DNA from: an uncultured Chitinophagaceae bacterium
Lineage (GTDB): Bacteria; Bacteroidota; Bacteroidia; Chitinophagales; LD1
Direction of reading: 5' to 3'
Assembly (NCBI GenBank): GCA_964537475.1
Contig: CAZIBY010000008.1
Coordinates: 4,200-68,199 of the forward strand
Length of the DNA stretch: 64,000 bases
Shown here: piece after piece, positions 1 to 64,000 of the stretch
Position numbering within the stretch: position 1 is the stretch's first letter
Layout of the letters: each line of letters starts with the position of its first letter
The notes under the pieces: model-generated
Database searches by the model: none
What the model saw: only the letters and a program-made list of their open reading frames with translations
What the model was told of the DNA's origin: nothing
Translations under genes and position numbers: made by a program

Positions 1-20
1 ACTGGCGTGGTAGGGCAAAT

Positions 21-46
21 AAAAAAGCCCGGCTATGACACCAGGC
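21..46 (-). terminator. candidate intrinsic terminator downstream of CDS 75..407
   Basis: On the minus strand: gcctgg-tgtcatag-ccgggc stem (one G.U pair) followed by TTTTTT (A-run 21-26 on the plus strand). Confidence 0.4.
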
Positions 47-74
47 CTTTCAGTCGACTTAAAACTATCTTGGA

Positions 75-407
75 TTACTTCACTCCGGCGTGGCGGGTGA
101 TAGTCTGAGATTCTACGTTACCGTTTGAGAGGGTATAGATGGTGATGGAGTAGGCCTCACCCTTTGCGAGAGTCGTTTCGTCAAAGTTGATATTGCTACC
201 ATAGCCACTGGCCAGCGTGCGGCCCTCAGTGCTTTTTACATCATAGTTGATCAGTGCATCTGCTACAGGACCCTCAGAGCCTGTGGCTGCGATGTGGAAA
301 GTCTTGGCGTCTACCTGGGTACACTCTACGCTGACCATAGAGGCCGCGCTGGCAAAGAAGCTAGAGGCAGCAAAAGCTGCTACAAACAGGGCTCGTGTTA
401 CTTTCAT
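75..407 (-). CDS. small secreted hypothetical protein
   Basis: 110-aa ORF with an N-terminal signal-peptide-like segment (MKVTRALFVAAFAASSFFASAAS). No recognisable domain. Confidence 0.5.
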   Translation of the reverse strand: MKVTRALFVAAFAASSFFASAASMVSVECTQVDAKTFHIAATGSEGPVADALINYDVKSTEGRTLASGYGSNINFDETTLAKGEAYSITIYTLSNGNVESQTITRHAGVK

Positions 408-527
408 TCTTGTTGTTTTTTGATTGTTTTTTACGCACCGGTGATTGAAAGGTTACGAAGAAAGGTCAAAAAGCAATTGCCGGTTGTTAATTAACAAATA
501 GATAAAATCCAACTATTTACAACCGGA

Positions 528-1304
528 TTAACCGATTTTCTGCACCAGGATCGAGCTGGTATCCAGCTTGAGAGAGAGCATGTTAGCAGCGTTATATTTA
601 TTGAGGGCTATCTCCAGCCGCTGCTCTCCGTTGAAGAGGGCCAGCAGTTCCCCTTCGTCTACCTCGCCGTAGTGGCGGCACAGCCTGTTGATCTCATAGA
701 TACCAAACTCAATGCGTACCCGGCTGTCACCTATGCACTGGTCATAGATAGGCCGGGTGATGTTAGTCACGGCATTGCCATATTGATCAAAGTAGATCAC
801 AGTACCTTTGATAAAGCCCGCAGAGTGCTGCGGTATCATGAGCCGCTGGCTGCGCACCTGCTGGATGCGGTGGCCTATGATGGCCAGGCCGAGACCGGAG
901 GTGATAGCATTGATGATATTAGTGATGCCTTCGGCAAAGAGCATGTTGGAGCTTTCACTCACGTCGTCATTGATCAGGTAGGTCTCGGGCGGCACCGTAT
1001 CAAAGAGTAGTGTGATCGCGCCATTATCAAAGAAGATGAAGTACTGCTCGTGATGGTGCACGCAGAGCATCCGGCCTTTGCTCTCCGGAGAGTTCACATT
1101 CATCACATGTATGGTGCCCTTTGGGTAATATGGATACGCATGGCGCAATACGTGTGCAGCCTGGCGCAGTTTGAATGGCGTGATGCGTGTAGCGATATCT
1201 ACTAGCTGTATGTCTATGCAGCGGGAGAGGAGTGCTCCCTTCAGCGCGCCGAGGTAGTAGTCGGACTCGCCCATGTCGGTAGTGATGGTGACGATCTGTT
1301 TCAC
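528..1304 (-). CDS. SAM hydrolase / SAM-dependent halogenase family protein (DUF62)
   Basis: N-terminus VTITTDMGESDYYLGALKGALL and overall length match the S-adenosyl-L-methionine hydroxide adenosyltransferase family pattern. Confidence 0.7.
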   Translation of the reverse strand: MKQIVTITTDMGESDYYLGALKGALLSRCIDIQLVDIATRITPFKLRQAAHVLRHAYPYYPKGTIHVMNVNSPESKGRMLCVHHHEQYFIFFDNGAITLLFDTVPPETYLINDDVSESSNMLFAEGITNIINAITSGLGLAIIGHRIQQVRSQRLMIPQHSAGFIKGTVIYFDQYGNAVTNITRPIYDQCIGDSRVRIEFGIYEINRLCRHYGEVDEGELLALFNGEQRLEIALNKYNAANMLSLKLDTSSILVQKIG

Positions 1305-1415
1305 GCGGTATGCTGCATGCTACAAATATATTGTATCGGCCAGAAGGACTAGGTGGACAACTTGTGGGAAAGTGGATAGCGTGACCTGATTAGCCGACAC
1401 TAATATTGTTATAGA

Positions 1416-2387
1416 TTGCAAATACTAAAAACGCAGCACTTGACAGAAATTTCAATTCACATAGACGGTATAGACCCGCTGGATTTCTTCGGGGTCAATA
1501 ATTCCAAGTTTAACCTTCTCAAAAAGTCTTTCCCTACCCTACGAATGGTCTCCCGCGGCAATACGATCAAGGCCGAGGGTATAGATGACGACCTGAGCAT
1601 CTTTCGCGACAAGGTAGACCGCATGGTAGCCCACGTAGAGCGCCATGGCAAACTGACCGAGGATATGATGGAGCGTATCCTCACCGGCGAAGAAAAAGAA
1701 GTGCCGGGCGATAAAGAGATCAAGAACGTCATCGTTCACGGCAATAACGGCCATATCATCCGCGCCCGTACGGCCAATCAGCAGCACATGGTGACGGAGT
1801 GCGAGAAGAATGACATGCTCTTTGCCATAGGCCCTGCCGGTACCGGCAAGACCTATACAGCAGTAGCACTGGCTGTCAAGGCGCTAAAGGAAAAGACCGT
1901 GCGCAAGATCATCCTGACGCGCCCCGCTGTAGAGGCGGGCGAGAACCTCGGCTTCCTGCCAGGAGATCTCAAGGAGAAGATAGACCCCTATCTGCGCCCG
2001 CTCTATGATGCCCTGGAGGATATGATCCCTATGGACAAGCTGGCCTACTATATGCAGAACCGCGTGATAGAAGTAGCGCCGCTGGCCTTCATGCGTGGGC
2101 GTACACTGGATTACTCCTTTATCCTGCTGGATGAGGCGCAGAATGCTACCTCACCACAGCTCAAGATGTTCCTGACCCGTATCGGGCCAAACTCTAAATG
2201 TATCATCACAGGCGACCCTACCCAGATAGACCTGCCGCGTGCGCATGAATCCGGCCTGCCGGTAGCCCTGCGCATACTGAAAGATATCAATGGTATCTCT
2301 ATGATCCACCTCAACGACTCAGACGTAGTACGACACAGGCTGGTACGCGAGATCATCAAGGCGTATGATACGCTGAAGAAGGATTGA
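1416..2387 (+). CDS. phoH: PhoH family ATPase
   Basis: Walker A GPAGTGKTY, LLDEAQN Walker B region, and the typical PhoH C-terminal ITGDPTQIDLP. The start is a TTG at 1416, so it is uncertain. Confidence 0.9.
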   Translation: MQILKTQHLTEISIHIDGIDPLDFFGVNNSKFNLLKKSFPTLRMVSRGNTIKAEGIDDDLSIFRDKVDRMVAHVERHGKLTEDMMERILTGEEKEVPGDKEIKNVIVHGNNGHIIRARTANQQHMVTECEKNDMLFAIGPAGTGKTYTAVALAVKALKEKTVRKIILTRPAVEAGENLGFLPGDLKEKIDPYLRPLYDALEDMIPMDKLAYYMQNRVIEVAPLAFMRGRTLDYSFILLDEAQNATSPQLKMFLTRIGPNSKCIITGDPTQIDLPRAHESGLPVALRILKDINGISMIHLNDSDVVRHRLVREIIKAYDTLKKD

Positions 2388-2409
2388 GCAGAATAGGCAG
2401 AAATGATCT

Positions 2410-2437
2410 GAATCAGAATTTGCAGGATTTTAGAATT
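2410..2437. repeat. left arm of the inverted repeat bracketing GxxExxY gene 1
   Basis: gaatcagaatttgcaggattttagaatt. Its reverse complement matches 2885..2912 at 26/28. Both mismatches are G (left) against T (right), which gives G.U pairs in the sense RNA. Confidence 0.85.
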
Positions 2438-2463
2438 GATAGAATTAATGCAGATCAGGGGAG

Positions 2464-2859
2464 ATGGAGAAGGATGAACTAACCTATACTGTCATAGGCT
2501 GCGCCATGGCTGTGTATAATAAGTTAGGTAATGGGTTCCAGGAAGTCATCTATCAGCGGTGCTTAGCCATCGAATTAGGAAAGACAAAACTGAATTTTGC
2601 ACGTGAGATAGAGCACCCTATCTTTTACGATGATATGGAGGTAGGTACCAGAAGAGCCGATTTTATCATAGAGGGTAAATTGGTGGTCGAACTAAAGGCT
2701 ATAATCAATCTTGAAGATGTACACCTGGCTCAAGCCAAAAATTATCTTGTAGCATACCAGTTTCAAAAGGGACTTCTTATTAATTTCGGCGCGACAAGCT
2801 TGCAGTACAAACTAATATTTAATAATAATAGCCAATACAAAGCGGCGACAAAAATCTGA
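2464..2859 (+). CDS. GxxExxY family protein (PD-(D/E)XK nuclease-like fold)
   Basis: GNGFQEVIY matches the GxxExxY motif. ADFII...VVELK gives a D..ExK nuclease-type motif. Length is 131 aa. Confidence 0.85.
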   Translation: MEKDELTYTVIGCAMAVYNKLGNGFQEVIYQRCLAIELGKTKLNFAREIEHPIFYDDMEVGTRRADFIIEGKLVVELKAIINLEDVHLAQAKNYLVAYQFQKGLLINFGATSLQYKLIFNNNSQYKAATKI

Positions 2860-2884
2860 TGCCGGTAGGTTGTATTATTCTGTA

Positions 2885-2912
2885 AATTCTAAAATTCTGT
2901 AAATTCTGATTC
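2885..2912. repeat. right arm of the inverted repeat bracketing GxxExxY gene 1
   Basis: aattctaaaattctgtaaattctgattc. Partner of 2410..2437. ATTCT recurs every 8-9 nt. Confidence 0.85.
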
Positions 2913-2917
2913 CCACA

Positions 2918-3862
2918 ATGTCAGCTATAAAGGATACTCAATTCAATTTTCCCGGCCAGACGGATGTCTATCACGGCAAAGTCCGCGATGTCTATTTTCT
3001 AAAAGATAAATTGATAGCTGTCGCTTCAGACCGTATCTCGGCTTTCGATCACATCCTGCCGAAGCCTATACCCTACAAAGGGCAAGTGCTGAATCAGATC
3101 GCAGCCTACTTTCTCAATGCGACACGCGATATCTGCCCCAACTGGCTGGAGGCCACACCGGACCCCAATGTTTCTATAGGCAAGAAGTGCGAGCCTATAC
3201 GGGTGGAGATGGTGATACGCGGCTACCTGGCAGGCCATTCAGCGCGTGAGTATAAGCTGGGCAAGCGTACGCTCTGCGGAGTAGCGCTGCCGGAGGGGAT
3301 GAGGGAGAATGATAAATTTCCTACACCTATCATCACGCCTGCGGCGAAAGCTATGGAAGGCCATGATGAAGATGCCAGTCGTGAAGAGATACTGGCCAAG
3401 AAGATCGTGACGCCTGAGCAATATGCGAAAATGGAGCAGTACACCTATGGGCTCTTTGCGCGGGGTACGGAGATGGCTGCCAGACAGGGCCTGATACTGG
3501 TAGATACCAAGTATGAGTTTGGCCTGTACAATGGGGAGGTATACCTGATAGATGAGATCCATACGCCGGACTCATCACGCTACTTTTATGCAGAGGGCTA
3601 TGCCGGGCGCCAGGCTGCGGGTGAGCCACAGAAGCAGCTCTCCAAAGAATTTGTACGAGAGTGGCTGATGGCAAACAATTTTGCCGGTAAAGATGGCCAG
3701 ACCATGCCATTCATGCCGGATGATTTTGTGCATACCATCACGGAGCGCTATATAGAGCTGTATGAGCGTGTGACGGGACAGAAGTTTCAGCATGCGGATA
3801 ATTCTGATATCCAGTCGCGCATAGAGAGCAACGTGAAAAAATACCTCGAGTCCGGTATTTAG
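2918..3862 (+). CDS. purC: phosphoribosylaminoimidazole-succinocarboxamide synthase (SAICAR synthase)
   Basis: Long-form PurC signature: [28 protein letters not shown]. Confidence 0.92.
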
Positions 3863-5277
3863 TATTTGTGAGCTACGATCACTACGTCGCCGGTCTTGGC
3901 ATTATCGTCAGCATCTGAGAAGGCATCCATGACCAGGTAGAATGCTACCTGCCCTGTGCAGGAGGCCGTGATCACCGTCTGGATCGATACAGATTGATAC
4001 TCGTCGCGGTCATTGTCAAAATTTTCATCCTGATAGGTATTGTAGAGGTTCACTGTGCCACAAGATCCAGTCTGCACAAATCCGAACTGCACGTCGTCAT
4101 TGCCACTACCACCGGTAAACTTGAATTTGAATGTGGCCGTCACTACTACGATGTCTCCCGCATCCACATTCAGGCTGCTGGTAGAGTTGCTGGCTGTGGT
4201 CCATGTGGTAAGGCTACTGGAGTAGCTGCGCTCGGTCCGGTCTATCACATAGGCTACCTGATTTGGCATGTGGATCGTGTTGCCGTTGGACCCGGAGCCT
4301 GGCAGTCTCATGTCACCGTCCGCCTCCAGCGTCAGCTCCAGTCCGCTGGAGCCTGAGTTAGTACCGCTCAGTACACGCATCGTACCTTGATAGTTGTCTA
4401 TAAACCATGCCTGCGTGTATGCGGTGCCGGAGTTGAGTTGTAGCTGGCCACCCTCACTGCTGCCGGTGCTGACGGTAGCGCCTAGTACCAGATTTGACTC
4501 TGATGGTATGGTAGTGGCACCTATACCCACATTACCATTGTTGCTGATGCGCATCGCCTCGGTAGTGGTAGCACTATTGGCGGTAGATGTATTGCCCACC
4601 TCAAAGACGATCGATCCGTTATTGGAGCCCATATCCAGCGCACCTATACGGGCCGATACCCCTGCCGTACTGGCATAGGTCAGAAAGTCGATGTACGCTT
4701 TATTGCCTGCACTGCCTATAGAGCTGGATACTTTCAGAATGTCTGTAGCGTTGGCATAGATCTCTGCCGGCGTGGCCGGTGTGGCCGTGCCTATACCTAC
4801 ATTGCCGCCGCTGAGTATGCGCATGCGCTCTTTGTCACTCGTACCAAAGACGAGGGCCTTGGCGTCTGTAGTGCCTATGAAGTTTTCAGTACTGCCTATC
4901 GTACTCGTGCCATAGGTAGCAGGCGCTGCAGGTGCGTTGATGCCACTATTCCCCAGCAGGTTCCAGTCTTTGTTGGTATTGTCGTCCAGCTTGATCCAGC
5001 CGGATCCATTCCAGTAGTAGTAGCCGGGAGTCACGTTGGTAGGGTAGGTGCCTGTAGTAGCGGTATTGTAGATCAGTGTAGAGGTAGCGGGTGATGTGAT
5101 AGGCGAGGCTGTAGTGGTAGCAGTGAGTGCTACCCTCGGGATCATCACGCCGCTATTGGTAGAGGTGATCTCCAGTTTAGCCGAGGGAGTGGTGGTACCG
5201 ATACCCACATTCTGAGCACGGATCGTATCAAACCCGCAGGCTAAGAATATGGACAGGGCAATTATTACTCGTTTCAT
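3859..5277 (-). CDS. secreted repeat protein with tail-fibre-like GNVGIGT motifs
   Basis: Signal peptide [15 protein letters not shown] from the internal Met at 5277. There are three copies of (Q/G)NVGIG(T/A)T(T/A/I)P followed by a Thr/Ser/Gly-rich region. The 3' end overlaps the purC stop by 4 nt (convergent). Confidence 0.6.
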
Positions 5278-5484
5278 AATTATTTTATTTATATGTATAC
5301 TGTATTTAATGTATTGGTAATGAGCAAAGTGCAAGATATGTCTTTCTTAAAATATAGCTAAAGTATTTAGGTAGTCTCTCGGCTAATGCAGTTGGTATTG
5401 GTATAAATCATTGGTATTTAACTATATTTTCTTTTGCGTCCTCTATCATATTTTCCCTTAATTTGAACTGTCAACAGCATTAGA

Positions 5485-7347
5485 TTGAAAATCCTCGGCA
5501 TCTCAGCTTACTATCACGACTCTGCTGCTGCACTCACTGTAGATGGGCAGATCATAGCTGCTGTGCAGGAGGAGCGCTTTACCCGTATCAAGCACGATGA
5601 TAGTTTCCCTATTCACGCAGTACGCTACTGCCTGGAGTATGCGGGTCTGACCATAGATCAGCTGGATGCTGTAGTGTTTTATGACAAGCCATTTATCAAG
5701 TTTGAGCGGCTCATAGAGACCTACTATAGCTATGCACCTAAGGGGATCATATCATTTCTGAAGGCGATGCCTATATGGATGAGAGAGAAGCTCTTTCTGC
5801 GCAATATCATCAAGGATGAACTGGAGGAGGTGATGGAGTATGACCGCAAGAAAGTCAAGATACTTTTCCCCGAGCATCATCTCTCTCATGCCGCCAGCGC
5901 CTTTTACCCATCTCCCTATCAGGATGCTGCGATACTCACTATAGACGGAGTGGGAGAGTGGGCTACTGCGTCCATCTCTCAGGGCCAAGGCAGCGATATC
6001 ACCGTGCTCAAGGAATTACACTTCCCGGACTCCGTCGGGTTGCTATATTCTGCATTTACCTACTACCTGGGCTTTAAGGTCAATAGCGGGGAGTACAAGC
6101 TCATGGGCCTGGCACCATACGGTATAGACGGTTCTGAGCGGGTCGAGCATTTCAAAAAGATCATCTGCGAGAAACTGGTAAAGATCAGTGACGATGGCTC
6201 GATACGGCTGGACCAGCAATACTTTGATTATGCTGTGGGATTGCGCATGGCTCGTGATGTACGCTGGACTGATCTGTTCGGTTTCAAAAGGCGCAAGAAG
6301 GAAGATGAGCCATTGACTCAGGCGCACTGCGATCTGGCGCTGGCCATACAGCAGGTCACAGAGGACATCGTGCTCAAAATGGCCGCTGAGGCCAAACGCC
6401 TGACGGGGTCTGACAATATCTGCCTGGCTGGCGGCGTAGCGCTGAACTGTGTAGCCAATGGTAAACTCCTCAGGCAGGGGACATTTAAAAATATATGGAT
6501 ACAGCCGGCTGCCGGTGATGCCGGTGGCGCACTGGGCGCAGCCCTGGCCGCGGAGTACATCTATGCAGGCACGGCACGTACTACTGATGGGCAGCATGAT
6601 GGTATGCAGGGAGCATATCTGGGCCCTGCCTATACAGATGAAAACATCCAAGCAGTACTCAGTAAGTACAAAGCCATCTCTACGCACTATCTCACTACAG
6701 AAAGCCTCTGTAATGCTGTGGCAGAACTGATAGAGCTGGGCATGGTGGTGGGCTGGTATCAAGGCAGAGCGGAGTTTGGACCAAGGGCTCTGGGCAACAG
6801 GACTATCCTGGCCGACCCGCGCAACGGCGAGATGCAGCAAAAGCTGAACCTGAAGATCAAATACCGCGAAGGCTTCCGTCCGTTCGCTCCGAGTGTGCTG
6901 GCAGAAGATGTGGCTGAGTACTTTGACCTGGACGGTGAGTCGCCGTATATGCTGCTGGTGGCTGATGTGAATAGTAATATAAGGAAGCCCGTATCCCCGG
7001 GATATGCCGGCAAGCCGATGATGGAGCGCCTATATACGGAGCGCTCCACCCTGCAGTCTGTCACGCACGTAGATTTCTCGGCCAGGGTACAGACTGTGAG
7101 CAGGGAGACAAATCCGCTGTATCACCAGTTGCTAAGTGCATTTAAGGCTAAAACAGGCTGCGGCGTACTGGTCAATACAAGTTTCAATGTCAGGGGTGAG
7201 CCGCCGGTACTCACGCCGGAAGATGCCTTGCTGTGCTTCATGCATACCGAGATGGATGTGCTGGTACTGGGCTCCTATATATTGCTGAAATCTGAGCAAC
7301 CGGATATGAGTAGTACCTTACCGAAAAAACGATTTAAATTAGACTAA
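5485..7347 (+). CDS. carbamoyltransferase (NodU/CmcH family)
   Basis: N-terminus (M)KILGISAYYHDSAAAL, the family hallmark. Length is 620 aa. The TTG start sits exactly at the canonical Met position. Confidence 0.9.
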   Translation: MKILGISAYYHDSAAALTVDGQIIAAVQEERFTRIKHDDSFPIHAVRYCLEYAGLTIDQLDAVVFYDKPFIKFERLIETYYSYAPKGIISFLKAMPIWMREKLFLRNIIKDELEEVMEYDRKKVKILFPEHHLSHAASAFYPSPYQDAAILTIDGVGEWATASISQGQGSDITVLKELHFPDSVGLLYSAFTYYLGFKVNSGEYKLMGLAPYGIDGSERVEHFKKIICEKLVKISDDGSIRLDQQYFDYAVGLRMARDVRWTDLFGFKRRKKEDEPLTQAHCDLALAIQQVTEDIVLKMAAEAKRLTGSDNICLAGGVALNCVANGKLLRQGTFKNIWIQPAAGDAGGALGAALAAEYIYAGTARTTDGQHDGMQGAYLGPAYTDENIQAVLSKYKAISTHYLTTESLCNAVAELIELGMVVGWYQGRAEFGPRALGNRTILADPRNGEMQQKLNLKIKYREGFRPFAPSVLAEDVAEYFDLDGESPYMLLVADVNSNIRKPVSPGYAGKPMMERLYTERSTLQSVTHVDFSARVQTVSRETNPLYHQLLSAFKAKTGCGVLVNTSFNVRGEPPVLTPEDALLCFMHTEMDVLVLGSYILLKSEQPDMSSTLPKKRFKLD

Positions 7348-7358
7348 AAATATAGCTG

Positions 7359-7508
7359 ATGGAGTTTCTGAAAGAACTATGGGATTTTCTGAAGGTAAGG
7401 AAGAAATGGTGGCTGCTGCCGATCGTGATCGTACTGCTGCTCATAGGTGTGCTGATAGTGATAGGGGGCAACTCTGCTGTAGCACCATTTGTCTATCCTA
7501 TGTTCTGA
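7359..7508 (+). CDS. small membrane protein, DUF5989-like (not in the supplied ORF track)
   Basis: Hand-translated 49 aa: MEFLKELWDFLKVRKKWWLLPIVIVLLLIGVLIVIGGNSAVAPFVYPMF. It has a single TM helix and lies between the carbamoyltransferase and SxtJ-like genes, as in the known triad. Confidence 0.6.
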   Translation: MEFLKELWDFLKVRKKWWLLPIVIVLLLIGVLIVIGGNSAVAPFVYPMF

Positions 7509-7511
7509 TCG

Positions 7512-7871
7512 ATGACCAAGAAGCGCAAAGAGCAGTATAAGGCACTCGCCATCATCTGGGCCGGCTTCACGCTGATAGGCTGGCGGCTGCATCAGCCCTG
7601 GCTGATGGTAGCAGCGGGTGTCGTACTGGTGGCTGGTATTGCGTCTCCGTGGATACTGGATAAAGTAACCTCCGGGTGGAAATGGATAGGAGAGCAGATA
7701 GGTGCTGTGACCAGCCGTATCATACTCGGTGTTGTGTTTGTAGTGTTTCTCTCGCCCATCGCATTTTTTTATCGGCTATCGGCTCGTGGCAAGAAGAAAG
7801 GCACTCCCGGTAGTTTCTTTGTGGAAAGAAATCACAAGTATACTGCCGCTGACCTCGAAAAACTTTTTTAG
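7512..7871 (+). CDS. SxtJ family membrane protein
   Basis: 119 aa with 2-3 TM segments. Its position after the carbamoyltransferase and small membrane ORF is typical of SxtJ-like genes. Confidence 0.65.
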   Translation: MTKKRKEQYKALAIIWAGFTLIGWRLHQPWLMVAAGVVLVAGIASPWILDKVTSGWKWIGEQIGAVTSRIILGVVFVVFLSPIAFFYRLSARGKKKGTPGSFFVERNHKYTAADLEKLF

Positions 7872-7900
7872 TATTATCGCTTCAATATATCTCCCCGTAC

Positions 7901-8413
7901 ATGCCCAAATTTAATGTCGCCGCCAGAGTGCGCCGCGCCCATCAGAAGAAAAAAGGCCTGGCCCTCTTCCTGAAAAGGCTATCCCGCAAGAAGCCAAAGA
8001 ATCTACAAAAGATGCTGAAGCAGGCCGATCAGGCAGCATGGCAGGAGGTGGCCTGCCTGGAGTGTGCCAACTGCTGCAAGACCATGACGCCTACCTTTAC
8101 CAGGCCAGAGGTCAAGCGCATAGCGGAGCGTGTAGGTATGACATTCGATCAATACTTTGACAAGTACCTGACAGTAGACGAAGACAACGGCGATATCGTC
8201 AATAAAAAACAACCCTGCCAGCATCTGGGCCGGGACAATAAATGCCGCGTATATGATATCCGCCCCGGAGATTGCAGCGGGTTCCCGCATCATGTACGCA
8301 GGGACTTTTATCATCAGGTCAGTGAGAAGCTATACATCAATAACTCGCCGCGTTGTCCTGCTACGCTCAGCTTTCTGGAAAATCTGGAGCGTGTGGTGGC
8401 TGAAAACGCCTGA
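7901..8413 (+). CDS. YkgJ family cysteine-cluster protein
   Basis: CLECANCC (CxxCxxCC) near the N-terminus and a second Cys cluster (CQHLGRDNKCRVY...C). Confidence 0.7.
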   Translation: MPKFNVAARVRRAHQKKKGLALFLKRLSRKKPKNLQKMLKQADQAAWQEVACLECANCCKTMTPTFTRPEVKRIAERVGMTFDQYFDKYLTVDEDNGDIVNKKQPCQHLGRDNKCRVYDIRPGDCSGFPHHVRRDFYHQVSEKLYINNSPRCPATLSFLENLERVVAENA

Positions 8414-8477
8414 CTTAAATCATAAAATCGGCGGACGATTAGATAATGGGGATGAAAGTCCGCATTCTTCCCGAAAA

Positions 8478-8567
8478 AAACTTGCAACTATGAGTACACT
8501 CCTTATATTTGCATTACGTTTTCATAGGTTCAAAGTGGTCATCTCGAAAGAGGTGGCCATTTTTTTT
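8478..8567 (+). promoter_or_regulatory. promoter-like box plus short hairpin-terminated unit, copy 1
   Basis: TTG at 8482-8484, then a 19-nt spacer, then TATATTTG at 8504-8511 (exact TAnnTTTG). A 10-bp stem 8536-8545/8550-8559 has a GAAA loop and is followed by T8. Confidence 0.45.
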
Positions 8568-8633
8568 GCATAGAATCGTGCAGTAAGCTTTTGTGATAAC
8601 GCTTTTTTAAAAAAATGTAAAAATAGATGTCCG

Positions 8634-8727
8634 AACTTGCAAAAGAGTCATCTTGATTCCTATATTCGTACTACGTTTTCATAGGTTCAAAGTGGTCATC
8701 TCGAAAGAGGTGGCCATTTTTATTTTT
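8634..8727 (+). promoter_or_regulatory. promoter-like box plus short hairpin-terminated unit, copy 2
   Basis: TTG at 8637-8639 and TATATTCG at 8661-8668. The core 8672-8720 (tacgttttcataggttcaaagtggtcatctcgaaagaggtggccatttt) is identical to 8515-8563. Hairpin 8693-8716 is followed by a T-run. Confidence 0.45.
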
Positions 8728-8832
8728 AGCCGGTCTTATTCTTCCCCTCACTACTTATCTACAATATATCTACCGATGGTCGGCCATTTGGGGGATTTTG
8801 TGATATTTACGCCCGTATCAAAGTGAATTGAA

Positions 8833-10197
8833 ATGAAGGTTTACAACAACATCCTGGAAACGATAGGCCACACCCCTTTGGTCCGGCTCAATAAAATAGG
8901 CAAGGGCATCAAGGCAGATCTCCTGCTGAAGGTAGAATACTTTAATCCCGGCAACTCCATCAAGGACCGCATAGGCTACCAGATGGTGATAGATGCAGAG
9001 AAAGAAGGAAAGCTGAAACCCGGTGGTACCATCATAGAGTGTACCTCGGGCAATACCGGCATGGGGCTCGCACTGGCAGCGGCGGTCAAAGGCTACAAGT
9101 GCATCTTTAGTACGACGGACAAGCAGAGCAAGGAAAAAGTGGACATACTCCGTGCGCTCGGTGCTGAGGTGATAGTCTGCCCTACCAATGTGGCCCATGA
9201 TGATCCGCGCAACTACCACCAGGTGGGCGAAAGGCTGGCTAAGGAAATACCTAATTCATTTTTTGCCAATCAATATGAGAATCTGTCTAACCGCAAGGCG
9301 CACTATCTCACTACAGGCCCTGAGATATGGGACCAGACAGATGGCAAAGTGACCCACTATGTGACCACTATCGGCACCGGGGGTACGGTGACAGGTACCT
9401 CTATGTACCTGAAGGAAATGAATCCGGACATTCAGACCATAGGCGTGGATGCCTATGGCTCTATCCTGAAAAAGTATAAAGAGACCGGTGAAAAGGATAT
9501 GAAGGAGGCCTATCCGTACCTGATAGAGGGCATAGGCCAGGACATCATACCCGGCAACTTTGACTTTAATGTCATAGATGCCGTAGAGCAGGTATCGGAT
9601 AAAGATGCCGCTATCATGTGCCGCAGGCTGGCTACAGAAGAAGGCATTTTTGCCGGCTACTCGGCGGGCGCAGCTGTGCAGGGTGTACTGCAGCGCGCAG
9701 ACCAGTTCAAAGAAGGAGATGTGGTGGTGATCATCCTGCATGATCACGGTAGCCGCTATGTAGGCAAGATATATAATGACGACTGGATGCGCGACCGCGG
9801 ATTTCTGGTAGATGATGTGGTGACAGCCAAGACCATCATAGAGCGCAAAAAGGGCTACCAGCAGCTCGTGTCTGTATCTCCGCAGCAAACGGTGGCGGAG
9901 GCATTCAAAGTGATGAAGGCAAAGGGCATCACGCAGCTACCTGTGATGGAGGATAATAAACTGGTAGGCAGCATGTCTGAGAACCTGATCCTGCAACTGC
10001 TGATGGATGACCACCAGTCTCGCGAGCGCGAGGTGGGCCAGGTCATGGGCGGCAAGTTTCCGGCAGTGGCCTATCACGCATCCGTATCAGACATATCCCG
10101 CCAGATATCCAAGGATAATACAGCAGTGATGGTGCAGCTCCCTACCAGTGACTGGACCATCATCACTGAGTTTGACCTGATCGAGGCGCTGGCCTGA
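8833..10197 (+). CDS. cystathionine beta-synthase-like PLP enzyme with a C-terminal CBS domain pair
   Basis: The CysK/CBS fold motif NPGNSIKDRIG carries the PLP lysine, and GNTG is present. The C-terminal ~120 aa resembles a tandem CBS pair (ITQLPVMEDNKLVG...). Confidence 0.85.
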   Translation: MKVYNNILETIGHTPLVRLNKIGKGIKADLLLKVEYFNPGNSIKDRIGYQMVIDAEKEGKLKPGGTIIECTSGNTGMGLALAAAVKGYKCIFSTTDKQSKEKVDILRALGAEVIVCPTNVAHDDPRNYHQVGERLAKEIPNSFFANQYENLSNRKAHYLTTGPEIWDQTDGKVTHYVTTIGTGGTVTGTSMYLKEMNPDIQTIGVDAYGSILKKYKETGEKDMKEAYPYLIEGIGQDIIPGNFDFNVIDAVEQVSDKDAAIMCRRLATEEGIFAGYSAGAAVQGVLQRADQFKEGDVVVIILHDHGSRYVGKIYNDDWMRDRGFLVDDVVTAKTIIERKKGYQQLVSVSPQQTVAEAFKVMKAKGITQLPVMEDNKLVGSMSENLILQLLMDDHQSREREVGQVMGGKFPAVAYHASVSDISRQISKDNTAVMVQLPTSDWTIITEFDLIEALA

Positions 10198-10203
10198 TCG
10201 ATA

Positions 10204-10617
10204 TTACAGTTGATAGGCATTGCAAATGCCATTCTGTGCCACAGCAGTGCCGGTATAGGTGTAGCCCTGAGGGTATGCCTGCGAAGGACCGGCTACTACA
10301 CTGTAGGTATAGGAACCTTCCTCCAGGGAGAAATTGGCAGATACAGCGTTGCCACAGCCAGGGGTACCTCCGGTCACATAGCCGGTGATCGTACCAGTCT
10401 GTCCTCCGATCGTGATCTGTACATTACCTTCATTTCTGTCGGTCCAGAACATGACATCTCCGTAGCGCACATAACGGCAAGACCCATTATCTACATTGGC
10501 ATTAGGTGCATAATTGGAAGCATATGGATCGGTGCAGCCATATATGTCTTTGCGGCATCCGGAACCGGCTACTGCTAGTAGCAGCATACTAGTGACGATG
10601 ATGAGGGGCTTTTTCAT
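10204..10617 (-). CDS. lipoprotein, hypothetical
   Basis: The internal Met gives MKKPLIIVTSMLLLAVAGSGC, a lipobox. It contains a CTDPYASNYAPNANVDNGSCRY-type Cys motif. Confidence 0.5.
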   Translation of the reverse strand: MKKPLIIVTSMLLLAVAGSGCRKDIYGCTDPYASNYAPNANVDNGSCRYVRYGDVMFWTDRNEGNVQITIGGQTGTITGYVTGGTPGCGNAVSANFSLEEGSYTYSVVAGPSQAYPQGYTYTGTAVAQNGICNAYQL

Positions 10618-10688
10618 GTGTGAGCGGTTGAAATGTTTGGTAGCATATATCAGAATTTGTGCCAATTTTAGCCGACACAAATCCATAA

Positions 10689-11495
10689 GTGAGCAGATTC
10701 ATAGATCAGATGGGGCAGCCGGTAGAGATACCGCCATTTGCCAGACGCATCATATCGCTGGTGCCCTCTCAGACTGAGTTGCTTTTTGATCTCGGCCTGG
10801 GCGATAGGATAGTAGGGGTGACCCGTTTTTGTATCCATCCCGAAGGATCGGTAGAAGCCAAAGAACGCATAGGCGGCACCAAAGATTTTGACCTTGAGAA
10901 AATAGAAGCACTGGCCCCGGACCTGATCCTGGGCAATAAAGAGGAAAACTATCCTGAGGGGATCGCTGCGCTGCGCGAGAAGTTTCCGGTGTGGATGAGT
11001 GATATCTATAGCCTTCATGATGCCTATCAGATGATGCTGGCTATCGGGCAGATGACAGCTACTGAGCTCACTGCTCGCGACCTGGTAGCCGAGATACAAA
11101 ATGAATTTGCTGCGCTGATGCGTCATAGGGCCCTGCCGCAGGGGCTGACTGCTGCCTACCTGATCTGGCGCAAACCATACATGGTAGCAGCCGATAATAC
11201 CTTTATAGACCACATGCTCGGCGCACTAGGTGTACAGAATGTATTTGCAGGGCTGAGCAGGTATCCTGCTGTCACAGCCGCACAGCTGTCAGAGGCACGG
11301 CCTGACCTCGTCTTTTTATCTTCTGAGCCTTACAGCTTTTCAGAGAGGCATATGGCAGAGTTTCAGCAGCTATGCCCGGCTGCCAGGATCATGATAGTAG
11401 ACGGAGAGATGTTCTCCTGGTATGGCTCCCGCCTGAGGCAGGCGGCAGAGTACCTGTCCCTGCTACGTGATAGCATACTGGACGCACGGACCTGA
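10689..11495 (+). CDS. BtuF-like periplasmic-binding-fold protein (cobalamin/siderophore-binding family)
   Basis: RIISLVPSQTELLFDLGLGDRIVGVT is the typical class III binding-protein N-terminus. GTG start. No obvious signal peptide. Confidence 0.65.
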   Translation: MSRFIDQMGQPVEIPPFARRIISLVPSQTELLFDLGLGDRIVGVTRFCIHPEGSVEAKERIGGTKDFDLEKIEALAPDLILGNKEENYPEGIAALREKFPVWMSDIYSLHDAYQMMLAIGQMTATELTARDLVAEIQNEFAALMRHRALPQGLTAAYLIWRKPYMVAADNTFIDHMLGALGVQNVFAGLSRYPAVTAAQLSEARPDLVFLSSEPYSFSERHMAEFQQLCPAARIMIVDGEMFSWYGSRLRQAAEYLSLLRDSILDART

Positions 11496-11668
11496 CACCG
11501 GGCGAACCAAAACCACTACTCATTGTTATCTTATCATTAGCAGTGCGATCAGCGCTGCGCTGTCATTTTCTTTCACCGTTATTTAAACTGCATTAGATTG
11601 AATATCACGGAATGATATCGCTACATATCATCAGGTTGGTTTACTTTCGCAGTCCGAAGTACCACCCT

Positions 11669-14056
11669 ATGCTGAGATTTTTACATTGCTTTTTCCTGAT
11701 TCTCCTGAGCCTTGCTGCTTTCTCTACACTGCAGGCACAGTCAGTGCCCAAGTATACGATATCCGGGTATATCAAAGATACCGCCAATGGTGAAGGACTG
11801 CTAGGCGCTACCATAGCCGTGGTGGAGCTGACCAAAGGTACCAATACCAATGACTACGGATTCTACTCTCTCGACCTGCCGGCAGGCCACTATACGCTCA
11901 AGGTATCCTATGTGGGCTATGAGACCCAGACCATACCACTGGATCTGACCGGCACTGTCAAAATGAACTTTGACCTGCACACCGCTGCTATGGCTACTAA
12001 AGAAATAGTGGTCACCGCAGAAAAGAAAGATGCCAATGTGACCAGTACATCTGTAGGCCGGCAGGAACTGACCATTGAAACGGTCAAATCGATACCTGCC
12101 TTTATGGGTGAGGTAGACGTGCTGAAGACGATACAACTGCTGCCGGGTGTGATGGCGGCAGGAGAGGGCAATACAGGCTTCTATGTGCGCGGTGGCGGTC
12201 CTGACCAGAATCTCGTGCTGCTGGATGAAGCTGTGGTCTATAATACAGGCCACCTGTTCGGCTTCTTCTCGGTATTCAACTCTGATGCCGTGCGGTCAGT
12301 AGCGATAGAGAAAGGAGCTATGCCGGCTCAATATGGCGGGCGCCTCTCATCTGTGGTAGATGTGAAGATGAGCGAGGGCAATATGAAGCACTGGGAGGTA
12401 GCGGGTGGCATAGGCCTGATAGCCTCAAGGCTCACAGTCCAGGGCCCACTGAAGAAGGATAAATGCTCCATCATCCTCTCCGGCAGGCGCACCTATATTG
12501 ACCTGCTCACCAAGCCATTCCTGGCTACGTATCAAGGCGGCAAATACAAAAAAGATGGCTACTACTTTTATGATCTGAATGCCAAGCTGAACTATATCAT
12601 CTCTGACAAAGACCGGCTGTTTGTCAGTGCGTATTTTGGGCGTGATGTTTTTGACTTCAAGGCTCCGGAGGGTGACTTTAATATTCATTTCCCGTGGGGC
12701 AATAGCACTGTGACCGGCCGGTGGAATCACATCTTTGGCGATAAGCTCTTCATGAATGCCATGTTCATCTACAATGACTATCGCTTTGATATCAAGTCAG
12801 ACTATCGCGGGGTAGTGTTTGGGGTGAGTAGTGATACGCGCGACCTCGGCGCTAAACTGGCCTTTGACTATTCGCCGCTGGTAGGGCATATGGTGAAGTT
12901 TGGCGTAGACTATACCAATCACATGCTCACGCCATACCAGACGCAGGGGGTCTTTGACTCTGTCAGCATACAAAATACCAATACCTCATCCAAGTATGGC
13001 CATGAGCTGGCGGCCTATGTGGCAGACGACTTTGAGGTCAATAAATGGCTCAAAATAAATCTGGGCCTGCGCGCCTCTCTTTTCTGCCTGGCGGGGCCGT
13101 ACAAGAAGAGTATTTTTGACTCGACCGGGGCCAAGGTAGACAGCCTGAACTATGCAGTAGACCAGCCGGTCAAGACCTACTACGGCCTGGAGCCGCGTGC
13201 CAGTGCTCGGTTTAAGGTAGCGAAAGCCACCTCCATCAAGGCAGGCTTCTCCCTGACCAAGCAGTACATACATCTAGTCTCAAACTCTACTACTACGTTG
13301 CCATTTGACCTCTGGGTGCCTAGCACGCTAAAGGTAAAACCTCAGATGGCGCTTCAGTACTCGCTGGGTGTCTTTCAGAACTTTCACGACAACATGTTTG
13401 AAGCTTCGATAGAGGGATACTACAAGCAGCTTTTTAATCAGATAGAGTATGGAGATAACAATGTGCCCGGCATAGATCAGGATGTAGAAGACTTCTTTGT
13501 TTTCGGCAAGGGGAGGAGCTACGGTGCTGAGTTCTTTCTCAAGAAGGCGAGAGGCAAATTTCAGGGATGGATAGGCTATACGTTGGCATGGACACAGCGC
13601 AAATTTCCCAGCATCAATAATGGTCAGTGGTTTGCAGCCAAGTATGATCGCCGCCATGACCTGAATATAGTACTGATGTACGAGATCAATCAGCGCTGGA
13701 AGCTGGGCGCTACATTCGTCTATGCCTCAGGCAATACGACCACACTACCAGTACAGTTATTCTATCAGGAGGGGACTATCCATGAGATATATGGCCCCAG
13801 AAACTTCTATCGCCTGCCGGCCTATCACCGTCTGGATCTCAGTGTGACCTATACCTTCAAGCATAAGCGCTTCCCTAAGCTCCACTCAGATCTCAATCTC
13901 TCCATCTACAATGCATACAGCCGTCAAAACCCATATTTCGTCTATGTAGATGTGCAGGGAAATCCGTATACCGGCAGTATCAAAACGTCTCTGAAGCAGG
14001 TGTCATTATTTCCGATACTGCCATCTATTACCTGGAACTTTAAATTTGGAGGATAA
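11669..14056 (+). CDS. TonB-dependent receptor with an N-terminal carboxypeptidase-regulatory-like domain
   Basis: Signal peptide from the Met at 11669. ISGYIKDTANGEGLLGATIAV is CarboxypepD_reg-like. A plug region is present, and the C-terminal beta-barrel ends in ...WNFKF. Confidence 0.85.
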   Translation: MLRFLHCFFLILLSLAAFSTLQAQSVPKYTISGYIKDTANGEGLLGATIAVVELTKGTNTNDYGFYSLDLPAGHYTLKVSYVGYETQTIPLDLTGTVKMNFDLHTAAMATKEIVVTAEKKDANVTSTSVGRQELTIETVKSIPAFMGEVDVLKTIQLLPGVMAAGEGNTGFYVRGGGPDQNLVLLDEAVVYNTGHLFGFFSVFNSDAVRSVAIEKGAMPAQYGGRLSSVVDVKMSEGNMKHWEVAGGIGLIASRLTVQGPLKKDKCSIILSGRRTYIDLLTKPFLATYQGGKYKKDGYYFYDLNAKLNYIISDKDRLFVSAYFGRDVFDFKAPEGDFNIHFPWGNSTVTGRWNHIFGDKLFMNAMFIYNDYRFDIKSDYRGVVFGVSSDTRDLGAKLAFDYSPLVGHMVKFGVDYTNHMLTPYQTQGVFDSVSIQNTNTSSKYGHELAAYVADDFEVNKWLKINLGLRASLFCLAGPYKKSIFDSTGAKVDSLNYAVDQPVKTYYGLEPRASARFKVAKATSIKAGFSLTKQYIHLVSNSTTTLPFDLWVPSTLKVKPQMALQYSLGVFQNFHDNMFEASIEGYYKQLFNQIEYGDNNVPGIDQDVEDFFVFGKGRSYGAEFFLKKARGKFQGWIGYTLAWTQRKFPSINNGQWFAAKYDRRHDLNIVLMYEINQRWKLGATFVYASGNTTTLPVQLFYQEGTIHEIYGPRNFYRLPAYHRLDLSVTYTFKHKRFPKLHSDLNLSIYNAYSRQNPYFVYVDVQGNPYTGSIKTSLKQVSLFPILPSITWNFKFGG

Positions 14057-14058
14057 GT

Positions 14059-15087
14059 ATGAGAAAGCAGTTTTTTAGCCACATAGTCTTATCCGTGTCA
14101 TCAGTGTGCAAAATATATCTGGTCATAGCGGCACTTGTCACCGGCGCAGTGGTGTCATCCTGCACCAAGGACATAACCGGCGACCTGCCGGATCTGGGTA
14201 CCAGCACGGTAGTAGACGGCAATATAGAAAACGGTAAGCCCCCGGTGGTTTTGCTCACGCGCAGCACACGTGTCTTTGGTGATCTCAATATCAATGATCT
14301 TGGCGCCTTCTTCCTGCATGGTGCGGTGATGTACATGACCATAGACAATGATAGTACGAGGATACCGCTGGATGAGATATGCCTGCGTGACCTCACGGCT
14401 GTGCCAGACTCTATGAAGTGGACCTTACTATATTCTCTCGGGGTGACAGTGTATGACTCGTCATCCGTGCCCGATGTATGCGTATATACCCTGCCACTCA
14501 GTGAGCTGGCCGCCTACTACAATACCGGCAGCTGCCCGCACTGTGGCGCAGAGCAGCACACCTATCATCTGAATATACAGGTGGGCGGCAAGACGCTTAC
14601 CGCCTATACTACTATCCCTCAGGCACTGGGCATAGACGGCCTCAGTATACGCGATGCACCTAATAATGACAGCCTGGTCAATGTCATGGCTACCATCACC
14701 GTGCCGCCGAGCAACGGGCACTTTATCCGCTACTGGACCCAAAGGAACGATGAACCATTCTACACGCCTTACTCCGGCTCTGTATATGATGACAAGCTAT
14801 GGCTGGGGCAAACGCTGACCCTACCACTGGAGAGGGGCATACCCGGCTACATTACCAATCCCGACCCGGTCACCTATGGCTATTTCTGGAAAGGAGATAC
14901 TGTCACTGTAAAGTGGGCTAACATAGATAGCCGCACATTTGATTTCTACAATACGCTGGAGAATGATGGCGGCGGTAGCCCGTTCTCTGCTCCGCTCAGG
15001 GTCAAATCAAATATAACCGGCGACAGTGCCGTAGGTGCCTGGGCCGGCTATGCCACTAAATACTATACCATTATAGTGCCGAAATAG
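14059..15087 (+). CDS. DUF4249-like lipoprotein
   Basis: A Cys-containing N-terminus (VVSSCTKD). Its position immediately after a CarboxypepD_reg-type TonB receptor is the usual partner arrangement in Bacteroidota. Confidence 0.55.
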   Translation: MRKQFFSHIVLSVSSVCKIYLVIAALVTGAVVSSCTKDITGDLPDLGTSTVVDGNIENGKPPVVLLTRSTRVFGDLNINDLGAFFLHGAVMYMTIDNDSTRIPLDEICLRDLTAVPDSMKWTLLYSLGVTVYDSSSVPDVCVYTLPLSELAAYYNTGSCPHCGAEQHTYHLNIQVGGKTLTAYTTIPQALGIDGLSIRDAPNNDSLVNVMATITVPPSNGHFIRYWTQRNDEPFYTPYSGSVYDDKLWLGQTLTLPLERGIPGYITNPDPVTYGYFWKGDTVTVKWANIDSRTFDFYNTLENDGGGSPFSAPLRVKSNITGDSAVGAWAGYATKYYTIIVPK

Positions 15088-15230
15088 CAAAGAGCACTTA
15101 GGTGCATTTCAATGGCTTTTGAGGAATTGTCATATTTTTTTGACGCAGTTGTGACAATCTTTACATTTTTTTTGTATTATCTTTAGAATACAATCGAACG
15201 GCCTATTGTATCACTCTAACACTCTCCCTT

Positions 15231-15737
15231 ATGAAAAAAACGTACACTACAGGTATTATTCTATCGATCGGTCTTTTGCTATTTCAGTATGGCAAAATAA
15301 CCGGATCCGGCGTCGGATCGTGTACGCGCCATGCAGGATATGGAGCACTCAATAATAATCCGAGCAACTGTGCCGGTACCTGCCATGGGGGGGGAGGAGT
15401 AGTGACTGACTCTACCAGTACTCTCGATACCACCGGTATCCATCATGGCAATGATACTACCAGCTATACCACGGGGTTAGCTGATATTGCCTTCCGTCAG
15501 GGTGTGAGTGTATATCCTACTGTGACCACAGGCAGCCTCTGCGTAGCTACTACCGCTGAGAGCAGGGAGCTGATCTATGGGGTCTACACGCTGGATGGGA
15601 GGGTCGTAGCATCTGGCATGCTACCGGACTATGCCTCTGTTACTTATCTCGATGTGAGGGCTCTGGCACCTGCTCAGTATATCATACGAGTAGCCAATGC
15701 GGAGCATAGCACCTCCTATCATATCATCAAGCAGTAA
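15231..15737 (+). CDS. small secreted protein with a T9SS C-terminal sorting domain
   Basis: Signal peptide plus a C-terminal ~80 aa (VYPTVTTGSL...YTLDGRVV...YIIRV) typical of the Por secretion tail. Confidence 0.6.
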   Translation: MKKTYTTGIILSIGLLLFQYGKITGSGVGSCTRHAGYGALNNNPSNCAGTCHGGGGVVTDSTSTLDTTGIHHGNDTTSYTTGLADIAFRQGVSVYPTVTTGSLCVATTAESRELIYGVYTLDGRVVASGMLPDYASVTYLDVRALAPAQYIIRVANAEHSTSYHIIKQ

Positions 15738-15748
15738 TTTTTTAGGTA

Positions 15749-16684
15749 CTACGCAGCCATGTCGTCCTCATGCTGCTTTACATTGATCTCACCTACCCAG
15801 TCCAGGTCAGCCTCTGCCGGTGGCAGCACTATTGGATTTCCCAGGTAGTCCACCCTTTTGCCGGGATAGATATGCGCCTCTATCAGGTAGCTGAGCAGTG
15901 ACACGCGATCCAGATTGGGATGCAGGTTGGGCCTCATGTGCTTTGCATGATATTCTGGCAGCAGGCTCCAGTGCAGGTTCGGTTTATTGTGATGAGCGCC
16001 GTGGTAGCCATTGTTAAACAAAAACCAGTTCAAAACAGGGCTGCTGAAATTGCGGCTGTGGTTGTAAGGATGTTTGTCGTCCGCGCCGTCATGCTGAAAG
16101 TAGTTGGTCCCCACTATACCCCATGCAGCATACTGATGGGGGAGCAGCCAGAAGAGCAGCATGCACTTCCAGTTTATCGCCAGCAGAATGATATTGACCG
16201 CTATGACCAGGCCCAGCTCCAGCGCATACTGCCAGAACCACCGCGGCCGTTCATAGTACATCTTGCGCCCAAAGGCAAACTCGCCTTTCAGGATATCGCC
16301 GCTCATGAGGTAGAAGAAAAAAAGCTGGTTGAAGATATTGATCCGAAAGCGCGCCTTGGTAGTGCGGATGGCATCCTCACGCTCCTGAGTATACTTGTGG
16401 TGGCTGAAATTGTGCCCCGGTACGTATGCGCTCACAGAGTGGCCATAGCTGAAGGACAGCACAAACTGGAAAAGCCTGTTGAGTGTCCTGCTGTAAAAGA
16501 TAGGTGCATGGATCGTATTATGCACTATCACAGCGCAAAAGAAACTCAGGAGACAGTTGATCACTACCCAGGCCGCCACCTCCCACGATGACATATATGG
16601 CCAGCGAAACCATGGCGCTATGGCCACGGCATAGTAAAGTGCTACGACGATCAGGGTGCGCCTGTCTGCTTTGTACCTGAGCAT
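15749..16684 (-). CDS. fatty acid desaturase family protein
   Basis: Histidine boxes HNTIH, HNFSHH and HGAHHNKP, with multiple TM segments. Confidence 0.85.
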   Translation of the reverse strand: MLRYKADRRTLIVVALYYAVAIAPWFRWPYMSSWEVAAWVVINCLLSFFCAVIVHNTIHAPIFYSRTLNRLFQFVLSFSYGHSVSAYVPGHNFSHHKYTQEREDAIRTTKARFRINIFNQLFFFYLMSGDILKGEFAFGRKMYYERPRWFWQYALELGLVIAVNIILLAINWKCMLLFWLLPHQYAAWGIVGTNYFQHDGADDKHPYNHSRNFSSPVLNWFLFNNGYHGAHHNKPNLHWSLLPEYHAKHMRPNLHPNLDRVSLLSYLIEAHIYPGKRVDYLGNPIVLPPAEADLDWVGEINVKQHEDDMAA

Positions 16685-16850
16685 AAATGAGATGCGGCAA
16701 AACTAAGAAATCTGTCCCAACCTACAGCAGCCGCTGCTTTTGCCGGCAGGCAAATACCTTGCATTCACCGTCATGATACTAAAAATGCCCAGCATGGGGT
16801 CGTAGCAGCGTGGTATGAACCTTGCGGCACCATTGCCTAAAGATACTACC

Positions 16851-17165
16851 ATGAAATACATCAGGATCTATACGCTTTTCCTCGCGCTCACCGTATTTGC
16901 CGCTTGCTACACCCTGACTGCGCAGGATACGGCAGAGGCCAATGGTTTTACCAGTACTACCTCGGTGGCCGACAAAAAAGCGGATACAGGTATGACAGCT
17001 GTAGGGACTGCACTGATCAGTATCGGTGTGATAGTGCTGGGAGTGGGTATTTTCTACATGGTCAAAAACCGCAGGAGCAACATTGGAGGGATGCAGGATC
17101 AGAATAAATCAGAACCATCTCCCCGTACTACGCAGTCCATAGATAATCCCGGCTCAGGAGTCTGA
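16851..17165 (+). CDS. small single-pass membrane protein (paralog A)
   Basis: Signal peptide, one TM helix (ALISIGVIVLGVGIFYMV), a basic stop-transfer segment, and a tail ending in DNPGSGV. Confidence 0.45.
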   Translation: MKYIRIYTLFLALTVFAACYTLTAQDTAEANGFTSTTSVADKKADTGMTAVGTALISIGVIVLGVGIFYMVKNRRSNIGGMQDQNKSEPSPRTTQSIDNPGSGV

Positions 17166-17194
17166 AACATTTTTCTCACTATAAACAACGCAAT

Positions 17195-17449
17195 ATGAAG
17201 AAGGTAGAAACAGTCATCCTCTCATTCATCGCGATGATGGTGGCCAGTATACAGGCGCTTTACGCCCAGGCAGATAACGCTAATATGTCAACTCAGCCAG
17301 TCGGTACCGCCAGCGGTTACTTCTGGATTATTGCTGTAGCTGTCATAGCTATCGGACTGATAGCCGCTGCGATATACAGGACACGCCATCGCAAGGACAA
17401 GACAGGCAGCCTAACCGGCGATATCAATAATCCCGCCTCCGGTATTTGA
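17195..17449 (+). CDS. small single-pass membrane protein (paralog B)
   Basis: Same architecture as 16851..17165. The tail ends in NNPASGI. Confidence 0.45.
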   Translation: MKKVETVILSFIAMMVASIQALYAQADNANMSTQPVGTASGYFWIIAVAVIAIGLIAAAIYRTRHRKDKTGSLTGDINNPASGI

Positions 17450-17455
17450 TCTCAT

Positions 17456-17923
17456 TTAGTGTAGAGGTTGTTTTGATCTGTAAAGCGGCCCATTATTGGG
17501 CCATATGTGCCAGTATTTGTCATTTGCCTCTGTCACTATGAAGCCGAGCCTTTCATACAAAGCCTTGGCGCGCTCGTTGCTCTTAAGGGTTTTGAGTATG
17601 AGGGCTTTCCCGCGATAGCGGGAGATAAAATCGGAGACGATCCATGAGCCAATCCCAACACCCTGATGAGCATCTGTGAGATACAGTGGCCCTAGCTCTA
17701 CAGACTGCTCACTCTCTATCCAGCCCAGCACACCGCATGGTGCCTCATCCTTATAAATGATGTGGATATTGCGCGTATCAAAATCATGGTCGGCAAAGCG
17801 GTCCTGCAGTGCCTCATCCCATCCGAAAACCGCCTCTATCACCCGGCGGTAGCTGCCGTGATGTACCCGGCGGAAAAACTCGCGGTCTGCTTCTGTTGCC
17901 TTTCGCCAGCTGATATTCGTCAC
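17456..17923 (-). CDS. GNAT family N-acetyltransferase
   Basis: Acetyl-CoA binding motif HQGVGIGSWIV, 155 aa. Confidence 0.8.
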   Translation of the reverse strand: MTNISWRKATEADREFFRRVHHGSYRRVIEAVFGWDEALQDRFADHDFDTRNIHIIYKDEAPCGVLGWIESEQSVELGPLYLTDAHQGVGIGSWIVSDFISRYRGKALILKTLKSNERAKALYERLGFIVTEANDKYWHIWPNNGPLYRSKQPLH

Positions 17924-17997
17924 AGGATGTTGGTGGGATTTTTATTTAACTTTACTGAACAAAAGAACAGATCGCACGGCGATCACAATACGAATAT

Positions 17998-19155
17998 ATG
18001 CCACATTTCATCAGCAGAGGACAGGTGCCGCACAAAAGGCATACACAGTTTAAAAAGCCGAATGGGGGACTCTATTCAGAGCAGCTCGTGAGCACAGAGG
18101 GCTTCTCCAATCTATATTCGCTCATCTATCATACCTACCCGCCTACAGCAGTGACCAAGGTAGATTTTCCGGTCAATGTAGCGCCAAAGATCGCAGCAGA
18201 AAAAAACCTGCAAAACCGCTGCTACAAAGGGTTTAAAGTGCGCCCCGAGGAGGACTATCTCAAGTCGCGCCGGTATGTGCTTGTCAATAAGGATGTCTAC
18301 ATAGCCTTGGCAGCGCCGCAGCACTCCATGCAAAACTACTTTTATAAAAACTCCGGTGCAGATGAGGTGATCTTTGTGCATGAAGGTACGGGCAGGATGA
18401 AGAGTATTTTTGGAGAACTGAAGTTTGGCTACGGCGACTATATCGTGATACCGCGCGGTACGATCTACCAGATGGAGTTTGATACGCCGGACAACAGGCT
18501 TTTTATCGTAGAGTCATTCTCTCCTGTCACCTACCCCAAGCGCTACCGCAATGACTTTGGCCAGCTACTGGAGCACTCGCCTTTTTGCGAGCGTGATATC
18601 CGCACACCTGAGAACCTCGAGACGCACGATGAGAAAGGAGACTTTGTAGTGCATATCAAAAAGGAAGATATGCTCTATCCCTATCACTATGCCCATCACC
18701 CGTTTGATGCCATAGGGTGGGACGGCTGCCACTATCCTTTCATTTTCTCTATCCATGACTTTGAGCCCATCACAGGCCGCGTGCACCAGCCACCTCCGGT
18801 ACACCAGACCTTTGAGGCGCGCAACTTTGTGATCTGTAGCTTCGTGCCGCGCCTGTATGACTACCATCCCGAGGCTATACCGGCGCCATACTTTCATAGC
18901 AATGTAGATAGCGATGAGGTACTGTACTATGTAGACGGCGACTTTATGAGCCGCAAGCATGTAGAGCGGGGCATGATCACCCTGCATCCTATAGGTATCC
19001 CTCACGGGCCGCATCCCGGTGCCGTAGAGAAGAGTATCGGCAAAAAGGAGACAGGAGAACTGGCTGTGATGGTAGATACCTTTCACCCGTTGCTGATCTG
19101 CAAGGATGCCCTGGAGATAGAGGATCCTACCTACTACATGAGCTGGGTAGATTAG
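17998..19155 (+). CDS. hmgA: homogentisate 1,2-dioxygenase
   Basis: N-terminus MPHFISRGQVPHKRHTQF, a cupin core, ~385 aa; resembles the Bacteroidota-type HmgA. Confidence 0.85.
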   Translation: MPHFISRGQVPHKRHTQFKKPNGGLYSEQLVSTEGFSNLYSLIYHTYPPTAVTKVDFPVNVAPKIAAEKNLQNRCYKGFKVRPEEDYLKSRRYVLVNKDVYIALAAPQHSMQNYFYKNSGADEVIFVHEGTGRMKSIFGELKFGYGDYIVIPRGTIYQMEFDTPDNRLFIVESFSPVTYPKRYRNDFGQLLEHSPFCERDIRTPENLETHDEKGDFVVHIKKEDMLYPYHYAHHPFDAIGWDGCHYPFIFSIHDFEPITGRVHQPPPVHQTFEARNFVICSFVPRLYDYHPEAIPAPYFHSNVDSDEVLYYVDGDFMSRKHVERGMITLHPIGIPHGPHPGAVEKSIGKKETGELAVMVDTFHPLLICKDALEIEDPTYYMSWVD

Positions 19156-19264
19156 CATTTCTCCCCGTTTCCCACTGAGGTACTGCTCTGCGCCGGATAG
19201 GGGCAGCATAGCAGGCTTCGCATTAATTTTTACCTTTGGGCTATACCCAAAAGCTCAATCAGAG

Positions 19265-20872
19265 ATGGCCAAGACCAAACCGATCCATGTCAAGAAGGCA
19301 GAAGCTGCCGCTAAGAAGCCTGCTGCCAAACCATTTTCATTTGCAAAGTTTGCCGACTGGACACACCTGGCCATCATCACCATCCTGTTCTGGTTTGTGT
19401 ACTCTACTATATTCGATCACAAGCCGGATATGAATGGCGATAACTTTGCCTACTACCTGCTAGGCAAGCGTATCGCTACGGGACAAGGCTTTACCAATGC
19501 TACGGATATCCACCATGCGCCGCACACCCATTTCCCCATCGGCTACCCTGCGCTGCTGTCGGTGTTTATCAAAGTGCTCGGAGATGATCAGGACAAGATA
19601 AACTTTATGAATGGCCTGATGCTCTATGGCTCTCTGCTATTGCTGTACTTTATCATCAAAAGGCTCACTGCATCGGCCTCGCTGGCTTTTGCAGCTGCGT
19701 TCATCACTGCGCTCAACTCGCACCTGCTGCGCAGCTCTACGATCACGATGAGTGAGGTGCCCTTTCTCTTTGTGAGTATGCTGGCGCTGTATTTTTTTCT
19801 GCGGGGCGTGCAGGATGAGCGTGGCATCAGGAGTCCATGGATATACCTCTCCGTAGTATGCATAGCTGCCTGCTACTATACTAAGACTACTGCTATAGCA
19901 CTAGTGGCTGGTACCGGTCTCTATTTACTTTTTGCGAAGGACTGGAAGCGGCTCGCTGTGGTCGTACTAGGCTTTGGCCTCCTGGCACTGCCTGGCTACA
20001 TACGCGACAAAAACCTCGGTAGCTCGCACATGGGCCAGCTCATGCAGGTCAATCCATACAAGCCCGAACTGGGCAACCTGACGTCTGCCACTTTTATGGA
20101 ACGGGTCAAAAATAATTTTGAGCGCTATGTATCGATGGATATACCGGTAGGCGTACTATCTATGAACCTCGACGATCAGGAGACACATAATGCCTATGTG
20201 AAGGATAATGGTAAGGCAAAAATGGGTCTTTGGATGCTGGGAGTACTCATCATCGGTCTCGCCCTGTGGGGGATATGGCGGCTAAAGGATCTGCGCCTGC
20301 TGCTCCTGGGCTATATAGGAGGCACGCTAGCTATCCTACTGATCTGGCCGGATGTATGGGGTGGCATCCGCTTCATCCTGCCACTGATCCCTATTGCTAT
20401 TTTTCTTGCTTTATATGGTTTGAAAGAGCTGGCGGCGCTGGCAGTGGGAGAGGAGCGGCTGACGTATGCGCCGTATATTTTTATCCTTTTTGGTTTGATG
20501 AATACAAAGGCAATAGGTGCGCTTCAAGATCAATCGGAGCAGCAGATGCCTTCAAACTATTCCAACTATTTTGACATAGCGCGTTGGGCAAAAGAGAACA
20601 CTCCAAAAGATGCCATCTTTAGTGCGCGCAAGGCAGATATGTTTATCTACTACGCTGACCGCACCTGCGTGGGAGACAAACCCTCTCTGGATGACAAGGA
20701 GGTATTGCAATTCTTCCGTGATAATAAAGTGGACTATGTAGTGATCGAGCAGTTGGGCTTCTCCTCCACGGCTAAATACCTCGTACCTGCCGTGCAGAAA
20801 AACATGGATCAGTTTGAGATCGTGTACCAGCTCAGAAATCCGGATACTTATTTATTGAAGTTCAAGCGCTGA
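19265..20872 (+). CDS. ArnT/PMT-like (GT39/GT83-type) membrane glycosyltransferase
   Basis: About 10 or more TM helices. The N-terminal loop with DNFAYYLLG-type motif resembles dolichyl/undecaprenyl-phosphate sugar transferases. Confidence 0.6.
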   Translation: MAKTKPIHVKKAEAAAKKPAAKPFSFAKFADWTHLAIITILFWFVYSTIFDHKPDMNGDNFAYYLLGKRIATGQGFTNATDIHHAPHTHFPIGYPALLSVFIKVLGDDQDKINFMNGLMLYGSLLLLYFIIKRLTASASLAFAAAFITALNSHLLRSSTITMSEVPFLFVSMLALYFFLRGVQDERGIRSPWIYLSVVCIAACYYTKTTAIALVAGTGLYLLFAKDWKRLAVVVLGFGLLALPGYIRDKNLGSSHMGQLMQVNPYKPELGNLTSATFMERVKNNFERYVSMDIPVGVLSMNLDDQETHNAYVKDNGKAKMGLWMLGVLIIGLALWGIWRLKDLRLLLLGYIGGTLAILLIWPDVWGGIRFILPLIPIAIFLALYGLKELAALAVGEERLTYAPYIFILFGLMNTKAIGALQDQSEQQMPSNYSNYFDIARWAKENTPKDAIFSARKADMFIYYADRTCVGDKPSLDDKEVLQFFRDNKVDYVVIEQLGFSSTAKYLVPAVQKNMDQFEIVYQLRNPDTYLLKFKR

Positions 20873-20873
20873 T

Positions 20874-22121
20874 CTAGGCAGAGATCTGTTTGCTCAGGTC
20901 GATCATCCTGACCAGTCGGCTCACCTGATTCTCTGAATCCTTTACGTACTCATTTTTTACGTCCCAGACGTAGCCGGCCAGTACGGAGCAGATCTTATTG
21001 ACCACATCTGTAGGGCGGTAGTCGTTGAAGAAGATCTTTTGCAGCCTGCCATCATACCAGGCCATGACATACGTGCGGAAGGTATCTACTCCCGTCATCA
21101 TCACGTCCATGTAGTCTTTCTGCCAGTCTATTTGCTCGCCGTTCAGTTGCCTGACCACCAGGTCTGCGGCCAGCCTGGATGAGGTGACTGCCAGCGTGAC
21201 ACCAGATGAAAAAACAGGATCGAGGAACTCGGTCACATTGCCCGTGAGTACAAAGCCATCGCCATAAAATTTATCGCAGGTAGCAGACCAGGATTGTATC
21301 ACACGCGGCTCAAAGAGGAACTCGCAACCCTCAAAGCGCTCAGCGATATTGGGGTCGCTGGCTATGATAGCGCGGAGCTGCTCCTCAGGCGTACCTGTGA
21401 AGGCATCAAAGAAGCCCGGCTCACTGACAAAGCCGCAGGACGTGACACCGTCTGCGAAAGGTATGCACCACGCCCATACACCCGGCGCGTGATCTACTAT
21501 GAGGATGCGGTTCGGCTCTACATAGTTATTGCGGCGGGTATCGCGGATGTGGGTGAAGAGTGTCTTGCGTGATGGCAGCGTAGAGGGCTTCTCCATATTG
21601 AACATACGCGGTATGACCCGGCCATAGCCGCTGCCATCTACTATAAATTTTGCTTGTACCTGTTTGGTCTCTCCGGCTGCGGTGGTCATGGTAGTCATGC
21701 TGGTACCACCATCACCAAATTTGATGTCAGTGACAGTAGTCCTGTACTCTACGGCTACGCCCATCTTTTGTACCTCATCTGCCAGTAGTGTGTCAAACTC
21801 AGCGCGCTTGACCTGCCAGGTCCACGACCAGCCCTCTGTAAACTGATCAGAAAAATTGAAATCCATGACCTGACCTGACGTATTGACGAACTTGGCTCCG
21901 AATTTTTCCTGGAAGCCGTGCGCCTTGATAGCGGGCAGAAAGCCTGCTGCATCAAGCGCCTCCATGCACTTCGGCAAAAGGCTCTCACCGATCACAAACC
22001 TCGGGAATTGCTCCTTCTCCACGATCTTTACGGAATATCCTGCTTTGTTTATGATAGCTGCCGCCACCGTGCCTGACGGGCCTGCGCCGATCACCAGTAC
22101 ATCTACTTGTTCAGTTGTCAT
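20874..22121 (-). CDS. FAD-dependent oxidoreductase, flavin-dependent halogenase-like
   Basis: GAGPSGTVAA dinucleotide fold, and WAWCIPF matching the WxWxIP halogenase motif. Confidence 0.75.
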   Translation of the reverse strand: MTTEQVDVLVIGAGPSGTVAAAIINKAGYSVKIVEKEQFPRFVIGESLLPKCMEALDAAGFLPAIKAHGFQEKFGAKFVNTSGQVMDFNFSDQFTEGWSWTWQVKRAEFDTLLADEVQKMGVAVEYRTTVTDIKFGDGGTSMTTMTTAAGETKQVQAKFIVDGSGYGRVIPRMFNMEKPSTLPSRKTLFTHIRDTRRNNYVEPNRILIVDHAPGVWAWCIPFADGVTSCGFVSEPGFFDAFTGTPEEQLRAIIASDPNIAERFEGCEFLFEPRVIQSWSATCDKFYGDGFVLTGNVTEFLDPVFSSGVTLAVTSSRLAADLVVRQLNGEQIDWQKDYMDVMMTGVDTFRTYVMAWYDGRLQKIFFNDYRPTDVVNKICSVLAGYVWDVKNEYVKDSENQVSRLVRMIDLSKQISA

Positions 22122-22187
22122 TGATTTGAATTTTAGGGTGTTTTAGGTTAATACAGTTAAGTCACTTTAGGTAAAAACAAAATAAAC

Positions 22188-22219
22188 TTTGAACCACATA
22201 GGACACATAGATCACATAG
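22188..22219. repeat. left arm of the perfect 32-bp inverted repeat bracketing GxxExxY gene 2
   Basis: tttgaaccacataggacacatagatcacatag. CACATAG occurs at 22195, 22204 and 22213 (9-nt period). Confidence 0.9.
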
Positions 22220-22239
22220 GATATACATTGATACAATTT

Positions 22240-22671
22240 CTACTCATCGGGGAGGTCTTTGTAGGAGTCATTGACAAAGGTTTCCTGACCCAGTTTGAAA
22301 ATATTGTATGCGTTAAAATTAATAACAATTCCTTTGTGTGCCCTGAGCAATGTCATATAACTCAGGACCTGAGCACGATGTATAGGTAATATACTCTCTA
22401 CGGTTTTCAGCTCTACCACAAAACAATCCTCCACCAGTACATCGCATCTGAGGTCTGCCATCACATCTAGTCCTTTATAGACTACGGGGACCGACAGTTC
22501 CGTGCGACAGCGCAGCCCGATCAATCTTAATTCATGCTCAAAACACTTTTGATAGGTACTTTCCAACAGGCCATGCCCCATATGTTTTTGTACCTCGATA
22601 GCAGCACCGATCACCCTGTAGGTTAATTCATCTAGCCACTTCTTGGTTATCCTTGGTTTGTTTTCTTCCAT
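22240..22671 (-). CDS. GxxExxY family protein (PD-(D/E)XK nuclease-like fold)
   Basis: GHGLLESTY matches GxxExxY. CDVLV...VVELK gives D..ExK. By eye it is roughly one-third identical to the 2464..2859 copy. Confidence 0.85.
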   Translation of the reverse strand: MEENKPRITKKWLDELTYRVIGAAIEVQKHMGHGLLESTYQKCFEHELRLIGLRCRTELSVPVVYKGLDVMADLRCDVLVEDCFVVELKTVESILPIHRAQVLSYMTLLRAHKGIVINFNAYNIFKLGQETFVNDSYKDLPDE

Positions 22672-22707
22672 TATAGATTCAAAGTCTAATGTTCTCTGAG
22701 TAAATTT

Positions 22708-22739
22708 CTATGTGATCTATGTGTCCTATGTGGTTCAAA
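22708..22739. repeat. right arm of the perfect 32-bp inverted repeat bracketing GxxExxY gene 2
   Basis: ctatgtgatctatgtgtcctatgtggttcaaa is the exact reverse complement of 22188..22219. It overlaps the stop codon (22735-22737) of the KS gene. Confidence 0.9.
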
Positions 22740-23868
22740 AACTTGTATTCCTCTGCAGCACCAGAGCTGCATTGCAGCCGCCAAAACCCGAGGCGGTTTT
22801 CAGCGCATGAGATTTGTCAGAAGATACTAAAACCTTGTTGACCTTCACCAGGCCCGGCACACCGATCTCTGCATAGCCGTGGCTGGCCAGCACTTTCTTT
22901 TCGCGTAGCGAATGAATGGTCATAACAGTCTCTATCACGCCGGCAGCACCCAGCGTATGGCCAAAGTAACCCTTCAAACTGTGTAACGGCGTATCACTCA
23001 GCCCCGCTCTCTCAAACGCTTTGCTCTCCATTTCATCATTGTAGAGTGTAGCCGTACCATGGGCAGAGATGAATGCAATATCCTCAGTCGTGATGCTGCT
23101 ACGGCTGACAGCTTTGGTCACGGCATCTGCCAGCTCAGCGCCCGTGCGCGACGGGCCGGAGATGTGATTAGCGTCATTGGTCAGGCCTTCACCCAGTACC
23201 TCGATACTATTGGCACCCAGCTGAGATAGATCATTTGTCAAAACTAGTGTGGCCGCACCCTCACCGAGGTTGATCCCTTTGCGCGCTTTATCAAATGGAC
23301 GGCAAGGCCCATCACTGATTGCCATGAGGCTCTGGAAGCCCGATACCACAAAATGTGACAGCACATCTGCACCGGTCACTACGGCATGCTTATACCGGCC
23401 AGAGTCTATCAGTCTTTTGGCGGTGATGATAGCCACTACACCTGAGATGCAGGCATTGGAGACTACGATAGGTTTATTCACTGCGTGAAAGTGTGCCGTG
23501 ATACAGTCGGCGGAGCGTGACAGGGAGAGCTCACTTTCCGGTGCTCTATCTGCCAGCAGTTCGATATTACCTTTGGTAGTAGAAAGAATGAAGATGGTGT
23601 CCGGGTCGTCAAGTCTGATGGCAGTACGTGCCAGAGCGTCTGTGACGGACAGGATACACAGCCTGTCAAAGCGTGTGTGTGCCTCATCCGCCGGGGGCAG
23701 TGTAGTATCATCTATGCGAGCTGCATAGAGAGGGGTAGGGGACAGGTGCAGGTCAGATATGAGCGAGATGCCGGAATCGCCTGCGGAGACACGCGCATAG
23801 TTCTCTGCCGAGGTGGTGCCCAGCGGAGAGATCACATTATCAGCTACAATGTAAACGGGAGAAGACAT
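22735..23868 (-). CDS. beta-ketoacyl synthase family protein
   Basis: Active-site Cys (SNACISG), plus His motifs AHGTAT and GHTLGAAG. Confidence 0.85.
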   Translation of the reverse strand: MSSPVYIVADNVISPLGTTSAENYARVSAGDSGISLISDLHLSPTPLYAARIDDTTLPPADEAHTRFDRLCILSVTDALARTAIRLDDPDTIFILSTTKGNIELLADRAPESELSLSRSADCITAHFHAVNKPIVVSNACISGVVAIITAKRLIDSGRYKHAVVTGADVLSHFVVSGFQSLMAISDGPCRPFDKARKGINLGEGAATLVLTNDLSQLGANSIEVLGEGLTNDANHISGPSRTGAELADAVTKAVSRSSITTEDIAFISAHGTATLYNDEMESKAFERAGLSDTPLHSLKGYFGHTLGAAGVIETVMTIHSLREKKVLASHGYAEIGVPGLVKVNKVLVSSDKSHALKTASGFGGCNAALVLQRNTSF

Positions 23869-23870
23869 GA

Positions 23871-24326
23871 CTACCTGAGACCTACCTGCTGCATCCAGTC
23901 ATTGATAAAATCAGGTACGGTCAGTGCGAGCTCCATAGCGCCATTGGTCACAAAGACCTGCGTGGTAGAGCCTGTGCAGATCAGGTCGCCGGATTCATTC
24001 TTGATCTTATAGTGAAAGATGATCTTGGCGGCGTCGGTCCGGATATAGTGTGCCTCTACAAAGGCTACATCCTTATACCGCAGGGGGCGCTTGTAGGTGG
24101 CCTCTGAGTGGATGAGCGGGGTGGCGTATCCTCTCTCGTAGAAGGAATAGAGGTCAAAGCCATACTTCTCTGCAAAGGCATCCCGGGCGTCCTCAAAGTA
24201 TTTGAGATAGTTGCCATGCCAGACGATACCCAGCGGGTCACACTCGTGAAACCGCACTTTGATACGCGCTACGGCTTTCAGCTCTTTTGTCTTGCCATTG
24301 GGCAGGGTTTCAGGGGCACTTTTCAT
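23871..24326 (-). CDS. acyl-CoA/acyl-ACP thioesterase (4HBT hotdog, YbgC-like)
   Basis: VRFHECDPLGIVWHGNYLKYFE is the typical 4HBT N-terminal motif. Confidence 0.75.
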   Translation of the reverse strand: MKSAPETLPNGKTKELKAVARIKVRFHECDPLGIVWHGNYLKYFEDARDAFAEKYGFDLYSFYERGYATPLIHSEATYKRPLRYKDVAFVEAHYIRTDAAKIIFHYKIKNESGDLICTGSTTQVFVTNGAMELALTVPDFINDWMQQVGLR

Positions 24327-24391
24327 ACTTCACCATTTTCTTTGCTTTGCACAATCATTTACAAAGTAAGCAAACGACGTTCCTAAATACA

Positions 24392-25264
24392 TTATTTCTT
24401 CCAAAAGTCGTAATAATTAAACCATTGTGAAGGTGTTTTGTTCACCATACCTTCCAGATCCGTGACATAATCCTTCATCATCTCACCGAGGTTGGCAAAG
24501 TCACTAACCTCCTTTGGCGGCCGGGCGTAAAACTCATAATGTGTCGGTCCTGTCTTGACACCATACACGTAGGTGAAAGGCGCCTTGAGCGCTTTGACCA
24601 GCTGAAACGGACCGGTGGGGAATAGCGCCGGCTCTCCCATAAACTCTACTGCCTGCGCCCGTGCGCCCTCTACATAGCGGTCTGCGTGCATACAGATGGT
24701 CTCACCACGCGCCAGCGCCTCGCTCATCTGGTAGACGTGGCTCAGATCCTCGCGTATAGGTATCACATTAAACTTCTTGCCGCCGATGACTGACTCCATC
24801 AGCGCTTTGATGTGCTCATGCTCACCGTCATACATCAGTACATTGATCACTGTGTCATAGCGGGCTATGAAGTGGCCGGCTATCTCCCAGTTGCCTAGAT
24901 GTGCTCCGAGCATGATAGCCCCGCGTCTGGCAGCAGCCATGCGTTCTATATTTTCAGCGCCATTGCTGCGGGAGGTAAATCGTGCCGAGAGGCCTGATAG
25001 GATCGCTACTTTATCTATCAGGCTCTGGCCGAGCATGAAGTAGTTCCAGTACACCATGCCGATAGACTTTGCTATACTGAAATGGCACCTGCGCCGAAAA
25101 AAACTATAGATGTGGCGGGTAGAGCTCCAGGAGAAAAGAAAGTAGTATAGCACTACAAAGGAAAGCAGCACATAGGCAGGCCAGAGGCCGAGATAGCGGA
25201 GTATGCCTACGAAAATACGGTAGCCGAGTGGCGTGCCTTTGCTCTTGCCCTCCCACTGAGCCAT
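24392..25264 (-). CDS. LpxL/HtrB-like lysophospholipid acyltransferase family protein
   Basis: HLGNWE, an H(x)4E acyltransferase motif, and an N-terminal TM anchor. Confidence 0.75.
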   Translation of the reverse strand: MAQWEGKSKGTPLGYRIFVGILRYLGLWPAYVLLSFVVLYYFLFSWSSTRHIYSFFRRRCHFSIAKSIGMVYWNYFMLGQSLIDKVAILSGLSARFTSRSNGAENIERMAAARRGAIMLGAHLGNWEIAGHFIARYDTVINVLMYDGEHEHIKALMESVIGGKKFNVIPIREDLSHVYQMSEALARGETICMHADRYVEGARAQAVEFMGEPALFPTGPFQLVKALKAPFTYVYGVKTGPTHYEFYARPPKEVSDFANLGEMMKDYVTDLEGMVNKTPSQWFNYYDFWKK

Positions 25265-25509
25265 TATGCCTGAGACTTGGCTATCACATAGTTGTAGAGA
25301 TCCTGAAAGGTGCGAATGCTGGTAAAGTCTTCTTGCTTTACCTTGATGCTGAAATTGCTCTCCAGCAGTACCACCAGGTCTACATAGTCCAGGCTGTCCA
25401 GCTCCAGGGTATCTTTCAGGATGGCATCCGGCTGCAGTTTTCCTACCTCTACTTCAAACTCCTCGGATAGGAATTCATTGATCCGATTGATAGTGTCTTC
25501 TTTCGTCAT
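25264..25509 (-). CDS. acyl carrier protein
   Basis: 81 aa with the LDSLDYVDLV phosphopantetheine-attachment Ser motif. Confidence 0.85.
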   Translation of the reverse strand: MTKEDTINRINEFLSEEFEVEVGKLQPDAILKDTLELDSLDYVDLVVLLESNFSIKVKQEDFTSIRTFQDLYNYVIAKSQA

Positions 25510-25525
25510 TGTCTTTAAGGGGTGT

Positions 25526-26749
25526 TTAAGGCTTCCATTTGCGGACTATGAGGGTGGAGTTAGTCCCCCCAAAGCCGAATGAATTGGACAAAAATACATC
25601 AATATTCCTTTGTTTGGTAGTGGCAGCCACGTTGATACGTGCAGAGAACTCGTCCGGGTTTTCATAGTTGATGTTGGGGGCTACAAAGCCATCGCGCATC
25701 ATCAGCATGCTGTAGACCACCTCACTGGCGCCGGCCATCCAGCACTCGTGGCCGGTCATAGACTTAGTGCTGCTCACCAGCGGCTTGTACGCGCCAAAGA
25801 CGGCATTGATAGCCTGCGCCTCACTCGCATCTCCCTGAGGGGTAGAGGTGGCGTGGGCATTGATATAGTCTATGTCTCCTGCCTTCATGCCGGCCTCTGA
25901 GAGGCTCATCATCAGGCTGCGCACAGGCCCGTCTACAGTAGGATTTGAGATATGGCCGCCATTGCTGCTAAAGCCGTAGCCTACTATCTCGCCGAGTATC
26001 TTTGCGCCACGCTTTTGCGCCGACTCCAGTGACTCGAGTATCACAGTGGCGGCACCACCACTAGGTATCAGGCCGTCACGGTCATGGTCAAATGGTCGCG
26101 ATGCTTTGGTAGGATTGGCCTCATTCACAGAGAAAGCCCCCAGTGCATCAAAGGTGCCCATGGTGAGGATGTCTGTCTCCTGAGCGCCACCGCAGATCAT
26201 ACGGTCCTGATAGCCGTGCTTGATCATCATATAGCCCATGCCGATACTGTGGCTGCCACTGGCACAGGCCGCAGAGATGGTAAAGTTGAGCCCCTTCAGC
26301 TTAAAGATCGTGGCGAGGTTCATGTTGACAGTAGAGTTCAGCGTCTGAAATACTGCCCCTGATCCTGCAAACTGCGTATTCTTTTTCTCCCGGATGATAT
26401 CGTTAGACTCTGTCGTGGCTTTGGCGGTAGAGTCATTGCCGTAGATGATGCCCGTCTCATGGTGATCGAGGTACTCCTGGTCTATGCCGGCCATACGTAG
26501 CGCTTCCAGCGTACTCATGTAGGCGTACTCGCCCTGCTCGCCTATCATCAGGCGGCTGCGGCGGTCCAGCAGGCCCTTCAGCTCCGGGCGCGGTACCACA
26601 CCCGTCAGGGCAGACCGGTAGCCAAACTCCTTACGCTCAGGCAGATACTGGATACCAGAGCGGCCCTGAAACAGAGACTCGCGCACAGCATCTACGTCTT
26701 GGCCTATACAAGACCATATCCCATAACCAGTTATAACTACCCGCTTCAT
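25526..26749 (-). CDS. beta-ketoacyl-ACP synthase (FabF/FabB-like)
   Basis: ISAACASGSHSIG (Cys) and NAHATSTPQGD (His), 407 aa. Confidence 0.9.
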   Translation of the reverse strand: MKRVVITGYGIWSCIGQDVDAVRESLFQGRSGIQYLPERKEFGYRSALTGVVPRPELKGLLDRRSRLMIGEQGEYAYMSTLEALRMAGIDQEYLDHHETGIIYGNDSTAKATTESNDIIREKKNTQFAGSGAVFQTLNSTVNMNLATIFKLKGLNFTISAACASGSHSIGMGYMMIKHGYQDRMICGGAQETDILTMGTFDALGAFSVNEANPTKASRPFDHDRDGLIPSGGAATVILESLESAQKRGAKILGEIVGYGFSSNGGHISNPTVDGPVRSLMMSLSEAGMKAGDIDYINAHATSTPQGDASEAQAINAVFGAYKPLVSSTKSMTGHECWMAGASEVVYSMLMMRDGFVAPNINYENPDEFSARINVAATTKQRNIDVFLSNSFGFGGTNSTLIVRKWKP

Positions 26750-26878
26750 GCTAAAATGAGCAGCGAATGTAAAAAATCAAATGGTCAAACACAATACCGT
26801 AAAGCCACATAGCCTGGCACTGATATTGGCAAAGGAGAAGCTCTGATGAAAATCATGCCTCGACAGATCGGCATGGGA

Positions 26879-29068
26879 TCACTTCAGCTTCAGGATCTTA
26901 AACTCCGTGCGCCTGTTGGCGGCATGCTCCTCCTCGGTGCAGGTAGATTTCTGCTTGCCCTCGCAGGCGCAGTTATTGACCAGATGGCGCTCGCCGTAGC
27001 CTATGGCGGTGAGGCGGCTCTTTGCGATACCGTTTGCTACCAGATAGTCTACGCAGGCCTGTGCCCGTTTGGTAGAGAGTTCGTCATTGGCCAGCGCATT
27101 GCCGCGGCAGTCTGTATGGCTGCTCAGCTCTATCTGCATAGCGGGAAACTCCTTCATCAGTGCGACTACTTTGTCCAGCTCGATGGCAGCATCAGGACGT
27201 ATATCCCACTTGCCCAGGTCATAGTAGAGGTTATCGATTTTTACGGTCATGTTTTCCTCCAGGTATACCATCTCCATATTCTCATAGAGATTGGCCGGGG
27301 CTACCTGGTCACTGGTGGTCAGCGCCTGGCATGGATGCGTGTAGGAGCCCTTGCTATTGCCCGACTCCTTGCTGGCGCAGAGCCTGTAGTCAGCCTCTTC
27401 GTCCAGGTCAAATTTACACTTACAGTCTGCTGTGATCGTGCAGGTCTTGACCGCGCCTGTGCGTTTATTGGTCAGCTCTACTACTGCACCCTCTACCGTG
27501 CCGCCGCCGCGCTGGTGTACGCACACGGTGAGCGTGATGCCACCAGCCTTTGTGAGCTGTAGCTGTACATTTTGATTGCCCTTGATATTGCTTACAGCGG
27601 TACTGTTGGTCTCGTATTCTTTCAGCATAGCAGATACCTTGTAGCTCTTATTAGGCAGCGCTGTGAAGCAGAACTCGCCTTTCTCGCCCGTCTTCTTTTT
27701 CTGGATCAGGTTGTCGCCTTCTGTCAGCTTCACCTCTGCACCGGCCAGAGGTGCCTTGCCCTGTGCATCTACTACAGCACCGCAGACGGTCACGCCGCTG
27801 CGCGTAAAGCGATAGAGGTCGTCCTCCCCCTTGCCACGCTCACGGTTTGAGGTCAGGTAGCCTGCGGTGTTCTTCGCGTTTGTGATATAGCCAAAATCAT
27901 CCCAGCGCGTATTGATAGGCGTGCCGGGGTTTTGCGGGTTGGTCCATTTGCCACCGGTGTAGGTAGCGCTGTAGATGTCGAGACCGCCAAGCCCCGTGAG
28001 ACCATCAGAGGCAAAGTACAGGGTATTGTCATCAGCTATGAAGGGAAACATCTCGCGGCCCTGTGTATTGACATCTTTACCGAGATTGACCGGTGCGCCC
28101 CAACTATTGCCGGTGCGCTCACTCACGTAGAGGTCAGTGCCGCCCAGGCTGCCGGGCATATCAGAGATGAAGTACAGCTTATTGCCATCTTTAGACAGGC
28201 TGGGATGGGCGATGTTGTACTCGCTGTTATTAAGGTTGATCGGCTTTACATTCACCCATTGTTTCTTTGCTTCACTCCAGTCAGCATGCATGATCTGCAG
28301 CTTTACTATTTTCTCTTTGCTCTTCGTGGCTTTGCTTTTCACATAGTTGCTGCGGGTAAAGTACATCTCCCCACCGTCTGAGGTAAAGGTGGCAGAGCCC
28401 TCGTGAAATTTCCTGTTCGGTTGCCTGCCTTTGATATATACCGGCTGGGCCAGTGTGTCTGCTGCAGAGAGCTGGTACAGGTCGTAGAAAGAGCGGCTGG
28501 TCCAGGCGTCTTCATGGTGCGAGGCGCCACCATCGTGGCCGCGGTTGGAGCTGAAGATGATACCCCCCTTGTAAAACGCAGGGGCCATATCCGAAGTTTC
28601 TGTATTCGCTGCTCTGAGGTCAGTGACTTCAAAGACACGATTGTCCGTAGCCAGTGAGCTTACCTTGTCCTCAGGGCCGCTGAGTTCCTTTGCCCTGCTA
28701 TCATCTGGTGCTTCCTTCAGGTATTCGTTAAATGCCTTCTGGGCCTCTCCGTATTTGCCATTGGCACGCAGCTCCAGGCCATAGTAGAGCTTGTCTATAG
28801 CCGGCGCTTTAGGCATCTTGGATATCAGTGCGTACTGCGCCTCGGCATTTACATGGTCCTCCAGCAGCACGTAGGTGTGTGCCAGCTTCTCACGCGCTAT
28901 GAGGTTATTGGCATCTTTGGCCACGGCGCGGGCATAGTTTTCGGCAGCTGCGCTGAATTCAAACCTTGCGAAGTTCTTATCGCCGCGCGTCACAGCATTA
29001 CTTTGTGCAAATACACTAAGAGTGGTGGCGATGAATATGATAGAAAGGATAGTCTTGCTGCGGATCAT
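26879..29068 (-). CDS. OmpA family protein with TPR, TolB/PD40-like and CarboxypepD_reg-like regions
   Basis: C-terminal OmpA-like domain (IELSSHTDCRGNALANDELSTKRAQACVDYL, NRRTEF). Repeated FTSDG/FISD PD40-like motifs. Confidence 0.85.
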   Translation of the reverse strand: MIRSKTILSIIFIATTLSVFAQSNAVTRGDKNFARFEFSAAAENYARAVAKDANNLIAREKLAHTYVLLEDHVNAEAQYALISKMPKAPAIDKLYYGLELRANGKYGEAQKAFNEYLKEAPDDSRAKELSGPEDKVSSLATDNRVFEVTDLRAANTETSDMAPAFYKGGIIFSSNRGHDGGASHHEDAWTSRSFYDLYQLSAADTLAQPVYIKGRQPNRKFHEGSATFTSDGGEMYFTRSNYVKSKATKSKEKIVKLQIMHADWSEAKKQWVNVKPINLNNSEYNIAHPSLSKDGNKLYFISDMPGSLGGTDLYVSERTGNSWGAPVNLGKDVNTQGREMFPFIADDNTLYFASDGLTGLGGLDIYSATYTGGKWTNPQNPGTPINTRWDDFGYITNAKNTAGYLTSNRERGKGEDDLYRFTRSGVTVCGAVVDAQGKAPLAGAEVKLTEGDNLIQKKKTGEKGEFCFTALPNKSYKVSAMLKEYETNSTAVSNIKGNQNVQLQLTKAGGITLTVCVHQRGGGTVEGAVVELTNKRTGAVKTCTITADCKCKFDLDEEADYRLCASKESGNSKGSYTHPCQALTTSDQVAPANLYENMEMVYLEENMTVKIDNLYYDLGKWDIRPDAAIELDKVVALMKEFPAMQIELSSHTDCRGNALANDELSTKRAQACVDYLVANGIAKSRLTAIGYGERHLVNNCACEGKQKSTCTEEEHAANRRTEFKILKLK

Positions 29069-29101
29069 CTTGCTCAGATTTTCTTTTGGGTAGGGTTAGG
29101 T

Positions 29102-30043
29102 TTAGAAGTAGCGCACATAGCGAGGGTTGACCATCTTCCTGTTTCGGAAATCAAAATCAAAACCTGCCATGACCTCATGCGAGCCGGTGGTGAAATGCGA
29201 CATAGGTGTGACGGTCAGGTCATAGGCATAGCCTACACGCAGCTGGCGTGTGATATTGACAGCTGCCATAAATCCATACGAATTGGATAGTCGGTAGCTG
29301 ATGCCCAGCCATACGCGGTCTACGAAGATGAAGTTGGCATTGAAGTCCATACTGAGCGGCGCAAATTTAGGCACCCACTTGATCAGCACAGATGGTGCAA
29401 ACTTTACTTTGCGGCCCAGGTCAAATACATAACCACCTGTAGCGTAGATACTGGTGTACTGGTGCGCACTGTCTACGCTGCGCTCCCACACCTTTCCTTT
29501 TTGCGTGAGTGAATTGCTCAGTATCTGAGGAACGGCGATACCAGCAAAGAACTTCTGGCTGTATACGTAGATACCGGCAGAAATATTTGGCAGCCACAGG
29601 TTTACATTGTTCTGAAACTTTGCGTCTTGCCCCTGTACCAGGCCCACATCACTCAGCGCCGCGCGCACATTGGTAGCGCTCACACCTACGCCAAATGACA
29701 TTTTGATCCTTTTCTTCTTGCTGATATTGATACGATAGGCAAAATCACCCTCCAGCCTGTCATTGTGCACCACACTATACCTGTCTGCTACAAAATTAAA
29801 TCCGAGCGCGATGTGATCATTCTTCAGCGGAGAGTGGATGCCAAAGGAGGCCGTCTGCGGCGAGCCGTCGATATTCACCCACTGCCAGCGGTAGATAGCA
29901 GCGAGGCTGAGGGCATCACGGCTACCGGCATAAGCGGGGTTATATATCAGCCCGTTGAACCGGTACATGGTATGCTGCGGGTCCTGCTGTGCCTGTGTGG
30001 CCAGCGTGACGAGCAGTGATAGGAAGATCAATATTTTTCTCAT
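29102..30043 (-). CDS. PorP/SprF family T9SS membrane protein
   Basis: N-terminus QQDPQHTMYRFNGLIYNPAYAG, the hallmark of PorP/SprF. About 313 aa, beta-barrel-like. Confidence 0.85.
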   Translation of the reverse strand: MRKILIFLSLLVTLATQAQQDPQHTMYRFNGLIYNPAYAGSRDALSLAAIYRWQWVNIDGSPQTASFGIHSPLKNDHIALGFNFVADRYSVVHNDRLEGDFAYRINISKKKRIKMSFGVGVSATNVRAALSDVGLVQGQDAKFQNNVNLWLPNISAGIYVYSQKFFAGIAVPQILSNSLTQKGKVWERSVDSAHQYTSIYATGGYVFDLGRKVKFAPSVLIKWVPKFAPLSMDFNANFIFVDRVWLGISYRLSNSYGFMAAVNITRQLRVGYAYDLTVTPMSHFTTGSHEVMAGFDFDFRNRKMVNPRYVRYF

Positions 30044-30077
30044 GCGATATATGCGGTTGAGTTTGGGTAAAGGTGGT

Positions 30078-32795
30078 TTAGCGCTCTATGACGATGTAGC
30101 CCATGCGGTCCTGATGCACGCCGTCATTGTACTTAAATACATACCAGTAGGTCATGTCCGGCAGTGGCTGTCCGTTCTTCTTCCATGTACCATCAAAGTC
30201 ATTCTGATAGCCATCTGTCTCATTGCGCCAGACCTCATCACCATAGCGGTTGAAGACCAGTAGTTGCGATTTAGGCAGCTCCTCTGAGGCCGGTATCACA
30301 AACTTGTCATTCACGCCATCGCCATTAGGAGAGATGCCCTGAGGGATAAAGAATTTGCCTTTAGCCTCGACTACGATCGTCACCTCGGCATTGGCACACA
30401 TCGTATCGCCCACTATCACGCTGCACAGCGTGTAGCAGAAAGAATCGATGCCCGGCACGGTGTCCTTGTCCAGCGGGCTGGATGGGAAGTCCTTGTCAGG
30501 CGTATAGGTGATCAGGCCAGTGCTATCCAGCGCAGCCTGTCCATGCGCCGGCTGACTGCACAGAGACAGGTATTGGCCGGGCAGGTGGGTGTCATTGGCC
30601 CGCACGTCGATATGCACAGGCATGTCTTGTATGGTTGACGCATGATCAGGGCGCACCACAGGCGGTACGCTGACGATCACGTAGGTAGTGGCGCAGGTAT
30701 TGCTACTGTCGCAGATAGTATAGTGGAAAGTATCTAGCCCCGCATAGGCAGGCGATGGCTGGTAGCAGAGCGAACTGTCACCGGATAGTGTCACATGGCC
30801 TCCATGAGCCGTCACTGTATCAAAAGCAGTGATGGTCATATGATCGCCTATATCGTCATCGAGGTCATTGCGCAGTACATTGATAGGGAGGCATGCGGTA
30901 CCGGTATAGCCCGCAGAGTCAGGATTGGCGTGAGGGCGGTGGTTTATCTTTACTACGTTGATGATCAGGTTCACCGTATCGCATACCGGGTAGGCATTGC
31001 AGATCACTACCTGCACCTGCTCTCCAAAGCGGAACTGATACGGAGGAGCGATGTAGATACACGGCGATGTACCCAGACTGGTAGAGCCCGCCGTCGGCCT
31101 GATCGTGTCTATAGACGGCCCTATGTACGCGATATACACATACGGGCTATCTGCCTGCGTGTAGTGGAAGCAGTAGGTCGCAAACGAATCTTCATACAAC
31201 GTCAGCTGTACCGTGTCGGTAGGGGCGCCGGCAGAGTTGAGTATTACCGGTGCGCTGTTGCAATCATTTACCACGATATCTACACGGGCTATGTTGCAAA
31301 GACTCGGCGTACCCTGGTCACAGGCGCGGTATACGAAGAAGTCCGGCCCTGTGTAATTTGCCGCAGGCGTATAAGAGATGCTTGTATTGCTCACCTTGCG
31401 CGCTATGCCGTGCTGCGCCTGGCCCACGATAGTATCGAGGCGGATGCCGGTGCCTTCGGGATCTACATCATTCGCTACCACATTGACCGTTACGGGATAG
31501 TTGCGGCATACCGTACCGGAGTCAGGATTGATCACAGGATTACGGCCATTACAGCTATAGCTGGTGATGTGCACGGCCACAGTACCTGTATCGCAGAGGC
31601 AGGCATTGCAGACGGAGTAGCGTATGAGGTCTACCTGATTGATACGCGTAGAGTCCGTGCAGGTGTACACTATGCGGTTATTGACCACAGTGGCGGTGCC
31701 AAAGCCCGGCTGCGTAGCAATGGTCACGGTCACGTTGCCGCCGCCCGGAGGCAGGTTGTCATTGGCCAGCACATCATAGCTGCTCGAGCAGGTGATAGAG
31801 TAGCCCGCATATTCATTGTCTACATAGGCTGTAGGGCGCGTACATGGTGCCGCATTTACTTTGAAAATGGCCCACGCACTATCACAGCCGCAATCCGTAC
31901 ACACACGGTAACGGATAGAGTCCAGGCCGGTCAGGTTATTGGACGCATGATAGCTCAGTGTATGGCCGCTGAGTGTCACCGTCGCGCCGAGGTGTGAGCC
32001 ATTGATCAGCGTGACTGTAGCGACACCATAGCCGGTAGTATTCTGGTCATTGGCAGTGAGGTCTACCGATGCTGTCGCGCCCTGTATCAGGGTGTCGCGG
32101 TCAGTATTGGCCACCACATGGGCACAGGCCACCAGTGTGAGGTAGATATAGCCGGTATCACAGTTGGCAGACGGGCAGGTGTCACACACGAGGTAGCCCA
32201 CAGTATCCGCGCCGACATAGGTGCCATTGCCTTGGTACACTACATAGCTGCCGGAGCCGGAGGCAGTGCCGTGTGCAGCCTGGCGCACTATACTGGTAGT
32301 CAGAGGGCCACCAGATGTATTGGTGTCATTGGCAGTGACAGGCAGGGTATTGGCGCGGTCATTATAGACGGTATAGTTGTCGTTTACAGCTATAGGAGCA
32401 GGGCAGTAGACGCTGATATTGATGGTCACATTGCCCTGGGCACAGTTGCCGCAGGCGTTGCAGACATTATATGTGTAGAAATCTATGCCGGTATAGCCGG
32501 CAGCAGGCGTGTAGAGGATAGTGGAGTCATTGAGCACTGACGTGGTGCCATGTGTAGGTGCTGCCGTGACACTGAGGGAGGCTGGCACCAGAGGAGTCGT
32601 ATTGCTGAAAGACGTACGGTCATTGGCTGTGACTATTGTAGAAACGGCCACGTTGCGATAGGTATTAACATTATCAGCCTGGGTAAAGGGTATCGGGCAC
32701 TGGGCCTGGGCAGCACTGACAGCGGTGAATATAATAGAGAGTAAAAGTAACCTTCGGAGAAACAAGCCTTTTAGGGCCGGGTTGCGTAGTTTCAT
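30078..32795 (-). CDS. large adhesin-like protein with Cys-rich Ig-like repeats and a T9SS type B (gliding-motility-associated) C-terminal domain
   Basis: C-terminus FIPQGISPNGDGVNDKFVIP...LLVFNRYGDEVW. There are about 7-8 repeats ending in Y.VC..CG.CD-type motifs. Confidence 0.85.
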   Translation of the reverse strand: MKLRNPALKGLFLRRLLLLSIIFTAVSAAQAQCPIPFTQADNVNTYRNVAVSTIVTANDRTSFSNTTPLVPASLSVTAAPTHGTTSVLNDSTILYTPAAGYTGIDFYTYNVCNACGNCAQGNVTINISVYCPAPIAVNDNYTVYNDRANTLPVTANDTNTSGGPLTTSIVRQAAHGTASGSGSYVVYQGNGTYVGADTVGYLVCDTCPSANCDTGYIYLTLVACAHVVANTDRDTLIQGATASVDLTANDQNTTGYGVATVTLINGSHLGATVTLSGHTLSYHASNNLTGLDSIRYRVCTDCGCDSAWAIFKVNAAPCTRPTAYVDNEYAGYSITCSSSYDVLANDNLPPGGGNVTVTIATQPGFGTATVVNNRIVYTCTDSTRINQVDLIRYSVCNACLCDTGTVAVHITSYSCNGRNPVINPDSGTVCRNYPVTVNVVANDVDPEGTGIRLDTIVGQAQHGIARKVSNTSISYTPAANYTGPDFFVYRACDQGTPSLCNIARVDIVVNDCNSAPVILNSAGAPTDTVQLTLYEDSFATYCFHYTQADSPYVYIAYIGPSIDTIRPTAGSTSLGTSPCIYIAPPYQFRFGEQVQVVICNAYPVCDTVNLIINVVKINHRPHANPDSAGYTGTACLPINVLRNDLDDDIGDHMTITAFDTVTAHGGHVTLSGDSSLCYQPSPAYAGLDTFHYTICDSSNTCATTYVIVSVPPVVRPDHASTIQDMPVHIDVRANDTHLPGQYLSLCSQPAHGQAALDSTGLITYTPDKDFPSSPLDKDTVPGIDSFCYTLCSVIVGDTMCANAEVTIVVEAKGKFFIPQGISPNGDGVNDKFVIPASEELPKSQLLVFNRYGDEVWRNETDGYQNDFDGTWKKNGQPLPDMTYWYVFKYNDGVHQDRMGYIVIER

Positions 32796-32913
32796 GAGCA
32801 GTATTATTGCTGCCAAAAATAGGATTTACACCTGCATTGCCCAAATTAGTTATCCCCGCAAAGCCTTATGGATATTGACAGTACGCCTTGTGCTATTTAC
32901 CTCAGAATGGGGC

Positions 32914-33729
32914 TTAATACATCTCTCCAGAGTTAGGGAAATCCCTGCTCTTGACATCGGCTATGTATGATGATACGGCATTGTGCATCACGTCGGCCAG
33001 CTCTGCATAGCGGCGTACAAAGCGCGGGCGAAACTCCTTATTGATCCCGAGCATATCATGCAGTACGAGCACCTGCCCATCTGTATCAGGACCGGCACCT
33101 ATACCTATGGTCGGGATTTGCAGGCTGGTAGAAACGGTTTTGGCTAGTTGCGCCGGGATCTTCTCCAGTACGATGGCAAAGCAGCCTATCTTCTCCAGCA
33201 GCAGGGCATCTTCTTTCAGCTTTTGCGCCTCGGCTTCTTCCTTTGCACGCACATTGTAGGTGCCAAACTTATAGATAGACTGAGGCGTCAGGCCCAGGTG
33301 ACCCATCACCGGGATACCTGCCGTAAGGATACGCTCCACAGACTCGCGTATCTCGCTGCCGCCCTCCAGTTTGACCGCATGTGCGCCTGACTCCTTCATG
33401 ATGCGGATGGATGACTCCAGAGCCAGCCGGCTATTGCCCTGATAGGAGCCAAAGGGCAGGTCTACCACCACCAGTGCGCGATGGACAGCACGTACCACCG
33501 ACGATGCATGATAGATCATCTGGTCCAGCGTGATGGGCAGTGTGGTCTCATGGCCTGCCATCACATTTGATGCAGAGTCGCCCACCAGTATCACATCTAT
33601 GCCTGCCTGGTCTACGATCCCCGCCATAGAGAAGTCATAAGACGTGAGCATAGCTATCTTGGTGCCTTTGGCTTTAAACTCGTGCAGGGTATGGGTAGTG
33701 ACGCGCTTGATCTCTTTTTGTACAGACAT
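32914..33729 (-). CDS. panB: 3-methyl-2-oxobutanoate hydroxymethyltransferase
   Basis: [26 protein letters not shown] and [10 protein letters not shown] motifs. Confidence 0.92.
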
Positions 33730-33894
33730 GATAGTGAATGGTTGAAATGAACCATGAAAGTAGAGAATAAATATGGTAACAAAGCTGTACTAAGCGACCA
33801 TATTTTTTCTTTCAGTGAAGGCGATGTGGCCAATATATTTATCTGCCATTGTTGCGACGCTTCGCTTAAAAGTAACAACGCCAAATCGGGTAAT

Positions 33895-33937
33895 AAAAAT
33901 AGTAGCCTCGCTGAAAACTAATCCAACGGGGCTACTA
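33895..33937 (-). terminator. intrinsic terminator after CDS 33963..34661
   Basis: On the minus strand: tagtagccccg / cgaggctacta stem (10/11) followed by TTTTTATT. Confidence 0.55.
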
Positions 33938-33962
33938 CACGGTCAGCTATATGGAGGCGCGA

Positions 33963-34661
33963 TTACTGCTTCACTCCTGTATATATACAGGTGCTGAAGG
34001 TGCCGCCATTCGTAGTGGTATATGTCATCACCAGGGTGTATCCCGATCCGGTGCTGGATAGGGTACCACTGCCCTGGATACTGGCACTGCCTATAGACTG
34101 CGCCGGAATGCTAAAAGTGCTGTCACTGATCACAGTGGCACTCACAGATGAGCCGCCACCACCTGCTACCACGTTTATGGCTAGTATATCCGTATTGGAT
34201 GCTGAGATGACCAGAGGTGTAGTGCCGGTACTAGAGCCTGAATCGCACTGCTGCGTACCTGTATAGCTACCTATAAACTTAGCCCTGATCTCAGTAGCAC
34301 AGCCATCTCCTTCATATCCGCGGTCACAGCCGGTGGTCAAAATAATATCAGATGCAGTAAACGTACTGGCGCATGCAGCTTTTATCTGCCACTCGTATCT
34401 GACACCGCCAGCCAGGCGCCGGAGTGCTACGGAGTCTGTGGTGCTGGAGGTACTATTCCAGGTGCTTGTACCTACCTCCCTGTATTGTATGGCGTAGGGG
34501 GCAGTGCCACCGCTCCACTTCAAGGTAGCCTGACCTGGCTGGGTGCTCACCGCTGACAGGCTAGTCACGGTGCAATCGTCGGTTGTCTTTTTGCAGGAAT
34601 AGACTGTCAGGCAGAGAGCGACGATCAGGACAGACCAAAGAGAAAGAGAAGACATTTTCAT
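33963..34661 (-). CDS. lipoprotein with an FN3-like domain, hypothetical
   Basis: The Met at 34661 gives MKMSSLSLWSVLIVALCLTVYSC, a lipobox. ATLKWSGGTAPYAIQYREVGTSTW resembles fibronectin type III. Confidence 0.5.
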   Translation of the reverse strand: MKMSSLSLWSVLIVALCLTVYSCKKTTDDCTVTSLSAVSTQPGQATLKWSGGTAPYAIQYREVGTSTWNSTSSTTDSVALRRLAGGVRYEWQIKAACASTFTASDIILTTGCDRGYEGDGCATEIRAKFIGSYTGTQQCDSGSSTGTTPLVISASNTDILAINVVAGGGGSSVSATVISDSTFSIPAQSIGSASIQGSGTLSSTGSGYTLVMTYTTTNGGTFSTCIYTGVKQ

Positions 34662-34713
34662 ATGAAACGTTTTTTTAGTGAACAATAATGATACGACAAT
34701 ATGAACAAGGCAC

Positions 34714-34742
34714 AAAAAAGCCCGTCTCGCAATGAAACGGGC
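34714..34742 (-). terminator. intrinsic terminator after etfA
   Basis: On the minus strand: gcccgt-ttcattgcgag-acgggc followed by TTTTTT. Confidence 0.6.
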
Positions 34743-34795
34743 CTCTATATCTTTTATTGTCAGCCAACAGTCATCTGCCAACCGACAACGAAAAA

Positions 34796-35776
34796 TTAGT
34801 GTGCAGCAGCCTTAAACTTCTTCACCTCTTCGATCAGCTTTGGTACTACCTGGAAGGCATCGCCTACGATACCGTAGTCGGCAGCCTTAAAGAATGGCGC
34901 CTCAGGGTCGTTATTGATCACGACGATCACCTTAGACTGATTGACACCTGCCAGGTGCTGAATAGCGCCGGAGATACCGATAGCGATGTAGAGGTTAGGC
35001 TTCACGGTGATACCTGTCTGGCCTACGTGCTCGTGGTGAGGACGCCAGTCTACGTCAGATACCGGACGGGAGCAGGCAGTAGCCGCACCCAGCTCATGCG
35101 CCAGAGATTCGATCATGCCCCAGTTCTCAGGGCCCTTCAGGCCACGGCCTGCAGATACCACGAGGTCAGCCTCAGGCAGTGATATTTCGCCTACAGCCCT
35201 GTCTACAGACTTGACAGTAGTAGTGAAGTCAGCGTCAGATACAGATGCAGAGAACGCCTCCACTGCAGCAGTACCGCTACCCTTCACCGGAGACAGTGAG
35301 TTAGGGCTTACTGCGATCACTTTCTTCTCAGTAGCTACAGCGTAGGTAGCCTTCGCCTTACCAGAGTATACACCCTTGGTAGCGTGCAGTGTCGTACCCT
35401 CAAAGGTAGGCAGTGCATTAGCACCCGGCACATAGCCTGCCTTCAGCCTCACAGAGAGGCGCGGAGCGAGCAGCTTGCCATTTGGGCTGAATGATGATAC
35501 TACTACATTGGCACCGGCCTTCTCTACCGCCTCAGCTACAGCCTTGGTGTGCGCCTTGCTGTCAAACACGTCAAAACGTGCGTCATTGGCGTGGAGTACT
35601 TTCTTGATACCGTAGTTGCCCAGGTTGGCCAGCTCCTCTGCGGTAGCTGTACCGAGCACTACAGCGGCAGCCTCAGTGCCGAGCGTCTCAGCCACTTTAG
35701 CGCCGTAGTACGCTGCCTCATATGAGGTCTTCTTTATTTTGCCTTCAGATACTTCTATAATTGATAATACTGACAT
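34796..35776 (-). CDS. etfA: electron transfer flavoprotein subunit alpha
   Basis: The C-terminal FAD-binding region AGRGLKGPENW...IAIGISGAIQHLAG is classic EtfA. Confidence 0.92.
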   Translation of the reverse strand: MSVLSIIEVSEGKIKKTSYEAAYYGAKVAETLGTEAAAVVLGTATAEELANLGNYGIKKVLHANDARFDVFDSKAHTKAVAEAVEKAGANVVVSSFSPNGKLLAPRLSVRLKAGYVPGANALPTFEGTTLHATKGVYSGKAKATYAVATEKKVIAVSPNSLSPVKGSGTAAVEAFSASVSDADFTTTVKSVDRAVGEISLPEADLVVSAGRGLKGPENWGMIESLAHELGAATACSRPVSDVDWRPHHEHVGQTGITVKPNLYIAIGISGAIQHLAGVNQSKVIVVINNDPEAPFFKAADYGIVGDAFQVVPKLIEEVKKFKAAAH

Positions 35777-35780
35777 GGTA

Positions 35781-35887
35781 TTTCTGATTTTTGATTGTTG
35801 ATTTATGATTTTCAGACTTGAGATATGAGACTTGAGATGTGAGACGAGTGCATTATCTCATGTCTCATGTCTAAAGTCTCACGTCTC
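35781..35887. repeat. etfB-etfA spacer built from three heptad-stutter arrays forming an imperfect hairpin
   Basis: TGATT at 35785/92/99/806. TGAGA at 35819/26/33/40. TCT(C/A) at 35856/63/70/77/84. The TGAGA and TCTCA arrays are mutually complementary. Confidence 0.8.
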
Positions 35888-36628
35888 TTAAATGACCTTC
35901 GCTTCTTCGTGGAGCAATCTTACCAGCTCGCCTACATTGTCCGGGCTGATCATTTTGATCTGCTTGGCCTTGTCTGGCAGTGTGTAGCTGGCTATGGTCG
36001 TCAGTTTGTCTGAGGTGGTAGCGGCTACTACAGTCAGTGGCTTGGTACGGGCGGCCATGATACCTTTCATGTTTGGTATACGGGCTGCGGCCAGGTCCTT
36101 GGTAGCGCAGATCACAGCAGGCAGGGCGATCTCGAGGGTCTCAGTACCGCCTTCTATATCGCGGGTAGCGAGGGCTTTGGTGCCTTCCACTTCCAGCTTA
36201 GATACGAGGGCTACAGCATTCCACTCCAGAGACTCAGCTATCATACCGCCTACTTCAAAGCTATTGTAGTCTATGGTCTCCTTGCCGGTGATGATCAGGT
36301 CGTAGCCACCAGACTTGGCATGCGCCGCGATCTCTACTGCTACCTGATAGGCATCAGTAGGGTCCAGGTCTACACGCACAGCGGTATCTGCGCCTATAGC
36401 GAGCGCCTTGCGGATGATCTGCTCATTGTCTGCCAGGCCTACATTGATAGCCACTACCTCGCCGCCGAGCTTTTCCTTCAGCTCTATAGCGCGGGTCAGG
36501 GCATACCACTCATCAGTAGGGTTCATGATGAACTGTACATTGTCAGTGGCAAATTTCGTGTTATTGTCAGTGAAGGCGATCTTGGATGTAGTATCCGGCA
36601 CCTTGCTGATCGGTACTAATATTTTCAT
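35888..36628 (-). CDS. etfB: electron transfer flavoprotein subunit beta
   Basis: MKILVPISKVPDT... N-terminus and overall EtfB pattern; lies adjacent to etfA. Confidence 0.92.
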   Translation of the reverse strand: MKILVPISKVPDTTSKIAFTDNNTKFATDNVQFIMNPTDEWYALTRAIELKEKLGGEVVAINVGLADNEQIIRKALAIGADTAVRVDLDPTDAYQVAVEIAAHAKSGGYDLIITGKETIDYNSFEVGGMIAESLEWNAVALVSKLEVEGTKALATRDIEGGTETLEIALPAVICATKDLAAARIPNMKGIMAARTKPLTVVAATTSDKLTTIASYTLPDKAKQIKMISPDNVGELVRLLHEEAKVI

Positions 36629-36677
36629 TGCTGTTAAATTTTAAATTGCGGGGTCAAATCTATCTAATAAGTTTGCA

Positions 36678-36699
36678 TTACCAAACAATCGTTTGGTAA
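36678..36699. promoter_or_regulatory. 9-bp/4-nt/9-bp perfect palindrome in the divergent etfB / TPR-gene promoter region
   Basis: ttaccaaac aatc gtttggtaa. It partly overlaps a TAagTTTG box (36668-36675). Confidence 0.4.
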
Positions 36700-36733
36700 A
36701 AATGTTTATCAAACCAAGGTCGGTAAAAATCAC

Positions 36734-37042
36734 ATGGACAGACTGGCTACACTACTAGCAATGGAGCGGGCTACGCCCACAGACCCCTTCCTGAAATATG
36801 CCCTCGCCATGGAGTATGTTTCTCAGGGAAATATGGCCGAAAGCAGGCGTTATTTCGAACGATTGGTCACTGACCATCCGGACTACGTGGCCACCTACTA
36901 TCAGTATGGCAAACTGGAAGAGGAGGCAGGAAATACCGCTGCCGCGGAAAGCCTCTACAAGGCCGGTATCGATAAAGCCACCGCCGCCGGGGATAAAAAG
37001 ACAGCAGGAGAGCTGAGGGCTGCCCTGGAAATCATGGATTAA
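36734..37042 (+). CDS. small TPR-like protein
   Basis: 102 aa, helical, with TPR-like A/Y/G spacing (YALAMEYVSQGNMAESRRYFERLV, YYQYGKLEEEAGN). Confidence 0.55.
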   Translation: MDRLATLLAMERATPTDPFLKYALAMEYVSQGNMAESRRYFERLVTDHPDYVATYYQYGKLEEEAGNTAAAESLYKAGIDKATAAGDKKTAGELRAALEIMD

Positions 37043-37057
37043 GCTTGAATCAAACGT

Positions 37058-37330
37058 ATGTATCGCAGGTATTCATATCTGATTGATGTTTTTCTCTGTC
37101 TGGCAGGGCTCATCTGCATAATAGCAGTGTGGCCGCATGCGGAGGGAGATAGGGTATATACTATTACATCTACTACTTATGTATTGGCGACGCTCATTTT
37201 ACTGGCACATCAGTTTTTCAGGCTGATGACATTGGGGTATCTTTTTCGAAACATAACCTTGTTGCTATTTTATCTTATAATTGATTTTGTCGGGTTCTCT
37301 GTATTTGCAGTCAGGTCATTTGTATGGTAA
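37058..37330 (+). CDS. small membrane protein, hypothetical
   Basis: 90 aa with three hydrophobic segments. No recognisable similarity. Confidence 0.35.
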   Translation: MYRRYSYLIDVFLCLAGLICIIAVWPHAEGDRVYTITSTTYVLATLILLAHQFFRLMTLGYLFRNITLLLFYLIIDFVGFSVFAVRSFVW

Positions 37331-37418
37331 AAAATGAACTATCAAATTGGAGCGAGGCGGAGTTTGGTGCAAGCTTTTCGAGTTTTTTAGAGGCTACACG
37401 GAGCTTCCGAATTTGTAG

Positions 37419-37547
37419 GGTACAGGTGTAGGCCTGCTGCTGGTCAAGCGTATCATAGAGAAGCATGGTGGCCTCGTCTGGGCAGAGGGCAAAGTAGGAG
37501 AGGGGGCTACGTTCTATTTTCACTGCCCGCGCAGGGCTGATGACTAG
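37419..37547 (+). pseudogene. relic of a histidine kinase C-terminus (HATPase_c G2 box to the end)
   Basis: Hand translation [42 protein letters not shown]. An in-frame TAG lies immediately upstream (37416-37418), and there is no upstream kinase body. Confidence 0.55.
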
Positions 37548-37633
37548 AGACCTGCATCACAAAACAAGAAGTTGATATTTGTATTAAAGCCCTCTCCTTT
37601 GGAGAGTCCCGAGTCATCGGGATGGGTGAGGTG

Positions 37634-40255
37634 CTACTCCAGCATCTTCTTCAATTCATGTAGCTTCATCAGCGCCTCTATCGGTGTCAGCGCGTTGATC
37701 TCCAGCTTCTCTATCTGAGCTGCTACACCTTTCAGCTTCGGGTCCGTCATGTCAAACATGCTCATCTGCATCGTCTTGGCCTGCATGCCTTTCATCGTGT
37801 CTTTGATATCAGACTGCACGCGCTTAGACTCCAGCTCTGCCAGTATCTCATTGGCGCGGTCTACTATCAGGCGCGGCATACCTGCCATCTTCGCCACGTG
37901 TATACCAAAGCTGTGCTCTGAGCCACCCGGCACCAACTTGCGGAGGAAGATCACCTTATTGCCCACTTCCTTGGTCGAGACGTGGTAGTTCTTGATGCGC
38001 TCATATTTATCTGCCAGCTCATTCAGCTCATGATAGTGCGTGGCAAAGAGCGTACGCGGATGCGCGCGCGGATAGTTGTGCAGGAACTCCGCCAGCGACC
38101 AGGCTATCGAGATACCATCATAGGTAGAGGTGCCGCGTCCTATCTCATCCAGCAGGATCAAGCTGCGCGCCGTCAGGTTATTCATGATACCTGCCGTCTC
38201 ATTCATCTCCACCATAAAGGTAGACTCACCCGCGCTCAGGTTGTCGCTCGCGCCCACTCGGGTAAATATCTTATCTACATAGCCTATTGTAGCTACCGAT
38301 GCCGGCACATAGCTGCCTACCTGCGCCATCAGCACGATGAGCGCCGTCTGTCGCAGCAGTGCAGATTTACCGCTCATATTCGGACCGGTGATCATCAGGA
38401 TCTGCTGCTGCGTGTCATCGAGGTAGACATCATTCGGCACATACTTATCGCTTACATCCAGTTGCTTCTCTATCACCGGGTGGCGGCCATCTTTGATGTA
38501 GATCGTGTGGCTGTCATTCACCTCCGGCTTGGTGTAGCCATTCAGCACTGCCACCTCTGCCATAGAGAGCGTGCAGTCTACCTGCGCCGCCGCCTGCGCA
38601 TTCTGCTGTATCGTCACAGTGAACTCCTTCACATACCGCACCAGCTCGGCAAAGAGCCGCTCCTCCAGCGCCTGGATCTTCTCCTCGGCACCCAGTACTT
38701 TGTGCTCATATTCTTTCAGCTCCTCTGTGATATAGCGCTCACAGTTCGCCAGCGTCTGCTTGCGTATCCAGTCTGTCGGCACTTTGCTCTTATGCGTATT
38801 GGTCACTTCTAGGTAGTAGCCGAAGACATTATTAAAGCCCACCTTCAGCGAGGTGATGCCAGTACGCAGCATCTCTGCCTCCTGTATCTTAAGGATGTAT
38901 TCTTTGCCCGAATGCTTGATCAGGCGCAGTTCATCGAGGTCTTTGTCCACGCCTTCATTGATGAAGTCGCCCTTAGAGATCACCGGCCCGGCATCATCCC
39001 GCAGCACATGCGCGATGCGCGATGTCAGGTGGGGGAGGAGCGCTATCCTGTCTGATAGTTTCGTCAGGCTGTCGTGGCCCGATCTGCTGAGCGATTCCTT
39101 CACCGGTTCCAGTGCCAGCAGGCCGCGCTTGAGTTGTGATATCTCGCGCGGGTTGGCTTTGTCCAGCGCCACTTTGGAGATCAGGCGCTCCATATCGCCC
39201 ATCAGGCGGAGGTGCTTGCGCAGTTCGTCACCGGCGCTGTTGCTTTTCACGTAATATTCCACGGCATCCAGCCGCTCCTGTATCGCGCCCAGGTCTATGA
39301 GCGGCATCACGATCCAGCGCTTCAGCAGGCGCGCACCCATGGGGCTCACCGTGCAGTCCAGCACATCCAGCAGCGTGCGGCCACCCTGATGCGGACTGTA
39401 GACCAGCTCCAGGTTGCGGATGGTAAAGCGGTCCAGCCAGACATAGCTCGTCTCATTGATCCGCGTCAGGCGCGAGATGTGAGAGAGGTTGTGGTGCTCT
39501 GTATCCTTCAGGTACTGTACTGCCGCACCGGCGGCGATGATCGCCGTTTCTTCATTCTCTATGCCAAAGCCCTTCAGCGAGTTGGTCTCAAATAGTTTCA
39601 GCAGCGTGTCATACGCATGCTCTTTGGTATATACCCAGTCCTCCATCCGCGCCGCCGGTATGCGGGTGCCAAAGCGCTCCGTAAACTCCCGCTGCCGCGC
39701 GCGCGGGTACAGTATCTCAGACGGCGCGAGGCCCTGTATGATCTTGTCTATATAGGCCAGTGTACCCTCCGCTATCAGAAACTCCCCCGTAGAAATATCT
39801 ACAAACGCCGCCCCGTACACATCCTTGTCAAAAAACACCGACGCGAGGAAGTTATTCGCTTTTGTATTCAGGATATTATCGCCCGTCACCACGCCCGGCG
39901 TCACCATCTCGGTCACTCCGCGCTTTACGATGCCCTTGGCGGCTTTCGGGTCCTCCAGCTGATCGCACACCGCCACCTTGTAGCCGGCCCTGACCAACTT
40001 CGGCAGGTACGTATCCAGCGAGTGGTGCGGGAAACCCGCCAGCTCCACCTCCGTGGCCTTGCCATTGGCGCGCTTCGTCAGCGTAATGCCCAGCACACCC
40101 GCCGTCGTCACCGCATCCCGAGAGAAGGTCTCATAAAAGTCCCCCACGCGGAAAAGCAGGATCGCATCCGGGTACTTCGCCTTGAAGGTGTTGTACTGCT
40201 TCATCATCGGTGTCTCCACCTCCGAGCCATCATTTTTGATGAGTGTTTTGGCCAT
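37634..40255 (-). CDS. mutS: DNA mismatch repair protein MutS
   Basis: N-terminus TPMMKQYNTFKAKYPDAILLFRVGDFYE, Walker A GPNMSGKS, and STF..E motifs. 873 aa. Confidence 0.97.
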   Translation of the reverse strand: MAKTLIKNDGSEVETPMMKQYNTFKAKYPDAILLFRVGDFYETFSRDAVTTAGVLGITLTKRANGKATEVELAGFPHHSLDTYLPKLVRAGYKVAVCDQLEDPKAAKGIVKRGVTEMVTPGVVTGDNILNTKANNFLASVFFDKDVYGAAFVDISTGEFLIAEGTLAYIDKIIQGLAPSEILYPRARQREFTERFGTRIPAARMEDWVYTKEHAYDTLLKLFETNSLKGFGIENEETAIIAAGAAVQYLKDTEHHNLSHISRLTRINETSYVWLDRFTIRNLELVYSPHQGGRTLLDVLDCTVSPMGARLLKRWIVMPLIDLGAIQERLDAVEYYVKSNSAGDELRKHLRLMGDMERLISKVALDKANPREISQLKRGLLALEPVKESLSRSGHDSLTKLSDRIALLPHLTSRIAHVLRDDAGPVISKGDFINEGVDKDLDELRLIKHSGKEYILKIQEAEMLRTGITSLKVGFNNVFGYYLEVTNTHKSKVPTDWIRKQTLANCERYITEELKEYEHKVLGAEEKIQALEERLFAELVRYVKEFTVTIQQNAQAAAQVDCTLSMAEVAVLNGYTKPEVNDSHTIYIKDGRHPVIEKQLDVSDKYVPNDVYLDDTQQQILMITGPNMSGKSALLRQTALIVLMAQVGSYVPASVATIGYVDKIFTRVGASDNLSAGESTFMVEMNETAGIMNNLTARSLILLDEIGRGTSTYDGISIAWSLAEFLHNYPRAHPRTLFATHYHELNELADKYERIKNYHVSTKEVGNKVIFLRKLVPGGSEHSFGIHVAKMAGMPRLIVDRANEILAELESKRVQSDIKDTMKGMQAKTMQMSMFDMTDPKLKGVAAQIEKLEINALTPIEALMKLHELKKMLE

Positions 40256-40322
40256 GTCTTAGGAGGCCGAACATACGCTATTCTAAGGGAAGGATATTAA
40301 CATGAATTGCACAGAGCCGAAT

Positions 40323-40778
40323 TCATTTTAAAAGTATCAGTTGGACATGGTAGCTGTCTAGTTCATTATAGTAATATCTTAAAGGCAATGTGTCGTTAAA
40401 AGTTACATTAAGGCGGTGAGTGATTCGGTTGAGATGACTCGGGCCGTTAAAAACATATTCATTTATTATGTATTGGAGCATATCCTCTTTTGTGATTGGA
40501 TTTATAGTGCATACCGTATCCCGGTAAGCCGCAAACTCTAATGTGGCAGAAGTGTCAGAAAAACCGAATCGTATGGGATGCCCATCCTGATAACAGTCTG
40601 GATCATCTACTGCTGTCAGATTAAGTGTGTCAATTTTGCGTAGATCAGGATTGTCAGGAAAACAAATTGTAGTCTGCCATGGAAATCGGATCAGCGCTGC
40701 CGGTTTAGAATGGCATCCTCCCAAAAGTATCGAACTAATCAGGTAGATAGGCAAAAGGAAAAAATGAACATACTTCAT
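40323..40778 (-). CDS. lipoprotein, hypothetical
   Basis: MKYVHFFLLPIYLISSILLGGC, a lipobox. No recognisable domain. Confidence 0.45.
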   Translation of the reverse strand: MKYVHFFLLPIYLISSILLGGCHSKPAALIRFPWQTTICFPDNPDLRKIDTLNLTAVDDPDCYQDGHPIRFGFSDTSATLEFAAYRDTVCTINPITKEDMLQYIINEYVFNGPSHLNRITHRLNVTFNDTLPLRYYYNELDSYHVQLILLK

Positions 40779-40854
40779 TGGCTGTTTTACTTATAATTCA
40801 AAATAGGACCAGAAAGTCACAGATTTTTGGATTTTAAATCGCTTTATTATTCTT

Positions 40855-40893
40855 TGCATTGTCTAATATCTAAAGTCTATCGTCTAACGTCTC
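40855..40893 (+). repeat. TGCATTGTCTAA-headed heptad array (5 x nnnTCTM) directly upstream of the trmH-like start
   Basis: ttgtcta atatcta aagtcta tcgtcta acgtctc. It has the same head and unit as the arrays at 35849-35887 and 43136/43189-43223. Confidence 0.75.
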
Positions 40894-40898
40894 GCTCC

Positions 40899-41444
40899 AT
40901 GCGCAAACTCCAAAACTCAGAGCTCACCCGCCTCACCCCTGAGCAGTTCAAAGCTAATGAGAAGCTACCCGTCATCATCGTGCTGGACAATGTCCGCTCG
41001 CACCTGAATGTCGGCTCTGTCTTCCGCTCTGCAGATGCCTTTCTCATAGAGGCCATCTACCTCTGCGGCATCACCGGCACACCCCCGCACCGCGACATTC
41101 ACAAGGCCGCCCTCGGCGCCACAGAGACTGTAGAGTGGAAATACTTTGACACCACCGCAGCAGCCATAGACAAACTCAAAACCAAAGGCTATCAAATTGC
41201 CTCCATAGAGCAAGCCGAAAACGCCACCATGCTCCACGATCTGAACTACGCAGGAGAAAAACTAGCCTTAGTATTCGGCAACGAAGTAGACGGCGTAGAC
41301 CAGCAGATCGTCACCGCCTCTGATAAAGTAATAGAGATACCACAATACGGCACCAAGCATTCACTCAATATCTCAGTATCGGTAGGGATTGTTTTGTGGG
41401 AGATCGCCAGGAATACAGGTATCACAGAGCGCACAAAGGTTTGA
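40899..41444 (+). CDS. TrmH/SpoU family RNA 2'-O-methyltransferase
   Basis: SpoU motifs VLDNVRSHLNVGSVFRSADAF, LVFGNEVDGV and IPQYGTKHSLNISVSVGIVLWE. The Met at 40899 is preferred over the track start. Confidence 0.85.
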   Translation: MRKLQNSELTRLTPEQFKANEKLPVIIVLDNVRSHLNVGSVFRSADAFLIEAIYLCGITGTPPHRDIHKAALGATETVEWKYFDTTAAAIDKLKTKGYQIASIEQAENATMLHDLNYAGEKLALVFGNEVDGVDQQIVTASDKVIEIPQYGTKHSLNISVSVGIVLWEIARNTGITERTKV

Positions 41445-41492
41445 GTAAAACAGCCAATTTGAGAACACAAAGCAACTACGTTACTTCTCCAT

Positions 41493-41665
41493 GACCTCAA
41501 ACAATCAGCTTTATGAGTTAGAAAATCTCTATGAACTCTGTGTAGTAAGGCTGTTGAGTTTGTATTCCTCCGTGATCTCAAACAATCAGCTCTATGAGTA
41601 ATAAAACCTCTGTGTCCTCTGTGATAAAGGCCGTTCAAACTCTGAGCCTCTGTGTAGTAAACCTC
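41493..41665. repeat. tandem repeat of about 81 bp (2 full copies plus a partial third) in a convergent spacer
   Basis: Copy A starts at 41493 and copy B at 41574. They share ctcaaacaatcagct.tatgagt...ctct.tg...ctctgtg and are about three-quarters identical by eye. CCTCTGTG 8-mers occur at 41607 and 41616 (9 nt apart) and again at 41647. Confidence 0.75.
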
Positions 41666-42262
41666 CTACAAACGAACGACCACCTCCGCCCCCTCATACT
41701 CATACTCCTCATTAGAGCAGATGATCACGATGCGCTGCTGTGGATCATTCTTCACCAGCGTATTTGTCCAGTCGCGCCAGTGATGGTCCATATTCGCAGT
41801 AGGCTCATCGAGCAGCAGGATGTCGCTCTGCGTGTAGTAGGCCAGCGCCATTTTCACACGCTGCTTCATACCTGAGGAGCAGTCGCGTATTTCTTTCGTA
41901 GCGGGTATATCTATTGCTTTGAGCAGATCAGCCGCAGTGATGCCATGCAGCGACCGCATCTGCTGGTGAAAGGCCACCATCTCAGCCACGGTCAGCTCCT
42001 CCGGCAGGTCCAGGTAGGGCGCACTATAGCTGATGTGTTTGTATATCTCATCGGCAGGGATCGTACCGCCATTGTGCGTATAGGTCACCTTGCCCTCATT
42101 GGGCGTTACCATGCCGGAGATCACTTTTAGCAGCGTGCTTTTGCCGGAGCCATTAGCTCCGGTGATCGCATACCTGCCGCCGGGCTCAAAGATGGCCGAC
42201 ACGCCGCGGTAGATCCACTGGCTGCCGTACTTCTTGGAGACCTTGTCCAGCTCAATCCTCAT
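41666..42262 (-). CDS. ABC transporter ATP-binding protein (short, 198 aa)
   Basis: Walker A GANGSGKST, signature-like SSGMKQR, Walker B ILLLDEP. It overlaps lpxA by 11 nt. Confidence 0.8.
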   Translation of the reverse strand: MRIELDKVSKKYGSQWIYRGVSAIFEPGGRYAITGANGSGKSTLLKVISGMVTPNEGKVTYTHNGGTIPADEIYKHISYSAPYLDLPEELTVAEMVAFHQQMRSLHGITAADLLKAIDIPATKEIRDCSSGMKQRVKMALAYYTQSDILLLDEPTANMDHHWRDWTNTLVKNDPQQRIVIICSNEEYEYEGAEVVVRL

Positions 42263-43043
42263 ACTTACTGTTGAAGCCCTTCATGATGCCGCGCACAGAC
42301 TCACGGATAAAGGTCACGATCTCATCGCGCTCCGGGCTATCCGGTATCTCCGTCTCCACGAGCTTGAGCGCATTGGATACGTTCAGCCCGCGCACGTATA
42401 TGATACGGTAGATGTCCAGTATATGGTTGATCTGCTCCGTGCTGAAACCACGGCGACGTAGACCTATAGAGTTGACACCTGCATACGAGGACGGGTGCCT
42501 CGCCGCACGCACGAATGGAGGGATGTCCTTATTCACCAGGCTGCCACCGGAGAGGATCGCATGCCTGCCTATCTTTACAAATTGCTGGATATTACAAGCG
42601 CCACCCAGTATCGCGAAGTCTTCTATTTGTATATGCCCGGCCAGGTTGGTATTATTGGCCAGGATGCAGTTATTGCCTATCAGGCAGTCATGAGCCACGT
42701 GTACGTAGGCCATCAGCATCGAGTTATTGCCCACCTTGGTGGTCATAGAGTACTCGGTACCCTTATTGACAGTCACAAACTCGCGGATGATCACATTGTC
42801 GCCTATCTCTACCAGAGATTGCTCGCCTTTATACTTCAGGTCTTGCGGCACGGCAGAGATCACCGCGCCGGGGTATATCTTGCAGTTCTTGCCTATCCGC
42901 GCGCCCTCCATGATGGTCACGTGCGGCCCTATCCACGTTCCCGCACCTATCTCTACATCCTTGCTGATACTCACAAAGGGTTCTATCACCACATTGTCGG
43001 CTACCTTGGCACTCGGGTGTATATAGGAGAAGGGTTGATTCAT
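42252..43043 (-). CDS. lpxA: acyl-ACP--UDP-N-acetylglucosamine O-acyltransferase
   Basis: Left-handed beta-helix hexapeptide repeats, IHPSAKV start, C-terminal helical domain. 263 aa. Confidence 0.92.
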   Translation of the reverse strand: MNQPFSYIHPSAKVADNVVIEPFVSISKDVEIGAGTWIGPHVTIMEGARIGKNCKIYPGAVISAVPQDLKYKGEQSLVEIGDNVIIREFVTVNKGTEYSMTTKVGNNSMLMAYVHVAHDCLIGNNCILANNTNLAGHIQIEDFAILGGACNIQQFVKIGRHAILSGGSLVNKDIPPFVRAARHPSSYAGVNSIGLRRRGFSTEQINHILDIYRIIYVRGLNVSNALKLVETEIPDSPERDEIVTFIRESVRGIMKGFNSKYED

Positions 43044-43050
43044 GGAGTTT

Positions 43051-43223
43051 CGGATGTCGGATTTTGATTTCGGATAAACGGGTGTTGGATCCTTTTATTT
43101 CAGTGCTTGATTTTTATTTCTTGATTCTTGGTTCTTGCATTGTCTCACTACTCATTCCGAAGCCTCGGGACGCACTACTCAATACCACAAGTCTCACGTC
43201 TCAAGTCTCTCATCTTACGTCTC
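43051..43223. repeat. lpxC-fabZ / lpxA spacer built from heptad stutters
   Basis: CGGA at 43051/58/71. TCTTG at 43119/26/33. Head TGCATTGTCTCA at 43136-43147. The array aagtctc acgtctc aagtctc tcatctt acgtctc spans 43189-43223. Confidence 0.75.
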
Positions 43224-44640
43224 ATTCGCTTTGCTTCGCCGCCAGCTTCTTCCTGTCTACTATCTGTGCCATCAGCTCGGCCTCGGCCACCAGCTTATTG
43301 CCTACATAGGCGCTGCCCTTCATCTCTACCAGCCCGCGGCGGATAGGAGAGAGGAGCTCCAGTTTGAAGATGATCGTATCTCCCGGCACTACCTTGTGCT
43401 TGAACTTTGCCTTGTCTATCTTCAGGAAATAAGTGTCGTAGTCCTCCGGATTAGTGACTTCCTGCAGCACGAGTATACCACCCGTCTGCGCCATCGCCTC
43501 TATCTGCAGCACACCCGGCATCACCGGGTTGCCCGGGAAGTGCCCGTTAAAGAATTCCTCATTGATCGTCACATTCTTTACACCCACCACGGTCTTCTTA
43601 TCCACGTGGATGATCTTATCGATCAGCAGGAATGGATACCTGTGCGGCAGCAGCTTCTTGATGCCCTCAGAGTCATACACCGGCGGTTTGCTCGGATCGT
43701 ACTCAGGGGAGTTGTCATGCTGGCGTGTCTTTTTGATAAAGGCCTTCAGCTTCTTGGCAAACTCTACGTTAGACTTATGGCCCGGACGTGTAGCGATGAT
43801 ATTCGCATTGACCGGCGTGCCCACGAGGCCCAGGTCACCCACTACATCCAGCAGTTTGTGGCGCGCAGGTTCATTAGCATGGCGCAGCTTTACATTATTC
43901 AGGATGCCTTCTTCCACTACTGTGATATCAGGCTTATTAAACATCTTTTGCAGCTTGGTCATCTGCGGCTCGCTCACCGGCTTGTCTACGATCACGATCG
44001 CGTTATTCACGTCACCACCCTTGATCAGGCCTGCGTCATACAGCATCTCCAGCTCATGCAGGAAGCAGAAAGTACGTGCCGATGCGATCTCCTTTTTGAA
44101 TTCACCCACCTTATTCAGCGAGGCGTGCTGCTGGCCCAGTACATCAGACTTGTAGTCTATCATGGTAGTGACGCGGTAGTGGTCACTCGGCATAGCCAGT
44201 ATCTCTACGCCATTTTCTTTGTCTACAAAGTTCATCGTGGTACGCAGCTCAAACACATCTCTATGCTCCGACTGCTCCTGTATACCGTTCTTCTCCAGCG
44301 CCTCTATGAAGGGCTCCGAGCTGCCATCCAGTATCGGTACCTCCATGCCATCCAGGCCTATCAGCACATTGTCTACCTGCAGGCCTACGAGGGCCGCCAT
44401 CAGGTGCTCCACCGTGGCTACTTTCACACCGTTTTTCTCCAGCGTAGTGCCGCGATCTACAGAGGTCACCAGGTCGCAGTCAGCAGGGATGATCGGCTGG
44501 TCGGGCAGGTCCGTCCTCTGAAACTTTACGCCATGATTGGCCGGAGCAGGATGAAAGGTCAGCGTGACATGCTGGCCGGTATGCAGTCCTACACCACTCA
44601 TGGTGAACTCCTGCTTTATGGTTTGCTGAAATGAATTCAT
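43222..44640 (-). CDS. lpxC: bifunctional UDP-3-O-acyl-GlcNAc deacetylase / 3-hydroxyacyl-ACP dehydratase
   Basis: LpxC N-terminus (QQTIKQEFTMSGVGLHTG...) fused to a FabZ C-terminus (FNGHFPGNPVMPGVLQIEAMAQ). This fusion is typical of Bacteroidota. Confidence 0.95.
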   Translation of the reverse strand: MNSFQQTIKQEFTMSGVGLHTGQHVTLTFHPAPANHGVKFQRTDLPDQPIIPADCDLVTSVDRGTTLEKNGVKVATVEHLMAALVGLQVDNVLIGLDGMEVPILDGSSEPFIEALEKNGIQEQSEHRDVFELRTTMNFVDKENGVEILAMPSDHYRVTTMIDYKSDVLGQQHASLNKVGEFKKEIASARTFCFLHELEMLYDAGLIKGGDVNNAIVIVDKPVSEPQMTKLQKMFNKPDITVVEEGILNNVKLRHANEPARHKLLDVVGDLGLVGTPVNANIIATRPGHKSNVEFAKKLKAFIKKTRQHDNSPEYDPSKPPVYDSEGIKKLLPHRYPFLLIDKIIHVDKKTVVGVKNVTINEEFFNGHFPGNPVMPGVLQIEAMAQTGGILVLQEVTNPEDYDTYFLKIDKAKFKHKVVPGDTIIFKLELLSPIRRGLVEMKGSAYVGNKLVAEAELMAQIVDRKKLAAKQSE

Positions 44641-44751
44641 TCACGATTTTTCAAAACTGACCAAAAGTATGATTTTTTTGGTATTGCGTCCTGTAAAGTT
44701 GAGCCCGCCACGTGGACTTGCAGAGTCTCGGCATTTGGCTATTTTGCGCAG

Positions 44752-45702
44752 GTGAAAATCACACTGCATCCCTACCGGCTCGAGTTCATCTTCCCCTTCC
44801 GCATCGCTCACGGCGTACGGACGCATACTGATGCCGTCTTTGTAGAGCTTGAGCTGGACGGTGTCATCGCCTTTGGCGAGGCTACTTTGCCGCCCTACCT
44901 GCCGTATTCGCAGCATTCTACTCTGGACTGCCTCCGGCAAATAGACTTTAGCCATTTGGACGCTAGCTTTACCACGGGTCAGGTGCTGACTACCCTGCCC
45001 ATGGCTATAGAGCCACCAGCTCTGGCCGCGCTCGATATGGCCCTCTGGACCCTGGAGGCGACGATCAAAGCCACCACCGTACCCGCGCTGCTCGGTATAG
45101 CAGGGGAGGACCACAGTATACGCACCTACACCATAGCTGTCTGTGACAGGGAGGAGATGAAAGATCGTCTCGCCTTTGGCAAAGAAAAGGGCTTCACAAC
45201 CTTCAAGCTAAAACTGAATGGCAAGGATGACGAGCGTATGGTCAGCGATTTCCGCTCTCTGAGTGATGCCTCTTTTGCAGTAGACGCCAATCAGGCATGG
45301 ACTACGATAGAACAAGCTGACCGGCTCACCAGGATGCTGACCGCTCAGGGCTGTATCCTGATCGAGCAGCCCTTTCATAAAAATGATATGGAGCTGACGC
45401 AAAAGCTTCGCTATAGCACTAGCCTCCCGATCATAGCTGACGAGGCTTGCCAGGGGATCTATGATATGGATCGGATAGCCGGAGTCTTTGATGGCATCAA
45501 TGTTAAGCTGCAGAAATGTGGCGGCCTCTGGGCTGCAAAGGAGCTGGCCGAAAAAGCAAAGACGCTGCAAATGAAACTGCTGATCGGCTGCATGTCAGAA
45601 TCCGCCATCGGCTGTGACGCTGCCGAGGTGCTCTCACCTCTCTGCCAGTGGAATGATCTGGACGGCCGCTATCTGGTCAAAGAGGTACCTTTTAAAAATT
45701 GA
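44752..45702 (+). CDS. dipeptide epimerase (enolase superfamily, L-Ala-D/L-Glu epimerase-like)
   Basis: FKLKLNG (KxK), VDANQAW, LIEQP, IIADEA and NVKLQKCGG catalytic and metal-ligand motifs. GTG start. Confidence 0.8.
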   Translation: MKITLHPYRLEFIFPFRIAHGVRTHTDAVFVELELDGVIAFGEATLPPYLPYSQHSTLDCLRQIDFSHLDASFTTGQVLTTLPMAIEPPALAALDMALWTLEATIKATTVPALLGIAGEDHSIRTYTIAVCDREEMKDRLAFGKEKGFTTFKLKLNGKDDERMVSDFRSLSDASFAVDANQAWTTIEQADRLTRMLTAQGCILIEQPFHKNDMELTQKLRYSTSLPIIADEACQGIYDMDRIAGVFDGINVKLQKCGGLWAAKELAEKAKTLQMKLLIGCMSESAIGCDAAEVLSPLCQWNDLDGRYLVKEVPFKN

Positions 45703-45832
45703 CGACTTATTTGCATTAAGCCCCAACGGGGCGGCACGCCACTGGCGTTGGGCACCGCCCAACGTGAGCTTTAAACCATTAACATTTTGGTTTTCAGGAT
45801 TTTCTTACTTTCCTATTCAAAACCAGATAGCC

Positions 45833-47722
45833 ATGAGGCAGACTTTTTTACTCACTATTATCATATGTTTTTCATTATATATAAATGCGCAATGTACGTC
45901 CCGCCGTTACCTCGATACAGTCTTTCATGATGCGACTGTGACCAGCGCCATTTATTATGGTACAGCTGATAATCAGCTGGGTATCTCTCAGGACCTCTAT
46001 CTGGACTTTTACGAACCCACGGGTGATACCCTCTCCAGCCGTCCACTGATCGTCTATGCCTTTGGCGGCGCCTTTCTGATCGGCACGCGAAACCAGCCCC
46101 CTATACCCGACTACTGTACCTACTATGCCAAGTGTGGCTATGCTGTCGCCTCTATAGACTATCGCATCGGCTTCAATGTACTGAGTACCGGGAGCGCCAT
46201 CCGCGCGGTCTATCGCGCTGCTCAGGACCTCAGGGCCTCCGTCCGCTTCCTCTGCCAGCGCTACCCGCAGTACAGGATAGATACTACGGCTATCTTCCTC
46301 ACCGGCTCCAGCGCAGGTTGTTTCTCCGCTTTGCACTCGTGCTTTATGGAGCCCTCAGACGTGCCCTCAGATATACATGGCATCACGCTGGAGCCGAGCG
46401 ATCTCGGCTGCTATGACTGCTCTACCAATGCTGACAATAACCGTGTGATGCCCAAGATACGCGGCATCATCAATCACTGGGGCGCTATCCTGGATACCTC
46501 ATTTATCCGGCCTACCGCCAAGGATAATGTGCCCGTCATCTCCCTCCATGGTGATCAGGACAACCTTGTGCCATATACTGTAGGCAGCCCTTTCGGCTAT
46601 CCGATTTTTCCGGTGGTAGATGGTAGTGTACCCATCCATGCACGTATGGATCATCTGGGCATTAAGAATGAGCTTCATCCACTCTATGGCTATAGCCATG
46701 AGCCCTGGCTGCTGGCGCCGCAGCTACTGGATACCTGCTTCAAGTATGAGAAGCCTTTTCTCTACTCTATACTGAAGCCGGCACCGCTCACCATAGCCGG
46801 AGATAGCGCCCTGTGCAGCGGTGTCTCATCTACCTATACCGTGCAGCCGCGTGCTGGTAGCCACTACTGCTGGACCTACACGGGCGCGACGCTGCTCGGC
46901 CTCAATAATAACAGTGTGACACTGTCATGGCCTGCGCCCGGCACATATATGGTCATAGCCCGAGAGATGAGCCGCAATGAAGTCAATGGCGACCCTGATA
47001 CATTCTATGTACACGTAGTAGCGCCACCGATGGCTGCCTTTGGCGAAGTCGTGACACATACGGTAGTGCAGCTCTCAGACAGTGCGCAGGGCGCTACCGG
47101 CTGGCTGTACAGCTTTGGCGATGGTAGCACCTCCACGCTGGCTGCTCCGACACACACCTATCACGGTGCAGGCAGCTATACTATCCGCCAGATAGTGACC
47201 AATGGCCTTTGTGCCGATACAGCCTATAGATCCATACTGACCGATACCTGCCCCGTAGTACACCTCACCTATACCGTATCTCATGACACTATATACGTGT
47301 CAGCAGCGCCGCCAGGGCTGGTCAGCTATCAGTGGACCTTTGGTGATGGCGCAGTGGACAGCGGCGAGACGGCATACCATATATATACCCACTCTCAGAA
47401 CTACCTGGTAGCGCTCAGCACTGTCAATGATAAGGGCTGCACAGGCAGTGAGTCTGCCATAGTAGGCTATACACAGCCCTCTGGCATACAGGCTGTGGAA
47501 GCAGCCGATTTTGCCCTCTATCCCAATCCGGCCCACGGCTATGTGAGCCTCAGCTGCACAGAGTGCAATGTGGCCATCTTTGACTGTGTGGGTAGATTAT
47601 TGATTGATAAATATGGAGTTAACAATCAGAATATTGATATTAGCGGGCTGTCCGTAGGGGTATATCAGTGGCGCGTCTCCGCCGCAGGCCGCACCGGATC
47701 GGGCAGATTAATAGTAAGATAG
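45833..47722 (+). CDS. secreted alpha/beta hydrolase (esterase-like) with two PKD domains and a T9SS C-terminal sorting domain
   Basis: Signal peptide from the Met at 45833. GSSAG nucleophile elbow. FGDGSTS..HTY and FGDGAVD..HIY PKD motifs. C-terminus LYPNPAHGYVSL...GVYQWRV. Confidence 0.75.
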   Translation: MRQTFLLTIIICFSLYINAQCTSRRYLDTVFHDATVTSAIYYGTADNQLGISQDLYLDFYEPTGDTLSSRPLIVYAFGGAFLIGTRNQPPIPDYCTYYAKCGYAVASIDYRIGFNVLSTGSAIRAVYRAAQDLRASVRFLCQRYPQYRIDTTAIFLTGSSAGCFSALHSCFMEPSDVPSDIHGITLEPSDLGCYDCSTNADNNRVMPKIRGIINHWGAILDTSFIRPTAKDNVPVISLHGDQDNLVPYTVGSPFGYPIFPVVDGSVPIHARMDHLGIKNELHPLYGYSHEPWLLAPQLLDTCFKYEKPFLYSILKPAPLTIAGDSALCSGVSSTYTVQPRAGSHYCWTYTGATLLGLNNNSVTLSWPAPGTYMVIAREMSRNEVNGDPDTFYVHVVAPPMAAFGEVVTHTVVQLSDSAQGATGWLYSFGDGSTSTLAAPTHTYHGAGSYTIRQIVTNGLCADTAYRSILTDTCPVVHLTYTVSHDTIYVSAAPPGLVSYQWTFGDGAVDSGETAYHIYTHSQNYLVALSTVNDKGCTGSESAIVGYTQPSGIQAVEAADFALYPNPAHGYVSLSCTECNVAIFDCVGRLLIDKYGVNNQNIDISGLSVGVYQWRVSAAGRTGSGRLIVR

Positions 47723-47732
47723 GTAATATTAA

Positions 47733-48947
47733 ATGAAGAAAAAGTACTTAATGATCGGGCTTGCGCTTTTGCTTGCAGGCCATAGTTTTGGGCAGAAGAA
47801 GGTCCTTTTTGATAACACAAAAGCTGAGTCGTCTGGTAATGGTGACTGGGTGATAGATGCGGACCTGCATGACCTTTACTTTAGCAGCAATGGGGGGGTG
47901 ACCAATACCGGCTCGCAGTCAGATGCGCAGCGCTATCCTACACCGGCCCAGTCAAATATTACGAGCCTCACACCGGAGAACTACTGGACCGGTGCGATCT
48001 CTGCCTGGGGCATAGAGTGTGTCAAATCGGGCCTGGCTGTAGAGTCACTGCCGTATAATGTGGCTATCTCTTATGGCAATAGCAGCAACCCGCAGGACCT
48101 GTCTAACTATAAGGTCTTTGTGATAGACGAACCCAATATCCAGTTTACTGCTGCGCAAAAGACGGCTATCGTAAACTTTGTCTACAACGGGGGAGGGCTT
48201 TTCATCGTGTCCGATCATACCCAGAGCGATCGCAACTTTGATGGATGGGACAGTCCTGCTATCTGGAATGACCTCTTCACCACCAACAGTGTCCATGCCA
48301 ATCCTTTTGGGATCAGCTTTGACCTGGACAATTTCTCCGGCTCATATGGCATCACTAATATAGCGGGAGACTCCTGCCTGAATGGTCCCTATGGCACTGC
48401 GTCACAGGTACAGTGGAGCGGCGGTACCTCTATGACACTCAATACTTCTGCCAATCCCACAGTGAAGGCTGACGTGTACAAGACAGGCGGCTCAGGATCT
48501 ACTAATGTGCTTTTTGCGCATGGCTATTATGGCAAAGGGCGCTTTGCAGCGATAGGAGACAGCTCTCCTACAGATGATGGTACCGGTGATACAGGTGATC
48601 AGCTGTATAATGGCTGGACGGCAGATGCCAATGGCAATCATAAAAAGCTTCTCATGAATGCTACCATCTGGCTGGCAGGACAGGAGACAGTTTCGGGCAT
48701 CGATGATCCCTTTGCGGATGCAGCTATAAAGCTCTATCCTAACCCTGCAGATAACATGGTCAAAGTACAGGCCCCTGAGTTATGCACATTGCAAATATTC
48801 GATATGTCTGGACGTACTTGCATTGAAACGCAGATTGATGCTGGTGGGGGCAAGTCTGTAGATGTCAGCGGCTTATCTACTGGTGTGTATACCTATAAGG
48901 TAACCGGTGTAGATGGATTCCACGCTGGCCGCTTTGTCAAAAAATAA
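47733..48947 (+). CDS. secreted protein with a T9SS C-terminal sorting domain
   Basis: Signal peptide. C-terminus KLYPNPADNMVKV...GVYTYKV. The N-terminal domain was not recognised. Confidence 0.65.
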   Translation: MKKKYLMIGLALLLAGHSFGQKKVLFDNTKAESSGNGDWVIDADLHDLYFSSNGGVTNTGSQSDAQRYPTPAQSNITSLTPENYWTGAISAWGIECVKSGLAVESLPYNVAISYGNSSNPQDLSNYKVFVIDEPNIQFTAAQKTAIVNFVYNGGGLFIVSDHTQSDRNFDGWDSPAIWNDLFTTNSVHANPFGISFDLDNFSGSYGITNIAGDSCLNGPYGTASQVQWSGGTSMTLNTSANPTVKADVYKTGGSGSTNVLFAHGYYGKGRFAAIGDSSPTDDGTGDTGDQLYNGWTADANGNHKKLLMNATIWLAGQETVSGIDDPFADAAIKLYPNPADNMVKVQAPELCTLQIFDMSGRTCIETQIDAGGGKSVDVSGLSTGVYTYKVTGVDGFHAGRFVKK

Positions 48948-49012
48948 CCTGTTTTAACCTAGACTTTACATTGATTTTTAGAAATAAATTAACTTTGCAA
49001 AAAAATAACTAG

Positions 49013-49999
49013 ATGAAAAAAATTACTACCCTCTTTACCCTGATGCTGGCTGTTGTGCTCGCTACTAATGCGCAGAGTGTCATATCGATAGACTCTGCCC
49101 GTACCAATGATCCTAATACCGGTGTGCCTGTAGACAGCGGTCTGACTGTTCAGCTCACAGGTGTAGTATACGGTCCTGATGCCTATCCTACTCAAAACGG
49201 TCACCAGTTTATGCTCCGTGGCGCTACCAAGTCTATCAAGATCTACTCTAAGGGTCGCTTCCAATACACACTGACTGAGGGTGACTCCGTGACAGTAGTA
49301 GGTGTGATAGGCCACTATCATGGTGATGCCGAGCTCAATCTGAACTATAACCATGCAGGTGATACCATCATCAGCCTCGGTGCAGGTACTCAGGTAGGCC
49401 CGGCAGTGATCACTGCCGCTGATCTCAACTCAAATGGTGAACTGTATGAGTCTAGCCTGATAGAGATAGATGGTGTAGATATGGCCCAGGTACAAGGCTG
49501 GCCTGCTACTCACCCTAATCACTCTTTTAGCAGTGCACACGTAGGCAATCTCTACTTCTTCGTAGATTCTTTCATGTCTCCTGATCTGTGGCAGGGTGCT
49601 GCTCCTGCAGCCGGTATCTACAATGTAGTAGGCTTCGGCAGCCAGTATGGCTCTAACGCTACGCTGAGCAACGGATACTCTATCCAGCCACGCAAGCGTG
49701 CTGACTTCATCCTGCAGAATGTAGGTATCCATGATATCGCAAACCCACTGATGGCATCTGTATATCCTAATCCGGCTACTACCAAGGTGACTGCCGCTTT
49801 CATGAGCGATGCTGATGGGGAGTACACAGTACGCATGACAGACCTGACCGGCCGCGTAGCCCTGACACAGGAAGGCCATGTAGTGAACGGTGACAACGCT
49901 CTCTACCTCAATACTGCCGGTCTCAGCAACGGTATGTATATCCTCGAGCTCTCTGCCGCCGGCAAGAACCTCATTACAAAGATCAACATCGCTAAGTAG
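49013..49999 (+). CDS. secreted protein with a T9SS C-terminal sorting domain
   Basis: Signal peptide. C-terminus VYPNPATTKVT...GMYILEL. The N-terminal region may be OB-fold-like. Confidence 0.65.
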   Translation: MKKITTLFTLMLAVVLATNAQSVISIDSARTNDPNTGVPVDSGLTVQLTGVVYGPDAYPTQNGHQFMLRGATKSIKIYSKGRFQYTLTEGDSVTVVGVIGHYHGDAELNLNYNHAGDTIISLGAGTQVGPAVITAADLNSNGELYESSLIEIDGVDMAQVQGWPATHPNHSFSSAHVGNLYFFVDSFMSPDLWQGAAPAAGIYNVVGFGSQYGSNATLSNGYSIQPRKRADFILQNVGIHDIANPLMASVYPNPATTKVTAAFMSDADGEYTVRMTDLTGRVALTQEGHVVNGDNALYLNTAGLSNGMYILELSAAGKNLITKINIAK

Positions 50000-50020
50000 T
50001 CTTAGCACACCTTATACTAA

Positions 50021-50049
50021 AAGGCCACTCCACCCGGAGTGGCCTTTTG
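50021..50049 (+). terminator. intrinsic terminator after CDS 49013..49999
   Basis: Perfect 11-bp stem aaggccactcc / ggagtggcctt with loop accc, running into TTTT. Confidence 0.7.
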
Positions 50050-50080
50050 ATTTGATAGACAGTGATATGCAATGCTCCCT

Positions 50081-50287
50081 CCGGTTCAAAATCAATTCGG
50101 TGATCAAGCCGATAGCCACCAGTCTACGATCATTTGATTTTACTGCGCCGGTTCAAATTCAATTAATCTAACATGCACCAGTACATTGCGGGCCGCGGCT
50201 TCCGGTTCAAAATCAATTCTTGTGGCCCAGCCGACAGCCACCTGTCAACCAACTCCCCCATTTCCCGGCGTCGGTTCAAAATCAATT
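50081..50287 (+). repeat. array of four 17-nt direct repeats (C/T)CGGTTCAAA(A/T)TCAATT
   Basis: Copies at 50081, 50148, 50202 and 50271. Spacers are 50, 37 and 52 nt, and spacers 1 and 3 are homologous (agccga.agccacc.gtc.ac). Confidence 0.85.
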
Positions 50288-50304
50288 TTCTCTACATTTG
50301 ACCT

Positions 50305-51447
50305 ATGCTAAGCTACTGGGAGAGAGAGTCATTTCTGTCATACGATCATATCGTCATAGGCGGAGGTATCGTAGGGATGTCTACGGCACTGAGCCTGCGG
50401 CAGCGGTATCCGGCTGCCTCTATCCTGATACTGGAGCGCGGCCTGCTGCCCACGGGTGCCAGCACCCGCAATGCAGGGTTCGCCTGCATAGGCAGCCTGA
50501 CCGAGATACTCGATGATCTCGGTACAATGACACCCGCACAGGTAGTAGACCTGGTGGCTATGCGGCGCAGCGGCCTGCGCCGCCTGCGGGACCGGCTGGG
50601 AGATGAGGCCATAGGTTATGCTGAGAACGGCAGCTATGAGCTGATCACAGACGGAGAGGTCACTGCGCTGGACCATCTCTATCACGTCAATGACCTGCTA
50701 AGACCACTTCTGGGCAGTGACGCCTTTAGCCGGTGCGATGATCGGATCGGCCAGTTCGGTTTTGGCCCTTCCGTCAGGCATCTCATCAGCAATGATCATG
50801 AGGGCCAACTGGACACCGGTAGGGCCATGCGTGCGCTGATAGCCAAGTGCCTGCACGGCGGGATAGAGATCAAAACCGGGGCAAACGTCACCGCTATCGA
50901 GGAGGGGCCGCACTATGCCGGGGTGCAGGTAGCGCATAGCCATATCGGTGAGCACATCACCTTTCGCGCGCGCAAAGTAGCCATCTGTACCAATGCCTTC
51001 ACCGATAAACTCCTCCCGGGCCTGGACGTACAGCCCGGCAGAGGTCAAGTGCTCGTCACCAAACCTATACCGGGGCTCAGGATCAAAGGTGTCTTCCATT
51101 TTGACCAGGGCTACTATTACTTTCGCGAGGTAGACGGTCGCATTCTTTTTGGGGGAGGGCGGCATCTGGACTTTGATGGCGAGCGTACAGATGCTTTCGC
51201 TCACACGGATCTGATCCTCTCAGACCTCCGCTCCAAACTGGCGGGCATCATCCTGCCGCATACCGATTTTGAGATAGACTATACATGGTCCGGTATCATG
51301 GCCTTTGGCAGTGACAAGGTCCCCCTGATACAGCAGCACAGTCCGCACGTATACCTCGGTGTCCGCATGGGTGGCATGGGCGTAGCTATAGGCAGCGAGG
51401 TAGGCGAGCGCCTGGCCTCGCTCATGACCGATACCTGTGCCTGGTAG
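50305..51447 (+). CDS. FAD-dependent oxidoreductase (DAO family)
   Basis: DHIVIGGGIVGMSTA dinucleotide-binding motif. 380 aa, typical DAO length. Confidence 0.85.
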   Translation: MLSYWERESFLSYDHIVIGGGIVGMSTALSLRQRYPAASILILERGLLPTGASTRNAGFACIGSLTEILDDLGTMTPAQVVDLVAMRRSGLRRLRDRLGDEAIGYAENGSYELITDGEVTALDHLYHVNDLLRPLLGSDAFSRCDDRIGQFGFGPSVRHLISNDHEGQLDTGRAMRALIAKCLHGGIEIKTGANVTAIEEGPHYAGVQVAHSHIGEHITFRARKVAICTNAFTDKLLPGLDVQPGRGQVLVTKPIPGLRIKGVFHFDQGYYYFREVDGRILFGGGRHLDFDGERTDAFAHTDLILSDLRSKLAGIILPHTDFEIDYTWSGIMAFGSDKVPLIQQHSPHVYLGVRMGGMGVAIGSEVGERLASLMTDTCAW

Positions 51448-51588
51448 CTATACTTTTTTATAGCCCTCGCTGGCAATATTTCCCCGATTTGAGCGTCTGT
51501 ATCCGATAATCGGTGTTTGGAGTTTATTCTTCGGCGCTTCGGTGGGGTTGGCTTGATTTTAGATTGGTATTATGCATAATTTTGTGAT

Positions 51589-52221
51589 GTGAAAACCAAA
51601 ATTTTATACCTCCTCCTTCTGGTTCTCTCGCTCAGCTCCTTCTCCTGGTGGCAGGTAGACGGCTGGCTGCTCGAGCGTGAAAAGAAAGGCGTCAAGGTTT
51701 TCACACGCAAAGGTAAATGGGGCAAGCTCCGAGACTCCAAGGCCGTAATGGTACTGCCTGCTACCAATGTAGACGCAGTAGTACGGTTTATCACAGATTT
51801 TGACAACTACCCCTCCTGGATGCCCCGCTGCCGTGCTGCCAAAGTGCTGGCAAGGCTGAGCGATAATGAATTTATAGGCTATACGGTAGTCAAGTGCCCC
51901 TGGCCGCTGGCAGACCGTGACTGCGTGGTGCGGGTCAAAGTAGATAGAGATCCGGCTACGGGTGTCGTAGTGATCTCTGAGACCTCTGAGCCAAAGTATA
52001 TCAACCGGAAGTCTGATGTAGTGCGTATAGAGCAGATGTATGCCACATGGCGTATCGTGCCTAATGGCTCCGGCGCTACAGTGACCAATGAATACTCCAG
52101 TAATCCGGGTGGAGGCATACCTGACTGGATGACCAATACCCAGTCTGTAGAGCAGCCCTTTGAGATGTTTACCACCATCCAGAATGCTATACCGCATAGC
52201 CGGTCAGGCAGCGGCAGATAA
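51589..52221 (+). CDS. START/SRPBCC domain lipid-binding protein
   Basis: Signal-like N-terminus. DFDNYPSWMP and CPWPLADRDCV resemble bacterial START domain proteins. GTG start. Confidence 0.65.
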   Translation: MKTKILYLLLLVLSLSSFSWWQVDGWLLEREKKGVKVFTRKGKWGKLRDSKAVMVLPATNVDAVVRFITDFDNYPSWMPRCRAAKVLARLSDNEFIGYTVVKCPWPLADRDCVVRVKVDRDPATGVVVISETSEPKYINRKSDVVRIEQMYATWRIVPNGSGATVTNEYSSNPGGGIPDWMTNTQSVEQPFEMFTTIQNAIPHSRSGSGR

Positions 52222-52236
52222 TCCTAAATCCACCTT

Positions 52237-52713
52237 ATGGCACCAAACATTTACGAATACTCGGCGCATGACACAGCCGGCAGGCCGGTCAGCCTCTCGA
52301 CTTATAAAGGCAAGGTACTCCTCATAGTCAATACCGCATCTGAGTGTGGCTATACGCCGCAGCTCGGCCTGCTGGAGGAGCTGCACCAGATGTATCAGGA
52401 GCGCGGTCTGGTAGTGATCGGTTTCCCATCTGCCAGCTTCGCTCAGGAGCCGCTGGAGGGAGAGGAGCTGGCGCAGTTTTGCCAGCGAAACTATGGGGTT
52501 ACATTTCCCGTGATGAGCAAGGTAGACGTGGCCGGCGCTGGCATACATCCTGTTTTCCACTTCCTGTCTGATGGCAAAGAGGAGGCCCGGCCGAGGTGGA
52601 ACTTCTTCAAATACCTGCTGGATCGCAGTGGTAAGGTGGTGAATATCTATCCGTCTAACACTGAGCCGGCAGATGAAGCACTGATAGCACAGATCGAAAC
52701 TTTACTAGGCTGA
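52237..52713 (+). CDS. glutathione peroxidase family protein
   Basis: VNTASECGYTPQ carries the active-site Cys context. FP...F..QEP and WNFFKYL motifs are present. Confidence 0.85.
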   Translation: MAPNIYEYSAHDTAGRPVSLSTYKGKVLLIVNTASECGYTPQLGLLEELHQMYQERGLVVIGFPSASFAQEPLEGEELAQFCQRNYGVTFPVMSKVDVAGAGIHPVFHFLSDGKEEARPRWNFFKYLLDRSGKVVNIYPSNTEPADEALIAQIETLLG

Positions 52714-52809
52714 TCGGTGTTAATATGTCAATATCGAAACAAAACCTCTTCCGCATTATCAAAGTATATTCGTAGTCTCTTTTAAAAACCATATAAATCG
52801 TCAAACAAA

Positions 52810-53127
52810 ATGGCAACTACTTTCACAGACGCGACATTTGACACAGATGTCATCAAATCAGATAAACTCACCGTCATAGACTTTTGGGCAGAATGGTGCG
52901 GCCCGTGCAAGGCCCTCGGCCCTGTCATAGAGCAGCTCTCTACAGAGTACGCAGGCAAGGTAAACGTAGGCAAACTGGACGTGGACTCTAACCCCGAGGT
53001 ATCTATGAAGTACGGTATCCGCAGCATCCCTACTATCCTCTTTGTAAAGGGTGGCCAGGTAGTGGACAAGGTGGTAGGCGCAGTGCCTAAGGCGCAACTC
53101 GCTGCTACTATCGAGAAGCACAAATAA
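52810..53127 (+). CDS. trxA: thioredoxin
   Basis: WAEWCGPCK active site, 105 aa. Confidence 0.93.
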   Translation: MATTFTDATFDTDVIKSDKLTVIDFWAEWCGPCKALGPVIEQLSTEYAGKVNVGKLDVDSNPEVSMKYGIRSIPTILFVKGGQVVDKVVGAVPKAQLAATIEKHK

Positions 53128-53162
53128 TCTATGCCACGGCATAGTAGTTTTATATAACTTAG

Positions 53163-53194
53163 ACGTCCCGGTATATGCCGGGACGTTTCTATTT
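53163..53194 (+). terminator. intrinsic terminator after trxA
   Basis: Perfect 9-bp stem acgtcccgg / ccgggacgt, loop tatatg, followed by TTTCTATTT. Confidence 0.65.
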
Positions 53195-53201
53195 GCCTCA
53201 T

Positions 53202-54116
53202 ATGGATAAGCCACTCTCACAGGTACAGGACTTTGATAACCTCGAGCTACTAGCCAATCAGGTGGTAGAGGGCTTCATCATCGGCCTGCACAAGTCTCCC
53301 TTTCACGGCTTCTCTGTCGAGTTTGCCGAGCACCGTCTCTACAATCCGGGCGAGCCGACTAAGAACCTCGACTGGAAAGTCTATGCGCGCACGGATAAGA
53401 TGTTTATCAAGCGCTATGAAGAGGAGACAAACCTGCGCTGCCAGATCGTGATAGATGCCTCGTCGTCCATGTACTTTCCGCAGGATGCGGCTATGAATAA
53501 GATAAAGTTCAGCGTCTATAGTGCAGCCGCAGTCATCAATCTGCTGAAGCGTCAGCGCGATGCTGCCGGTCTCAGTATCTTTAGTGATAGTGTGAAGGTC
53601 AATACTTCTGCCCGCAGTACCACCAAGCACCAGCAGATGCTTTTTGCCCATCTCGATGCACTGCTGAAGGATAAGCCAGCCAATGTACGCACCAATGCTG
53701 TACAGGCGCTCCACGAGATAGCTGACACCGTACACCGCCGCAGCCTGATACTCGTATTCAGTGATATGTTTGATGATCTCGGTGGCAACCGGTCTGAAGA
53801 ACTCTTTGCCGCACTTCAGCACCTGAAGTTCAATAAGCATGAGGTCGTACTATTTCACGTAGTAGATAAATCCAAAGAGATAGACTTTGAGTTTGAAAAC
53901 CGCCCGTATGTCTTCGTAGATATGGAGACAGGGGAGAAGGTCAAACTACAGGCTGCGCAGGTCAAAGAATACTACGTGGATCAGATGGCAAAGTTTGAAA
54001 AAGAACTCAAGCTCCGCTGCGGCCAGTACAAGATTGAGTTCGTAGAGGCGGATATCAATCAAGGCTACAAGCAGGTGCTAATGCCATTTCTTATGAAGCG
54101 GTCCAAGATGTTTTGA
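53202..54116 (+). CDS. DUF58 domain protein (vWA-like, MoxR-associated family)
   Basis: HKSPFHGFSVEFAEHRLYNPGE...DWKVYARTDK..IKRYEEE is the DUF58 signature. The Met at 53202 is preferred because 53175 lies inside the trxA terminator hairpin. Confidence 0.8.
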   Translation: MDKPLSQVQDFDNLELLANQVVEGFIIGLHKSPFHGFSVEFAEHRLYNPGEPTKNLDWKVYARTDKMFIKRYEEETNLRCQIVIDASSSMYFPQDAAMNKIKFSVYSAAAVINLLKRQRDAAGLSIFSDSVKVNTSARSTTKHQQMLFAHLDALLKDKPANVRTNAVQALHEIADTVHRRSLILVFSDMFDDLGGNRSEELFAALQHLKFNKHEVVLFHVVDKSKEIDFEFENRPYVFVDMETGEKVKLQAAQVKEYYVDQMAKFEKELKLRCGQYKIEFVEADINQGYKQVLMPFLMKRSKMF

Positions 54117-54865
54117 CAAGAGGTATGGCGGCTCGCATTGCTTTGTTATTTCTTGTCTGCCTATTTAGCAGTAGTAGTATAGAAGCTCAATATTTTGATT
54201 TCTATGAGGTCGTAGACTCCATAAAGCCGGAGTTGCGCAATGTATACCCGCATTTCACTAGTAAGAAGGTGCCGGCAGTAGCAGATTCTATCAATCATGC
54301 AATCATAAACCAGGTGCCTGGAATTTTACCGGATAGCGACTTCAGCGGAACCTATTCAGACATGGGTTTTGATGTTTCCAGAAACGATGACGGCGTGCTG
54401 GCCATCCTCGTGAGTTATGACGCCTGCGCGGCATATTGTGAGAGGTACAATGAGTACTATACTTTTGATAGTAAAACAGGAAAGCCTATCGAGCCTGAAG
54501 ATATTTTTATGCCAGGAGCTGAGACACTGATTATGGATTCCTTAAACCGTATGAAGAATGCTAGAATTAATACCTTCCTTAGAGACTCTTTTCAACTATA
54601 CATAGCTGGCGACTCTAACCTGATCGGTGATAGCGCTACGATATACCGGCTGTATTCAGACTGTAGAGCTGACGCAGCTGATATCGGTGGTATTGATCCA
54701 AAGCGGCTTGAAATAGGTGAGAACACATTTGCTATTACCATAGAGCGCTGCTTCCCGCACGTGTTAAGGGCGGTTGATATCTTGTGGGAATACCGCTTTG
54801 AATTTGTAGCCAAAGACTGGCGAAAATATATGACGCCATACGGCAGAAAAATATTCAAACTATGA
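54113..54865 (+). CDS. secreted hypothetical protein
   Basis: Signal peptide (ARIALLFLVCLFSSSSIEAQ). Its start and stop overlap the neighbouring genes. No firm domain call. Confidence 0.45.
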   Translation: MTRGMAARIALLFLVCLFSSSSIEAQYFDFYEVVDSIKPELRNVYPHFTSKKVPAVADSINHAIINQVPGILPDSDFSGTYSDMGFDVSRNDDGVLAILVSYDACAAYCERYNEYYTFDSKTGKPIEPEDIFMPGAETLIMDSLNRMKNARINTFLRDSFQLYIAGDSNLIGDSATIYRLYSDCRADAADIGGIDPKRLEIGENTFAITIERCFPHVLRAVDILWEYRFEFVAKDWRKYMTPYGRKIFKL

Positions 54866-55632
54866 CCCTTAATTATAAATCTTTCGGCACAGGCTTCCCA
54901 CTCATCATACTCCATGGCCTCATGGGCTCTCTGGATAACTGGCAGTCTATCGCCAAACACTTCAGTGAGCGCTATCAGGTCTATGCCATAGACCAGCGCA
55001 ATCATGGTCGCTCGCCGCATAGTGCAGAGATGAGCTACGACCGGATGGTGGCAGACCTGCTGGAGTTTATGCAGCAGCATGGCATTGAGAGGGCGCACCT
55101 GCTGGGCCACTCTATGGGGGGCAAAGTGGTGATGGAGTTTGCACTGCGCTACCCCGCTATGGTAGACAAGCTGATCGTAGTAGATGTAGCTCCGGTAGAA
55201 TATGAGGACCGCCACAGCCAGGTATTCAAGGCACTCTTTGCGGTGGATCTCGCTGCCCTGGAGAGCCGCCAGCAGGCAGAGGCGATCCTGCGCCAGTATC
55301 TCGGCAATGATGAGTCTACCGTACAGTTTCTGATGAAAGGATTGTATCGCGACGATAGAAATAAATTTCAGTGGCGCTTCAATGTACAGGCGCTCTATGA
55401 TGCCTACTACGCTATCTCTGATGGAGTACGGTCTGATAAGCCATTTGAGGGACAAACGCTTTTCGTCAAAGGCCAGAAGTCAAACTACATAGACGCATCC
55501 AACTACTCTGAGATCATGGACCTTTTCCCGCACAATGAACTGGCAGAAATACCCGGCGCAGGGCACTGGGTACATGCGGATAATCCGCAGGCTTTTATTG
55601 CGGCAGTAGATCAGTTTCTATCGGAGGCTTAA
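54862..55632 (+). CDS. alpha/beta fold hydrolase (YbfF-like esterase)
   Basis: ILHGLMGS, GHSMGG nucleophile elbow, and C-terminal GHWVHAD. Confidence 0.85.
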   Translation: MTLNYKSFGTGFPLIILHGLMGSLDNWQSIAKHFSERYQVYAIDQRNHGRSPHSAEMSYDRMVADLLEFMQQHGIERAHLLGHSMGGKVVMEFALRYPAMVDKLIVVDVAPVEYEDRHSQVFKALFAVDLAALESRQQAEAILRQYLGNDESTVQFLMKGLYRDDRNKFQWRFNVQALYDAYYAISDGVRSDKPFEGQTLFVKGQKSNYIDASNYSEIMDLFPHNELAEIPGAGHWVHADNPQAFIAAVDQFLSEA

Positions 55633-55672
55633 TGTATTAAGCCTCCCCGTTGGGGAGGTTTGGAGGGGCTAA

Positions 55673-56053
55673 CTACTTGTCAAACCACACCGGCGTTTTA
55701 TCATCTGGGTCCTGGTTGTATGTCACTGTCAGCTCCTCACCGGCTGCTATGTCGCGCCGTGCTATGAAGTGTATCGTGCCATCGTCATAGTAGGTCTCAT
55801 AGATACAGTTAGGGTCATAGTCATGATTGTACAACGAGCCATAGCCGAGGCAGATAGCATACTGCTTATGAGCCTCGCCCCAGAGGAAGTAGTAGTTGTA
55901 CAGGAAAGATTGATCTATGAGCCCACTATCTTTCTCAGGTAGTATGAGTACAGGTGCTATCTCTACCACTGTGCCTGCTTCTATAGGCTCAGAGGTGTAG
56001 ACTCCTTTACCCTTGCCGGGGCTGTCTGCTATGTATAGGCTACCCAGCAGCAT
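55673..56053 (-). CDS. SET domain protein (putative protein-lysine methyltransferase)
   Basis: YNHDYDPN (NHxCxPN-like) and AGEELTVTYN (ELxxxY). 126 aa. Confidence 0.7.
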   Translation of the reverse strand: MLLGSLYIADSPGKGKGVYTSEPIEAGTVVEIAPVLILPEKDSGLIDQSFLYNYYFLWGEAHKQYAICLGYGSLYNHDYDPNCIYETYYDDGTIHFIARRDIAAGEELTVTYNQDPDDKTPVWFDK

Positions 56054-56472
56054 CAGCTCCAGTCAGATTTATCCATGCGTCGGGAGGCTTTCTTTTCAGA
56101 GGTTTTGCGCTTGGTAGCTTTGATCTGTTCTTTCACAGCCTTAGGCATTTTGGTAGGCTTACGCTTCTTGGGTTTGATGAGGGCTTTCTCCAGCGTGTCA
56201 TATAGTTTCTCTAGTGCTGCCTCCTTATTAGCAGCCTGCGAGCGGGACTCGCTGCTGGAGACTTTCAGGTAGCCATCTTCATTTATCTTAGTAGAGAGCT
56301 TTTCCGAAATAGCAGCCTTCTCCTCATCAGAAAGCAGCTGTGAGTTCATAACATGGAATGCCAGCTCTATCTTCGTTGCCACTTTGTTCACATTCTGTCC
56401 TCCGGGGCCGCTGCTCCGTGCTGCAGTGAAACTGCACTCGCGCTCCAGGCCTCTCTCTCTGATGGGTGTCAT
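56053..56472 (-). CDS. arfB: alternative ribosome-rescue factor ArfB (peptidyl-tRNA hydrolase, GGQ)
   Basis: SSGPGGQNVNKV GGQ motif and a Lys/Arg-rich C-terminal tail. The Met at 56472 is preferred. Confidence 0.85.
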   Translation of the reverse strand: MTPIRERGLERECSFTAARSSGPGGQNVNKVATKIELAFHVMNSQLLSDEEKAAISEKLSTKINEDGYLKVSSSESRSQAANKEAALEKLYDTLEKALIKPKKRKPTKMPKAVKEQIKATKRKTSEKKASRRMDKSDWS

Positions 56473-56545
56473 GCCGTCAAAGGTAGGATAAATAAAAACG
56501 GCTATCAACAATGATAGCCGTTTCTGAAATGATATCTGGGTATGT

Positions 56546-59176
56546 TTAGAATGGTAGCTTGATACCCTTGGTCGCGTCTTTTAGTTTTTGAGCAGCGTCC
56601 TTGGCCGCCTTGTCTGCAGCATCTTGTGCTTGTTTCTTGGCCTGGTCTGCAGCCTTTTTAGCTGCGTCTTCGGCTTGTTGCTTGGCCTGGTTGGCTACGT
56701 CTTTTACTGCATCCTTCACCGCACCGCCTACTGAGCCACCTATACCTGCTACATTGCCTACACTCACGGTCGGCTTGCTCACTGTGCCGCCTACCTTGAG
56801 CGTCACATTGATCTTGTCAGGCATCTTGAATGGTACGCCCGGTATCTGCGGTATCTTGCTGATCAGGCCACCTGTAGCCTGATTGAGTTCAGATGTAGGA
56901 ATGTCAGCCTTCAGGTCATAGGCTATTGTTTCATCAAAGCCATTCGATCCGGAAATATTGATATTATAGCCATTGCCAAACTTGATATCAAAAGGCTCTA
57001 CATCTACCCGGCCATCGTGAAATTTGATAATAGTCCAAGCATTGTTGATCGCGAGGTTATCCAGCGACTTCACCTTCGTAGCTTCGGCTATCTTTTGCAG
57101 GATAGGGAGGTTTACTACACGGGCAGATGGTATCGAAACCTTGCCACTACCATTCAGGCTATTGTAGTCTACACTCATATCTTCTTTCAGCGCGCCGGTA
57201 CCGCTCAGGTCAGAGCCAAATGATCCCTGTATATACTTCATCACAGGTGCCATCTTGGCGGCCATGTCTACAGCGGTATATGTCTGTGTGATGTCAAAGT
57301 TCTTGATATTGTAGCTGAAGGTGACCCTAGGATGGTTGGTACCCTTGGTATCATACAGCGCACTGATGATCGCCGAGCCGCCGAGCAGTTTGGCAGACAG
57401 CTCCTGCAGGTGTATGGACTCGTCATAGATATGTACGTTGCCCGTCACATTAGAGAGAACCAGCTTGTCATACAGTATCTTGCCAAACTGAGATCTCGCT
57501 GTAAAGTCAATGCCCTTTGGCACATCAAAGTATTGCTTGCCGCCGGCAGGAGTGCTCGTAGTATTCTTTGGATCTGCAGGGCTATTCTGCGCTGTAGTGG
57601 TAGTAGCGTCATCCTTTACCAGCCATTCATTGGCGTCAAACTGATTAGACTTCAGCGTCACCACACCGACCAGATTGCCCTTATTAAACATATACCCGAT
57701 CAGGTTATCCATAGAGCCCTGCGCATTGATGTCGCTCTTGCCCAGTACGGCACTCAGGTTATCCAGAGATACCTTCTGTGGATTGAAGGTCAGGCCCAGG
57801 TCAGATACTTTCACCGGCATAGGAGTAGACTTAGAGTCATATACCATGTTAGTCACTTTCACCTTGCCGCTGGCCTGTATGGCGGTGTAGTTTTTCTTTT
57901 GCACATCACTCATCCGGCCCTTAAAGTTCAGGTTGGCCACGAGCAGCCCAGTGAGCTGCTTCAGTCCCTCCATTGGGTATAGCTTAGGCACGCTGGATAG
58001 GTCCAGCCTGCCATTGATCTTTGCTGCTACGTTGGGGTCAGATACGGGCGTGCTCACGTGGATAGATGCATCTATAGGATCGCTGGCTATAGCCAGATGC
58101 AGCGCAGGCACGTCTATCACCGTGAGGTCAGCAGAGCCCTGAGGTTTATTGATATTGGCAGATACATTGATATCTGTCACAGCAGAGGGCAGGGACGGAT
58201 ACTGGAACATTGCATTCTTCACCTGTAGGTTCAGCTTGATGCCCGGCAGGGTAGTGGAGTCATACGAGCCTTTCACTGCGCCATCCAGCGCCAGCGTACC
58301 CGAGGTTTTTATTTTGTCAAAGTCTTTCTTGAAAATGGCAGGTACCAGCGAAAGGATACTCTTGAAGTCAGCCTGTTTTGACTTGAAGGTCACATCCATG
58401 CCGATGTCTTTTTTATTCATCTGCACAAAGCCATCAAAAAACAGCCCCAGGTCATTCAGGTCTATTTCATTTTGCTTGAAGCTATACTTGGAGTTCTTCT
58501 GGTCTACGTCTATATCATTTTTAGCAGACAGTTTGGCGCTGCTCAGGTATGATACCGCACCGCTCTTGAAGGTCAGTGATGCGATCTCTGTTTCTGTCTT
58601 GAGTTTGTACAGGTCCTGTGTCACATCGCCACTGCCCTGGAAATCCAGGTCACCGATAGATAGATAGGTGCCGCCCTTCTGATCATCATAGACTATGTAG
58701 GCGTTCTCTATTTTGTAGGTATTGATCTCCAGTGCAAAGACCGAATTGCTGCCGCCGGTCTTTTCTGATGCCGTGGTAGGCTTCATGATATCCCAGTTGG
58801 CTTTACCCGCTTTGGTCACGAGTGCATGTACTTTGGGGCTGCCTACTATGATCTCTTTGATCTTATACTTCTTGCCCTGTATCACAGACATTACATCTAT
58901 CACCACGCGAAAGTCCTGCACGGAGAGCAGTGTGTCCTTGGCAAAATCATTGACTCCGGCTACAGACAGACTCTTCATCCCAAAACTCAGGTTAGGGAAG
59001 GAGCGGATCAGAGAGAGGTCATAGTCTGCATAATTTACTTTGGCATTGACCTGTTTATTGATCTCCGTTTTGATAGCGGCATTGATCTGGTCTTTAAACA
59101 GATAAGGGATAGCGATCAGTGCTGCTACGAAAAGTACGAGAAACACACCTACGCCTATCAGGATCTTCTTGAGCAT
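56546..59176 (-). CDS. AsmA family outer-membrane biogenesis protein
   Basis: N-terminal TM anchor, a long beta-rich body, and AsmA-like organisation. It has an unusual Lys/Ala/Gln/Asp-rich C-terminal tail. Confidence 0.7.
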   Translation of the reverse strand: MLKKILIGVGVFLVLFVAALIAIPYLFKDQINAAIKTEINKQVNAKVNYADYDLSLIRSFPNLSFGMKSLSVAGVNDFAKDTLLSVQDFRVVIDVMSVIQGKKYKIKEIIVGSPKVHALVTKAGKANWDIMKPTTASEKTGGSNSVFALEINTYKIENAYIVYDDQKGGTYLSIGDLDFQGSGDVTQDLYKLKTETEIASLTFKSGAVSYLSSAKLSAKNDIDVDQKNSKYSFKQNEIDLNDLGLFFDGFVQMNKKDIGMDVTFKSKQADFKSILSLVPAIFKKDFDKIKTSGTLALDGAVKGSYDSTTLPGIKLNLQVKNAMFQYPSLPSAVTDINVSANINKPQGSADLTVIDVPALHLAIASDPIDASIHVSTPVSDPNVAAKINGRLDLSSVPKLYPMEGLKQLTGLLVANLNFKGRMSDVQKKNYTAIQASGKVKVTNMVYDSKSTPMPVKVSDLGLTFNPQKVSLDNLSAVLGKSDINAQGSMDNLIGYMFNKGNLVGVVTLKSNQFDANEWLVKDDATTTTAQNSPADPKNTTSTPAGGKQYFDVPKGIDFTARSQFGKILYDKLVLSNVTGNVHIYDESIHLQELSAKLLGGSAIISALYDTKGTNHPRVTFSYNIKNFDITQTYTAVDMAAKMAPVMKYIQGSFGSDLSGTGALKEDMSVDYNSLNGSGKVSIPSARVVNLPILQKIAEATKVKSLDNLAINNAWTIIKFHDGRVDVEPFDIKFGNGYNINISGSNGFDETIAYDLKADIPTSELNQATGGLISKIPQIPGVPFKMPDKINVTLKVGGTVSKPTVSVGNVAGIGGSVGGAVKDAVKDVANQAKQQAEDAAKKAADQAKKQAQDAADKAAKDAAQKLKDATKGIKLPF

Positions 59177-59263
59177 GTGGGTTGATTTTTAAAGGCTTGA
59201 GTCAATAATTGTACCAATTTAAACCTTTTATCAGAAAGGATAATGTGAACTCGGTATAAACGC

Positions 59264-59292
59264 AAAAAGGGACGACCTGAGCCGTCCCTTTT
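59264..59292 (-). terminator. bidirectional-looking intrinsic terminator after CDS 59315..59791
   Basis: gggacg / cgtccc stem flanked by an A-run and a T-run. Confidence 0.6.
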
Positions 59293-59314
59293 GTTGGTAT
59301 TATTTCGATTGTAG

Positions 59315-59791
59315 TTAGCCGACCACTTTCTTGATCTTGGCTATATCATTAGGGTCCAGTTTGGCTCCATCTACATCTACTGTGGCTATGATACTGTACT
59401 CAGACTTTTCTCCATCCAGAAAGGCGCCTACCTTGCCGAGGCCTCCCATCACACCGCCGGACTCTTTCATGCGGTCATTCTCCGAGCGCAGAAACTGGAA
59501 GGGCAGGTCAAAGGTCTTGGTCACGACCTCACCTTCTTTGATGTCAAAGCCCTGATCAAACTTGACTTTGCCGAGGGTAAATTCCTTGCTGGTCTTGTTG
59601 TCACCGGTGCCGGTGGTCCAGGTTTCCTCCAGTTTAAATTCGATGCTCTTGATGCGTTGGTCGCTCTTGCCGGTGATGGTCAGTGAGCCTGACACCATAG
59701 TATCAGATGTTTTGAAAGTAGGTGGTACTGACAGCTTCACAGATACGGTGCCGATGCCTAGGAATTGTTTGATCTTTTTGATAAAGGACAT
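59315..59791 (-). CDS. SpoOM-like (arrestin-fold) protein
   Basis: MSFIKKIKQFLGIGTVSVKLSVP... N-terminus and length resemble the sporulation-control SpoOM family. Confidence 0.6.
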   Translation of the reverse strand: MSFIKKIKQFLGIGTVSVKLSVPPTFKTSDTMVSGSLTITGKSDQRIKSIEFKLEETWTTGTGDNKTSKEFTLGKVKFDQGFDIKEGEVVTKTFDLPFQFLRSENDRMKESGGVMGGLGKVGAFLDGEKSEYSIIATVDVDGAKLDPNDIAKIKKVVG

Positions 59792-59910
59792 GTTGTTTTG
59801 ATTTAGGATGTTGAGTAAAAATTGACATGGCAATGATACACTACACCCAAAAACAAGGCCATTCAAATTTTGATCAAAAATCGGAACTCTGATGGGAGGA
59901 TACTACCGGA

Positions 59911-60570
59911 TCAATAGTCATTCTTAGGCAGTTCCGGTGGTGCCTTTTTCTTGAAGTCGCCGTTTTTCAGCGCTCTTATAAACTCCGCCCAGGCGAGAGG
60001 ATTGAAGATATTCTGCGGTGCCTGCTGGTGGTAGTAGTAGGCCTGCTGTGCCCTGATCTGCATATACCGCTGAGCCGCCTCGCCACCATCTATAGGTAGC
60101 TTTTCGCCCAGTGCACTGAGCAGGCTGGCATTGGTGTTTTCCATAGCGCGCTCGTCAAGGTCTTTTGGCGGGCGGGCATCTACAAATGCCTGATGGAAAT
60201 TGCTCCTCGCTCCCCAATAGTATACAGTCACGGTAGGTCCTATGATAGAGCCTCTCCGCATGAGTATAATGGTGGATATCTTATTGTCTTCTACATTGCT
60301 AGGTACTATATACGTAGCCGGCTCGTAGCCCAATGAGGTAAAATAAAGCGTATCTCCTTCATTCACAGCGAAGGAAAAGAAACCATCTACACGGGCCACA
60401 CCACCACGGTTACTACCTCGCAGGCCTATGTGGGCAAACGGAATACCCGTCATAGAGTCCTGAGACATGGCAAAGCCCGAAAACTGCACCACGGGACGCT
60501 CCTTCTTTTGCGCAAAGGCCATGACAGGTAAAAGGAGGATCAGGAGGGCTATGTAGGGGATACTTTTCAC
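59911..60570 (-). CDS. carboxypeptidase-regulatory-like domain protein
   Basis: Signal peptide, then VVQFSGFAMSQDSMTGIPFAHI...DTLYFTSLGYE, a CarboxypepD_reg pattern. Confidence 0.6.
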   Translation of the reverse strand: MKSIPYIALLILLLPVMAFAQKKERPVVQFSGFAMSQDSMTGIPFAHIGLRGSNRGGVARVDGFFSFAVNEGDTLYFTSLGYEPATYIVPSNVEDNKISTIILMRRGSIIGPTVTVYYWGARSNFHQAFVDARPPKDLDERAMENTNASLLSALGEKLPIDGGEAAQRYMQIRAQQAYYYHQQAPQNIFNPLAWAEFIRALKNGDFKKKAPPELPKNDY

Positions 60571-60798
60571 AATATGAATCTATAACAAAGGTACGAATCT
60601 ATTTACTTATTCATGGCAAATGGAGTGCCGCTTTATGGCTTTCGCAAGATTTAACAGCGTCAGGCCGTTATTATTGTGTCGCGCAGAGGCGTTGATTTTC
60701 GTGTCCGTCATTTCCACTCACAGCTGTGGACAAACAATAAGGCAGATGACCGTAAAAAATTGGCAAAGCCCTGCTATTCCAGTACGTTTGAGCTGCAT

Positions 60799-61644
60799 AT
60801 GAAGAGTACATCCGCTTATTTCTATTCCATTTTTGCTACCACACTGGTGCTCGTGGTGATGGGGGTAGTGATCTCGATGGCAGTCGAGGCGCGCCGCATA
60901 TCTGTGGCGCTCAAAGAGAACCTGATCGTCGAGCTGGTGCTGGACGATGAGACATCCCAAGACACAGTAGCCGTACTGGCTCAGGACCTCGAGCGTGAGG
61001 CCTTTGTCAAAAAGATCGTTTTTGTCTCTAAGGATTCCGCTGCCAACTCACTAAAAAAAGAACTGGGGGATAATTACCTCGATATACTCGGCTACAATCC
61101 GCTCTATCCGTCCTTTCGCATCAATCTCAAAGAGCAGTGGGCAAATCCTGCGAGCTCTGACCGCATACAGCGTGAGCTGGCAGCCCTGCCTGATGTCAAG
61201 GAGGTACATATACAGAAGACTGTGCTCAGTGAGCTGGACAAGACCATGCGCAACTTCACCTTTATAGGACTGGTCATCGGGGCGCTTTTCCTCGCCTTTG
61301 CCGTGTCGCTGATCTTCAGCTCCGTGAAGCTCGATATCTTCTCCCGCCGCCAGGTGGTGCGCAGTATGCAGCTATTCGGCGCTACGCGGTGGTTCATCAT
61401 CCGGCCGTACCTGGGGCGCAGTATACTGAATGGCCTGATCAGCGGAGTGCTGGCTGCACTGGTGGTCTACGCCATCGGCTACTACCTGCATTATGAGTTC
61501 TCAGACCTTGTATTGACCACAGATTTGGTTATTTTCGCCATGCTATCGGGTGTACTGGCGCTGTCAGGTGTACTGATCACTATGGTCAGCACTGTGATAG
61601 CACTGACCCGATACCTCAATTATAAACTAGACGATCTGTATTAA
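60799..61644 (+). CDS. ftsX: cell division protein FtsX-like permease
   Basis: Four TM helices with a large first periplasmic loop and FtsX-like C-terminal half. Synteny with DUF3098 and uppP. The start is uncertain (60676 to 60799). Confidence 0.7.
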   Translation: MKSTSAYFYSIFATTLVLVVMGVVISMAVEARRISVALKENLIVELVLDDETSQDTVAVLAQDLEREAFVKKIVFVSKDSAANSLKKELGDNYLDILGYNPLYPSFRINLKEQWANPASSDRIQRELAALPDVKEVHIQKTVLSELDKTMRNFTFIGLVIGALFLAFAVSLIFSSVKLDIFSRRQVVRSMQLFGATRWFIIRPYLGRSILNGLISGVLAALVVYAIGYYLHYEFSDLVLTTDLVIFAMLSGVLALSGVLITMVSTVIALTRYLNYKLDDLY

Positions 61645-61653
61645 TATCGTATC

Positions 61654-61977
61654 ATGGCTACGACAAAACCGCAAATAAAGACCAAGGCACCGGTCGCATC
61701 TCCTGCAGCCGCTCCGGCGGCCAAACCAAAGAAACCGGCCAGCGACCTGCCGTTCCTTTTTGATAAGACCAACTATATGATCATGGCTGCCGGTGTGGCA
61801 GTGATCATCGTGGGCTTCCTGCTCATGACGGGTGCGGCCAATGATAATCCTTCTGTATTCAATGCAGATGAGATCTACAGCTTCCGTCGTGTCACACTGG
61901 CGCCGGTGGTGGTCATGATCGGATTTCTGGTAGAGGTATATGCTATCCTGAAAAGACCTGCCGCCGCTCAAGCATGA
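61654..61977 (+). CDS. DUF3098-like small membrane protein
   Basis: 107 aa with an Ala/Pro/Lys-rich N-terminus and two TM helices. It occupies the conserved position between ftsX and uppP in Bacteroidota. Confidence 0.6.
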   Translation: MATTKPQIKTKAPVASPAAAPAAKPKKPASDLPFLFDKTNYMIMAAGVAVIIVGFLLMTGAANDNPSVFNADEIYSFRRVTLAPVVVMIGFLVEVYAILKRPAAAQA

Positions 61978-62837
61978 CCACACTCGAATCAGTGATACTG
62001 GGCATCGTGGAGGGGCTCACTGAGTATCTGCCTATATCCAGTACCGGCCATATGATCATAGCTCAGGCACTCCTGCACATAGAGGGGTCTAAGTTTCTCA
62101 GTATCTACCTGGTCAATATCCAGTTTGGGGCGATCCTTGCCGTGGTAGTACTATACCTGCGCCGCTTCCTCAATTTCAGGGCACCTTCATTTTACTTTAA
62201 GCTGGCTGTAGCATTCATACCTGCCGTGGTCATAGGCCTGGCGGTCAAGAATGTGATAGAGGAACTGCAGAAGCATGTAGAAGTGGTCGCTGCCTCATTG
62301 ATACTGGGCGGTATCGCGCTGATAGCGGCAGACTATATTTTCAAAGACCAGATACACGATAAGGAAGAGCTGCATACCAAGGCGGAAGATGAAGAGGCTA
62401 CGCCTCAGGATCCTGACCGATCCGGCATCCGGCTGAACTATATGCAGTCCTTGCTGGTGGGTTTTGCGCAGACACTGGGCATGATACCCGGCGTGTCGCG
62501 CTCTGCGGCTACGATCATAGCCGGCCTCTCTCAGCGGCTGACCATGCGCGAGGCAGCGGAGTTCTCATTCTTCCTCGGCGTGCCGACCATCACCGCTGCT
62601 GCGGTGTACAAGACCATGAAGGACTTTCGCCACATACATGGCGATCAGGTCTCGCTGCTGGTCATAGGCAATATTGTCTCATTCATCGTGGCGATGATAG
62701 CTGTCAAATACTTTGTGGACTTTATCTCCAAGCACGGCATGAAGTTCTTTGGCTACTATCGTATAGCCCTGGGAGTCTTGCTGCTCCTGTTGCCTTACGT
62801 TTTCCATATTTCCCTCCAGATCAAAGAAGCTCAGTAA
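61974..62837 (+). CDS. uppP: undecaprenyl-diphosphate phosphatase
   Basis: EGLTEYLPISSTGH and PGVSRSAATI motifs. Confidence 0.92.
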   Translation: MTTLESVILGIVEGLTEYLPISSTGHMIIAQALLHIEGSKFLSIYLVNIQFGAILAVVVLYLRRFLNFRAPSFYFKLAVAFIPAVVIGLAVKNVIEELQKHVEVVAASLILGGIALIAADYIFKDQIHDKEELHTKAEDEEATPQDPDRSGIRLNYMQSLLVGFAQTLGMIPGVSRSAATIIAGLSQRLTMREAAEFSFFLGVPTITAAAVYKTMKDFRHIHGDQVSLLVIGNIVSFIVAMIAVKYFVDFISKHGMKFFGYYRIALGVLLLLLPYVFHISLQIKEAQ

Positions 62838-63520
62838 TGGACTTTGCCGCAGGCACGGTACTACTCGTCAATAAGCCACTGAAGTGGACCTCCTTTGATG
62901 TAGTCAATAAAATACGTGGTGCGCTGAAGCGCAAGTATGGCTCTAAGATCAAGGTGGGCCATGCCGGTACGCTGGATCCGCTGGCTACAGGCCTGCTTAT
63001 CATTTGTACGGGCAAATTTACTAAGCAGATAGATAGCTACCAGGCGCAGGAAAAGGAGTATACCGGTACGCTGCTGCTGGGTGCCACCACACCCACGCTG
63101 GATGCCGAGATGGAGCCGGATAAGCTATACCCTACGGCGCATATCACGCCAGATATGGTGCTGACTGCCGCTGCCACATTTATAGGAGAGATAGAGCAGA
63201 TGCCACCGGCATTCTCGGCGCTGAAAGTGAACGGACAGACTGCCTACAGCGCAGCGCGCAAAGGCATAGGGCTCGAGCTCAAACCACGCACCGTGACCAT
63301 CAAGGAGTTTGAGATCACGCATATGGAGCTGCCCGAGGTCTCGTTTCGCGTGGTCTGCAGCAAGGGTACGTATATCCGCTCACTGGCGCGCGATCTGGGC
63401 CATGCACTGGATAGCGGGGCCTATCTGACCGGCCTTTGCCGCACGCGCATAGGTGAGTTTCGGCTGAACGAAGCCTGGGAGGTGCCCGCGCTCAGAGAGT
63501 ATATAGATAACCAGCAGTAG
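62837..63520 (+). CDS. truB: tRNA pseudouridine(55) synthase
   Basis: GHAGTLDPLATGLL catalytic Asp motif. QMPPAFSALKV. Confidence 0.93.
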   Translation: MDFAAGTVLLVNKPLKWTSFDVVNKIRGALKRKYGSKIKVGHAGTLDPLATGLLIICTGKFTKQIDSYQAQEKEYTGTLLLGATTPTLDAEMEPDKLYPTAHITPDMVLTAAATFIGEIEQMPPAFSALKVNGQTAYSAARKGIGLELKPRTVTIKEFEITHMELPEVSFRVVCSKGTYIRSLARDLGHALDSGAYLTGLCRTRIGEFRLNEAWEVPALREYIDNQQ

Positions 63521-63577
63521 CTATATATCTATGGCGCAGGATTGTATTGCCATCGCCAAACGTATTACATTTGCACC

Positions 63578-64000
63578 ATGCGTGTTTTCAGAGACCTCCA
63601 TCACCTGCCGGACTTCCGGCGCGCAGTTATTACCATAGGTACTTTTGACGGGGTGCACAAGGGGCACCAGAAGCTCATACAGCGTATCCGCGATGTAGCG
63701 CAGCAGATAGGAGGGGAGAGCATCATCATCACCTTTCATCCTCATCCGCGCCTGGTGATCAATCCAGACGATCGCAGCCTGCGCCTGCTCAATACGGTGG
63801 AGGAAAAGATACAACTGCTGGAGCGCTGTGGAGTAGATAATGTGGTCGTAGTGCCCTTTTCGCGGGACTTCTCCGAGCAGACGGCTGAGGAATACATCAG
63901 TGACTTTCTGGTGCGCAACTTTCATCCGGCGCATATCGTGATAGGCTATGATCACCGCTTTGGGCGCAATAGGGCGGGCGACTTTGCCCTGCTGGAGAAA
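63578..64000 (+). CDS. ribF: bifunctional riboflavin kinase / FAD synthetase (5' partial; runs off the window)
   Basis: Hand translation MRVFRDLHHLPDFRRAVITIGTFDGVHKGHQKLI...IGYDHRFGRNRAGDF. It is not in the ORF track because there is no stop inside the window. Confidence 0.85.
   Translation, partial: MRVFRDLHHLPDFRRAVITIGTFDGVHKGHQKLIQRIRDVAQQIGGESIIITFHPHPRLVINPDDRSLRLLNTVEEKIQLLERCGVDNVVVVPFSRDFSEQTAEEYISDFLVRNFHPAHIVIGYDHRFGRNRAGDFALLEK

Follow-up and report, generated by a model that had tools for sequence, protein, structure and literature searches.

A GxxExxY nuclease gene between phoH and purC is enclosed by unit-built inverted arms that recur with its homologues at unrelated operon junctions

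The 23S rRNA intervening sequence of Coxiella is 428 nt long and low in GC, contains a small ORF, ends in a 28-bp terminal stem and is processed by RNase III (PMC4990558). The cassette described here, which lies between phoH and purC in a Chitinophagaceae genome, resembles the ORF-bearing intervening sequences of Coxiella and Leptospira (S23p, PF05635) in its size of about 0.45 kb, its single small ORF and its terminal inverted repeats of about 28 bp. It also shares with them a GC content below that of the host, a sporadic spread, a history that is horizontal and then vertical, and a sense orientation within a transcribed unit (PMC4990558). In contrast to those sequences, the cassette ORF encodes a PD-(D/E)XK nuclease and not a four-helix-bundle protein, the cassettes occupy junctions of protein genes (here phoH/purC) and not rRNA helices, and the arms are arrays of a conserved motif.

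Other described systems share parts of this architecture. Like MITEs and their autonomous partners (Correia/NEMIS in Neisseria), the cassettes have conserved terminal inverted repeats, occur as ORF-less foldbacks of 80–110 bp beside ORF-bearing copies, and are intergenic and presumably co-transcribed with neighbouring genes; unlike the MITE systems, they show no target-site duplication, encode a 130-aa RecB/Cas4-like nuclease instead of a DDE transposase, and end in iterated 6–7-nt units instead of a single terminal inverted repeat. The resemblance to REP/REPIN sequences with RAYT genes lies in a small gene between inverted copies of a short motif, in dispersed hairpin doublets and in the specificity of the motif to a subfamily. 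RAYTs are HUH/Y1 enzymes and usually single-copy, whereas the cassette protein is a PD-(D/E)XK enzyme and the complete cassette, ORF included, exists in many dispersed copies. A small, host-transcribed nuclease gene between co-oriented genes is also seen with free-standing homing endonuclease genes of phages and with the PD-(D/E)XK enzyme I-Ssp6803I. A homing gene is tied to one cognate site and lacks terminal inverted repeats, whereas a single cassette subfamily is found at dozens of unrelated sites and has conserved terminal repeats. With Cas4 and other RecB-family nucleases the protein shares the E, D, ExK and QxxxY motifs and the core fold (best PDB entries 4ic1 and 4r5q), but it is about 130 aa long, aligns over 50–60% of the fold and has no CRISPR context. 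Integron cassettes are assembled into arrays by an integrase and attI and carry a single 3' attC; the present cassettes, in contrast, are solitary, have two arms and are accompanied by no integrase in the loci examined. A 2012 survey of PD-(D/E)XK proteins listed the GxxExxY family as 'function unknown'. The full-text literature searched, in which few subscription-journal papers are represented, yielded neither a description of the cassette nor a function for GxxExxY, and mentions the family incidentally. The best-supported placement is one akin to selfish elements of the rRNA-intervening-sequence kind with terminal inverted repeats, and an earlier description is possible.

The window, a stretch of 64,000 nucleotides from an uncultured Chitinophagaceae bacterium, carries phoH at 1416–2387 (PF02562, 2.6e-91), the GxxExxY ORF of 131 aa at 2464–2859 and purC at 2918–3862 (PF01259, 6e-69). 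All three are on the + strand, in agreement with an earlier reading made from the sequence only, which had described the gene as co-oriented with its host operon. The phoH stop codon lies 19 nt before the cassette terminus, and the purC ATG follows 3 nt past the right arm. An exact look-up of the PurC protein of the window returned one short contig, which ends at the left arm.

The sequence-only reading had reported a 28-bp inverted repeat around the ORF, and this was confirmed: 2410–2437 (GAATCAGAATTTGCAGGATTTTAGAATT) and 2885–2912 are complementary at 26/28 positions, with linkers of 26 nt and 25 nt between arms and ORF. Both mismatches are G:T as had been stated (G2422:T2900 and G2426:T2896) and are predicted to form G.U pairs on the + transcript. 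When the two spacers were shuffled 2000 times, no 28-mer paired at more than 20/28 positions, ruling out a chance repeat from a low-complexity, AT-rich spacer. A repeat finder returned a looser version of 49 nt at 80% (2397–2445 and 2877–2925). The arms are also built from AGAAT/AGGAT units as described; exact 6-mer triples at a spacing of 8–10 nt were found six times in the 64-kb window, only in the arms of its two cassettes, compared with 0–1 in 20 shuffles. GC is 0.33–0.40 in the cassette versus 0.51–0.53 in the neighbouring genes.

Delimited by comparison with the subfamily, the left terminal arm spans 2407–2446 (+ strand; TCTGAATCAG followed by the units CAGGAT, TAGAAT and TAGAAT) and the right terminal arm 2876–2915 (+ strand; TATTCTG TAAATTCT AAAATTCTG TAAATTCTGATTCCCA), and each encloses the shorter arm reported earlier. 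The left terminus of the window copy is slightly degenerate, with A for G before TCTGA (ATCTGA...), and the right one reads CCCA (...TTCCCA) versus CAGA in the family; degeneracy at both ends would fit an old, immobilised copy. Beyond the left terminus, the sequence and the comparison of orthologues mark out GCAGAAT-type outer units at 2388–2406 (+ strand; GCAGAATAGGCAGAAATGA). An extra GCAGAAT unit outside the terminus is present in the window and three relatives, and the outer units are missing in L004, where the phoH TAG abuts the terminus. They look as if the unit array had slipped outward. A role of the arms as CsrA-type GGA sites was considered as well and dropped, as AGAAT-type units contain no GGA.

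The protein belongs to the GxxExxY family, with matches to TIGR04256 (3e-37; 127.5 bits against a curated cut-off of 35) and PF13366 (PDDEXK_3; 1e-36; 126.3 bits against 22). Residues G24, E27, Y30, D66, E76, K78, Q90 and Y94 are invariant in 40 diverse members, and six of them (E27, D66, E76-x-K78 and Q90-xxx-Y94, all intact in the window copy) correspond to the motifs of RecB/Cas4-type PD-(D/E)XK nucleases. The AlphaFold model has a pLDDT of 92, and the best solved folds were those of Cas4 SSO0001 and Pcal_0546, followed by lambda exonuclease, MGME1 and the AddB/AdnB nuclease domains. Sequence search of the PDB detected no solved homologue, and PHROGs and PADLOC gave only weak Cas4-like matches. 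From the invariant catalytic residues and the predicted fold, the nuclease looks active. The closest folds, Cas4 and lambda exonuclease, are end-processing exonucleases and not site-specific endonucleases or known transposases, which speaks against a role as mobility enzyme. Comparison of the window gene with its orthologues gave dN/dS values of 0.03–0.055, similar to those of phoH; to judge from these values, the gene is kept functional over long vertical descent under strong purifying selection. Such low values would not be expected of a purely selfish, immobile gene and thus point to host benefit, addiction or repeated re-invasion.

The window protein has more than 8000 homologues, many of which are 75–80% identical although they come from other orders (Mucilaginibacter, Ferruginibacter, Kapabacteria). 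In Mucilaginibacter celer and a set of JGI contigs, a homologue with the arm sequence of the window lies at the leuC-leuD junction, and in another set of contigs a homologue again flanked by this arm sequence lies between hypothetical genes. A metagenome scan added 80 further loci with 63–79% protein identity, whose arms were aligned from the terminus. The terminus and units are common to these loci, and homologues with such arms span 63–80% identity and dozens of junctions. The arm of this subfamily consists of a conserved terminus, TTGTCTGAATCAG, and about four 6–7-nt units, CAG[A/G]AT, every 8–9 nt; the consensus of both arms is TTG TCTGAATCAG[A/G]ATTTnCAG[A/G]ATTnnAG[A/G]ATTnACAG[A/G]AT. 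The units have a high information content, which drops to near zero between them and from 3 nt outside the terminus; this marks the ends of the element, which is about 450–500 bp long. The arm sequence is not peculiar to the phoH-purC locus, as the emphasis of the sequence-only reading might suggest, but is conserved with the protein subfamily at many unrelated sites.

These cassettes occupy a characteristic position. In 24 of the 28 loci with both neighbours called, both are co-oriented with the cassette. The upstream gene typically stops 2–6 nt short of the terminus or as far as 27 nt into the left arm; the leuC reading frame of Mucilaginibacter, for example, terminates within the arm. The downstream ATG is often 3–6 nt beyond the right terminus. 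The stop codon of the cassette ORF is in many copies the TAA of a unit within the right arm, which is full-length in these copies, and the favoured distances from this stop codon to the terminus are 13, 22 and 38 nt. The neighbours are diverse (RNase R with polyprenyl synthase; leuC or ilvC with ABM monooxygenase; FtsX), and at least 17 of the 80 metagenome loci (at least 21%) are in type I R-M operons, the cassette always being in the sense orientation. Each cassette stands alone at an ordinary operon junction, has two arms and is not part of an array beside an integrase; no recombinase or integrase gene was found near the cassettes in the loci examined. Inspection by eye of about 50 loci for direct repeats flanking the termini revealed no target-site duplication. 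A fused terminal palindrome, GTCTGA[A/T]TCAGAC, was considered as an empty target or excision scar and rejected, as it is absent from 813 kb of loci; the nearest sequence, with a 9/11 match, occurs in the phoH-purC spacer of L013 only.

Viral contigs were searched for the exact 18-nt terminus. Phage contigs L177, L178 and L179 carry ORF-less foldbacks of 80–110 bp made up of a left and a right arm, tandem solo left arms form a second kind of ORF-less derivative, and in one phage contig a left arm directly precedes a DNA methyltransferase gene. ORF-less arm pairs also adjoin complete cassettes in L006, L097 and L117. A search of viral contigs with the GxxExxY protein gave two loci only, the arm pattern of the second cassette had no match in these contigs, and a plasmid search returned distant homologues only. 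Given that the same arms are found at unrelated junctions and in ORF-less foldbacks, they are very probably the sequence-conserved terminal repeats of a mobile cassette family. To judge from the distribution, arms and ORF have been transferred together to many junctions and into phage DNA. Mobility is in every case read from distribution, since no insertion event or excision product was observed.

At the phoH-purC site itself, a PhoH scan of species-representative genomes provided 52 loci in which the spacer downstream of phoH was compared. The cassette is present in the closest relatives, the uncultured Chitinophagales-like MAGs L001, L002, L004, L006 and L008, among which the number of arm units varies (L002 is short of about 17 nt in the left arm). 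L005 retains both arms, but an internal deletion has cut its ORF down to the first ~30 and the last ~26 codons. In L003, whose PhoH is 98% identical, the spacer is 102 nt long and an 18-nt ORF relic is the sole remnant of the cassette. Six more distant Chitinophagales have no cassette, and their phoH and purC genes are adjacent, 68–85 nt apart; the sequence-only reading had proposed looking for such short spacers in relatives. This pattern of presence, decay and absence argues for gain in the ancestor of the clade, vertical inheritance and dispensability. The phoH-purC copy is thus an ancestral acquisition that has descended vertically, with decay of its termini and partial or complete deletion in two relatives. 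The presence/absence polymorphism is evident among the phoH-purC relatives, although no exact pair of empty and filled sites was found among them.

The second cassette of the window (22188–22739, − strand) belongs to another subfamily and has a perfect 32-nt repeat, 22188–22219 and 22708–22739, composed of TTTGAACCACATAG and CACATAG units. Its ORF (22240–22671) has a ketoacyl synthase gene on one side and a halogenase-like gene on the other, and all three share the − strand. The two cassette proteins are 33% identical and each has its own arm motifs, which bears out the earlier view that the cassettes share an architecture and are not recent duplicates. Orthologues of the second cassette are found at the same ketoacyl-synthase/halogenase junction in L153 (81% protein identity) and L154 (67%), where the flanking genes have diverged to a degree similar to that of the cassette protein. 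The arms are perfect or near-perfect in all three genomes, yet the bases between units differ among them (GA/AT, AG and AA/AG), and each difference is mirrored in both arms. The mirroring suggests some force that favours pairing or homogenises both arms. L154 also retains an older pair of termini outside the current ones, suggestive of turnover or re-invasion. L157, a 59% homologue at another junction, has the same GAACCACATAG terminus and units but imperfect arms.

Members from other phyla have comparable arrays. The unit is CACGAAG in the Gammaproteobacterial locus L181 (arms matching at 30/32 positions), CACGGAG in the Acidobacterial L184 (29/30), CACAGAG in the Verrucomicrobial L161 (26/29) and CAGAGA in L163 from the Anaerolineae, for which no arm match was scored. 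The upstream gene is co-oriented in all four, and the downstream gene in all except L163. The second cassette and the members of these four phyla therefore have the same architecture, with heptamers particular to each subfamily (CACNNAG). Architecture as the shared feature, proposed from the two cassettes of the window, thus recurs in five phyla, and the arrays of the members from other phyla make it a property of the whole family. A hand count of the non-motif bases gave complementarity at about 15/20 positions for the orthologues of the second cassette and likewise for the copies from Gammaproteobacteria and Acidobacteria. Such matching in some lineages could be due to selection for pairing, inter-arm exchange or recent insertion. 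Weakly similar arms were also seen around one 23S_rRNA_IVP gene, which does not encode a nuclease; if this proved general, the arms could not depend on the GxxExxY protein.

An alternative reading is that the cassette is an RNA element comparable to an rRNA intervening sequence, with arms selected to pair in the operon transcript. RNase III would then cut the stem, free the cassette mRNA and split the phoH and purC messages, and conservation of the arm sequence would be secondary. We consider this unlikely, although several observations are in its favour. The predicted fold of the + strand RNA contains the long-range stem (−147.6 kcal/mol, z = −3.5), and the antisense fold is weaker (−117.8 kcal/mol, z = −1.2). 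The cassettes are almost always sense and lie exactly between cistrons, the Coxiella intervening sequence cited above is alike in size, stem, GC, small ORF and RNase III cutting, and several lineages have near-perfect arms, with the mirrored changes among the orthologues of the second cassette. The sequence-only reading had taken the G.U-compatible mismatches as a sign of selection on an RNA stem, and this was not supported. When 40 nt per arm were compared in 49 distinct copies of the subfamily, we counted 1503 Watson-Crick pairs, 322 non-wobble mismatches, 79 antisense-only G.U pairs and 56 sense G.U pairs (1108, 143, 33 and 25, respectively, in an earlier, narrower census), that is, no bias toward sense G.U. 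Of the two mismatches in the window, G2422:T2900 falls in arm column 16, where 11 of the 23 aligned copies are unpaired, and G2426:T2896 is an AGAAT/AGGAT unit variant; both are also present in the close orthologue L001 and hence count as one lineage event. For these reasons the G.U asymmetry is no evidence of selection at the RNA level. Furthermore, non-motif columns 16, 32, 33 and 40 are unpaired in 11–17 of the 23 copies. At non-motif columns 16, 24, 25, 32, 33 and 40 of the 49 copies, the match within an element (0.31, 0.43, 0.45, 0.27, 0.24 and 0.35) is no higher than that between elements (0.35, 0.34, 0.40, 0.34, 0.30 and 0.36). The sense strand of either arm is rich in A at its non-motif positions, hence the A.A oppositions. 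Pairing is not maintained at the non-motif arm positions of this subfamily, and Rfam gave no match at E ≤ 1.

Covariation across the arms, which had been proposed as a check on the stem, was partly found. In the 23 long-armed copies, 82.6% of cells were paired versus 77.3%, exceeding all shuffles, and the covariation score (0.224 versus 0.130) was above every shuffle. This signal comes from columns 11, 20, 28 and 37, the A/G position of the unit, whose states are bimodal: G is absent from both arms in 18 copies, and in 19 each arm contains three or more. The AGAAT-to-AGGAT switch is concerted across all eight units and also among the four units within one arm. Concerted switching inside an arm goes beyond what base pairing requires, and is what a shared recognition motif or array homogenisation would require. 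Covariation thus stands for the A-to-G changes in the units of both arms and for the mirrored changes of the second cassette; its complete absence, named by the sequence-only reading as grounds for abandoning the stem, is therefore not cleanly what we obtained. A different alternative is that the arms are sites for an unlinked recombinase or transposase that moves the cassette in trans, much as MITEs or integron cassettes are moved, with the GxxExxY gene as a passenger kept for host benefit, for instance as an accessory nuclease in repair or defence. The ORF-less derivatives, the phage left arm before the methyltransferase gene, the possibly similar architecture around the 23S_rRNA_IVP gene, the strong purifying selection on vertical orthologues, the share of sampled copies within type I R-M operons and a fold that is exonuclease-like and not integrase-like would all agree with such cargo. 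Against it, each protein subfamily has its own arm motif, with which it co-diverges (physical linkage alone could explain this), no recombinase was seen near cassettes in the loci examined, and the cassettes stand alone at ordinary junctions, so that we regard movement in trans as rather improbable. That the repeat is a chance or local artefact without function has a negligible probability: the spacers are AT-rich and repetitive, but shuffling did not reproduce the observed complementarity, and the same arms occur in more than 50 independent loci.

The explanation that we prefer is that 2407–2915 is one copy of a widespread family of selfish cassettes of about 450–500 bp, and this is probably correct. 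The cassette would be a single promoter-less nuclease gene between two arms of about 40 nt that have the same subfamily-specific sequence in opposite orientation, and it would be expressed by read-through from the host operon. The arms would serve as cis-acting ends for movement, and the encoded nuclease or its oligomer would most likely recognise them in DNA form. We suggest, tentatively and at somewhat less than even odds, that the GxxExxY nuclease is itself the mobility enzyme acting on DNA. The A-rich and TAA-rich non-motif positions on the sense strand of the arms may terminate the ORF upstream as well as that of the cassette. On this view the arms match at 26/28 positions only because each is a copy of one motif array. 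The transcript can fold into the stem, which RNase III might cleave as it does in rRNA intervening sequences, but pairing would not be the selected feature.

The family bears on several questions. GxxExxY genes sit in a defined cassette, with subfamily-specific, unit-built ends, ORF-less derivatives and a preference for the sense orientation at operon junctions, and a large family known by an annotation label becomes a testable mobile-element hypothesis. In practical terms, the cassettes interrupt operons, give host genes a longer or a substituted 3' end (as where leuC runs on into the arm) and break metagenome assemblies, and they are over-represented in type I R-M operons. They may also bear on the 30-year-old question of the origin of ORF-bearing rRNA intervening sequences, for which the one weak 23S_rRNA_IVP case is a hint. 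One could envisage, although we hold it to be doubtful, that GxxExxY cassettes, and possibly the ORF-bearing rRNA intervening sequences as well, are unrecognised and very abundant minimal autonomous mobile elements across phyla, in which a RecB/Cas4-like nuclease of about 130 aa acts on iterated heptamer ends of the CACNNAG type and inserts the element without target duplication, exactly at operon stop/start junctions, and in which a recombinase of the DDE, HUH, serine or tyrosine type plays no part. Should the nuclease turn out to be a transposase, the cassettes would constitute a new class of mobile element.

The window also contains a candidate ORF-less relic of a third subfamily, an intergenic segment at 41420–41680 (strand undefined) with inverted CACAGAG and CTCTGTG units. 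The same CACAGAG heptamer flanks the Verrucomicrobial GxxExxY gene.

Type I restriction-modification (R-M) operons hosted at least 17 of the 80 cassettes of the phoH-purC subfamily, the metagenome loci whose GxxExxY proteins are 63-79% identical to that of the window (L075, L092, L095, L098, L099, L103-L107, L115, L124, L127, L130, L133, L139 and L149). The cassettes occupied, for example, hsdS/hsdR, hsdR/hsdM and hsdM/hsdS gaps, and were co-oriented with the operon in every case. Genes encoding Fic, Bro-N or DUF4143 proteins adjoined several of these R-M operon cassettes.

At L053 (2923-2956) and L064 (2954-2981), the leuC frame enters the left arm and stops inside it, ending in ...SESEFAEL*; the cassette therefore gives a housekeeping gene its stop codon and the C-terminal residues of its product. 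Arms were also found apart from the ORF in phage contigs of IMG/VR, which carried foldbacks of 80-110 bp that lack an ORF and have the same termini as the cassette (L178, 8273-8375; L179, 5302-5389; L177). Tandem solo left arms also occurred among the phage contigs, which include L166, L167, L171, L173 and L175. In another IMG/VR contig (L170), a cassette left arm immediately precedes the start codon of a DNA methyltransferase gene.

The 15-nt phoH-purC spacer of a cassette-free relative (L013), CTGATCTGAATCATT, matches the 11-base terminal palindrome of the cassette, TCTGAATCAGA, at 9 bases, and could represent a native target, an excision scar or a coincidence. The L154 orthologue of cassette 2 (the window's other GxxExxY cassette, 22188-22739, minus strand) has an inner element at approximately 1440-2080 that is bounded by GCCACATAG termini; older termini persist outside it as remnants, TTTAAAACCA to the left and CCCTATGTGGTTTAAA about 75 nt past the right arm. 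This nesting suggests either re-invasion of the same site or turnover of the arms.

Two contigs of MAG SZAS-56 were compared with the window. The PhoH protein encoded on one (L001) is 100% identical to that of the window, whereas identity on the other (L153) is only ~82% for the ketoacyl synthase and ~81% for the protein of cassette 2. Either the window derives from a different genome or strains are mixed in that MAG. A Logan contig encoding a PurC identical to that of the window (L180) begins just 54 nt 5' of the cassette ORF, near the left arm, suggesting that the repeated arms break up short-read assemblies and that MAGs under-count cassettes.

The window also contains an intergenic inverted repeat (82%) of CACAGAG / CTCTGTG units at 41420-41447 / 41599-41626. 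The region 41420-41680 includes a 23-nt direct repeat, TCAAACAATCAGCT[T/C]TATGAGT, and has no ORF. A Verrucomicrobial GxxExxY gene is flanked by this CACAGAG heptamer, so the region may be the relic of a third cassette. In Rariglobus hedericola (L161), a GxxExxY cassette lies 3 kb from a gene of the four-helix-bundle family PF05635 (23S_rRNA_IVP; 13318-13665, minus strand). The weak inverted TAAGGT / ACCTTA arms around the latter (11-nt repeat, p about 0.015) hint at an architecture common to the two small-ORF families.

Follow-up and report, generated by a model that had tools for sequence, protein, structure and literature searches.

The intervening sequences (IVSs) found in the 23S rRNA of Leptospira, Coxiella, Brucella and Xanthomonas are the described elements closest to the locus presented here. 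The Coxiella IVS is 428 nt long, has a 28-bp terminal stem, carries one sense ORF of the four-helix-bundle family and is cut by RNase III, and ORF-bearing 23S rRNA IVSs in general are regarded as selfish and patchily distributed (PMC4990558); Xanthomonas S23p is reported, as quoted in the same source, to be a pentameric toroid. Inverted ends built of short tandem repeats, with the potential to fold back, are also described for transposons with multiple subterminal sites and for the eukaryotic Foldback and Galileo elements (PMC3573991 and PMC4079207). The latter are eukaryotic, have kilobase-scale terminal inverted repeats and belong to a known transposase superfamily. Small nuclease genes that stand alone are represented by free-standing homing endonuclease genes, such as phage seg and mob, and I-Ssp6803I is a PD-(D/E)XK homing enzyme; homing genes are not known to occur within brackets of inverted tandem-unit arms. 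Integron cassettes end in attC, one self-folding site of 57–141 bp at the 3′ end of the gene.

Here, we analysed a 64-kb stretch of DNA (the window) that holds two genes of the GxxExxY/PDDEXK_3 family, a very large multi-copy family without an assigned function. We tentatively regard positions 22188–22739 as one copy (cassette 1) of a widespread, compact 'foldback cassette' that occupies the spacer of two host genes running in the same direction. Cassette 1 is wedged between two pigment-pathway genes, and its features, in the order of the minus strand, are the following.

22735..23868, minus strand: beta-ketoacyl-ACP synthase (KS), the upstream host gene, whose final codons, including the stop, come from the arm
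22708..22739, minus strand: upstream arm in gene orientation, TTTGAAC-CACATAG-GA-CACATAG-AT-CACATAG on the minus strand
22672..22707, minus strand: leader of 36 nt from the upstream arm to the ATG, moderately conserved among orthologues
22240..22671, minus strand: GxxExxY/PDDEXK_3 gene of 143 aa, a minimal PD-(D/E)XK nuclease with D77...E87-x-K89 intact
22220..22239, minus strand: trailer of 20 nt from the stop codon to the downstream arm
22188..22219, minus strand: downstream arm, CTATGTG-AT-CTATGTG-TC-CTATGTG-GTTCAAA on the minus strand, the exact reverse complement of 22708–22739
20874..22121, minus strand: FAD-dependent halogenase-like protein, the downstream host gene

A repeat search showed that the two arms (22188–22219 and 22708–22739) are 32 nt each, 100 % complementary and 488 nt apart, with three units per arm placed every 9 nt (CACATAG starting at 22195, 22204 and 22213, and CTATGTG at 22708, 22717 and 22726). 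Between them, 22240..22671 was the only ORF that matched the family; the KS stop codon (22735–22737) falls within the right arm, and all three genes (KS, GxxExxY and halogenase-like) lie on the minus strand. These results bear out the initial annotation, which had described a perfect, periodic 32-bp inverted repeat that encloses only a 143-aa GxxExxY ORF with an intact catalytic motif and overlaps the KS stop codon, and which was also right that the three genes share one direction, given there in plus-strand coordinates. Folding of the transcript, which it had suggested, predicted a stem of 32–33 bp for cassette 1 in both the MFE and the centroid structures (z = −4.5). The upstream arm was also conserved in related loci (L002/L003, L004 and L001/L005). 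A scan of 22050–22850 found no sigma-70 promoter or intrinsic terminator, with a consensus that fits Bacteroidota poorly, and no Rfam family was matched at the gathering threshold in the whole window.

The protein encoded by cassette 1, to which P0001 is 100 % identical, matched TIGR04256 (GxxExxY; E = 3.6e-35, 120.8 bits, cut-off 35) and PF13366 (PDDEXK_3; E = 1.1e-33, 116.4 bits, cut-off 22), and residues G34, E37, Y40, D77, E87 and K89 were invariant in an alignment of 25 sequences. The AF2 model (pLDDT 94) had an alpha-beta core, and its nearest folds in Foldseek were Cas4 SSO0001, lambda exonuclease and RecE, with Cas4 4ic1 as the best PDB match, at a TM of ~0.4 that is generic and not function-defining. 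A search of PDB sequences with the family profile gave only one marginal Cas4 match, and PADLOC and PHROGs returned weak Cas4-like matches only, with no defence-system assignment. The dN/dS of the cassette gene was 0.04, and strong purifying selection thus acts on its product. The inverted heptamer arrays, the operon co-orientation described below and this selection provide a first concrete handle on the role of GxxExxY.

Elsewhere in the window, the second GxxExxY gene (cassette 2) and a cluster of similar repeats were located as follows.

2397..2445, plus strand: upstream arm of cassette 2, with a core at 2410–2445 reading GAATCAGAAT-TTGCAGGAT-TTTAGAAT-TGATAGAAT, units [C/T]AGAAT with a period of ~9, and orthologues in L232–L234
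2464..2859, plus strand: second GxxExxY gene, 131 aa long and with 34 % identity to that of cassette 1, flanked on its own strand by a phoH-like gene and purC
2877..2925, plus strand: downstream arm of cassette 2, with a core at 2877–2912 reading ATTCTGTAA-ATTCTAAA-ATTCTGTAA-ATTCTGATTC
41420..41660, no strand assigned: gene-less cluster of CACNNAG-type repeats between convergent genes, with CACAGAG-CG-CACAAAG at 41423–41438 and opposing CTCTGTG arrays at 41599–41626 and 41640–41654

The arms of cassette 2 (2397–2445 and 2877–2925) span 49 nt with 80 % matching, the core pair matching at 32/36 positions, and are built of CAGAAT units with a period of ~9 nt; a long stem was again predicted for the transcript in both MFE and centroid folds (z = −2.8). 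When the whole window was scanned for inverted repeats with arms up to 1.5 kb apart, the pairs flanking the two GxxExxY genes ranked first and second, and three or more 7-mer units following one another at 8–10-nt spacing were confined to the four arms of these cassettes. No GxxExxY remnant was detectable in the 41420–41660 cluster.

To extend the comparison beyond the window, we scored the flanks of 76 GxxExxY genes on unrelated contigs and of control ORFs. Arrays were found upstream of 55/76 and downstream of 56/76 genes (72–74 % per side) and on both sides of 43/76 (57 %), as compared with 16, 16 and 4.4 % of the controls, respectively, so that the majority of family members carry arrays and the single-gene packaging proposed in the initial annotation proved to be real and family-wide. 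The density of arrays was 4.5 per kb within 300 nt of a GxxExxY gene and 0.14 per kb farther out, a 32-fold enrichment. In ~1.3 Mb, 28 small ORFs had flanking inverted repeats that scored 17 or more, and 24 of them were GxxExxY genes. The inverted-repeat screen also recovered a true RAYT flanked by REPs (L063, 407–955), a positive control. In ~0.9 Mb of related Chitinophagaceae loci no arrays were found, save at the junction that holds the cassette in relatives. Gene-less hairpins with the cassette's own unit were present elsewhere on the same contigs in four loci (L095, L103, L129 and L146), as at 41.4 kb in the window.

The upstream neighbour was co-oriented with the GxxExxY gene in 41/44 cases (93 %), the downstream neighbour in 47/54 and both in 25/27. 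The cassette is thus co-oriented with the host operon, with no recognisable promoter or terminator of its own. Arms and gene behave as one heritable unit, the arms being found with the gene in dozens of genomic settings that are otherwise unrelated. The distance from arm to start codon varied from 0 to 120 nt and was 0–5 nt in seven loci (L135, L123, L085, L154, L160, L088 and L114); with so wide a range, the idea that the stem sequesters the ribosome-binding site is rejected as a general rule. No prior description of the bracketing was found in the open-access literature, and the self-contained, widespread gene cassette is apparently undescribed.

The same bracket was found around genes of an unrelated family, PF05635, which encodes four-helix-bundle proteins. 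Among these, 38/46 exceeded the 95th percentile of the control, with inverted arms made of units of period 7; bracketing is therefore a rule for both small-gene families. In phage contigs the four-helix-bundle cassettes were mostly antisense to their neighbours, which indicates that co-orientation is not universal for such brackets. Since PF05635 is the protein family of the ORF-bearing rRNA IVSs, and its members between ordinary genes share the inverted tandem-unit arms, the likening of cassette 1 to rRNA IVSs excised by RNase III, made when the locus was first annotated, was apt. When all loci were compared by BLAST with the E. coli rrn operon no similarity was found, and because no locus held rRNA the tie to true IVSs rests on the common protein family and the literature. 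IVSs and cassettes further agree in size (~430–550 nt), in a terminal stem of ~28–32 bp and in having one small ORF in the loop in the sense of the host transcript, the cassette gene being co-oriented with the flanking genes. They differ in that the cassette is hosted by a protein-coding operon instead of an rRNA helix (it lies between protein-coding genes, without an Rfam match in the window), encodes a PD-(D/E)XK nuclease instead of a four-helix bundle and has arms made of conserved heptamer units. The common bracket links operon-resident cassettes to the old puzzle of ORF-bearing rRNA IVSs and suggests one element class that follows a common logic.

The reading that we favour, although we hold it with some reserve, is that of a selfish or hitchhiking foldback cassette that resembles an IVS but resides in an mRNA operon. 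Read-through from the host operon would transcribe the cassette, and the arms would pair in the transcript to form a stem of ~25–35 bp that loops out the insert, a layout that would correspond to that of ORF-bearing 23S rRNA IVSs, whose stems are cut by RNase III. Such a stem could shield the host operon from the insert and determine where the cassette mRNA ends and how long it lasts. In addition, the heptamer units would be recognised by their sequence, most likely by the protein that the cassette encodes, which would explain why units are far better conserved than spacers, and the tandem construction would let pairing tolerate slippage and unequal numbers of units. A plain RNase III stem needs neither heptamer grammar nor periodicity, and we counted this against the favoured reading.

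Most GxxExxY arms follow one grammar, an outer (TT)nnACC followed by CACNNAG-type heptamers every 8–9 nt, and mismatches between the two arms affect 6 % of unit positions as compared with 44 % of spacer positions. Spacers lack complementarity in many cassettes, whose stems would therefore be interrupted. The arm of cassette 1 is identical at 31/32 positions to that of L004, despite saturation of the synonymous sites of the enclosed gene, which argues that the arm sequence itself is constrained beyond pairing. The two arms also covary: a spacer pair of cassette 1 takes the forms GA/TC (window), AA/TT (L004) and AG/CT (L005), and in cassette 2 unit 2 changes from CAG to CTG in both arms of L232 and L233. 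Arm sequence and arm complementarity have both been maintained over long divergence. The initial annotation had described the second copy in the window as having the same architecture with unrelated arms, and had taken this to favour a structural rule over a conserved recognition site. The architecture holds, with a period of ~9, while 'unrelated' is true of the letters only, since the organisation (an outer motif and three to four units) is common to both; the structural rule is not supported, in view of the ACC plus CACNNAG grammar of most arms, the low mismatch of units and the near identity to the L004 arm. Unit type went with the protein subfamily and not with the host site, CACATAG and CAGAAT units occurring in one genome.

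We also compared G.U-compatible mismatches between the arms, in a test run twice with different scoring on both families. There was no sense-strand excess (38 versus 35 in GxxExxY and 29 versus 23 in four-helix-bundle cassettes), and for this reason selection at the RNA level is not demonstrated; the outcome fits DNA-level pairing or a constraint on both strands equally well.

Several of these observations would be expected of a DNA-level mobile element, the strongest of the alternatives and one that we consider unlikely. The arms would be terminal inverted repeats that consist of multiple subterminal sites for protein binding, an arrangement known from many transposons and from the eukaryotic Foldback elements. 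GxxExxY would be the enzyme that recognises or cleaves the ends; alternatively, it would act in homing and cut hairpins without a gene or sites that have lost the cassette, into which repair would then copy the cassette again, the 25–35-bp arms providing portable homology. Arm complementarity would then be a by-product of one protein binding both ends and of occasional gene conversion or foldback templating. The intact catalytic motif of the nuclease, the conservation of units over spacers and of the arm where dS is saturated, the association of unit type with protein subfamily, the gene-less hairpins with the same unit and the absence of a G.U strand bias are all consistent with this reading. 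It is opposed by the strict co-orientation with host operons, which would be unexpected if a transposon brought expression signals of its own, by the four-helix-bundle family, which has the same architecture without a nuclease fold, and by the distribution of GxxExxY, which a pattern scan did not find in 2.9 million viral contigs (IMG/VR) and which occurred in only 8/72,556 plasmids, all of them large and non-mobilizable.

The relatives bear on the DNA-level reading in both directions. Cassettes showed presence/absence polymorphism among close relatives and a patchy distribution, as expected of a mobile element. Clean empty sites were found at neither cassette position: junctions without the gene kept remnants, namely CATAGAAAT in L006/L007, solo arrays in L008 and L009 and a LINFGA-coding fragment in L231. 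Because of these remnants we regard the gene-less junctions as deletions and not as virgin sites, and cassettes are lost by ordinary deletion that leaves solo arrays. The search for empty sites at the KS/halogenase junction, recommended earlier, thus yielded the polymorphism sought, with every empty junction being a loss. Inspection by eye of the ends in the window, L004 and L005 showed no flanking direct repeat that would represent a target-site duplication. Between L004 and L005, the dS of the cassette was 0.21 as compared with 1.0 for the adjacent KS gene, and identity rose from ~0.78 to 0.95 at the arm, a suggestive hint that this cassette is younger than its KS flank and moved horizontally as an element; it stays at that level because recombination has left further mosaic tracts in the region and identity on the halogenase side is ~90 % as well.

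Other known systems resemble the cassette in part. The cassette shares with Foldback and Galileo elements the inverted ends of tandem repeats, and differs from them in having no target-site duplication, recognised transposase or observed transposition; similarly, it has the inverted repeats of a cut-and-paste transposon or IS, but neither a target-site duplication nor a clean empty site. Like free-standing homing endonuclease genes, it is a small nuclease gene alone between conserved co-transcribed genes, sporadic in relatives with degenerate remnants, as in a cycle of gain, degeneration and loss, and discordant in divergence with one flank (L004–L005), whereas neither a site of cleavage nor a cleanly empty allele could be recognised for the cassette, and the viral contigs lack the family. 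Integron cassettes likewise combine a single promoterless gene, expressed by read-through, with an imperfect inverted-repeat element in which structure matters more than sequence. Integron attC-like arms are ruled out by the architecture, since an arm lies on each side of the gene; the neighbours of the cassettes were biosynthetic or housekeeping genes, with neither an integrase nor attI nor an array of cassettes nearby, and the arm ends did not fit the R-box consensus.

REP/REPIN-RAYT systems resemble the cassette in having one gene of nuclease type set between short repeats of its own in inverted orientation, gene-less hairpin doublets elsewhere and long vertical persistence under purifying selection. 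The RAYT protein, however, is an IS200/IS605-like HUH/Y1 enzyme and not PD-(D/E)XK, and the genuine RAYT in L063 looks different; REP is a single GTAG- or CGTC-tagged palindrome, in contrast to tandem heptamer arrays. The cassette gene itself is multi-copy and has separate arms at each of its copies, and copies without a gene are rare (0.14 per kb in the loci examined); REP/RAYT systems show the reverse.

A broader proposal, which we regard as quite unlikely, would combine the favoured foldback cassette with the DNA-level reading. GxxExxY genes and, in parallel, four-helix-bundle genes would define an unrecognised class of minimal autonomous bacterial elements of ~0.5 kb, whose only gene product recognises the arrays at its own ends, the arrays serving both as DNA ends or portable homology for copying to new or vacated sites and as the RNA stem that excises the insert from transcripts of the host operon, and ORF-bearing rRNA IVSs would be the rRNA-resident subset of this class. 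If the nuclease were specific for the heptamer array, which looks programmable, it may have practical interest.

An improbable explanation is that the arms are autoregulatory operator arrays, in which an oligomeric protein binds tandem units beside its own gene, in mRNA or DNA, and keeps expression low, the inverted second array being a by-product or a second operator. TRAP and HutP, which bind spaced NAG triplets, offer a resemblance. The fixed period, with a conserved core and variable spacers, and the family-specific grammar (period 8–9 with CACNNAG in GxxExxY, and period 7 in the four-helix-bundle family) agree with such operators, as does the upstream array that often abuts the start codon. 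Cas4 SSO0001, lambda exonuclease and RecE, the structural neighbours of the GxxExxY protein, all form toroidal oligomers, and a pentameric toroid is reported for Xanthomonas S23p. This explanation accounts neither for the inversion of the second array and its placement just past the stop codon nor for the covariation of spacers between the arms of orthologues.

That the arrays are ordinary host repeats, REP-like extragenic hairpins acting in mRNA stabilisation or termination that small genes merely adjoin, is very improbable, given that they are concentrated 32-fold within 300 nt of GxxExxY genes, are absent from the related loci save at the cassette-holding junction and differ in unit type between cassettes of one genome, even though gene-less hairpins exist, some of them between convergent genes (41420–41660), and other stutter hairpins flank host queE in L037 and L041.

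The arrays are useful in annotation, where they mark cassette boundaries and decayed remnants, and they account for unusual C-termini in adjacent genes, as in KS, which takes its stop codon from the arm.

Around one of the two GxxExxY genes of the window, a repeat search recovered two 32-nt arms that are 100% complementary and separated by 488 nt. The features of this cassette (cassette 1), its adjoining genes and a second cassette (cassette 2) are as follows:

20874–22121, minus strand: FAD-dependent halogenase-like gene, downstream of cassette 1
22188–22219: arm of cassette 1
22240–22671, minus strand: GxxExxY gene of cassette 1, 143 aa
22708–22739: arm of cassette 1
22735–23868, minus strand: beta-ketoacyl-ACP synthase (KS) gene, upstream of cassette 1 in gene orientation
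2397–2445: arm of cassette 2
2464–2859, plus strand: GxxExxY gene of cassette 2
2877–2925: arm of cassette 2

The arms of cassette 1 consist of TTTGAAC outermost, then three copies of CACATAG spaced 9 nt apart, and the perfect inverted repeat with periodic arms described in the initial annotation was reproduced in full. They enclose a single credible gene, whose product matched TIGR04256 (GxxExxY) at 120.8 bits (cut-off 35) as well as PF13366 (PDDEXK_3), a family entered as function unknown in a 2012 survey (PMC3424549). The KS stop codon (22735–22737) falls within an arm, and the cassette gene, the KS and halogenase-like genes, and the thioesterase, LpxL-like acyltransferase, ACP and second KS genes located further along all lie on the minus strand. 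Cassette 2 is built from [C/T]AGAAT units with a period of ~9 nt. In a window-wide scan (≤1.5 kb), the best two inverted-repeat pairs were the brackets of the two GxxExxY genes, and the four cassette arms are the only places in the 64 kb where three or more 7-mer units follow one another at 8–10-nt spacing; the bracket of cassette 1 is therefore far beyond chance. When the transcripts were folded, as the initial annotation had proposed, a long stem was predicted for both cassettes, closing in MFE and centroid structures (z = −4.5 for cassette 1 and −2.8 for cassette 2). A third unit type was observed at 41420–41660, in an intergenic cluster with convergent genes on either side, where CACAGAG/CACAAAG and CTCTGTG/CTCTATG units abound and a 'GTTCAAA' motif also occurs; a 28-nt inverted repeat (loop 151 nt) and a direct repeat of ~23 nt are among its features, and neither a gene nor a detectable GxxExxY remnant was found in this cluster.

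Searching metagenomes with an alignment of 25 GxxExxY sequences added 80 loci, drawn from very diverse organisms, with 76 usable genes. Arrays were present upstream of 55/76 and downstream of 56/76 of these genes, as compared with 16% on each side for control ORFs of the same loci (n=1,095), and on both sides of 43/76 as compared with 4.4%. Array density was 4.5 per kb at up to 300 nt from the gene and 0.14 farther off, while the best complementarity of the 150-nt flanks had a median of 12 versus 8 for cross-locus pairs, a control inflated because arm motifs are common to different loci. Among all small ORFs in ~1.3 Mb, 28 scored 17 or more for flanking inverted repeats; 24 of these are GxxExxY genes, and one of the other four is a genuine RAYT with flanking REPs, which works as a positive control. 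This classical REP/RAYT pair, at locus L063 (407–955), comprises an IS200-like Y1 transposase of RAYT type, which has an HLH motif and lies between inverted GCGCGTTTGTAACGCGTGC palindromes.

Most GxxExxY arms share (TT)nnACC followed by CACNNAG-type heptamers every 8–9 nt (CACATAG, CACGGAG, CACGAAG, CACCAAG, CACTAAG, CACAGAG and CGCCGAG, for example), and the arm sequences are not arbitrary. Since arm-to-arm mismatch was 6% at unit positions as compared with 44% at spacer positions, the proposal of a structural rule free of sequence constraint is contradicted, while packaging of the gene holds family-wide and the likeness to an intervening sequence stands. Two layouts were found, F[gene]R and (F R)[gene](F R), F and R being opposed arrays; the second layout has a complete local hairpin on each side. 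The cassettes are located in short spacers and run with their neighbours (upstream 41/44, downstream 47/54, both sides 25/27); gene and arms make up a single unit, found repeatedly in dozens of unrelated contexts and co-oriented within operons.

Using the KS protein as query, a genome-collection scan yielded 80 loci, among which only the window's nearest relatives (L002/L003, L004 and L001/L005) carry the GxxExxY gene at the KS/halogenase junction, all with the bracket kept. The sole variable spacer covaries across the arms (GA/TC in the window, AA/TT in L004, AG/CT in L005), and unit count in L005 is unequal, two upstream and three downstream. Between the window and L004 each arm is identical at 31/32 positions while dS of the enclosed gene is saturated, and its dN/dS is 0.04; the protein is thus maintained, and so are the arms, in both sequence and complementarity. 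The gene is present in some relatives and absent in others, as the initial annotation had envisaged, but the gene-less junctions are not virgin sites: 'CATAGAAAT' and part of the downstream spacer remain in L006 and L007, a solo CTATGTG array in L008, and in L009 a solo CACATAG array in opposite orientation, wedged into the gap from the KS stop codon to the ATG of the halogenase gene. Cassette 2 is present at the phoH/purC junction in L232, L233 and L234, with CAG changed to CTG in unit 2 of both arms in L232 and L233, and in L231 it is a remnant still encoding 'LINFGA'. At both sites in the window the unit is old; purifying selection on it is strong, and it decays to solo arrays via deletion. 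The KS C-terminus differs in every lineage, with a stop codon provided by the cassette (window 22730–22739, L004 ~7119–7131, L005 ~7125–7137, L006 ~3290–3325), namely TGA in TTTGAACC in cassette carriers or, for L006 and L007, the TAG that their vestigial unit contains; insertion of the cassette appears to have rewritten this end of the KS protein.

Because the cassette resembles ORF-bearing 23S rRNA intervening sequences, such as that of Coxiella (428 nt, with a 28-bp stem cut by RNase III and a single sense ORF for a four-helix-bundle protein, S23p; PMC4990558), four-helix-bundle genes (PF05635/PF22296, 46 distinct) were sampled from ordinary genomic contexts. Flank complementarity exceeded the 95th percentile of the cross-locus control in 38/46 (median 15 vs 7), and the arms are likewise tandem short units, mostly of period 7 (AGTCTGT, GTAGGCT, AGTGGAG, ACGTTCA, GTTGCCA and GGGTGTA, for example). 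Phage members with inverted arrays (L187–L222, IMG/VR) were mostly antisense to both neighbours (10 opposite on both sides vs 5 in the same direction), the reverse of the GxxExxY set, to which co-orientation is therefore specific. Local co-occurrence of the two cassette families was seen at L086 (4479–4832) and L140 (1397–1759), where a four-helix-bundle gene lies in the same operon, one host gene downstream of the GxxExxY gene. In L163, L183, L185, L186 and L198 the four-helix-bundle ORF is in frame within a far longer open reading frame, which suggests that the insertion took place within a coding gene and not in an intergenic spacer; downstream of it, the L163 sequence resembles what we take to be a DNA methyltransferase C-terminus.

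The best explanation, which we hold tentatively, would be an intervening-sequence-like foldback cassette. It would be transcribed by read-through; within the host transcript its arms would pair, looping out the insert, and would probably direct double-strand-specific processing. The heptamers would additionally be recognised in a sequence-specific way, most plausibly by the protein that the cassette itself encodes. The main rival, judged somewhat less likely, is a mobile or homing element driven by the nuclease, for which the arms would serve as DNA ends or as portable homology. Unit conservation, a unit type specific to each subfamily and gene-less hairpins of matching unit on the same contigs favour such an element, as does the discordance between L004 and L005, whose dS is 0.21 in the cassette, 1.0 in the adjacent KS gene and 0.71 in the halogenase gene, with identity stepping from ~0.78 up to 0.95 at the upstream arm. 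This discordance hints at transfer between lineages, although it is suggestive only, since the region holds other mosaic recombination tracts. However, neither target duplications nor clean empty sites were found, the same bracket surrounds a non-nuclease family, and GxxExxY genes were found in none of 2.9 million viral contigs and in only 8/72,556 plasmids, each large and non-mobilizable. A G.U test of RNA-level versus DNA-level pairing gave no strand bias for either family.

The foldback cassette has components resembling an intervening sequence, REP/RAYT, Foldback-type TIRs and free-standing homing genes, but fails one defining feature of each, and it has a fair chance of being a class of its own; a full-text search of open-access literature found no description of the bracketing for either family. 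Its GxxExxY protein is predicted to be a minimal PD-(D/E)XK nuclease of the Cas4/RecB-like branch. The AlphaFold model is confident (pLDDT 94), with Cas4 SSO0001, lambda exonuclease, RecE and the AdnAB nuclease domain as the nearest solved folds (TM ~0.4); a profile search of PDB sequences gave a marginal Cas4 match and nothing else, and PADLOC and PHROGs gave only Cas4-like matches, all weak.

The KS gene (22735–23868) is mosaic among close relatives (alignment columns 480–700, window vs L004/L005), with one tract in which the window is ~90% identical to L005 and just 60–78% to L004, which indicates frequent homologous recombination in the cluster. The queD–queE junction and the queE flanks are a recurrent home of small inserts and hairpin repeats in unrelated lineages: L164–L172 carry a four-helix-bundle cassette at a PTPS/radical-SAM gene junction, and in L037 (1313–1978) and L041 (1350–2015) a queE-like radical-SAM gene has on both sides a distinct hairpin repeat, whose stutter is 14 nt, composed of ATTCACTATTGnCC units within GTGAGAGG...CCTCTCAC stems, another REP-like family of Chitinophagaceae MAGs.

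Follow-up and report, generated by a model that had tools for sequence, protein, structure and literature searches.

A conserved heptamer leader and a fast-evolving, gene-less heptad hairpin in the etfB–etfA spacer of a member of the Chitinophagaceae

Organization of the etfB–etfA spacer

The window analyzed here is a stretch of 64,000 nucleotides (64 kb) from the genome of an uncultured member of the Chitinophagaceae. The genes for the two subunits of the electron transfer flavoprotein lie on its minus strand, so that the plus strand of the window is antisense to etf. The beta subunit gene, etfB (ORF at 35888..36628, 246 aa, matching the ETF-beta families of NCBIfam and PF01012 ETF), is followed by the alpha subunit gene, etfA (ORF at 34796..35776, 326 aa, PF00766 ETF_alpha), and 111 nt (35777-35887) separate the two. 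Read in the sense of the mRNA, this spacer consists of a hairpin and a leader, all parts of which are on the minus strand. The TAA stop codon of etfB (35888-35890 in plus-strand numbering) abuts the hairpin, whose 5' arm (35855..35887; about 4.7 heptads of the form K-AGAC-nn, corresponding to the TCTC/TCTA array of the plus strand) begins 0-1 nt past the stop codon. A loop, AAUGCACUC in the mRNA (35846..35854, from alignment and direct reading of the sequence), joins it to the 3' arm (35813..35845; RUCU-M-nn heptads, the TGAGA array of the plus strand); the arms were delimited with Tandem Repeats Finder, inverted repeats (registers I1-I5 for the 5' arm) and folds. The remaining 36 nt (35777..35812, from Tandem Repeats Finder and alignments) form an A-rich and G-poor leader of four AAUCAnn units, the TGATT array of the plus strand, which is located directly 5' of the etfA AUG, with the (AAUCAnn)4 array stopping about 3 nt (window position 35780) short of the ATG.

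Tandem Repeats Finder reported period-7 arrays at 35780-35812 (4.7 copies) and 35856-35887 (4.6 copies); at 35814-35845 it recorded 2.3 copies of a 14-nt unit. An inverted-repeat search of the spacer found five registers, including the pair 35834-35845/35876-35887 at 11/12 complementary; overall, the arms measure 26-33 nt and are 81-88% complementary, in a non-coding element of about 75 nt in total. An earlier note on this DNA had placed the repeats of the three arrays (TGATT at 35785/92/99/806, TGAGA at 35819/26/33/40 and TCTC/TCTA at 35856/63/70/77/84), and a check against the sequence confirmed these positions, the loop gagtgcatt (35846-35854) and the statement that nothing lies between the arms, the spacer containing no ORF. 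Its description of the pair above as 11 Watson-Crick pairs plus one G.U is correct for the plus strand, where the odd pair is T.G; because that strand is antisense, the same position is an A.C mismatch in the etfBA mRNA.

Folding and strand asymmetry

The second and third arrays do form the imperfect hairpin that had been proposed, in multiple inverted-repeat registers and with z-scores of about -4.6 to -4.9 as RNA. The stem has 25 pairs, and the predicted energies are -30.9 kcal/mol for the RNA in mRNA sense (z -4.6), -35.9 kcal/mol for the plus strand (z -4.9) and -33.1 kcal/mol when flanks are included (z -4.8). As DNA, the two values are -14.7 and -16.2 kcal/mol (z about -3). In the clade of the window, folding favors the antisense strand over the sense strand by 5-16 kcal/mol; positions that are A.C mismatches in the mRNA read as G.U on the antisense side. 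We considered whether this G.U asymmetry reflects selection on a sense-strand RNA and rejected the idea, as the hairpins of these spacers show no sense-strand bias (sense folds better in 9/24; Wilcoxon p=0.21).

The position of a hairpin immediately after a stop codon, in sequence of low complexity, would also suit an intrinsic terminator or attenuator, an internal promoter, or chance low-complexity DNA with nothing specific about it. In mRNA sense the stem is followed by GAAAAUCAUAAAUC with no U-tract, scans of the spacer for terminators and for promoters were negative, chance is excluded by shuffles, and the structure is kept in relatives, so that we give explanations of this kind almost no weight. 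Rfam covariance models gave no match in window 30000-46000 at E <= 1, and in eight related loci they gave only spurious matches to miRNA precursors, on another stutter hairpin in locus L158. The suggestion in the earlier note of an independent regulatory element gained no support in the form of a selected regulatory RNA, given this lack of sense bias, terminator, promoter and Rfam match.

Evolution of the spacer in close relatives

In relatives with an identical EtfB and about 95% nucleotide identity over 4.1 kb, a single block falls below 65% identity, and this block is 35805-35901. About six variable intergenic blocks occur in 20 kb of the same species pair; because intergenic turnover is this common, hypervariability alone is not special to the etf site. 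The leader is almost unchanged in the related loci L001, L162-164 and L081 despite the divergence of the hairpin. All three arrays of the earlier note therefore exist, but they do not form one unit, since the TGATT array is a separate, conserved leader next to a hypervariable hairpin.

The hairpin occurs as two allele types, GAGAC/GTCTC in the window, L161 and L081, and TAGAC/GTCTA in L001 and L162-164. Between the types one pair per heptad changes from G:C to U:A, in both arms, while AGAC/GTCT is invariant at a 7-nt period in 7/7 aligned spacer sequences and the 3-nt linkers vary. All four hairpin variants of the clade fold, with -33.1, -30.5, -23.8 and -23.2 kcal/mol (z -4.8, -5.6, -3.65 and -2.6, respectively). 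Heptad copy number differs between close relatives, a comparison that the earlier note had proposed: L162-164 carry 14 nt (two heptads) more than L001 in the 5' arm. The loops of the clade are 9-25 nt long, mutually homologous and free of any ORF remnant; that of the window, which holds the remnant of a palindrome AATGCATT, is homologous to the longer loops ATACAAATG of L081 and ATACAAAATGCATT of L001/L162. A global alignment of the window hairpin to that of L001 was ambiguous with respect to orientation (47 direct versus 52 inverted), and the possibility of an inversion was rejected because the L081 and L162 loops are homologous in the same orientation.

No direct repeats that would represent a target-site duplication were seen flanking the hairpin, and the hairpin-free loci L002-L004 have diverged too far for an empty site to be defined. 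In the more distant L005 and L006, all that is present is a (GTCTAnn)4 array on one side, in the leader. Because of these one-sided arrays, and because neither a target-site duplication nor an empty/filled pair was seen, the hairpin may owe its origin to inverted duplication at the site itself and not to insertion. A 10-kb walk from lpxA yielded no further etf alleles, because the two other metagenome-assembled genomes differ in synteny beyond mutS.

Among the relatives examined, 150 etfB–etfA spacers have a median length of 43 nt, with 72 of them at <=40 nt, 38 at 81-250 nt and three above 250 nt. Many of the longer spacers have inverted stutter arms, which are lineage-specific, and 19 of 52 tested spacers (60-260 nt) fold with z < -3. 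The median distance from the stop codon to the spacer hairpin is 1.5 nt, and that from the hairpin to the ATG is 24 nt.

Some of these features could be explained by a selected regulatory RNA, in which the stem-loop would determine how stable etfB and etfA are relative to each other, or how they are translated, by serving as a processing site, as a 3' stabilizer of the etfB segment or as a translation decoupler. Foldability is kept across the variants with G:C to U:A double changes, in the clade the stem begins at the stop codon and 35-43 nt of leader stay free, and the element is retained in L081, where EtfB identity is down to 89%. We nevertheless consider such a function improbable, because spacers of <=40 nt without a hairpin suffice in 72 of the 150 relatives, the antisense strand folds better in the clade and sense bias and an Rfam family are both lacking. 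Moreover, template switching in quasi-palindromes is an established mutational mechanism that gives compensatory change without selection.

Heptad arrays in the window and in related loci

The earlier note had proposed counting stutter arrays against a control, and such counts reveal a clear excess. Short-period arrays number 18 in the window versus 3.1 in Markov simulations, and 795 kb of Chitinophagales loci contain 121 period-7 arrays versus 2.3 expected, compared with 30 arrays of period 6 and 33 of period 8. At least 66% of the period-7 arrays fall in the intergenic 12% of these 795 kb. Arrays of the leader type are general in the Chitinophagales genomes examined. The motif (AGACnnn)3, allowing at most one mismatch, has 11 matches in the window versus 0.31 expected, all within three spacers. 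Among the eight longest inverted repeats of the window, those with at least 80% complementarity are the etf hairpin, two GxxExxY cassettes and the pair 41420-41447/41599-41626, which flanks the spacer at 41445-41665.

The AGAC module thus has three sites within the window. Directly after the lpxC/fabZ stop codon lies a half-element of five GAGACnn units (43188..43224, minus strand; from Tandem Repeats Finder and a motif scan); deeper within the lpxC/fabZ–lpxA spacer, at about 43133-43138, is the AATGCA boundary motif. In strains with identical LpxA, this spacer has four allelic types of 113-190 nt, including (TAGACnn)5-AATGCA, and in L168 it is 7 nt longer than in the window. A second half-element, TGCATT plus five GTCTAnn units (40855..40893, plus strand), precedes a gene for a SpoU/TrmH-type methyltransferase and stops 6 nt short of its ATG (40900). 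This half-element agrees at 30/39 positions with the 39-mer of TGCATT plus TCT heptads on the plus strand of the window (35849-35887), and at 31/39 with the same 39-mer on the L001 mRNA strand. At the lpxC–lpxA and SpoU sites the module, (KAGACnn)~5 plus AATGCA, shows G/T allelic variants and differs by plus or minus one heptad between strains.

A protein that recognizes single-stranded nucleic acid, whether lineage-specific or similar to Csp, S1 or CsrA, might bind arrays of this regularity as tandem sites, at the AGAC/GUCU tetramers with their 7-nt spacing as well as at the AAUCA leader; the hairpin would then be incidental to the presence of arrays in both orientations. The invariant tetramers between variable linkers and the preference for period 7 over periods 6 and 8 are consistent with this, as is the finding that 32 of 64 start-codon-adjacent arrays in the Chitinophagales loci lie within 15 nt of the start codon. 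Binding of S1, Csp or CsrA to heptamer repeats has been proposed, with one CspB per heptamer noted (PMC4679880), and deletion of heptamers is reported to affect expression in Nostoc (bioRxiv 10.1101/2022.06.06.494920). However, the unit sequences are wholly different between genera, at least three unit classes occur in the window with no common recognition motif, the present analysis names no candidate protein, and the complementarity of the arms would be left unexplained; binding sites are therefore quite an unlikely explanation of the spacer.

Cassettes with stutter arms

The window contains two cassettes in which inverted short-period repeats surround a GxxExxY gene. The first (22188..22739, minus strand; ORF 22240-22671, TIGR04256 with E=3.6e-35) has 32-nt arms of CACATAG units that are 100% complementary, and the second (2397..2925, plus strand; ORF 2464-2859, found with tblastn and PF13366) has 49-nt arms of AGAATT/ATTCTGTAA units that are 80% complementary. 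The first is orthologous in L179 and L180, where the arms differ by lineage and are 97-100% complementary throughout. Homologous GxxExxY genes at unrelated sites have the same AACCACATAG...CTATGTGGTT arms; since one GxxExxY lineage thus keeps its stutter arms at unrelated insertion sites, arms and gene appear to move together. No orthologous filled/empty pair was obtained for the cassettes of the window, as exact-protein look-ups, made with the flanking genes and with an acyl carrier protein encoded nearby, led to no strain other than that of the window, and the same-strain contigs from the flanking-gene look-ups end at the cassette arms. Stutter arms also break short-read assemblies. The cassette at the KAS site is present in all retrievable relatives.

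The earlier note had asked whether some relatives carry a cassette between etfB and etfA, and this is the case in other Chitinophagaceae, where the cassette is of a four-helix-bundle type. In L046, L121 and L130 the spacer is occupied by a four-helix-bundle gene (TIGR02436, E=1.6e-23, the 23S-IVS-protein family) that is co-oriented and bounded by (GGATAAT)n/(ATTATCC)n arms, and in L039 heptad arms still flank a degraded four-helix-bundle ORF. A Jackhmmer search of 874 kb of loci found five clear cassette genes, all co-oriented, too few for further orientation statistics. The hairpin and the cassettes have a layout in common, namely stop codon, arm, payload, arm, leader and ATG, so that the construction principle suggested earlier, inverted short-period repeats as in the GxxExxY arms, holds, with the repeats running from the upstream stop codon and an A-rich leader following. 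A conserved core GTTGCGTCGCAC was recognized in etf spacers of other genera and is absent from the window.

These observations bear on the suggestion that the hairpin is what remained after deletion of a GxxExxY or four-helix-bundle gene at the etf site, or a pre-formed landing pad. The occupied etfB–etfA spacers, the decaying ORF of L039 and the identical layout all point in this direction, as does a gene-less spacer (41445-41665) with CACAGAG-type units that resemble the CACATAG cassette arm. Against it, none of the four clade variants, which comprise two arm types (window/L161, L081, L001 and L162-164), carries a cassette, and their homologous loops are without ORF remnant; the AGAC/GTCT units are unrelated to the arms of the two cassettes of the window; no orthologous filled/empty pair emerged from the look-ups of cassette-flanking genes; and GxxExxY arms that travel with their gene run contrary to a pad that resides at the site. 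We therefore regard a collapsed cassette or landing pad as a hypothesis of rather low probability, though a less improbable one than a regulatory RNA. The sequence examined for this species, 64 kb plus about 20-kb flanks, contained no cassette whose arms are of the AGAC/GTCT type, and for this reason the link between hairpin and cassettes rests on the shared architecture and on other genera.

Comparison with known systems

Heptanucleotide repeats of cyanobacteria, the STRR sequences, were reportedly described by Mazel et al. in 1990. Like the etf spacer, intergenic heptamer repeats (TAACTGA type/STRR) are tandem 7-nt units in intergenic DNA with several unit types per genome, often located directly 5' of start codons without a Shine-Dalgarno sequence, and strains differ in 7-nt steps; those adjoining start codons, with 7-nt indels, are known from Bacteroidetes, cyanobacteria and Beggiatoaceae (MacGregor 2015, PMC4679880). 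The spacer belongs to this class by its tandem 7-nt units, by the array at a start codon that lacks a Shine-Dalgarno sequence and by length differences in multiples of 7 nt. It differs in its units, which are AGACnnn/AAUCAnn and not TAACTGA, in having two inverted arrays that form a stable hairpin, and in that arrays of the same kind are also the terminal arms of GxxExxY and four-helix-bundle cassettes; we found no description in the literature of a link between heptamer arrays and such cassette arms. Neither did the literature on GxxExxY, PDDEXK_3 and IVS proteins yield any description of such stutter arms.

The hairpin also resembles REP/BIME sequences and MITEs such as the Correia elements of Neisseria, which are processed by RNase III in mRNA. 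These are short, non-coding, imperfect palindromes in operon spacers past stop codons, with multiple related copies and a presence and sequence that vary between strains (co-transcription of etfBA is assumed). As in MITEs, the etf hairpin has terminal inverted repeats, is non-coding and is small. Unlike in REP/BIME and MITEs, its arms have the internal periodicity of a heptad stutter and several pairing registers, and they show no GTAG head.

A third comparison is with the intervening sequences (IVS) of 23S rRNA in Coxiella, Leptospira and Salmonella, in which an S23p ORF lies between inverted repeats and RNase III cuts within the 23S rRNA (PMC4990558). Like the elements described here, they have a terminal-inverted-repeat stem around a four-helix-bundle (S23p family) ORF or around nothing, and they are embedded in, and co-oriented with, a functional host transcript, the cutting by RNase III pertaining to the rRNA cases. 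The IVS stem of at least about 20 bp with an optional S23p/four-helix-bundle ORF has its counterpart in the 25 pairs of the etf stem and the TIGR02436 ORFs of L046, L121 and L130. In contrast to the IVS, the etf element lies in the spacer of an mRNA operon and not in helix 25 or 45 of 23S rRNA, its arms are stutter repeats, and the copy in the window has no ORF.

In subterminal-repeat transposons such as Ac/Ds, CACTA, Tn7 and Mu, the ends carry multiple transposase-binding repeats. The putatively mobile cassettes similarly end in several short repeated motifs in inverted orientation, and the GxxExxY arm motif is conserved with its protein at different sites, but they encode no recognized transposase, GxxExxY having only a predicted PD-(D/E)XK fold and the four-helix-bundle protein no nuclease fold.

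Discussion

We favor, as the reading that is somewhat more probable than its rivals taken together, a spacer composed of a conserved heptamer leader and a gene-less palindromic heptamer element that is MITE/REP/IVS-like, fast-evolving and probably selfish or near-neutral. The (AAUCAnn)4 leader of etfA would represent a type of translation-initiation leader that lacks a Shine-Dalgarno sequence, consists of heptamer repeats and is common in the group. The hairpin, (AGACnnn)n – loop – (nnnGUCU)n, would belong, as a member without a gene, to a class of "stutter-armed" inverted-repeat elements that extends across the lineage; in Chitinophagales this architecture also encloses GxxExxY (PD-(D/E)XK-like) or four-helix-bundle genes, always co-oriented with the host operon. 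Such an element may change through slippage in 7- or 14-nt steps, and concerted change from arm to arm, by template switching, by gene conversion in the quasi-palindrome or by exchange with other copies, would keep it foldable even as its sequence turns over far faster than the flanking genes.

If etfB and etfA are co-transcribed, as we assume, a stem-loop of roughly 25 bp would lie between the cistrons of the etfBA mRNA; that the two genes are essential, as the earlier note has it, is likewise an assumption. If rRNA intervening sequences, REP and Correia elements are a guide, this stem is a plausible site for RNase III or a barrier to 3'-exonucleases. We propose that the cell tolerates the hairpin since the etfA leader stays intact next to it; most likely it is selfish or near-neutral and not a dedicated regulator.

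A broader and much more tentative idea is that stutter-armed hairpins, GxxExxY cassettes and four-helix-bundle cassettes constitute one IVS-like mobile family in the operon spacers of Chitinophagales, and perhaps of cyanobacteria and Beggiatoaceae, that rides on host transcription. Folding back of the arms might excise or insulate the element at the RNA level, the arm repeats might be multi-site binding arrays for the encoded protein, and the gene-less hairpins could be MITE-like derivatives, with intergenic heptamer repeats as the footprints of the family.

Intergenic heptamer repeats have been noted in bacteria for decades, as the STRR of cyanobacteria and the TAACTGA repeats of Beggiatoa and Bacteroidetes, without an origin or a function, and the genes for GxxExxY and four-helix-bundle (23S-IVS protein) proteins form very large families without known biology. 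The locus described here joins three roles of short-period repeats, as a leader lacking a Shine-Dalgarno sequence, as the arms of a gene-less hairpin in a core metabolic operon and as the arms of orphan-gene cassettes, and the arms of its hairpin co-evolve to remain complementary amid turnover. If the link between these roles holds, it would provide a testable model, in which mRNAs carry IVS-like elements that RNase III processes or that their own protein binds, and a mechanism for the fast evolution of spacers in Bacteroidota.

Results

The etfB (36628..35888) and etfA (35776..34796) gene calls, both on the minus strand, are separated by 111 nt. Reading the sequence confirmed every coordinate proposed for the motifs of the TGATT, TGAGA and TCTC/TCTA heptad arrays of this spacer (arrays 1, 2 and 3), and Tandem Repeats Finder returns period-7 arrays at 35780-35812 and 35856-35887 and 2.3 copies of a 14-nt unit at 35814-35845. 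Arrays 2 and 3 had been described as complementary in several registers, and we find five inverted-repeat registers, including the 12-nt pair quoted in the earlier note, although its G.U pair exists only on the plus strand, antisense to etf, and is an A.C mismatch in the mRNA. The hairpin formed by these two arrays folds alone as RNA at -30.9 kcal/mol in the mRNA sense (z -4.6) and -35.9 kcal/mol on the plus strand (z -4.9), and as DNA at -14.7 and -16.2 kcal/mol; with its flanks the mRNA-sense form has 25 pairs and reaches -33.1 kcal/mol, which was matched by 0 of 200 shuffles. The etfB-etfA heptad hairpin is thus real and non-random. On the transcribed strand, the spacer reads UAA – (K-AGAC-nn) x ~4.7 – AAUGCACUC – (RUCU-M-nn) x ~4.5 – GAAAAUCAUAAAUCAACAAUCAAAAAUCAGAAAUACC – AUG. 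A 48-aa ORF (35867-36013, plus strand) begins in a hairpin arm, antisense to the etfB 3' end, and is probably spurious.

The window holds 18 short-period arrays, six times the 3.1 obtained in Markov simulations, and (AGACnnn)3 occurs 11 times against 0.31 expected, confined to three spacers. The eight longest inverted repeats in the 64 kb of the window include the etf hairpin, two GxxExxY cassettes (22188-22739, minus; 2397-2925, plus) and one further pair (arms 41420-41447 and 41599-41626), which flanks the 41445-41665 spacer; these are the ones with at least 80% complementarity.

Among relatives, Logan contig L161 matches the window at 100% identity, L162-164 encode the same EtfB protein with DNA ~95% identical over 4.1 kb, and MAG SZAS-58 (L001) has 99% EtfB identity. 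Comparison over these 4.1 kb leaves a single block below 65% identity, 35805-35901, which is the hairpin, while the (AAUCAnn)4 leader, the mRNA-strand reading of array 1, and the flanking coding sequence are almost unaltered. The three arrays had been read as one construction; this holds for arrays 2 and 3, but array 1 is a separate conserved leader adjacent to the etfA start codon, and the hairpin is a hypervariable insert.

Two alleles of the hairpin are found in this clade: A, with GAGAC/GTCTC arms, in the window, L161 and L081 (EtfB identity 89%), and B, with TAGAC/GTCTA arms, in L001 and L162-164. The AGAC and GTCT tetramers are invariant at 7-nt spacing in both, whereas the bases immediately 5' of AGAC and 3' of GTCT switch jointly (G:C in A, U:A in B) in three to four heptads, two of these pairs being flagged as compensatory by RNAalifold. 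Every variant folds (-33.1, -30.5, -23.8 and -23.2 kcal/mol), and heptad copy number, which the earlier note had proposed to compare, does vary: the 5' arm of L162-164 is that of L001 plus two heptads (14 nt). An inversion of the hairpin between alleles is ruled out because the loops of L081 (ATACAAATG) and L001 (ATACAAAATG) are homologous and point the same way, which indicates that A and B diverged in place. About eight parallel substitutions against a 5% background do not fit independent point mutations and point to a concerted process, which could be slippage-driven homogenisation in which one arm templates the other, or conversion by copies elsewhere in the genome.

Across 795 kb of Chitinophagales loci, period-7 arrays number 121 against 2.3 expected, with 30 arrays of period 6 and 33 of period 8, a specific preference for period 7. 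Intergenic DNA, 12% of the sequence, contains at least two thirds of the period-7 arrays; half of the arrays flanking a start codon lie within 15 nt of it, and on the sense strand these are rich in A/U and poor in G. The 150 etfB-etfA spacers surveyed have a median length of 43 nt (72 of 40 nt or less, 37 of 41-80 nt, 38 of 81-250 nt and three over 250 nt), and relatives at 90% EtfB identity can carry entirely different spacers. When 52 spacers between 60 and 260 nt long were folded, 19 gave z below -3, and the arms of these consist of units that differ by lineage (TTTACGA/TTTAGAT, GCAAATG, ATAACTC, GATAAT and others). In the 24 spacers with a predicted stem-loop, the stem starts a median 1.5 nt past the etfB stop and ends a median 24 nt before the etfA ATG.

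A further element of ~230 nt, bounded by GC-rich terminal inverted repeats (CCCCCTGTCCCCCTAAAGGGG...) and containing a conserved core (CTTCCGTTGCGTCGCACTCTTGTACGTTCAGTTCTTTA), occupies the etf spacers of L108, L115, L117 and L127, and just its left GC-rich end and core are present in L128 and L075 (170- and 195-nt spacers). The core also lies between stutter arms in other genera (L047, L055, L076, L125, where it is reverse-complemented, L151 and L158), and a second copy of it is present at another position in both L108 and L128; no Rfam family matches it, and it does not occur in the window. Stutter hairpins or arrays occur in other spacers of unrelated Chitinophagaceae (L158 1746-1937; L038 1600-1720; L055 483-651 and 4394-4538; L045 5112-5218; L060 5204-5321) with their own units, such as (GGGAGTC)n/(GACTCCA)n, (GGCAGAC)n and (ACAGGTT)n/(AACCGGT)n; the Rfam miRNA-precursor matches of the L158 hairpin are spurious.

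The three longest etf spacers (L046 3245-3707, L121 and L130 1371-1865) contain a co-oriented four-helix-bundle gene of the 23S-IVS-protein family (118-123 aa; TIGR02436, E=1.6e-23), bracketed by (GGATAAT)n-type and (ATTATCC)n-type heptad arms. The left arm in L130 has an alternative pairing partner 8 nt away, allowing alternative foldings. Just downstream of etfA in L039 (1786-2294), a degraded ORF between TTTATGG/CCATAAA arms reads like a candidate four-helix-bundle protein.

The likeness of the etf hairpin to the GxxExxY cassettes of the window, noted earlier, is borne out, as both follow the order upstream stop, arm, (ORF), arm, leader, ATG, which the four-helix-bundle cassettes share. Every cassette encountered has the orientation of its neighbours. 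The GxxExxY arms in the window are complementary at 100% over 32 nt and 80% over 49 nt. The cassette at 22188-22739 is orthologous in L179 (2442-2983; protein 81% identical) and L180/181 (L180 2443-2984; 67%), and its arms vary by lineage, even in period, while their complementarity stays at 100%, 100% and 97%; one arm in L179 lacks one 9-nt unit. Homologous GxxExxY genes at unrelated sites in L183 (1412-1950) and L185 (1469-1942) carry the same AACCACATAG...ACATAG / CTATGT...CTATGTGGTT arms, implying that arms and gene move as one unit in that lineage. These patterns are evidence for a putative mobile cassette whose arms would co-evolve with its gene. The second GxxExxY gene of the window is 37% identical and has unrelated arms. 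Short-read contigs of the source organism (L175, L176 and L177; Logan, SRR24111727) break off at the arms of both GxxExxY cassettes, within 24-96 nt of the adjoining genes, so arms or cassettes are repeated or heterogeneous enough to break assembly.

A second intra-operon spacer made of heptad arrays is that of lpxC/fabZ-lpxA (43044-43221; L165-L174), with (GAGACnn)5 directly after the stop, AATGCA further in and then a (CAAGAnn) leader array. Ten assemblies sharing an identical LpxA protein carry four forms of 113-190 nt, including (TAGACnn)5-AATGCA and (TAGTAGT)n, and L168 departs from the window by a single heptad. Upstream of the SpoU/TrmH-type methyltransferase, TGCATT(GTCTAnn)5 (40855-40893) ends 6 nt short of the ATG (40900) and matches the TGCATT-plus-TCT-heptad 39-mer of the etf hairpin (plus strand 35849-35887; mRNA strand in L001) at 30-31 of 39 positions. 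Both sites carry the AGAC module of the etf hairpin, whereas the remaining fetched loci contain no AGAC module except one unrelated GGCAGAC array in L038.

The convergent spacer between the ABC ATPase and SpoU genes (41445-41665) holds two ~100-nt tandem units with a CACAGAG-type stutter (CACAGAGGACACAGAGG) resembling the GxxExxY cassette arm CACATAGGACACATAG. The spacer may derive from that type of cassette without retaining the gene, and across strains with identical LpxA it measures between 28 and 221 nt. Close strains differ in the genes that they carry between SpoU and mutS (40296-40925): the window has a 151-aa ORF whose N-terminus resembles a signal peptide, L194 and L196 have a PIN_12/PIN_8 protein, L191 has a 348-aa ORF, and L193 has one additional ORF of 253 aa. 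Synteny differs past mutS too, two MAGs lacking the etf operon there.

Discussion

The best-supported reading places the etf hairpin in a class of stutter-armed palindromic elements, as a member that carries no gene. It lies between the etfB stop and the conserved heptamer leader and would evolve by slippage and concerted arm change. The earlier interpretation is partly supported. Its collapsed-cassette version is possible, but no clade member carries a cassette at the etfB-etfA site, none of the cassettes in the small part of the genome read has AGAC arms, and the more distant L005 and L006 have a GTCTAnn array on one side only, which would also fit in-place growth by inverted duplication.

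In the mRNA, the stem of this gene-less element could be a candidate RNase III site or 3'-exonuclease barrier, for which 23S rRNA intervening sequences and REP and Correia elements are analogues. A dedicated RNA function is argued against by several observations. The mRNA-sense strand is more stable in just 9 of 24 spacer hairpins (p=0.21), i.e. there is no strand asymmetry, and in the window's clade it is the antisense strand that is favoured, by 5-16 kcal/mol; the spacer scan found no terminator or promoter and the covariance search no Rfam family; half of all relatives in the 150-spacer survey lack the hairpin; and intergenic turnover is frequent, with about six variable blocks in 20 kb between this species pair.

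The etf hairpin is akin to heptamer repeats, REP/MITE elements and intervening sequences. In 23S rRNA intervening sequences, RNase III cuts the 28-bp inverted repeats that enclose an S23p ORF (PMC4990558). Start-codon heptamer repeats with 7-nt indels were reported, unexplained, in Bacteroidetes, cyanobacteria and Beggiatoaceae (PMC4679880), and effects on expression have been reported in Nostoc (bioRxiv 10.1101/2022.06.06.494920). Our literature search found no description of inverted heptamer arms around GxxExxY or four-helix-bundle genes, nor of gene-less versions in operon spacers. The etf hairpin is significant mainly for linking heptamer repeats to two large families of orphan genes.
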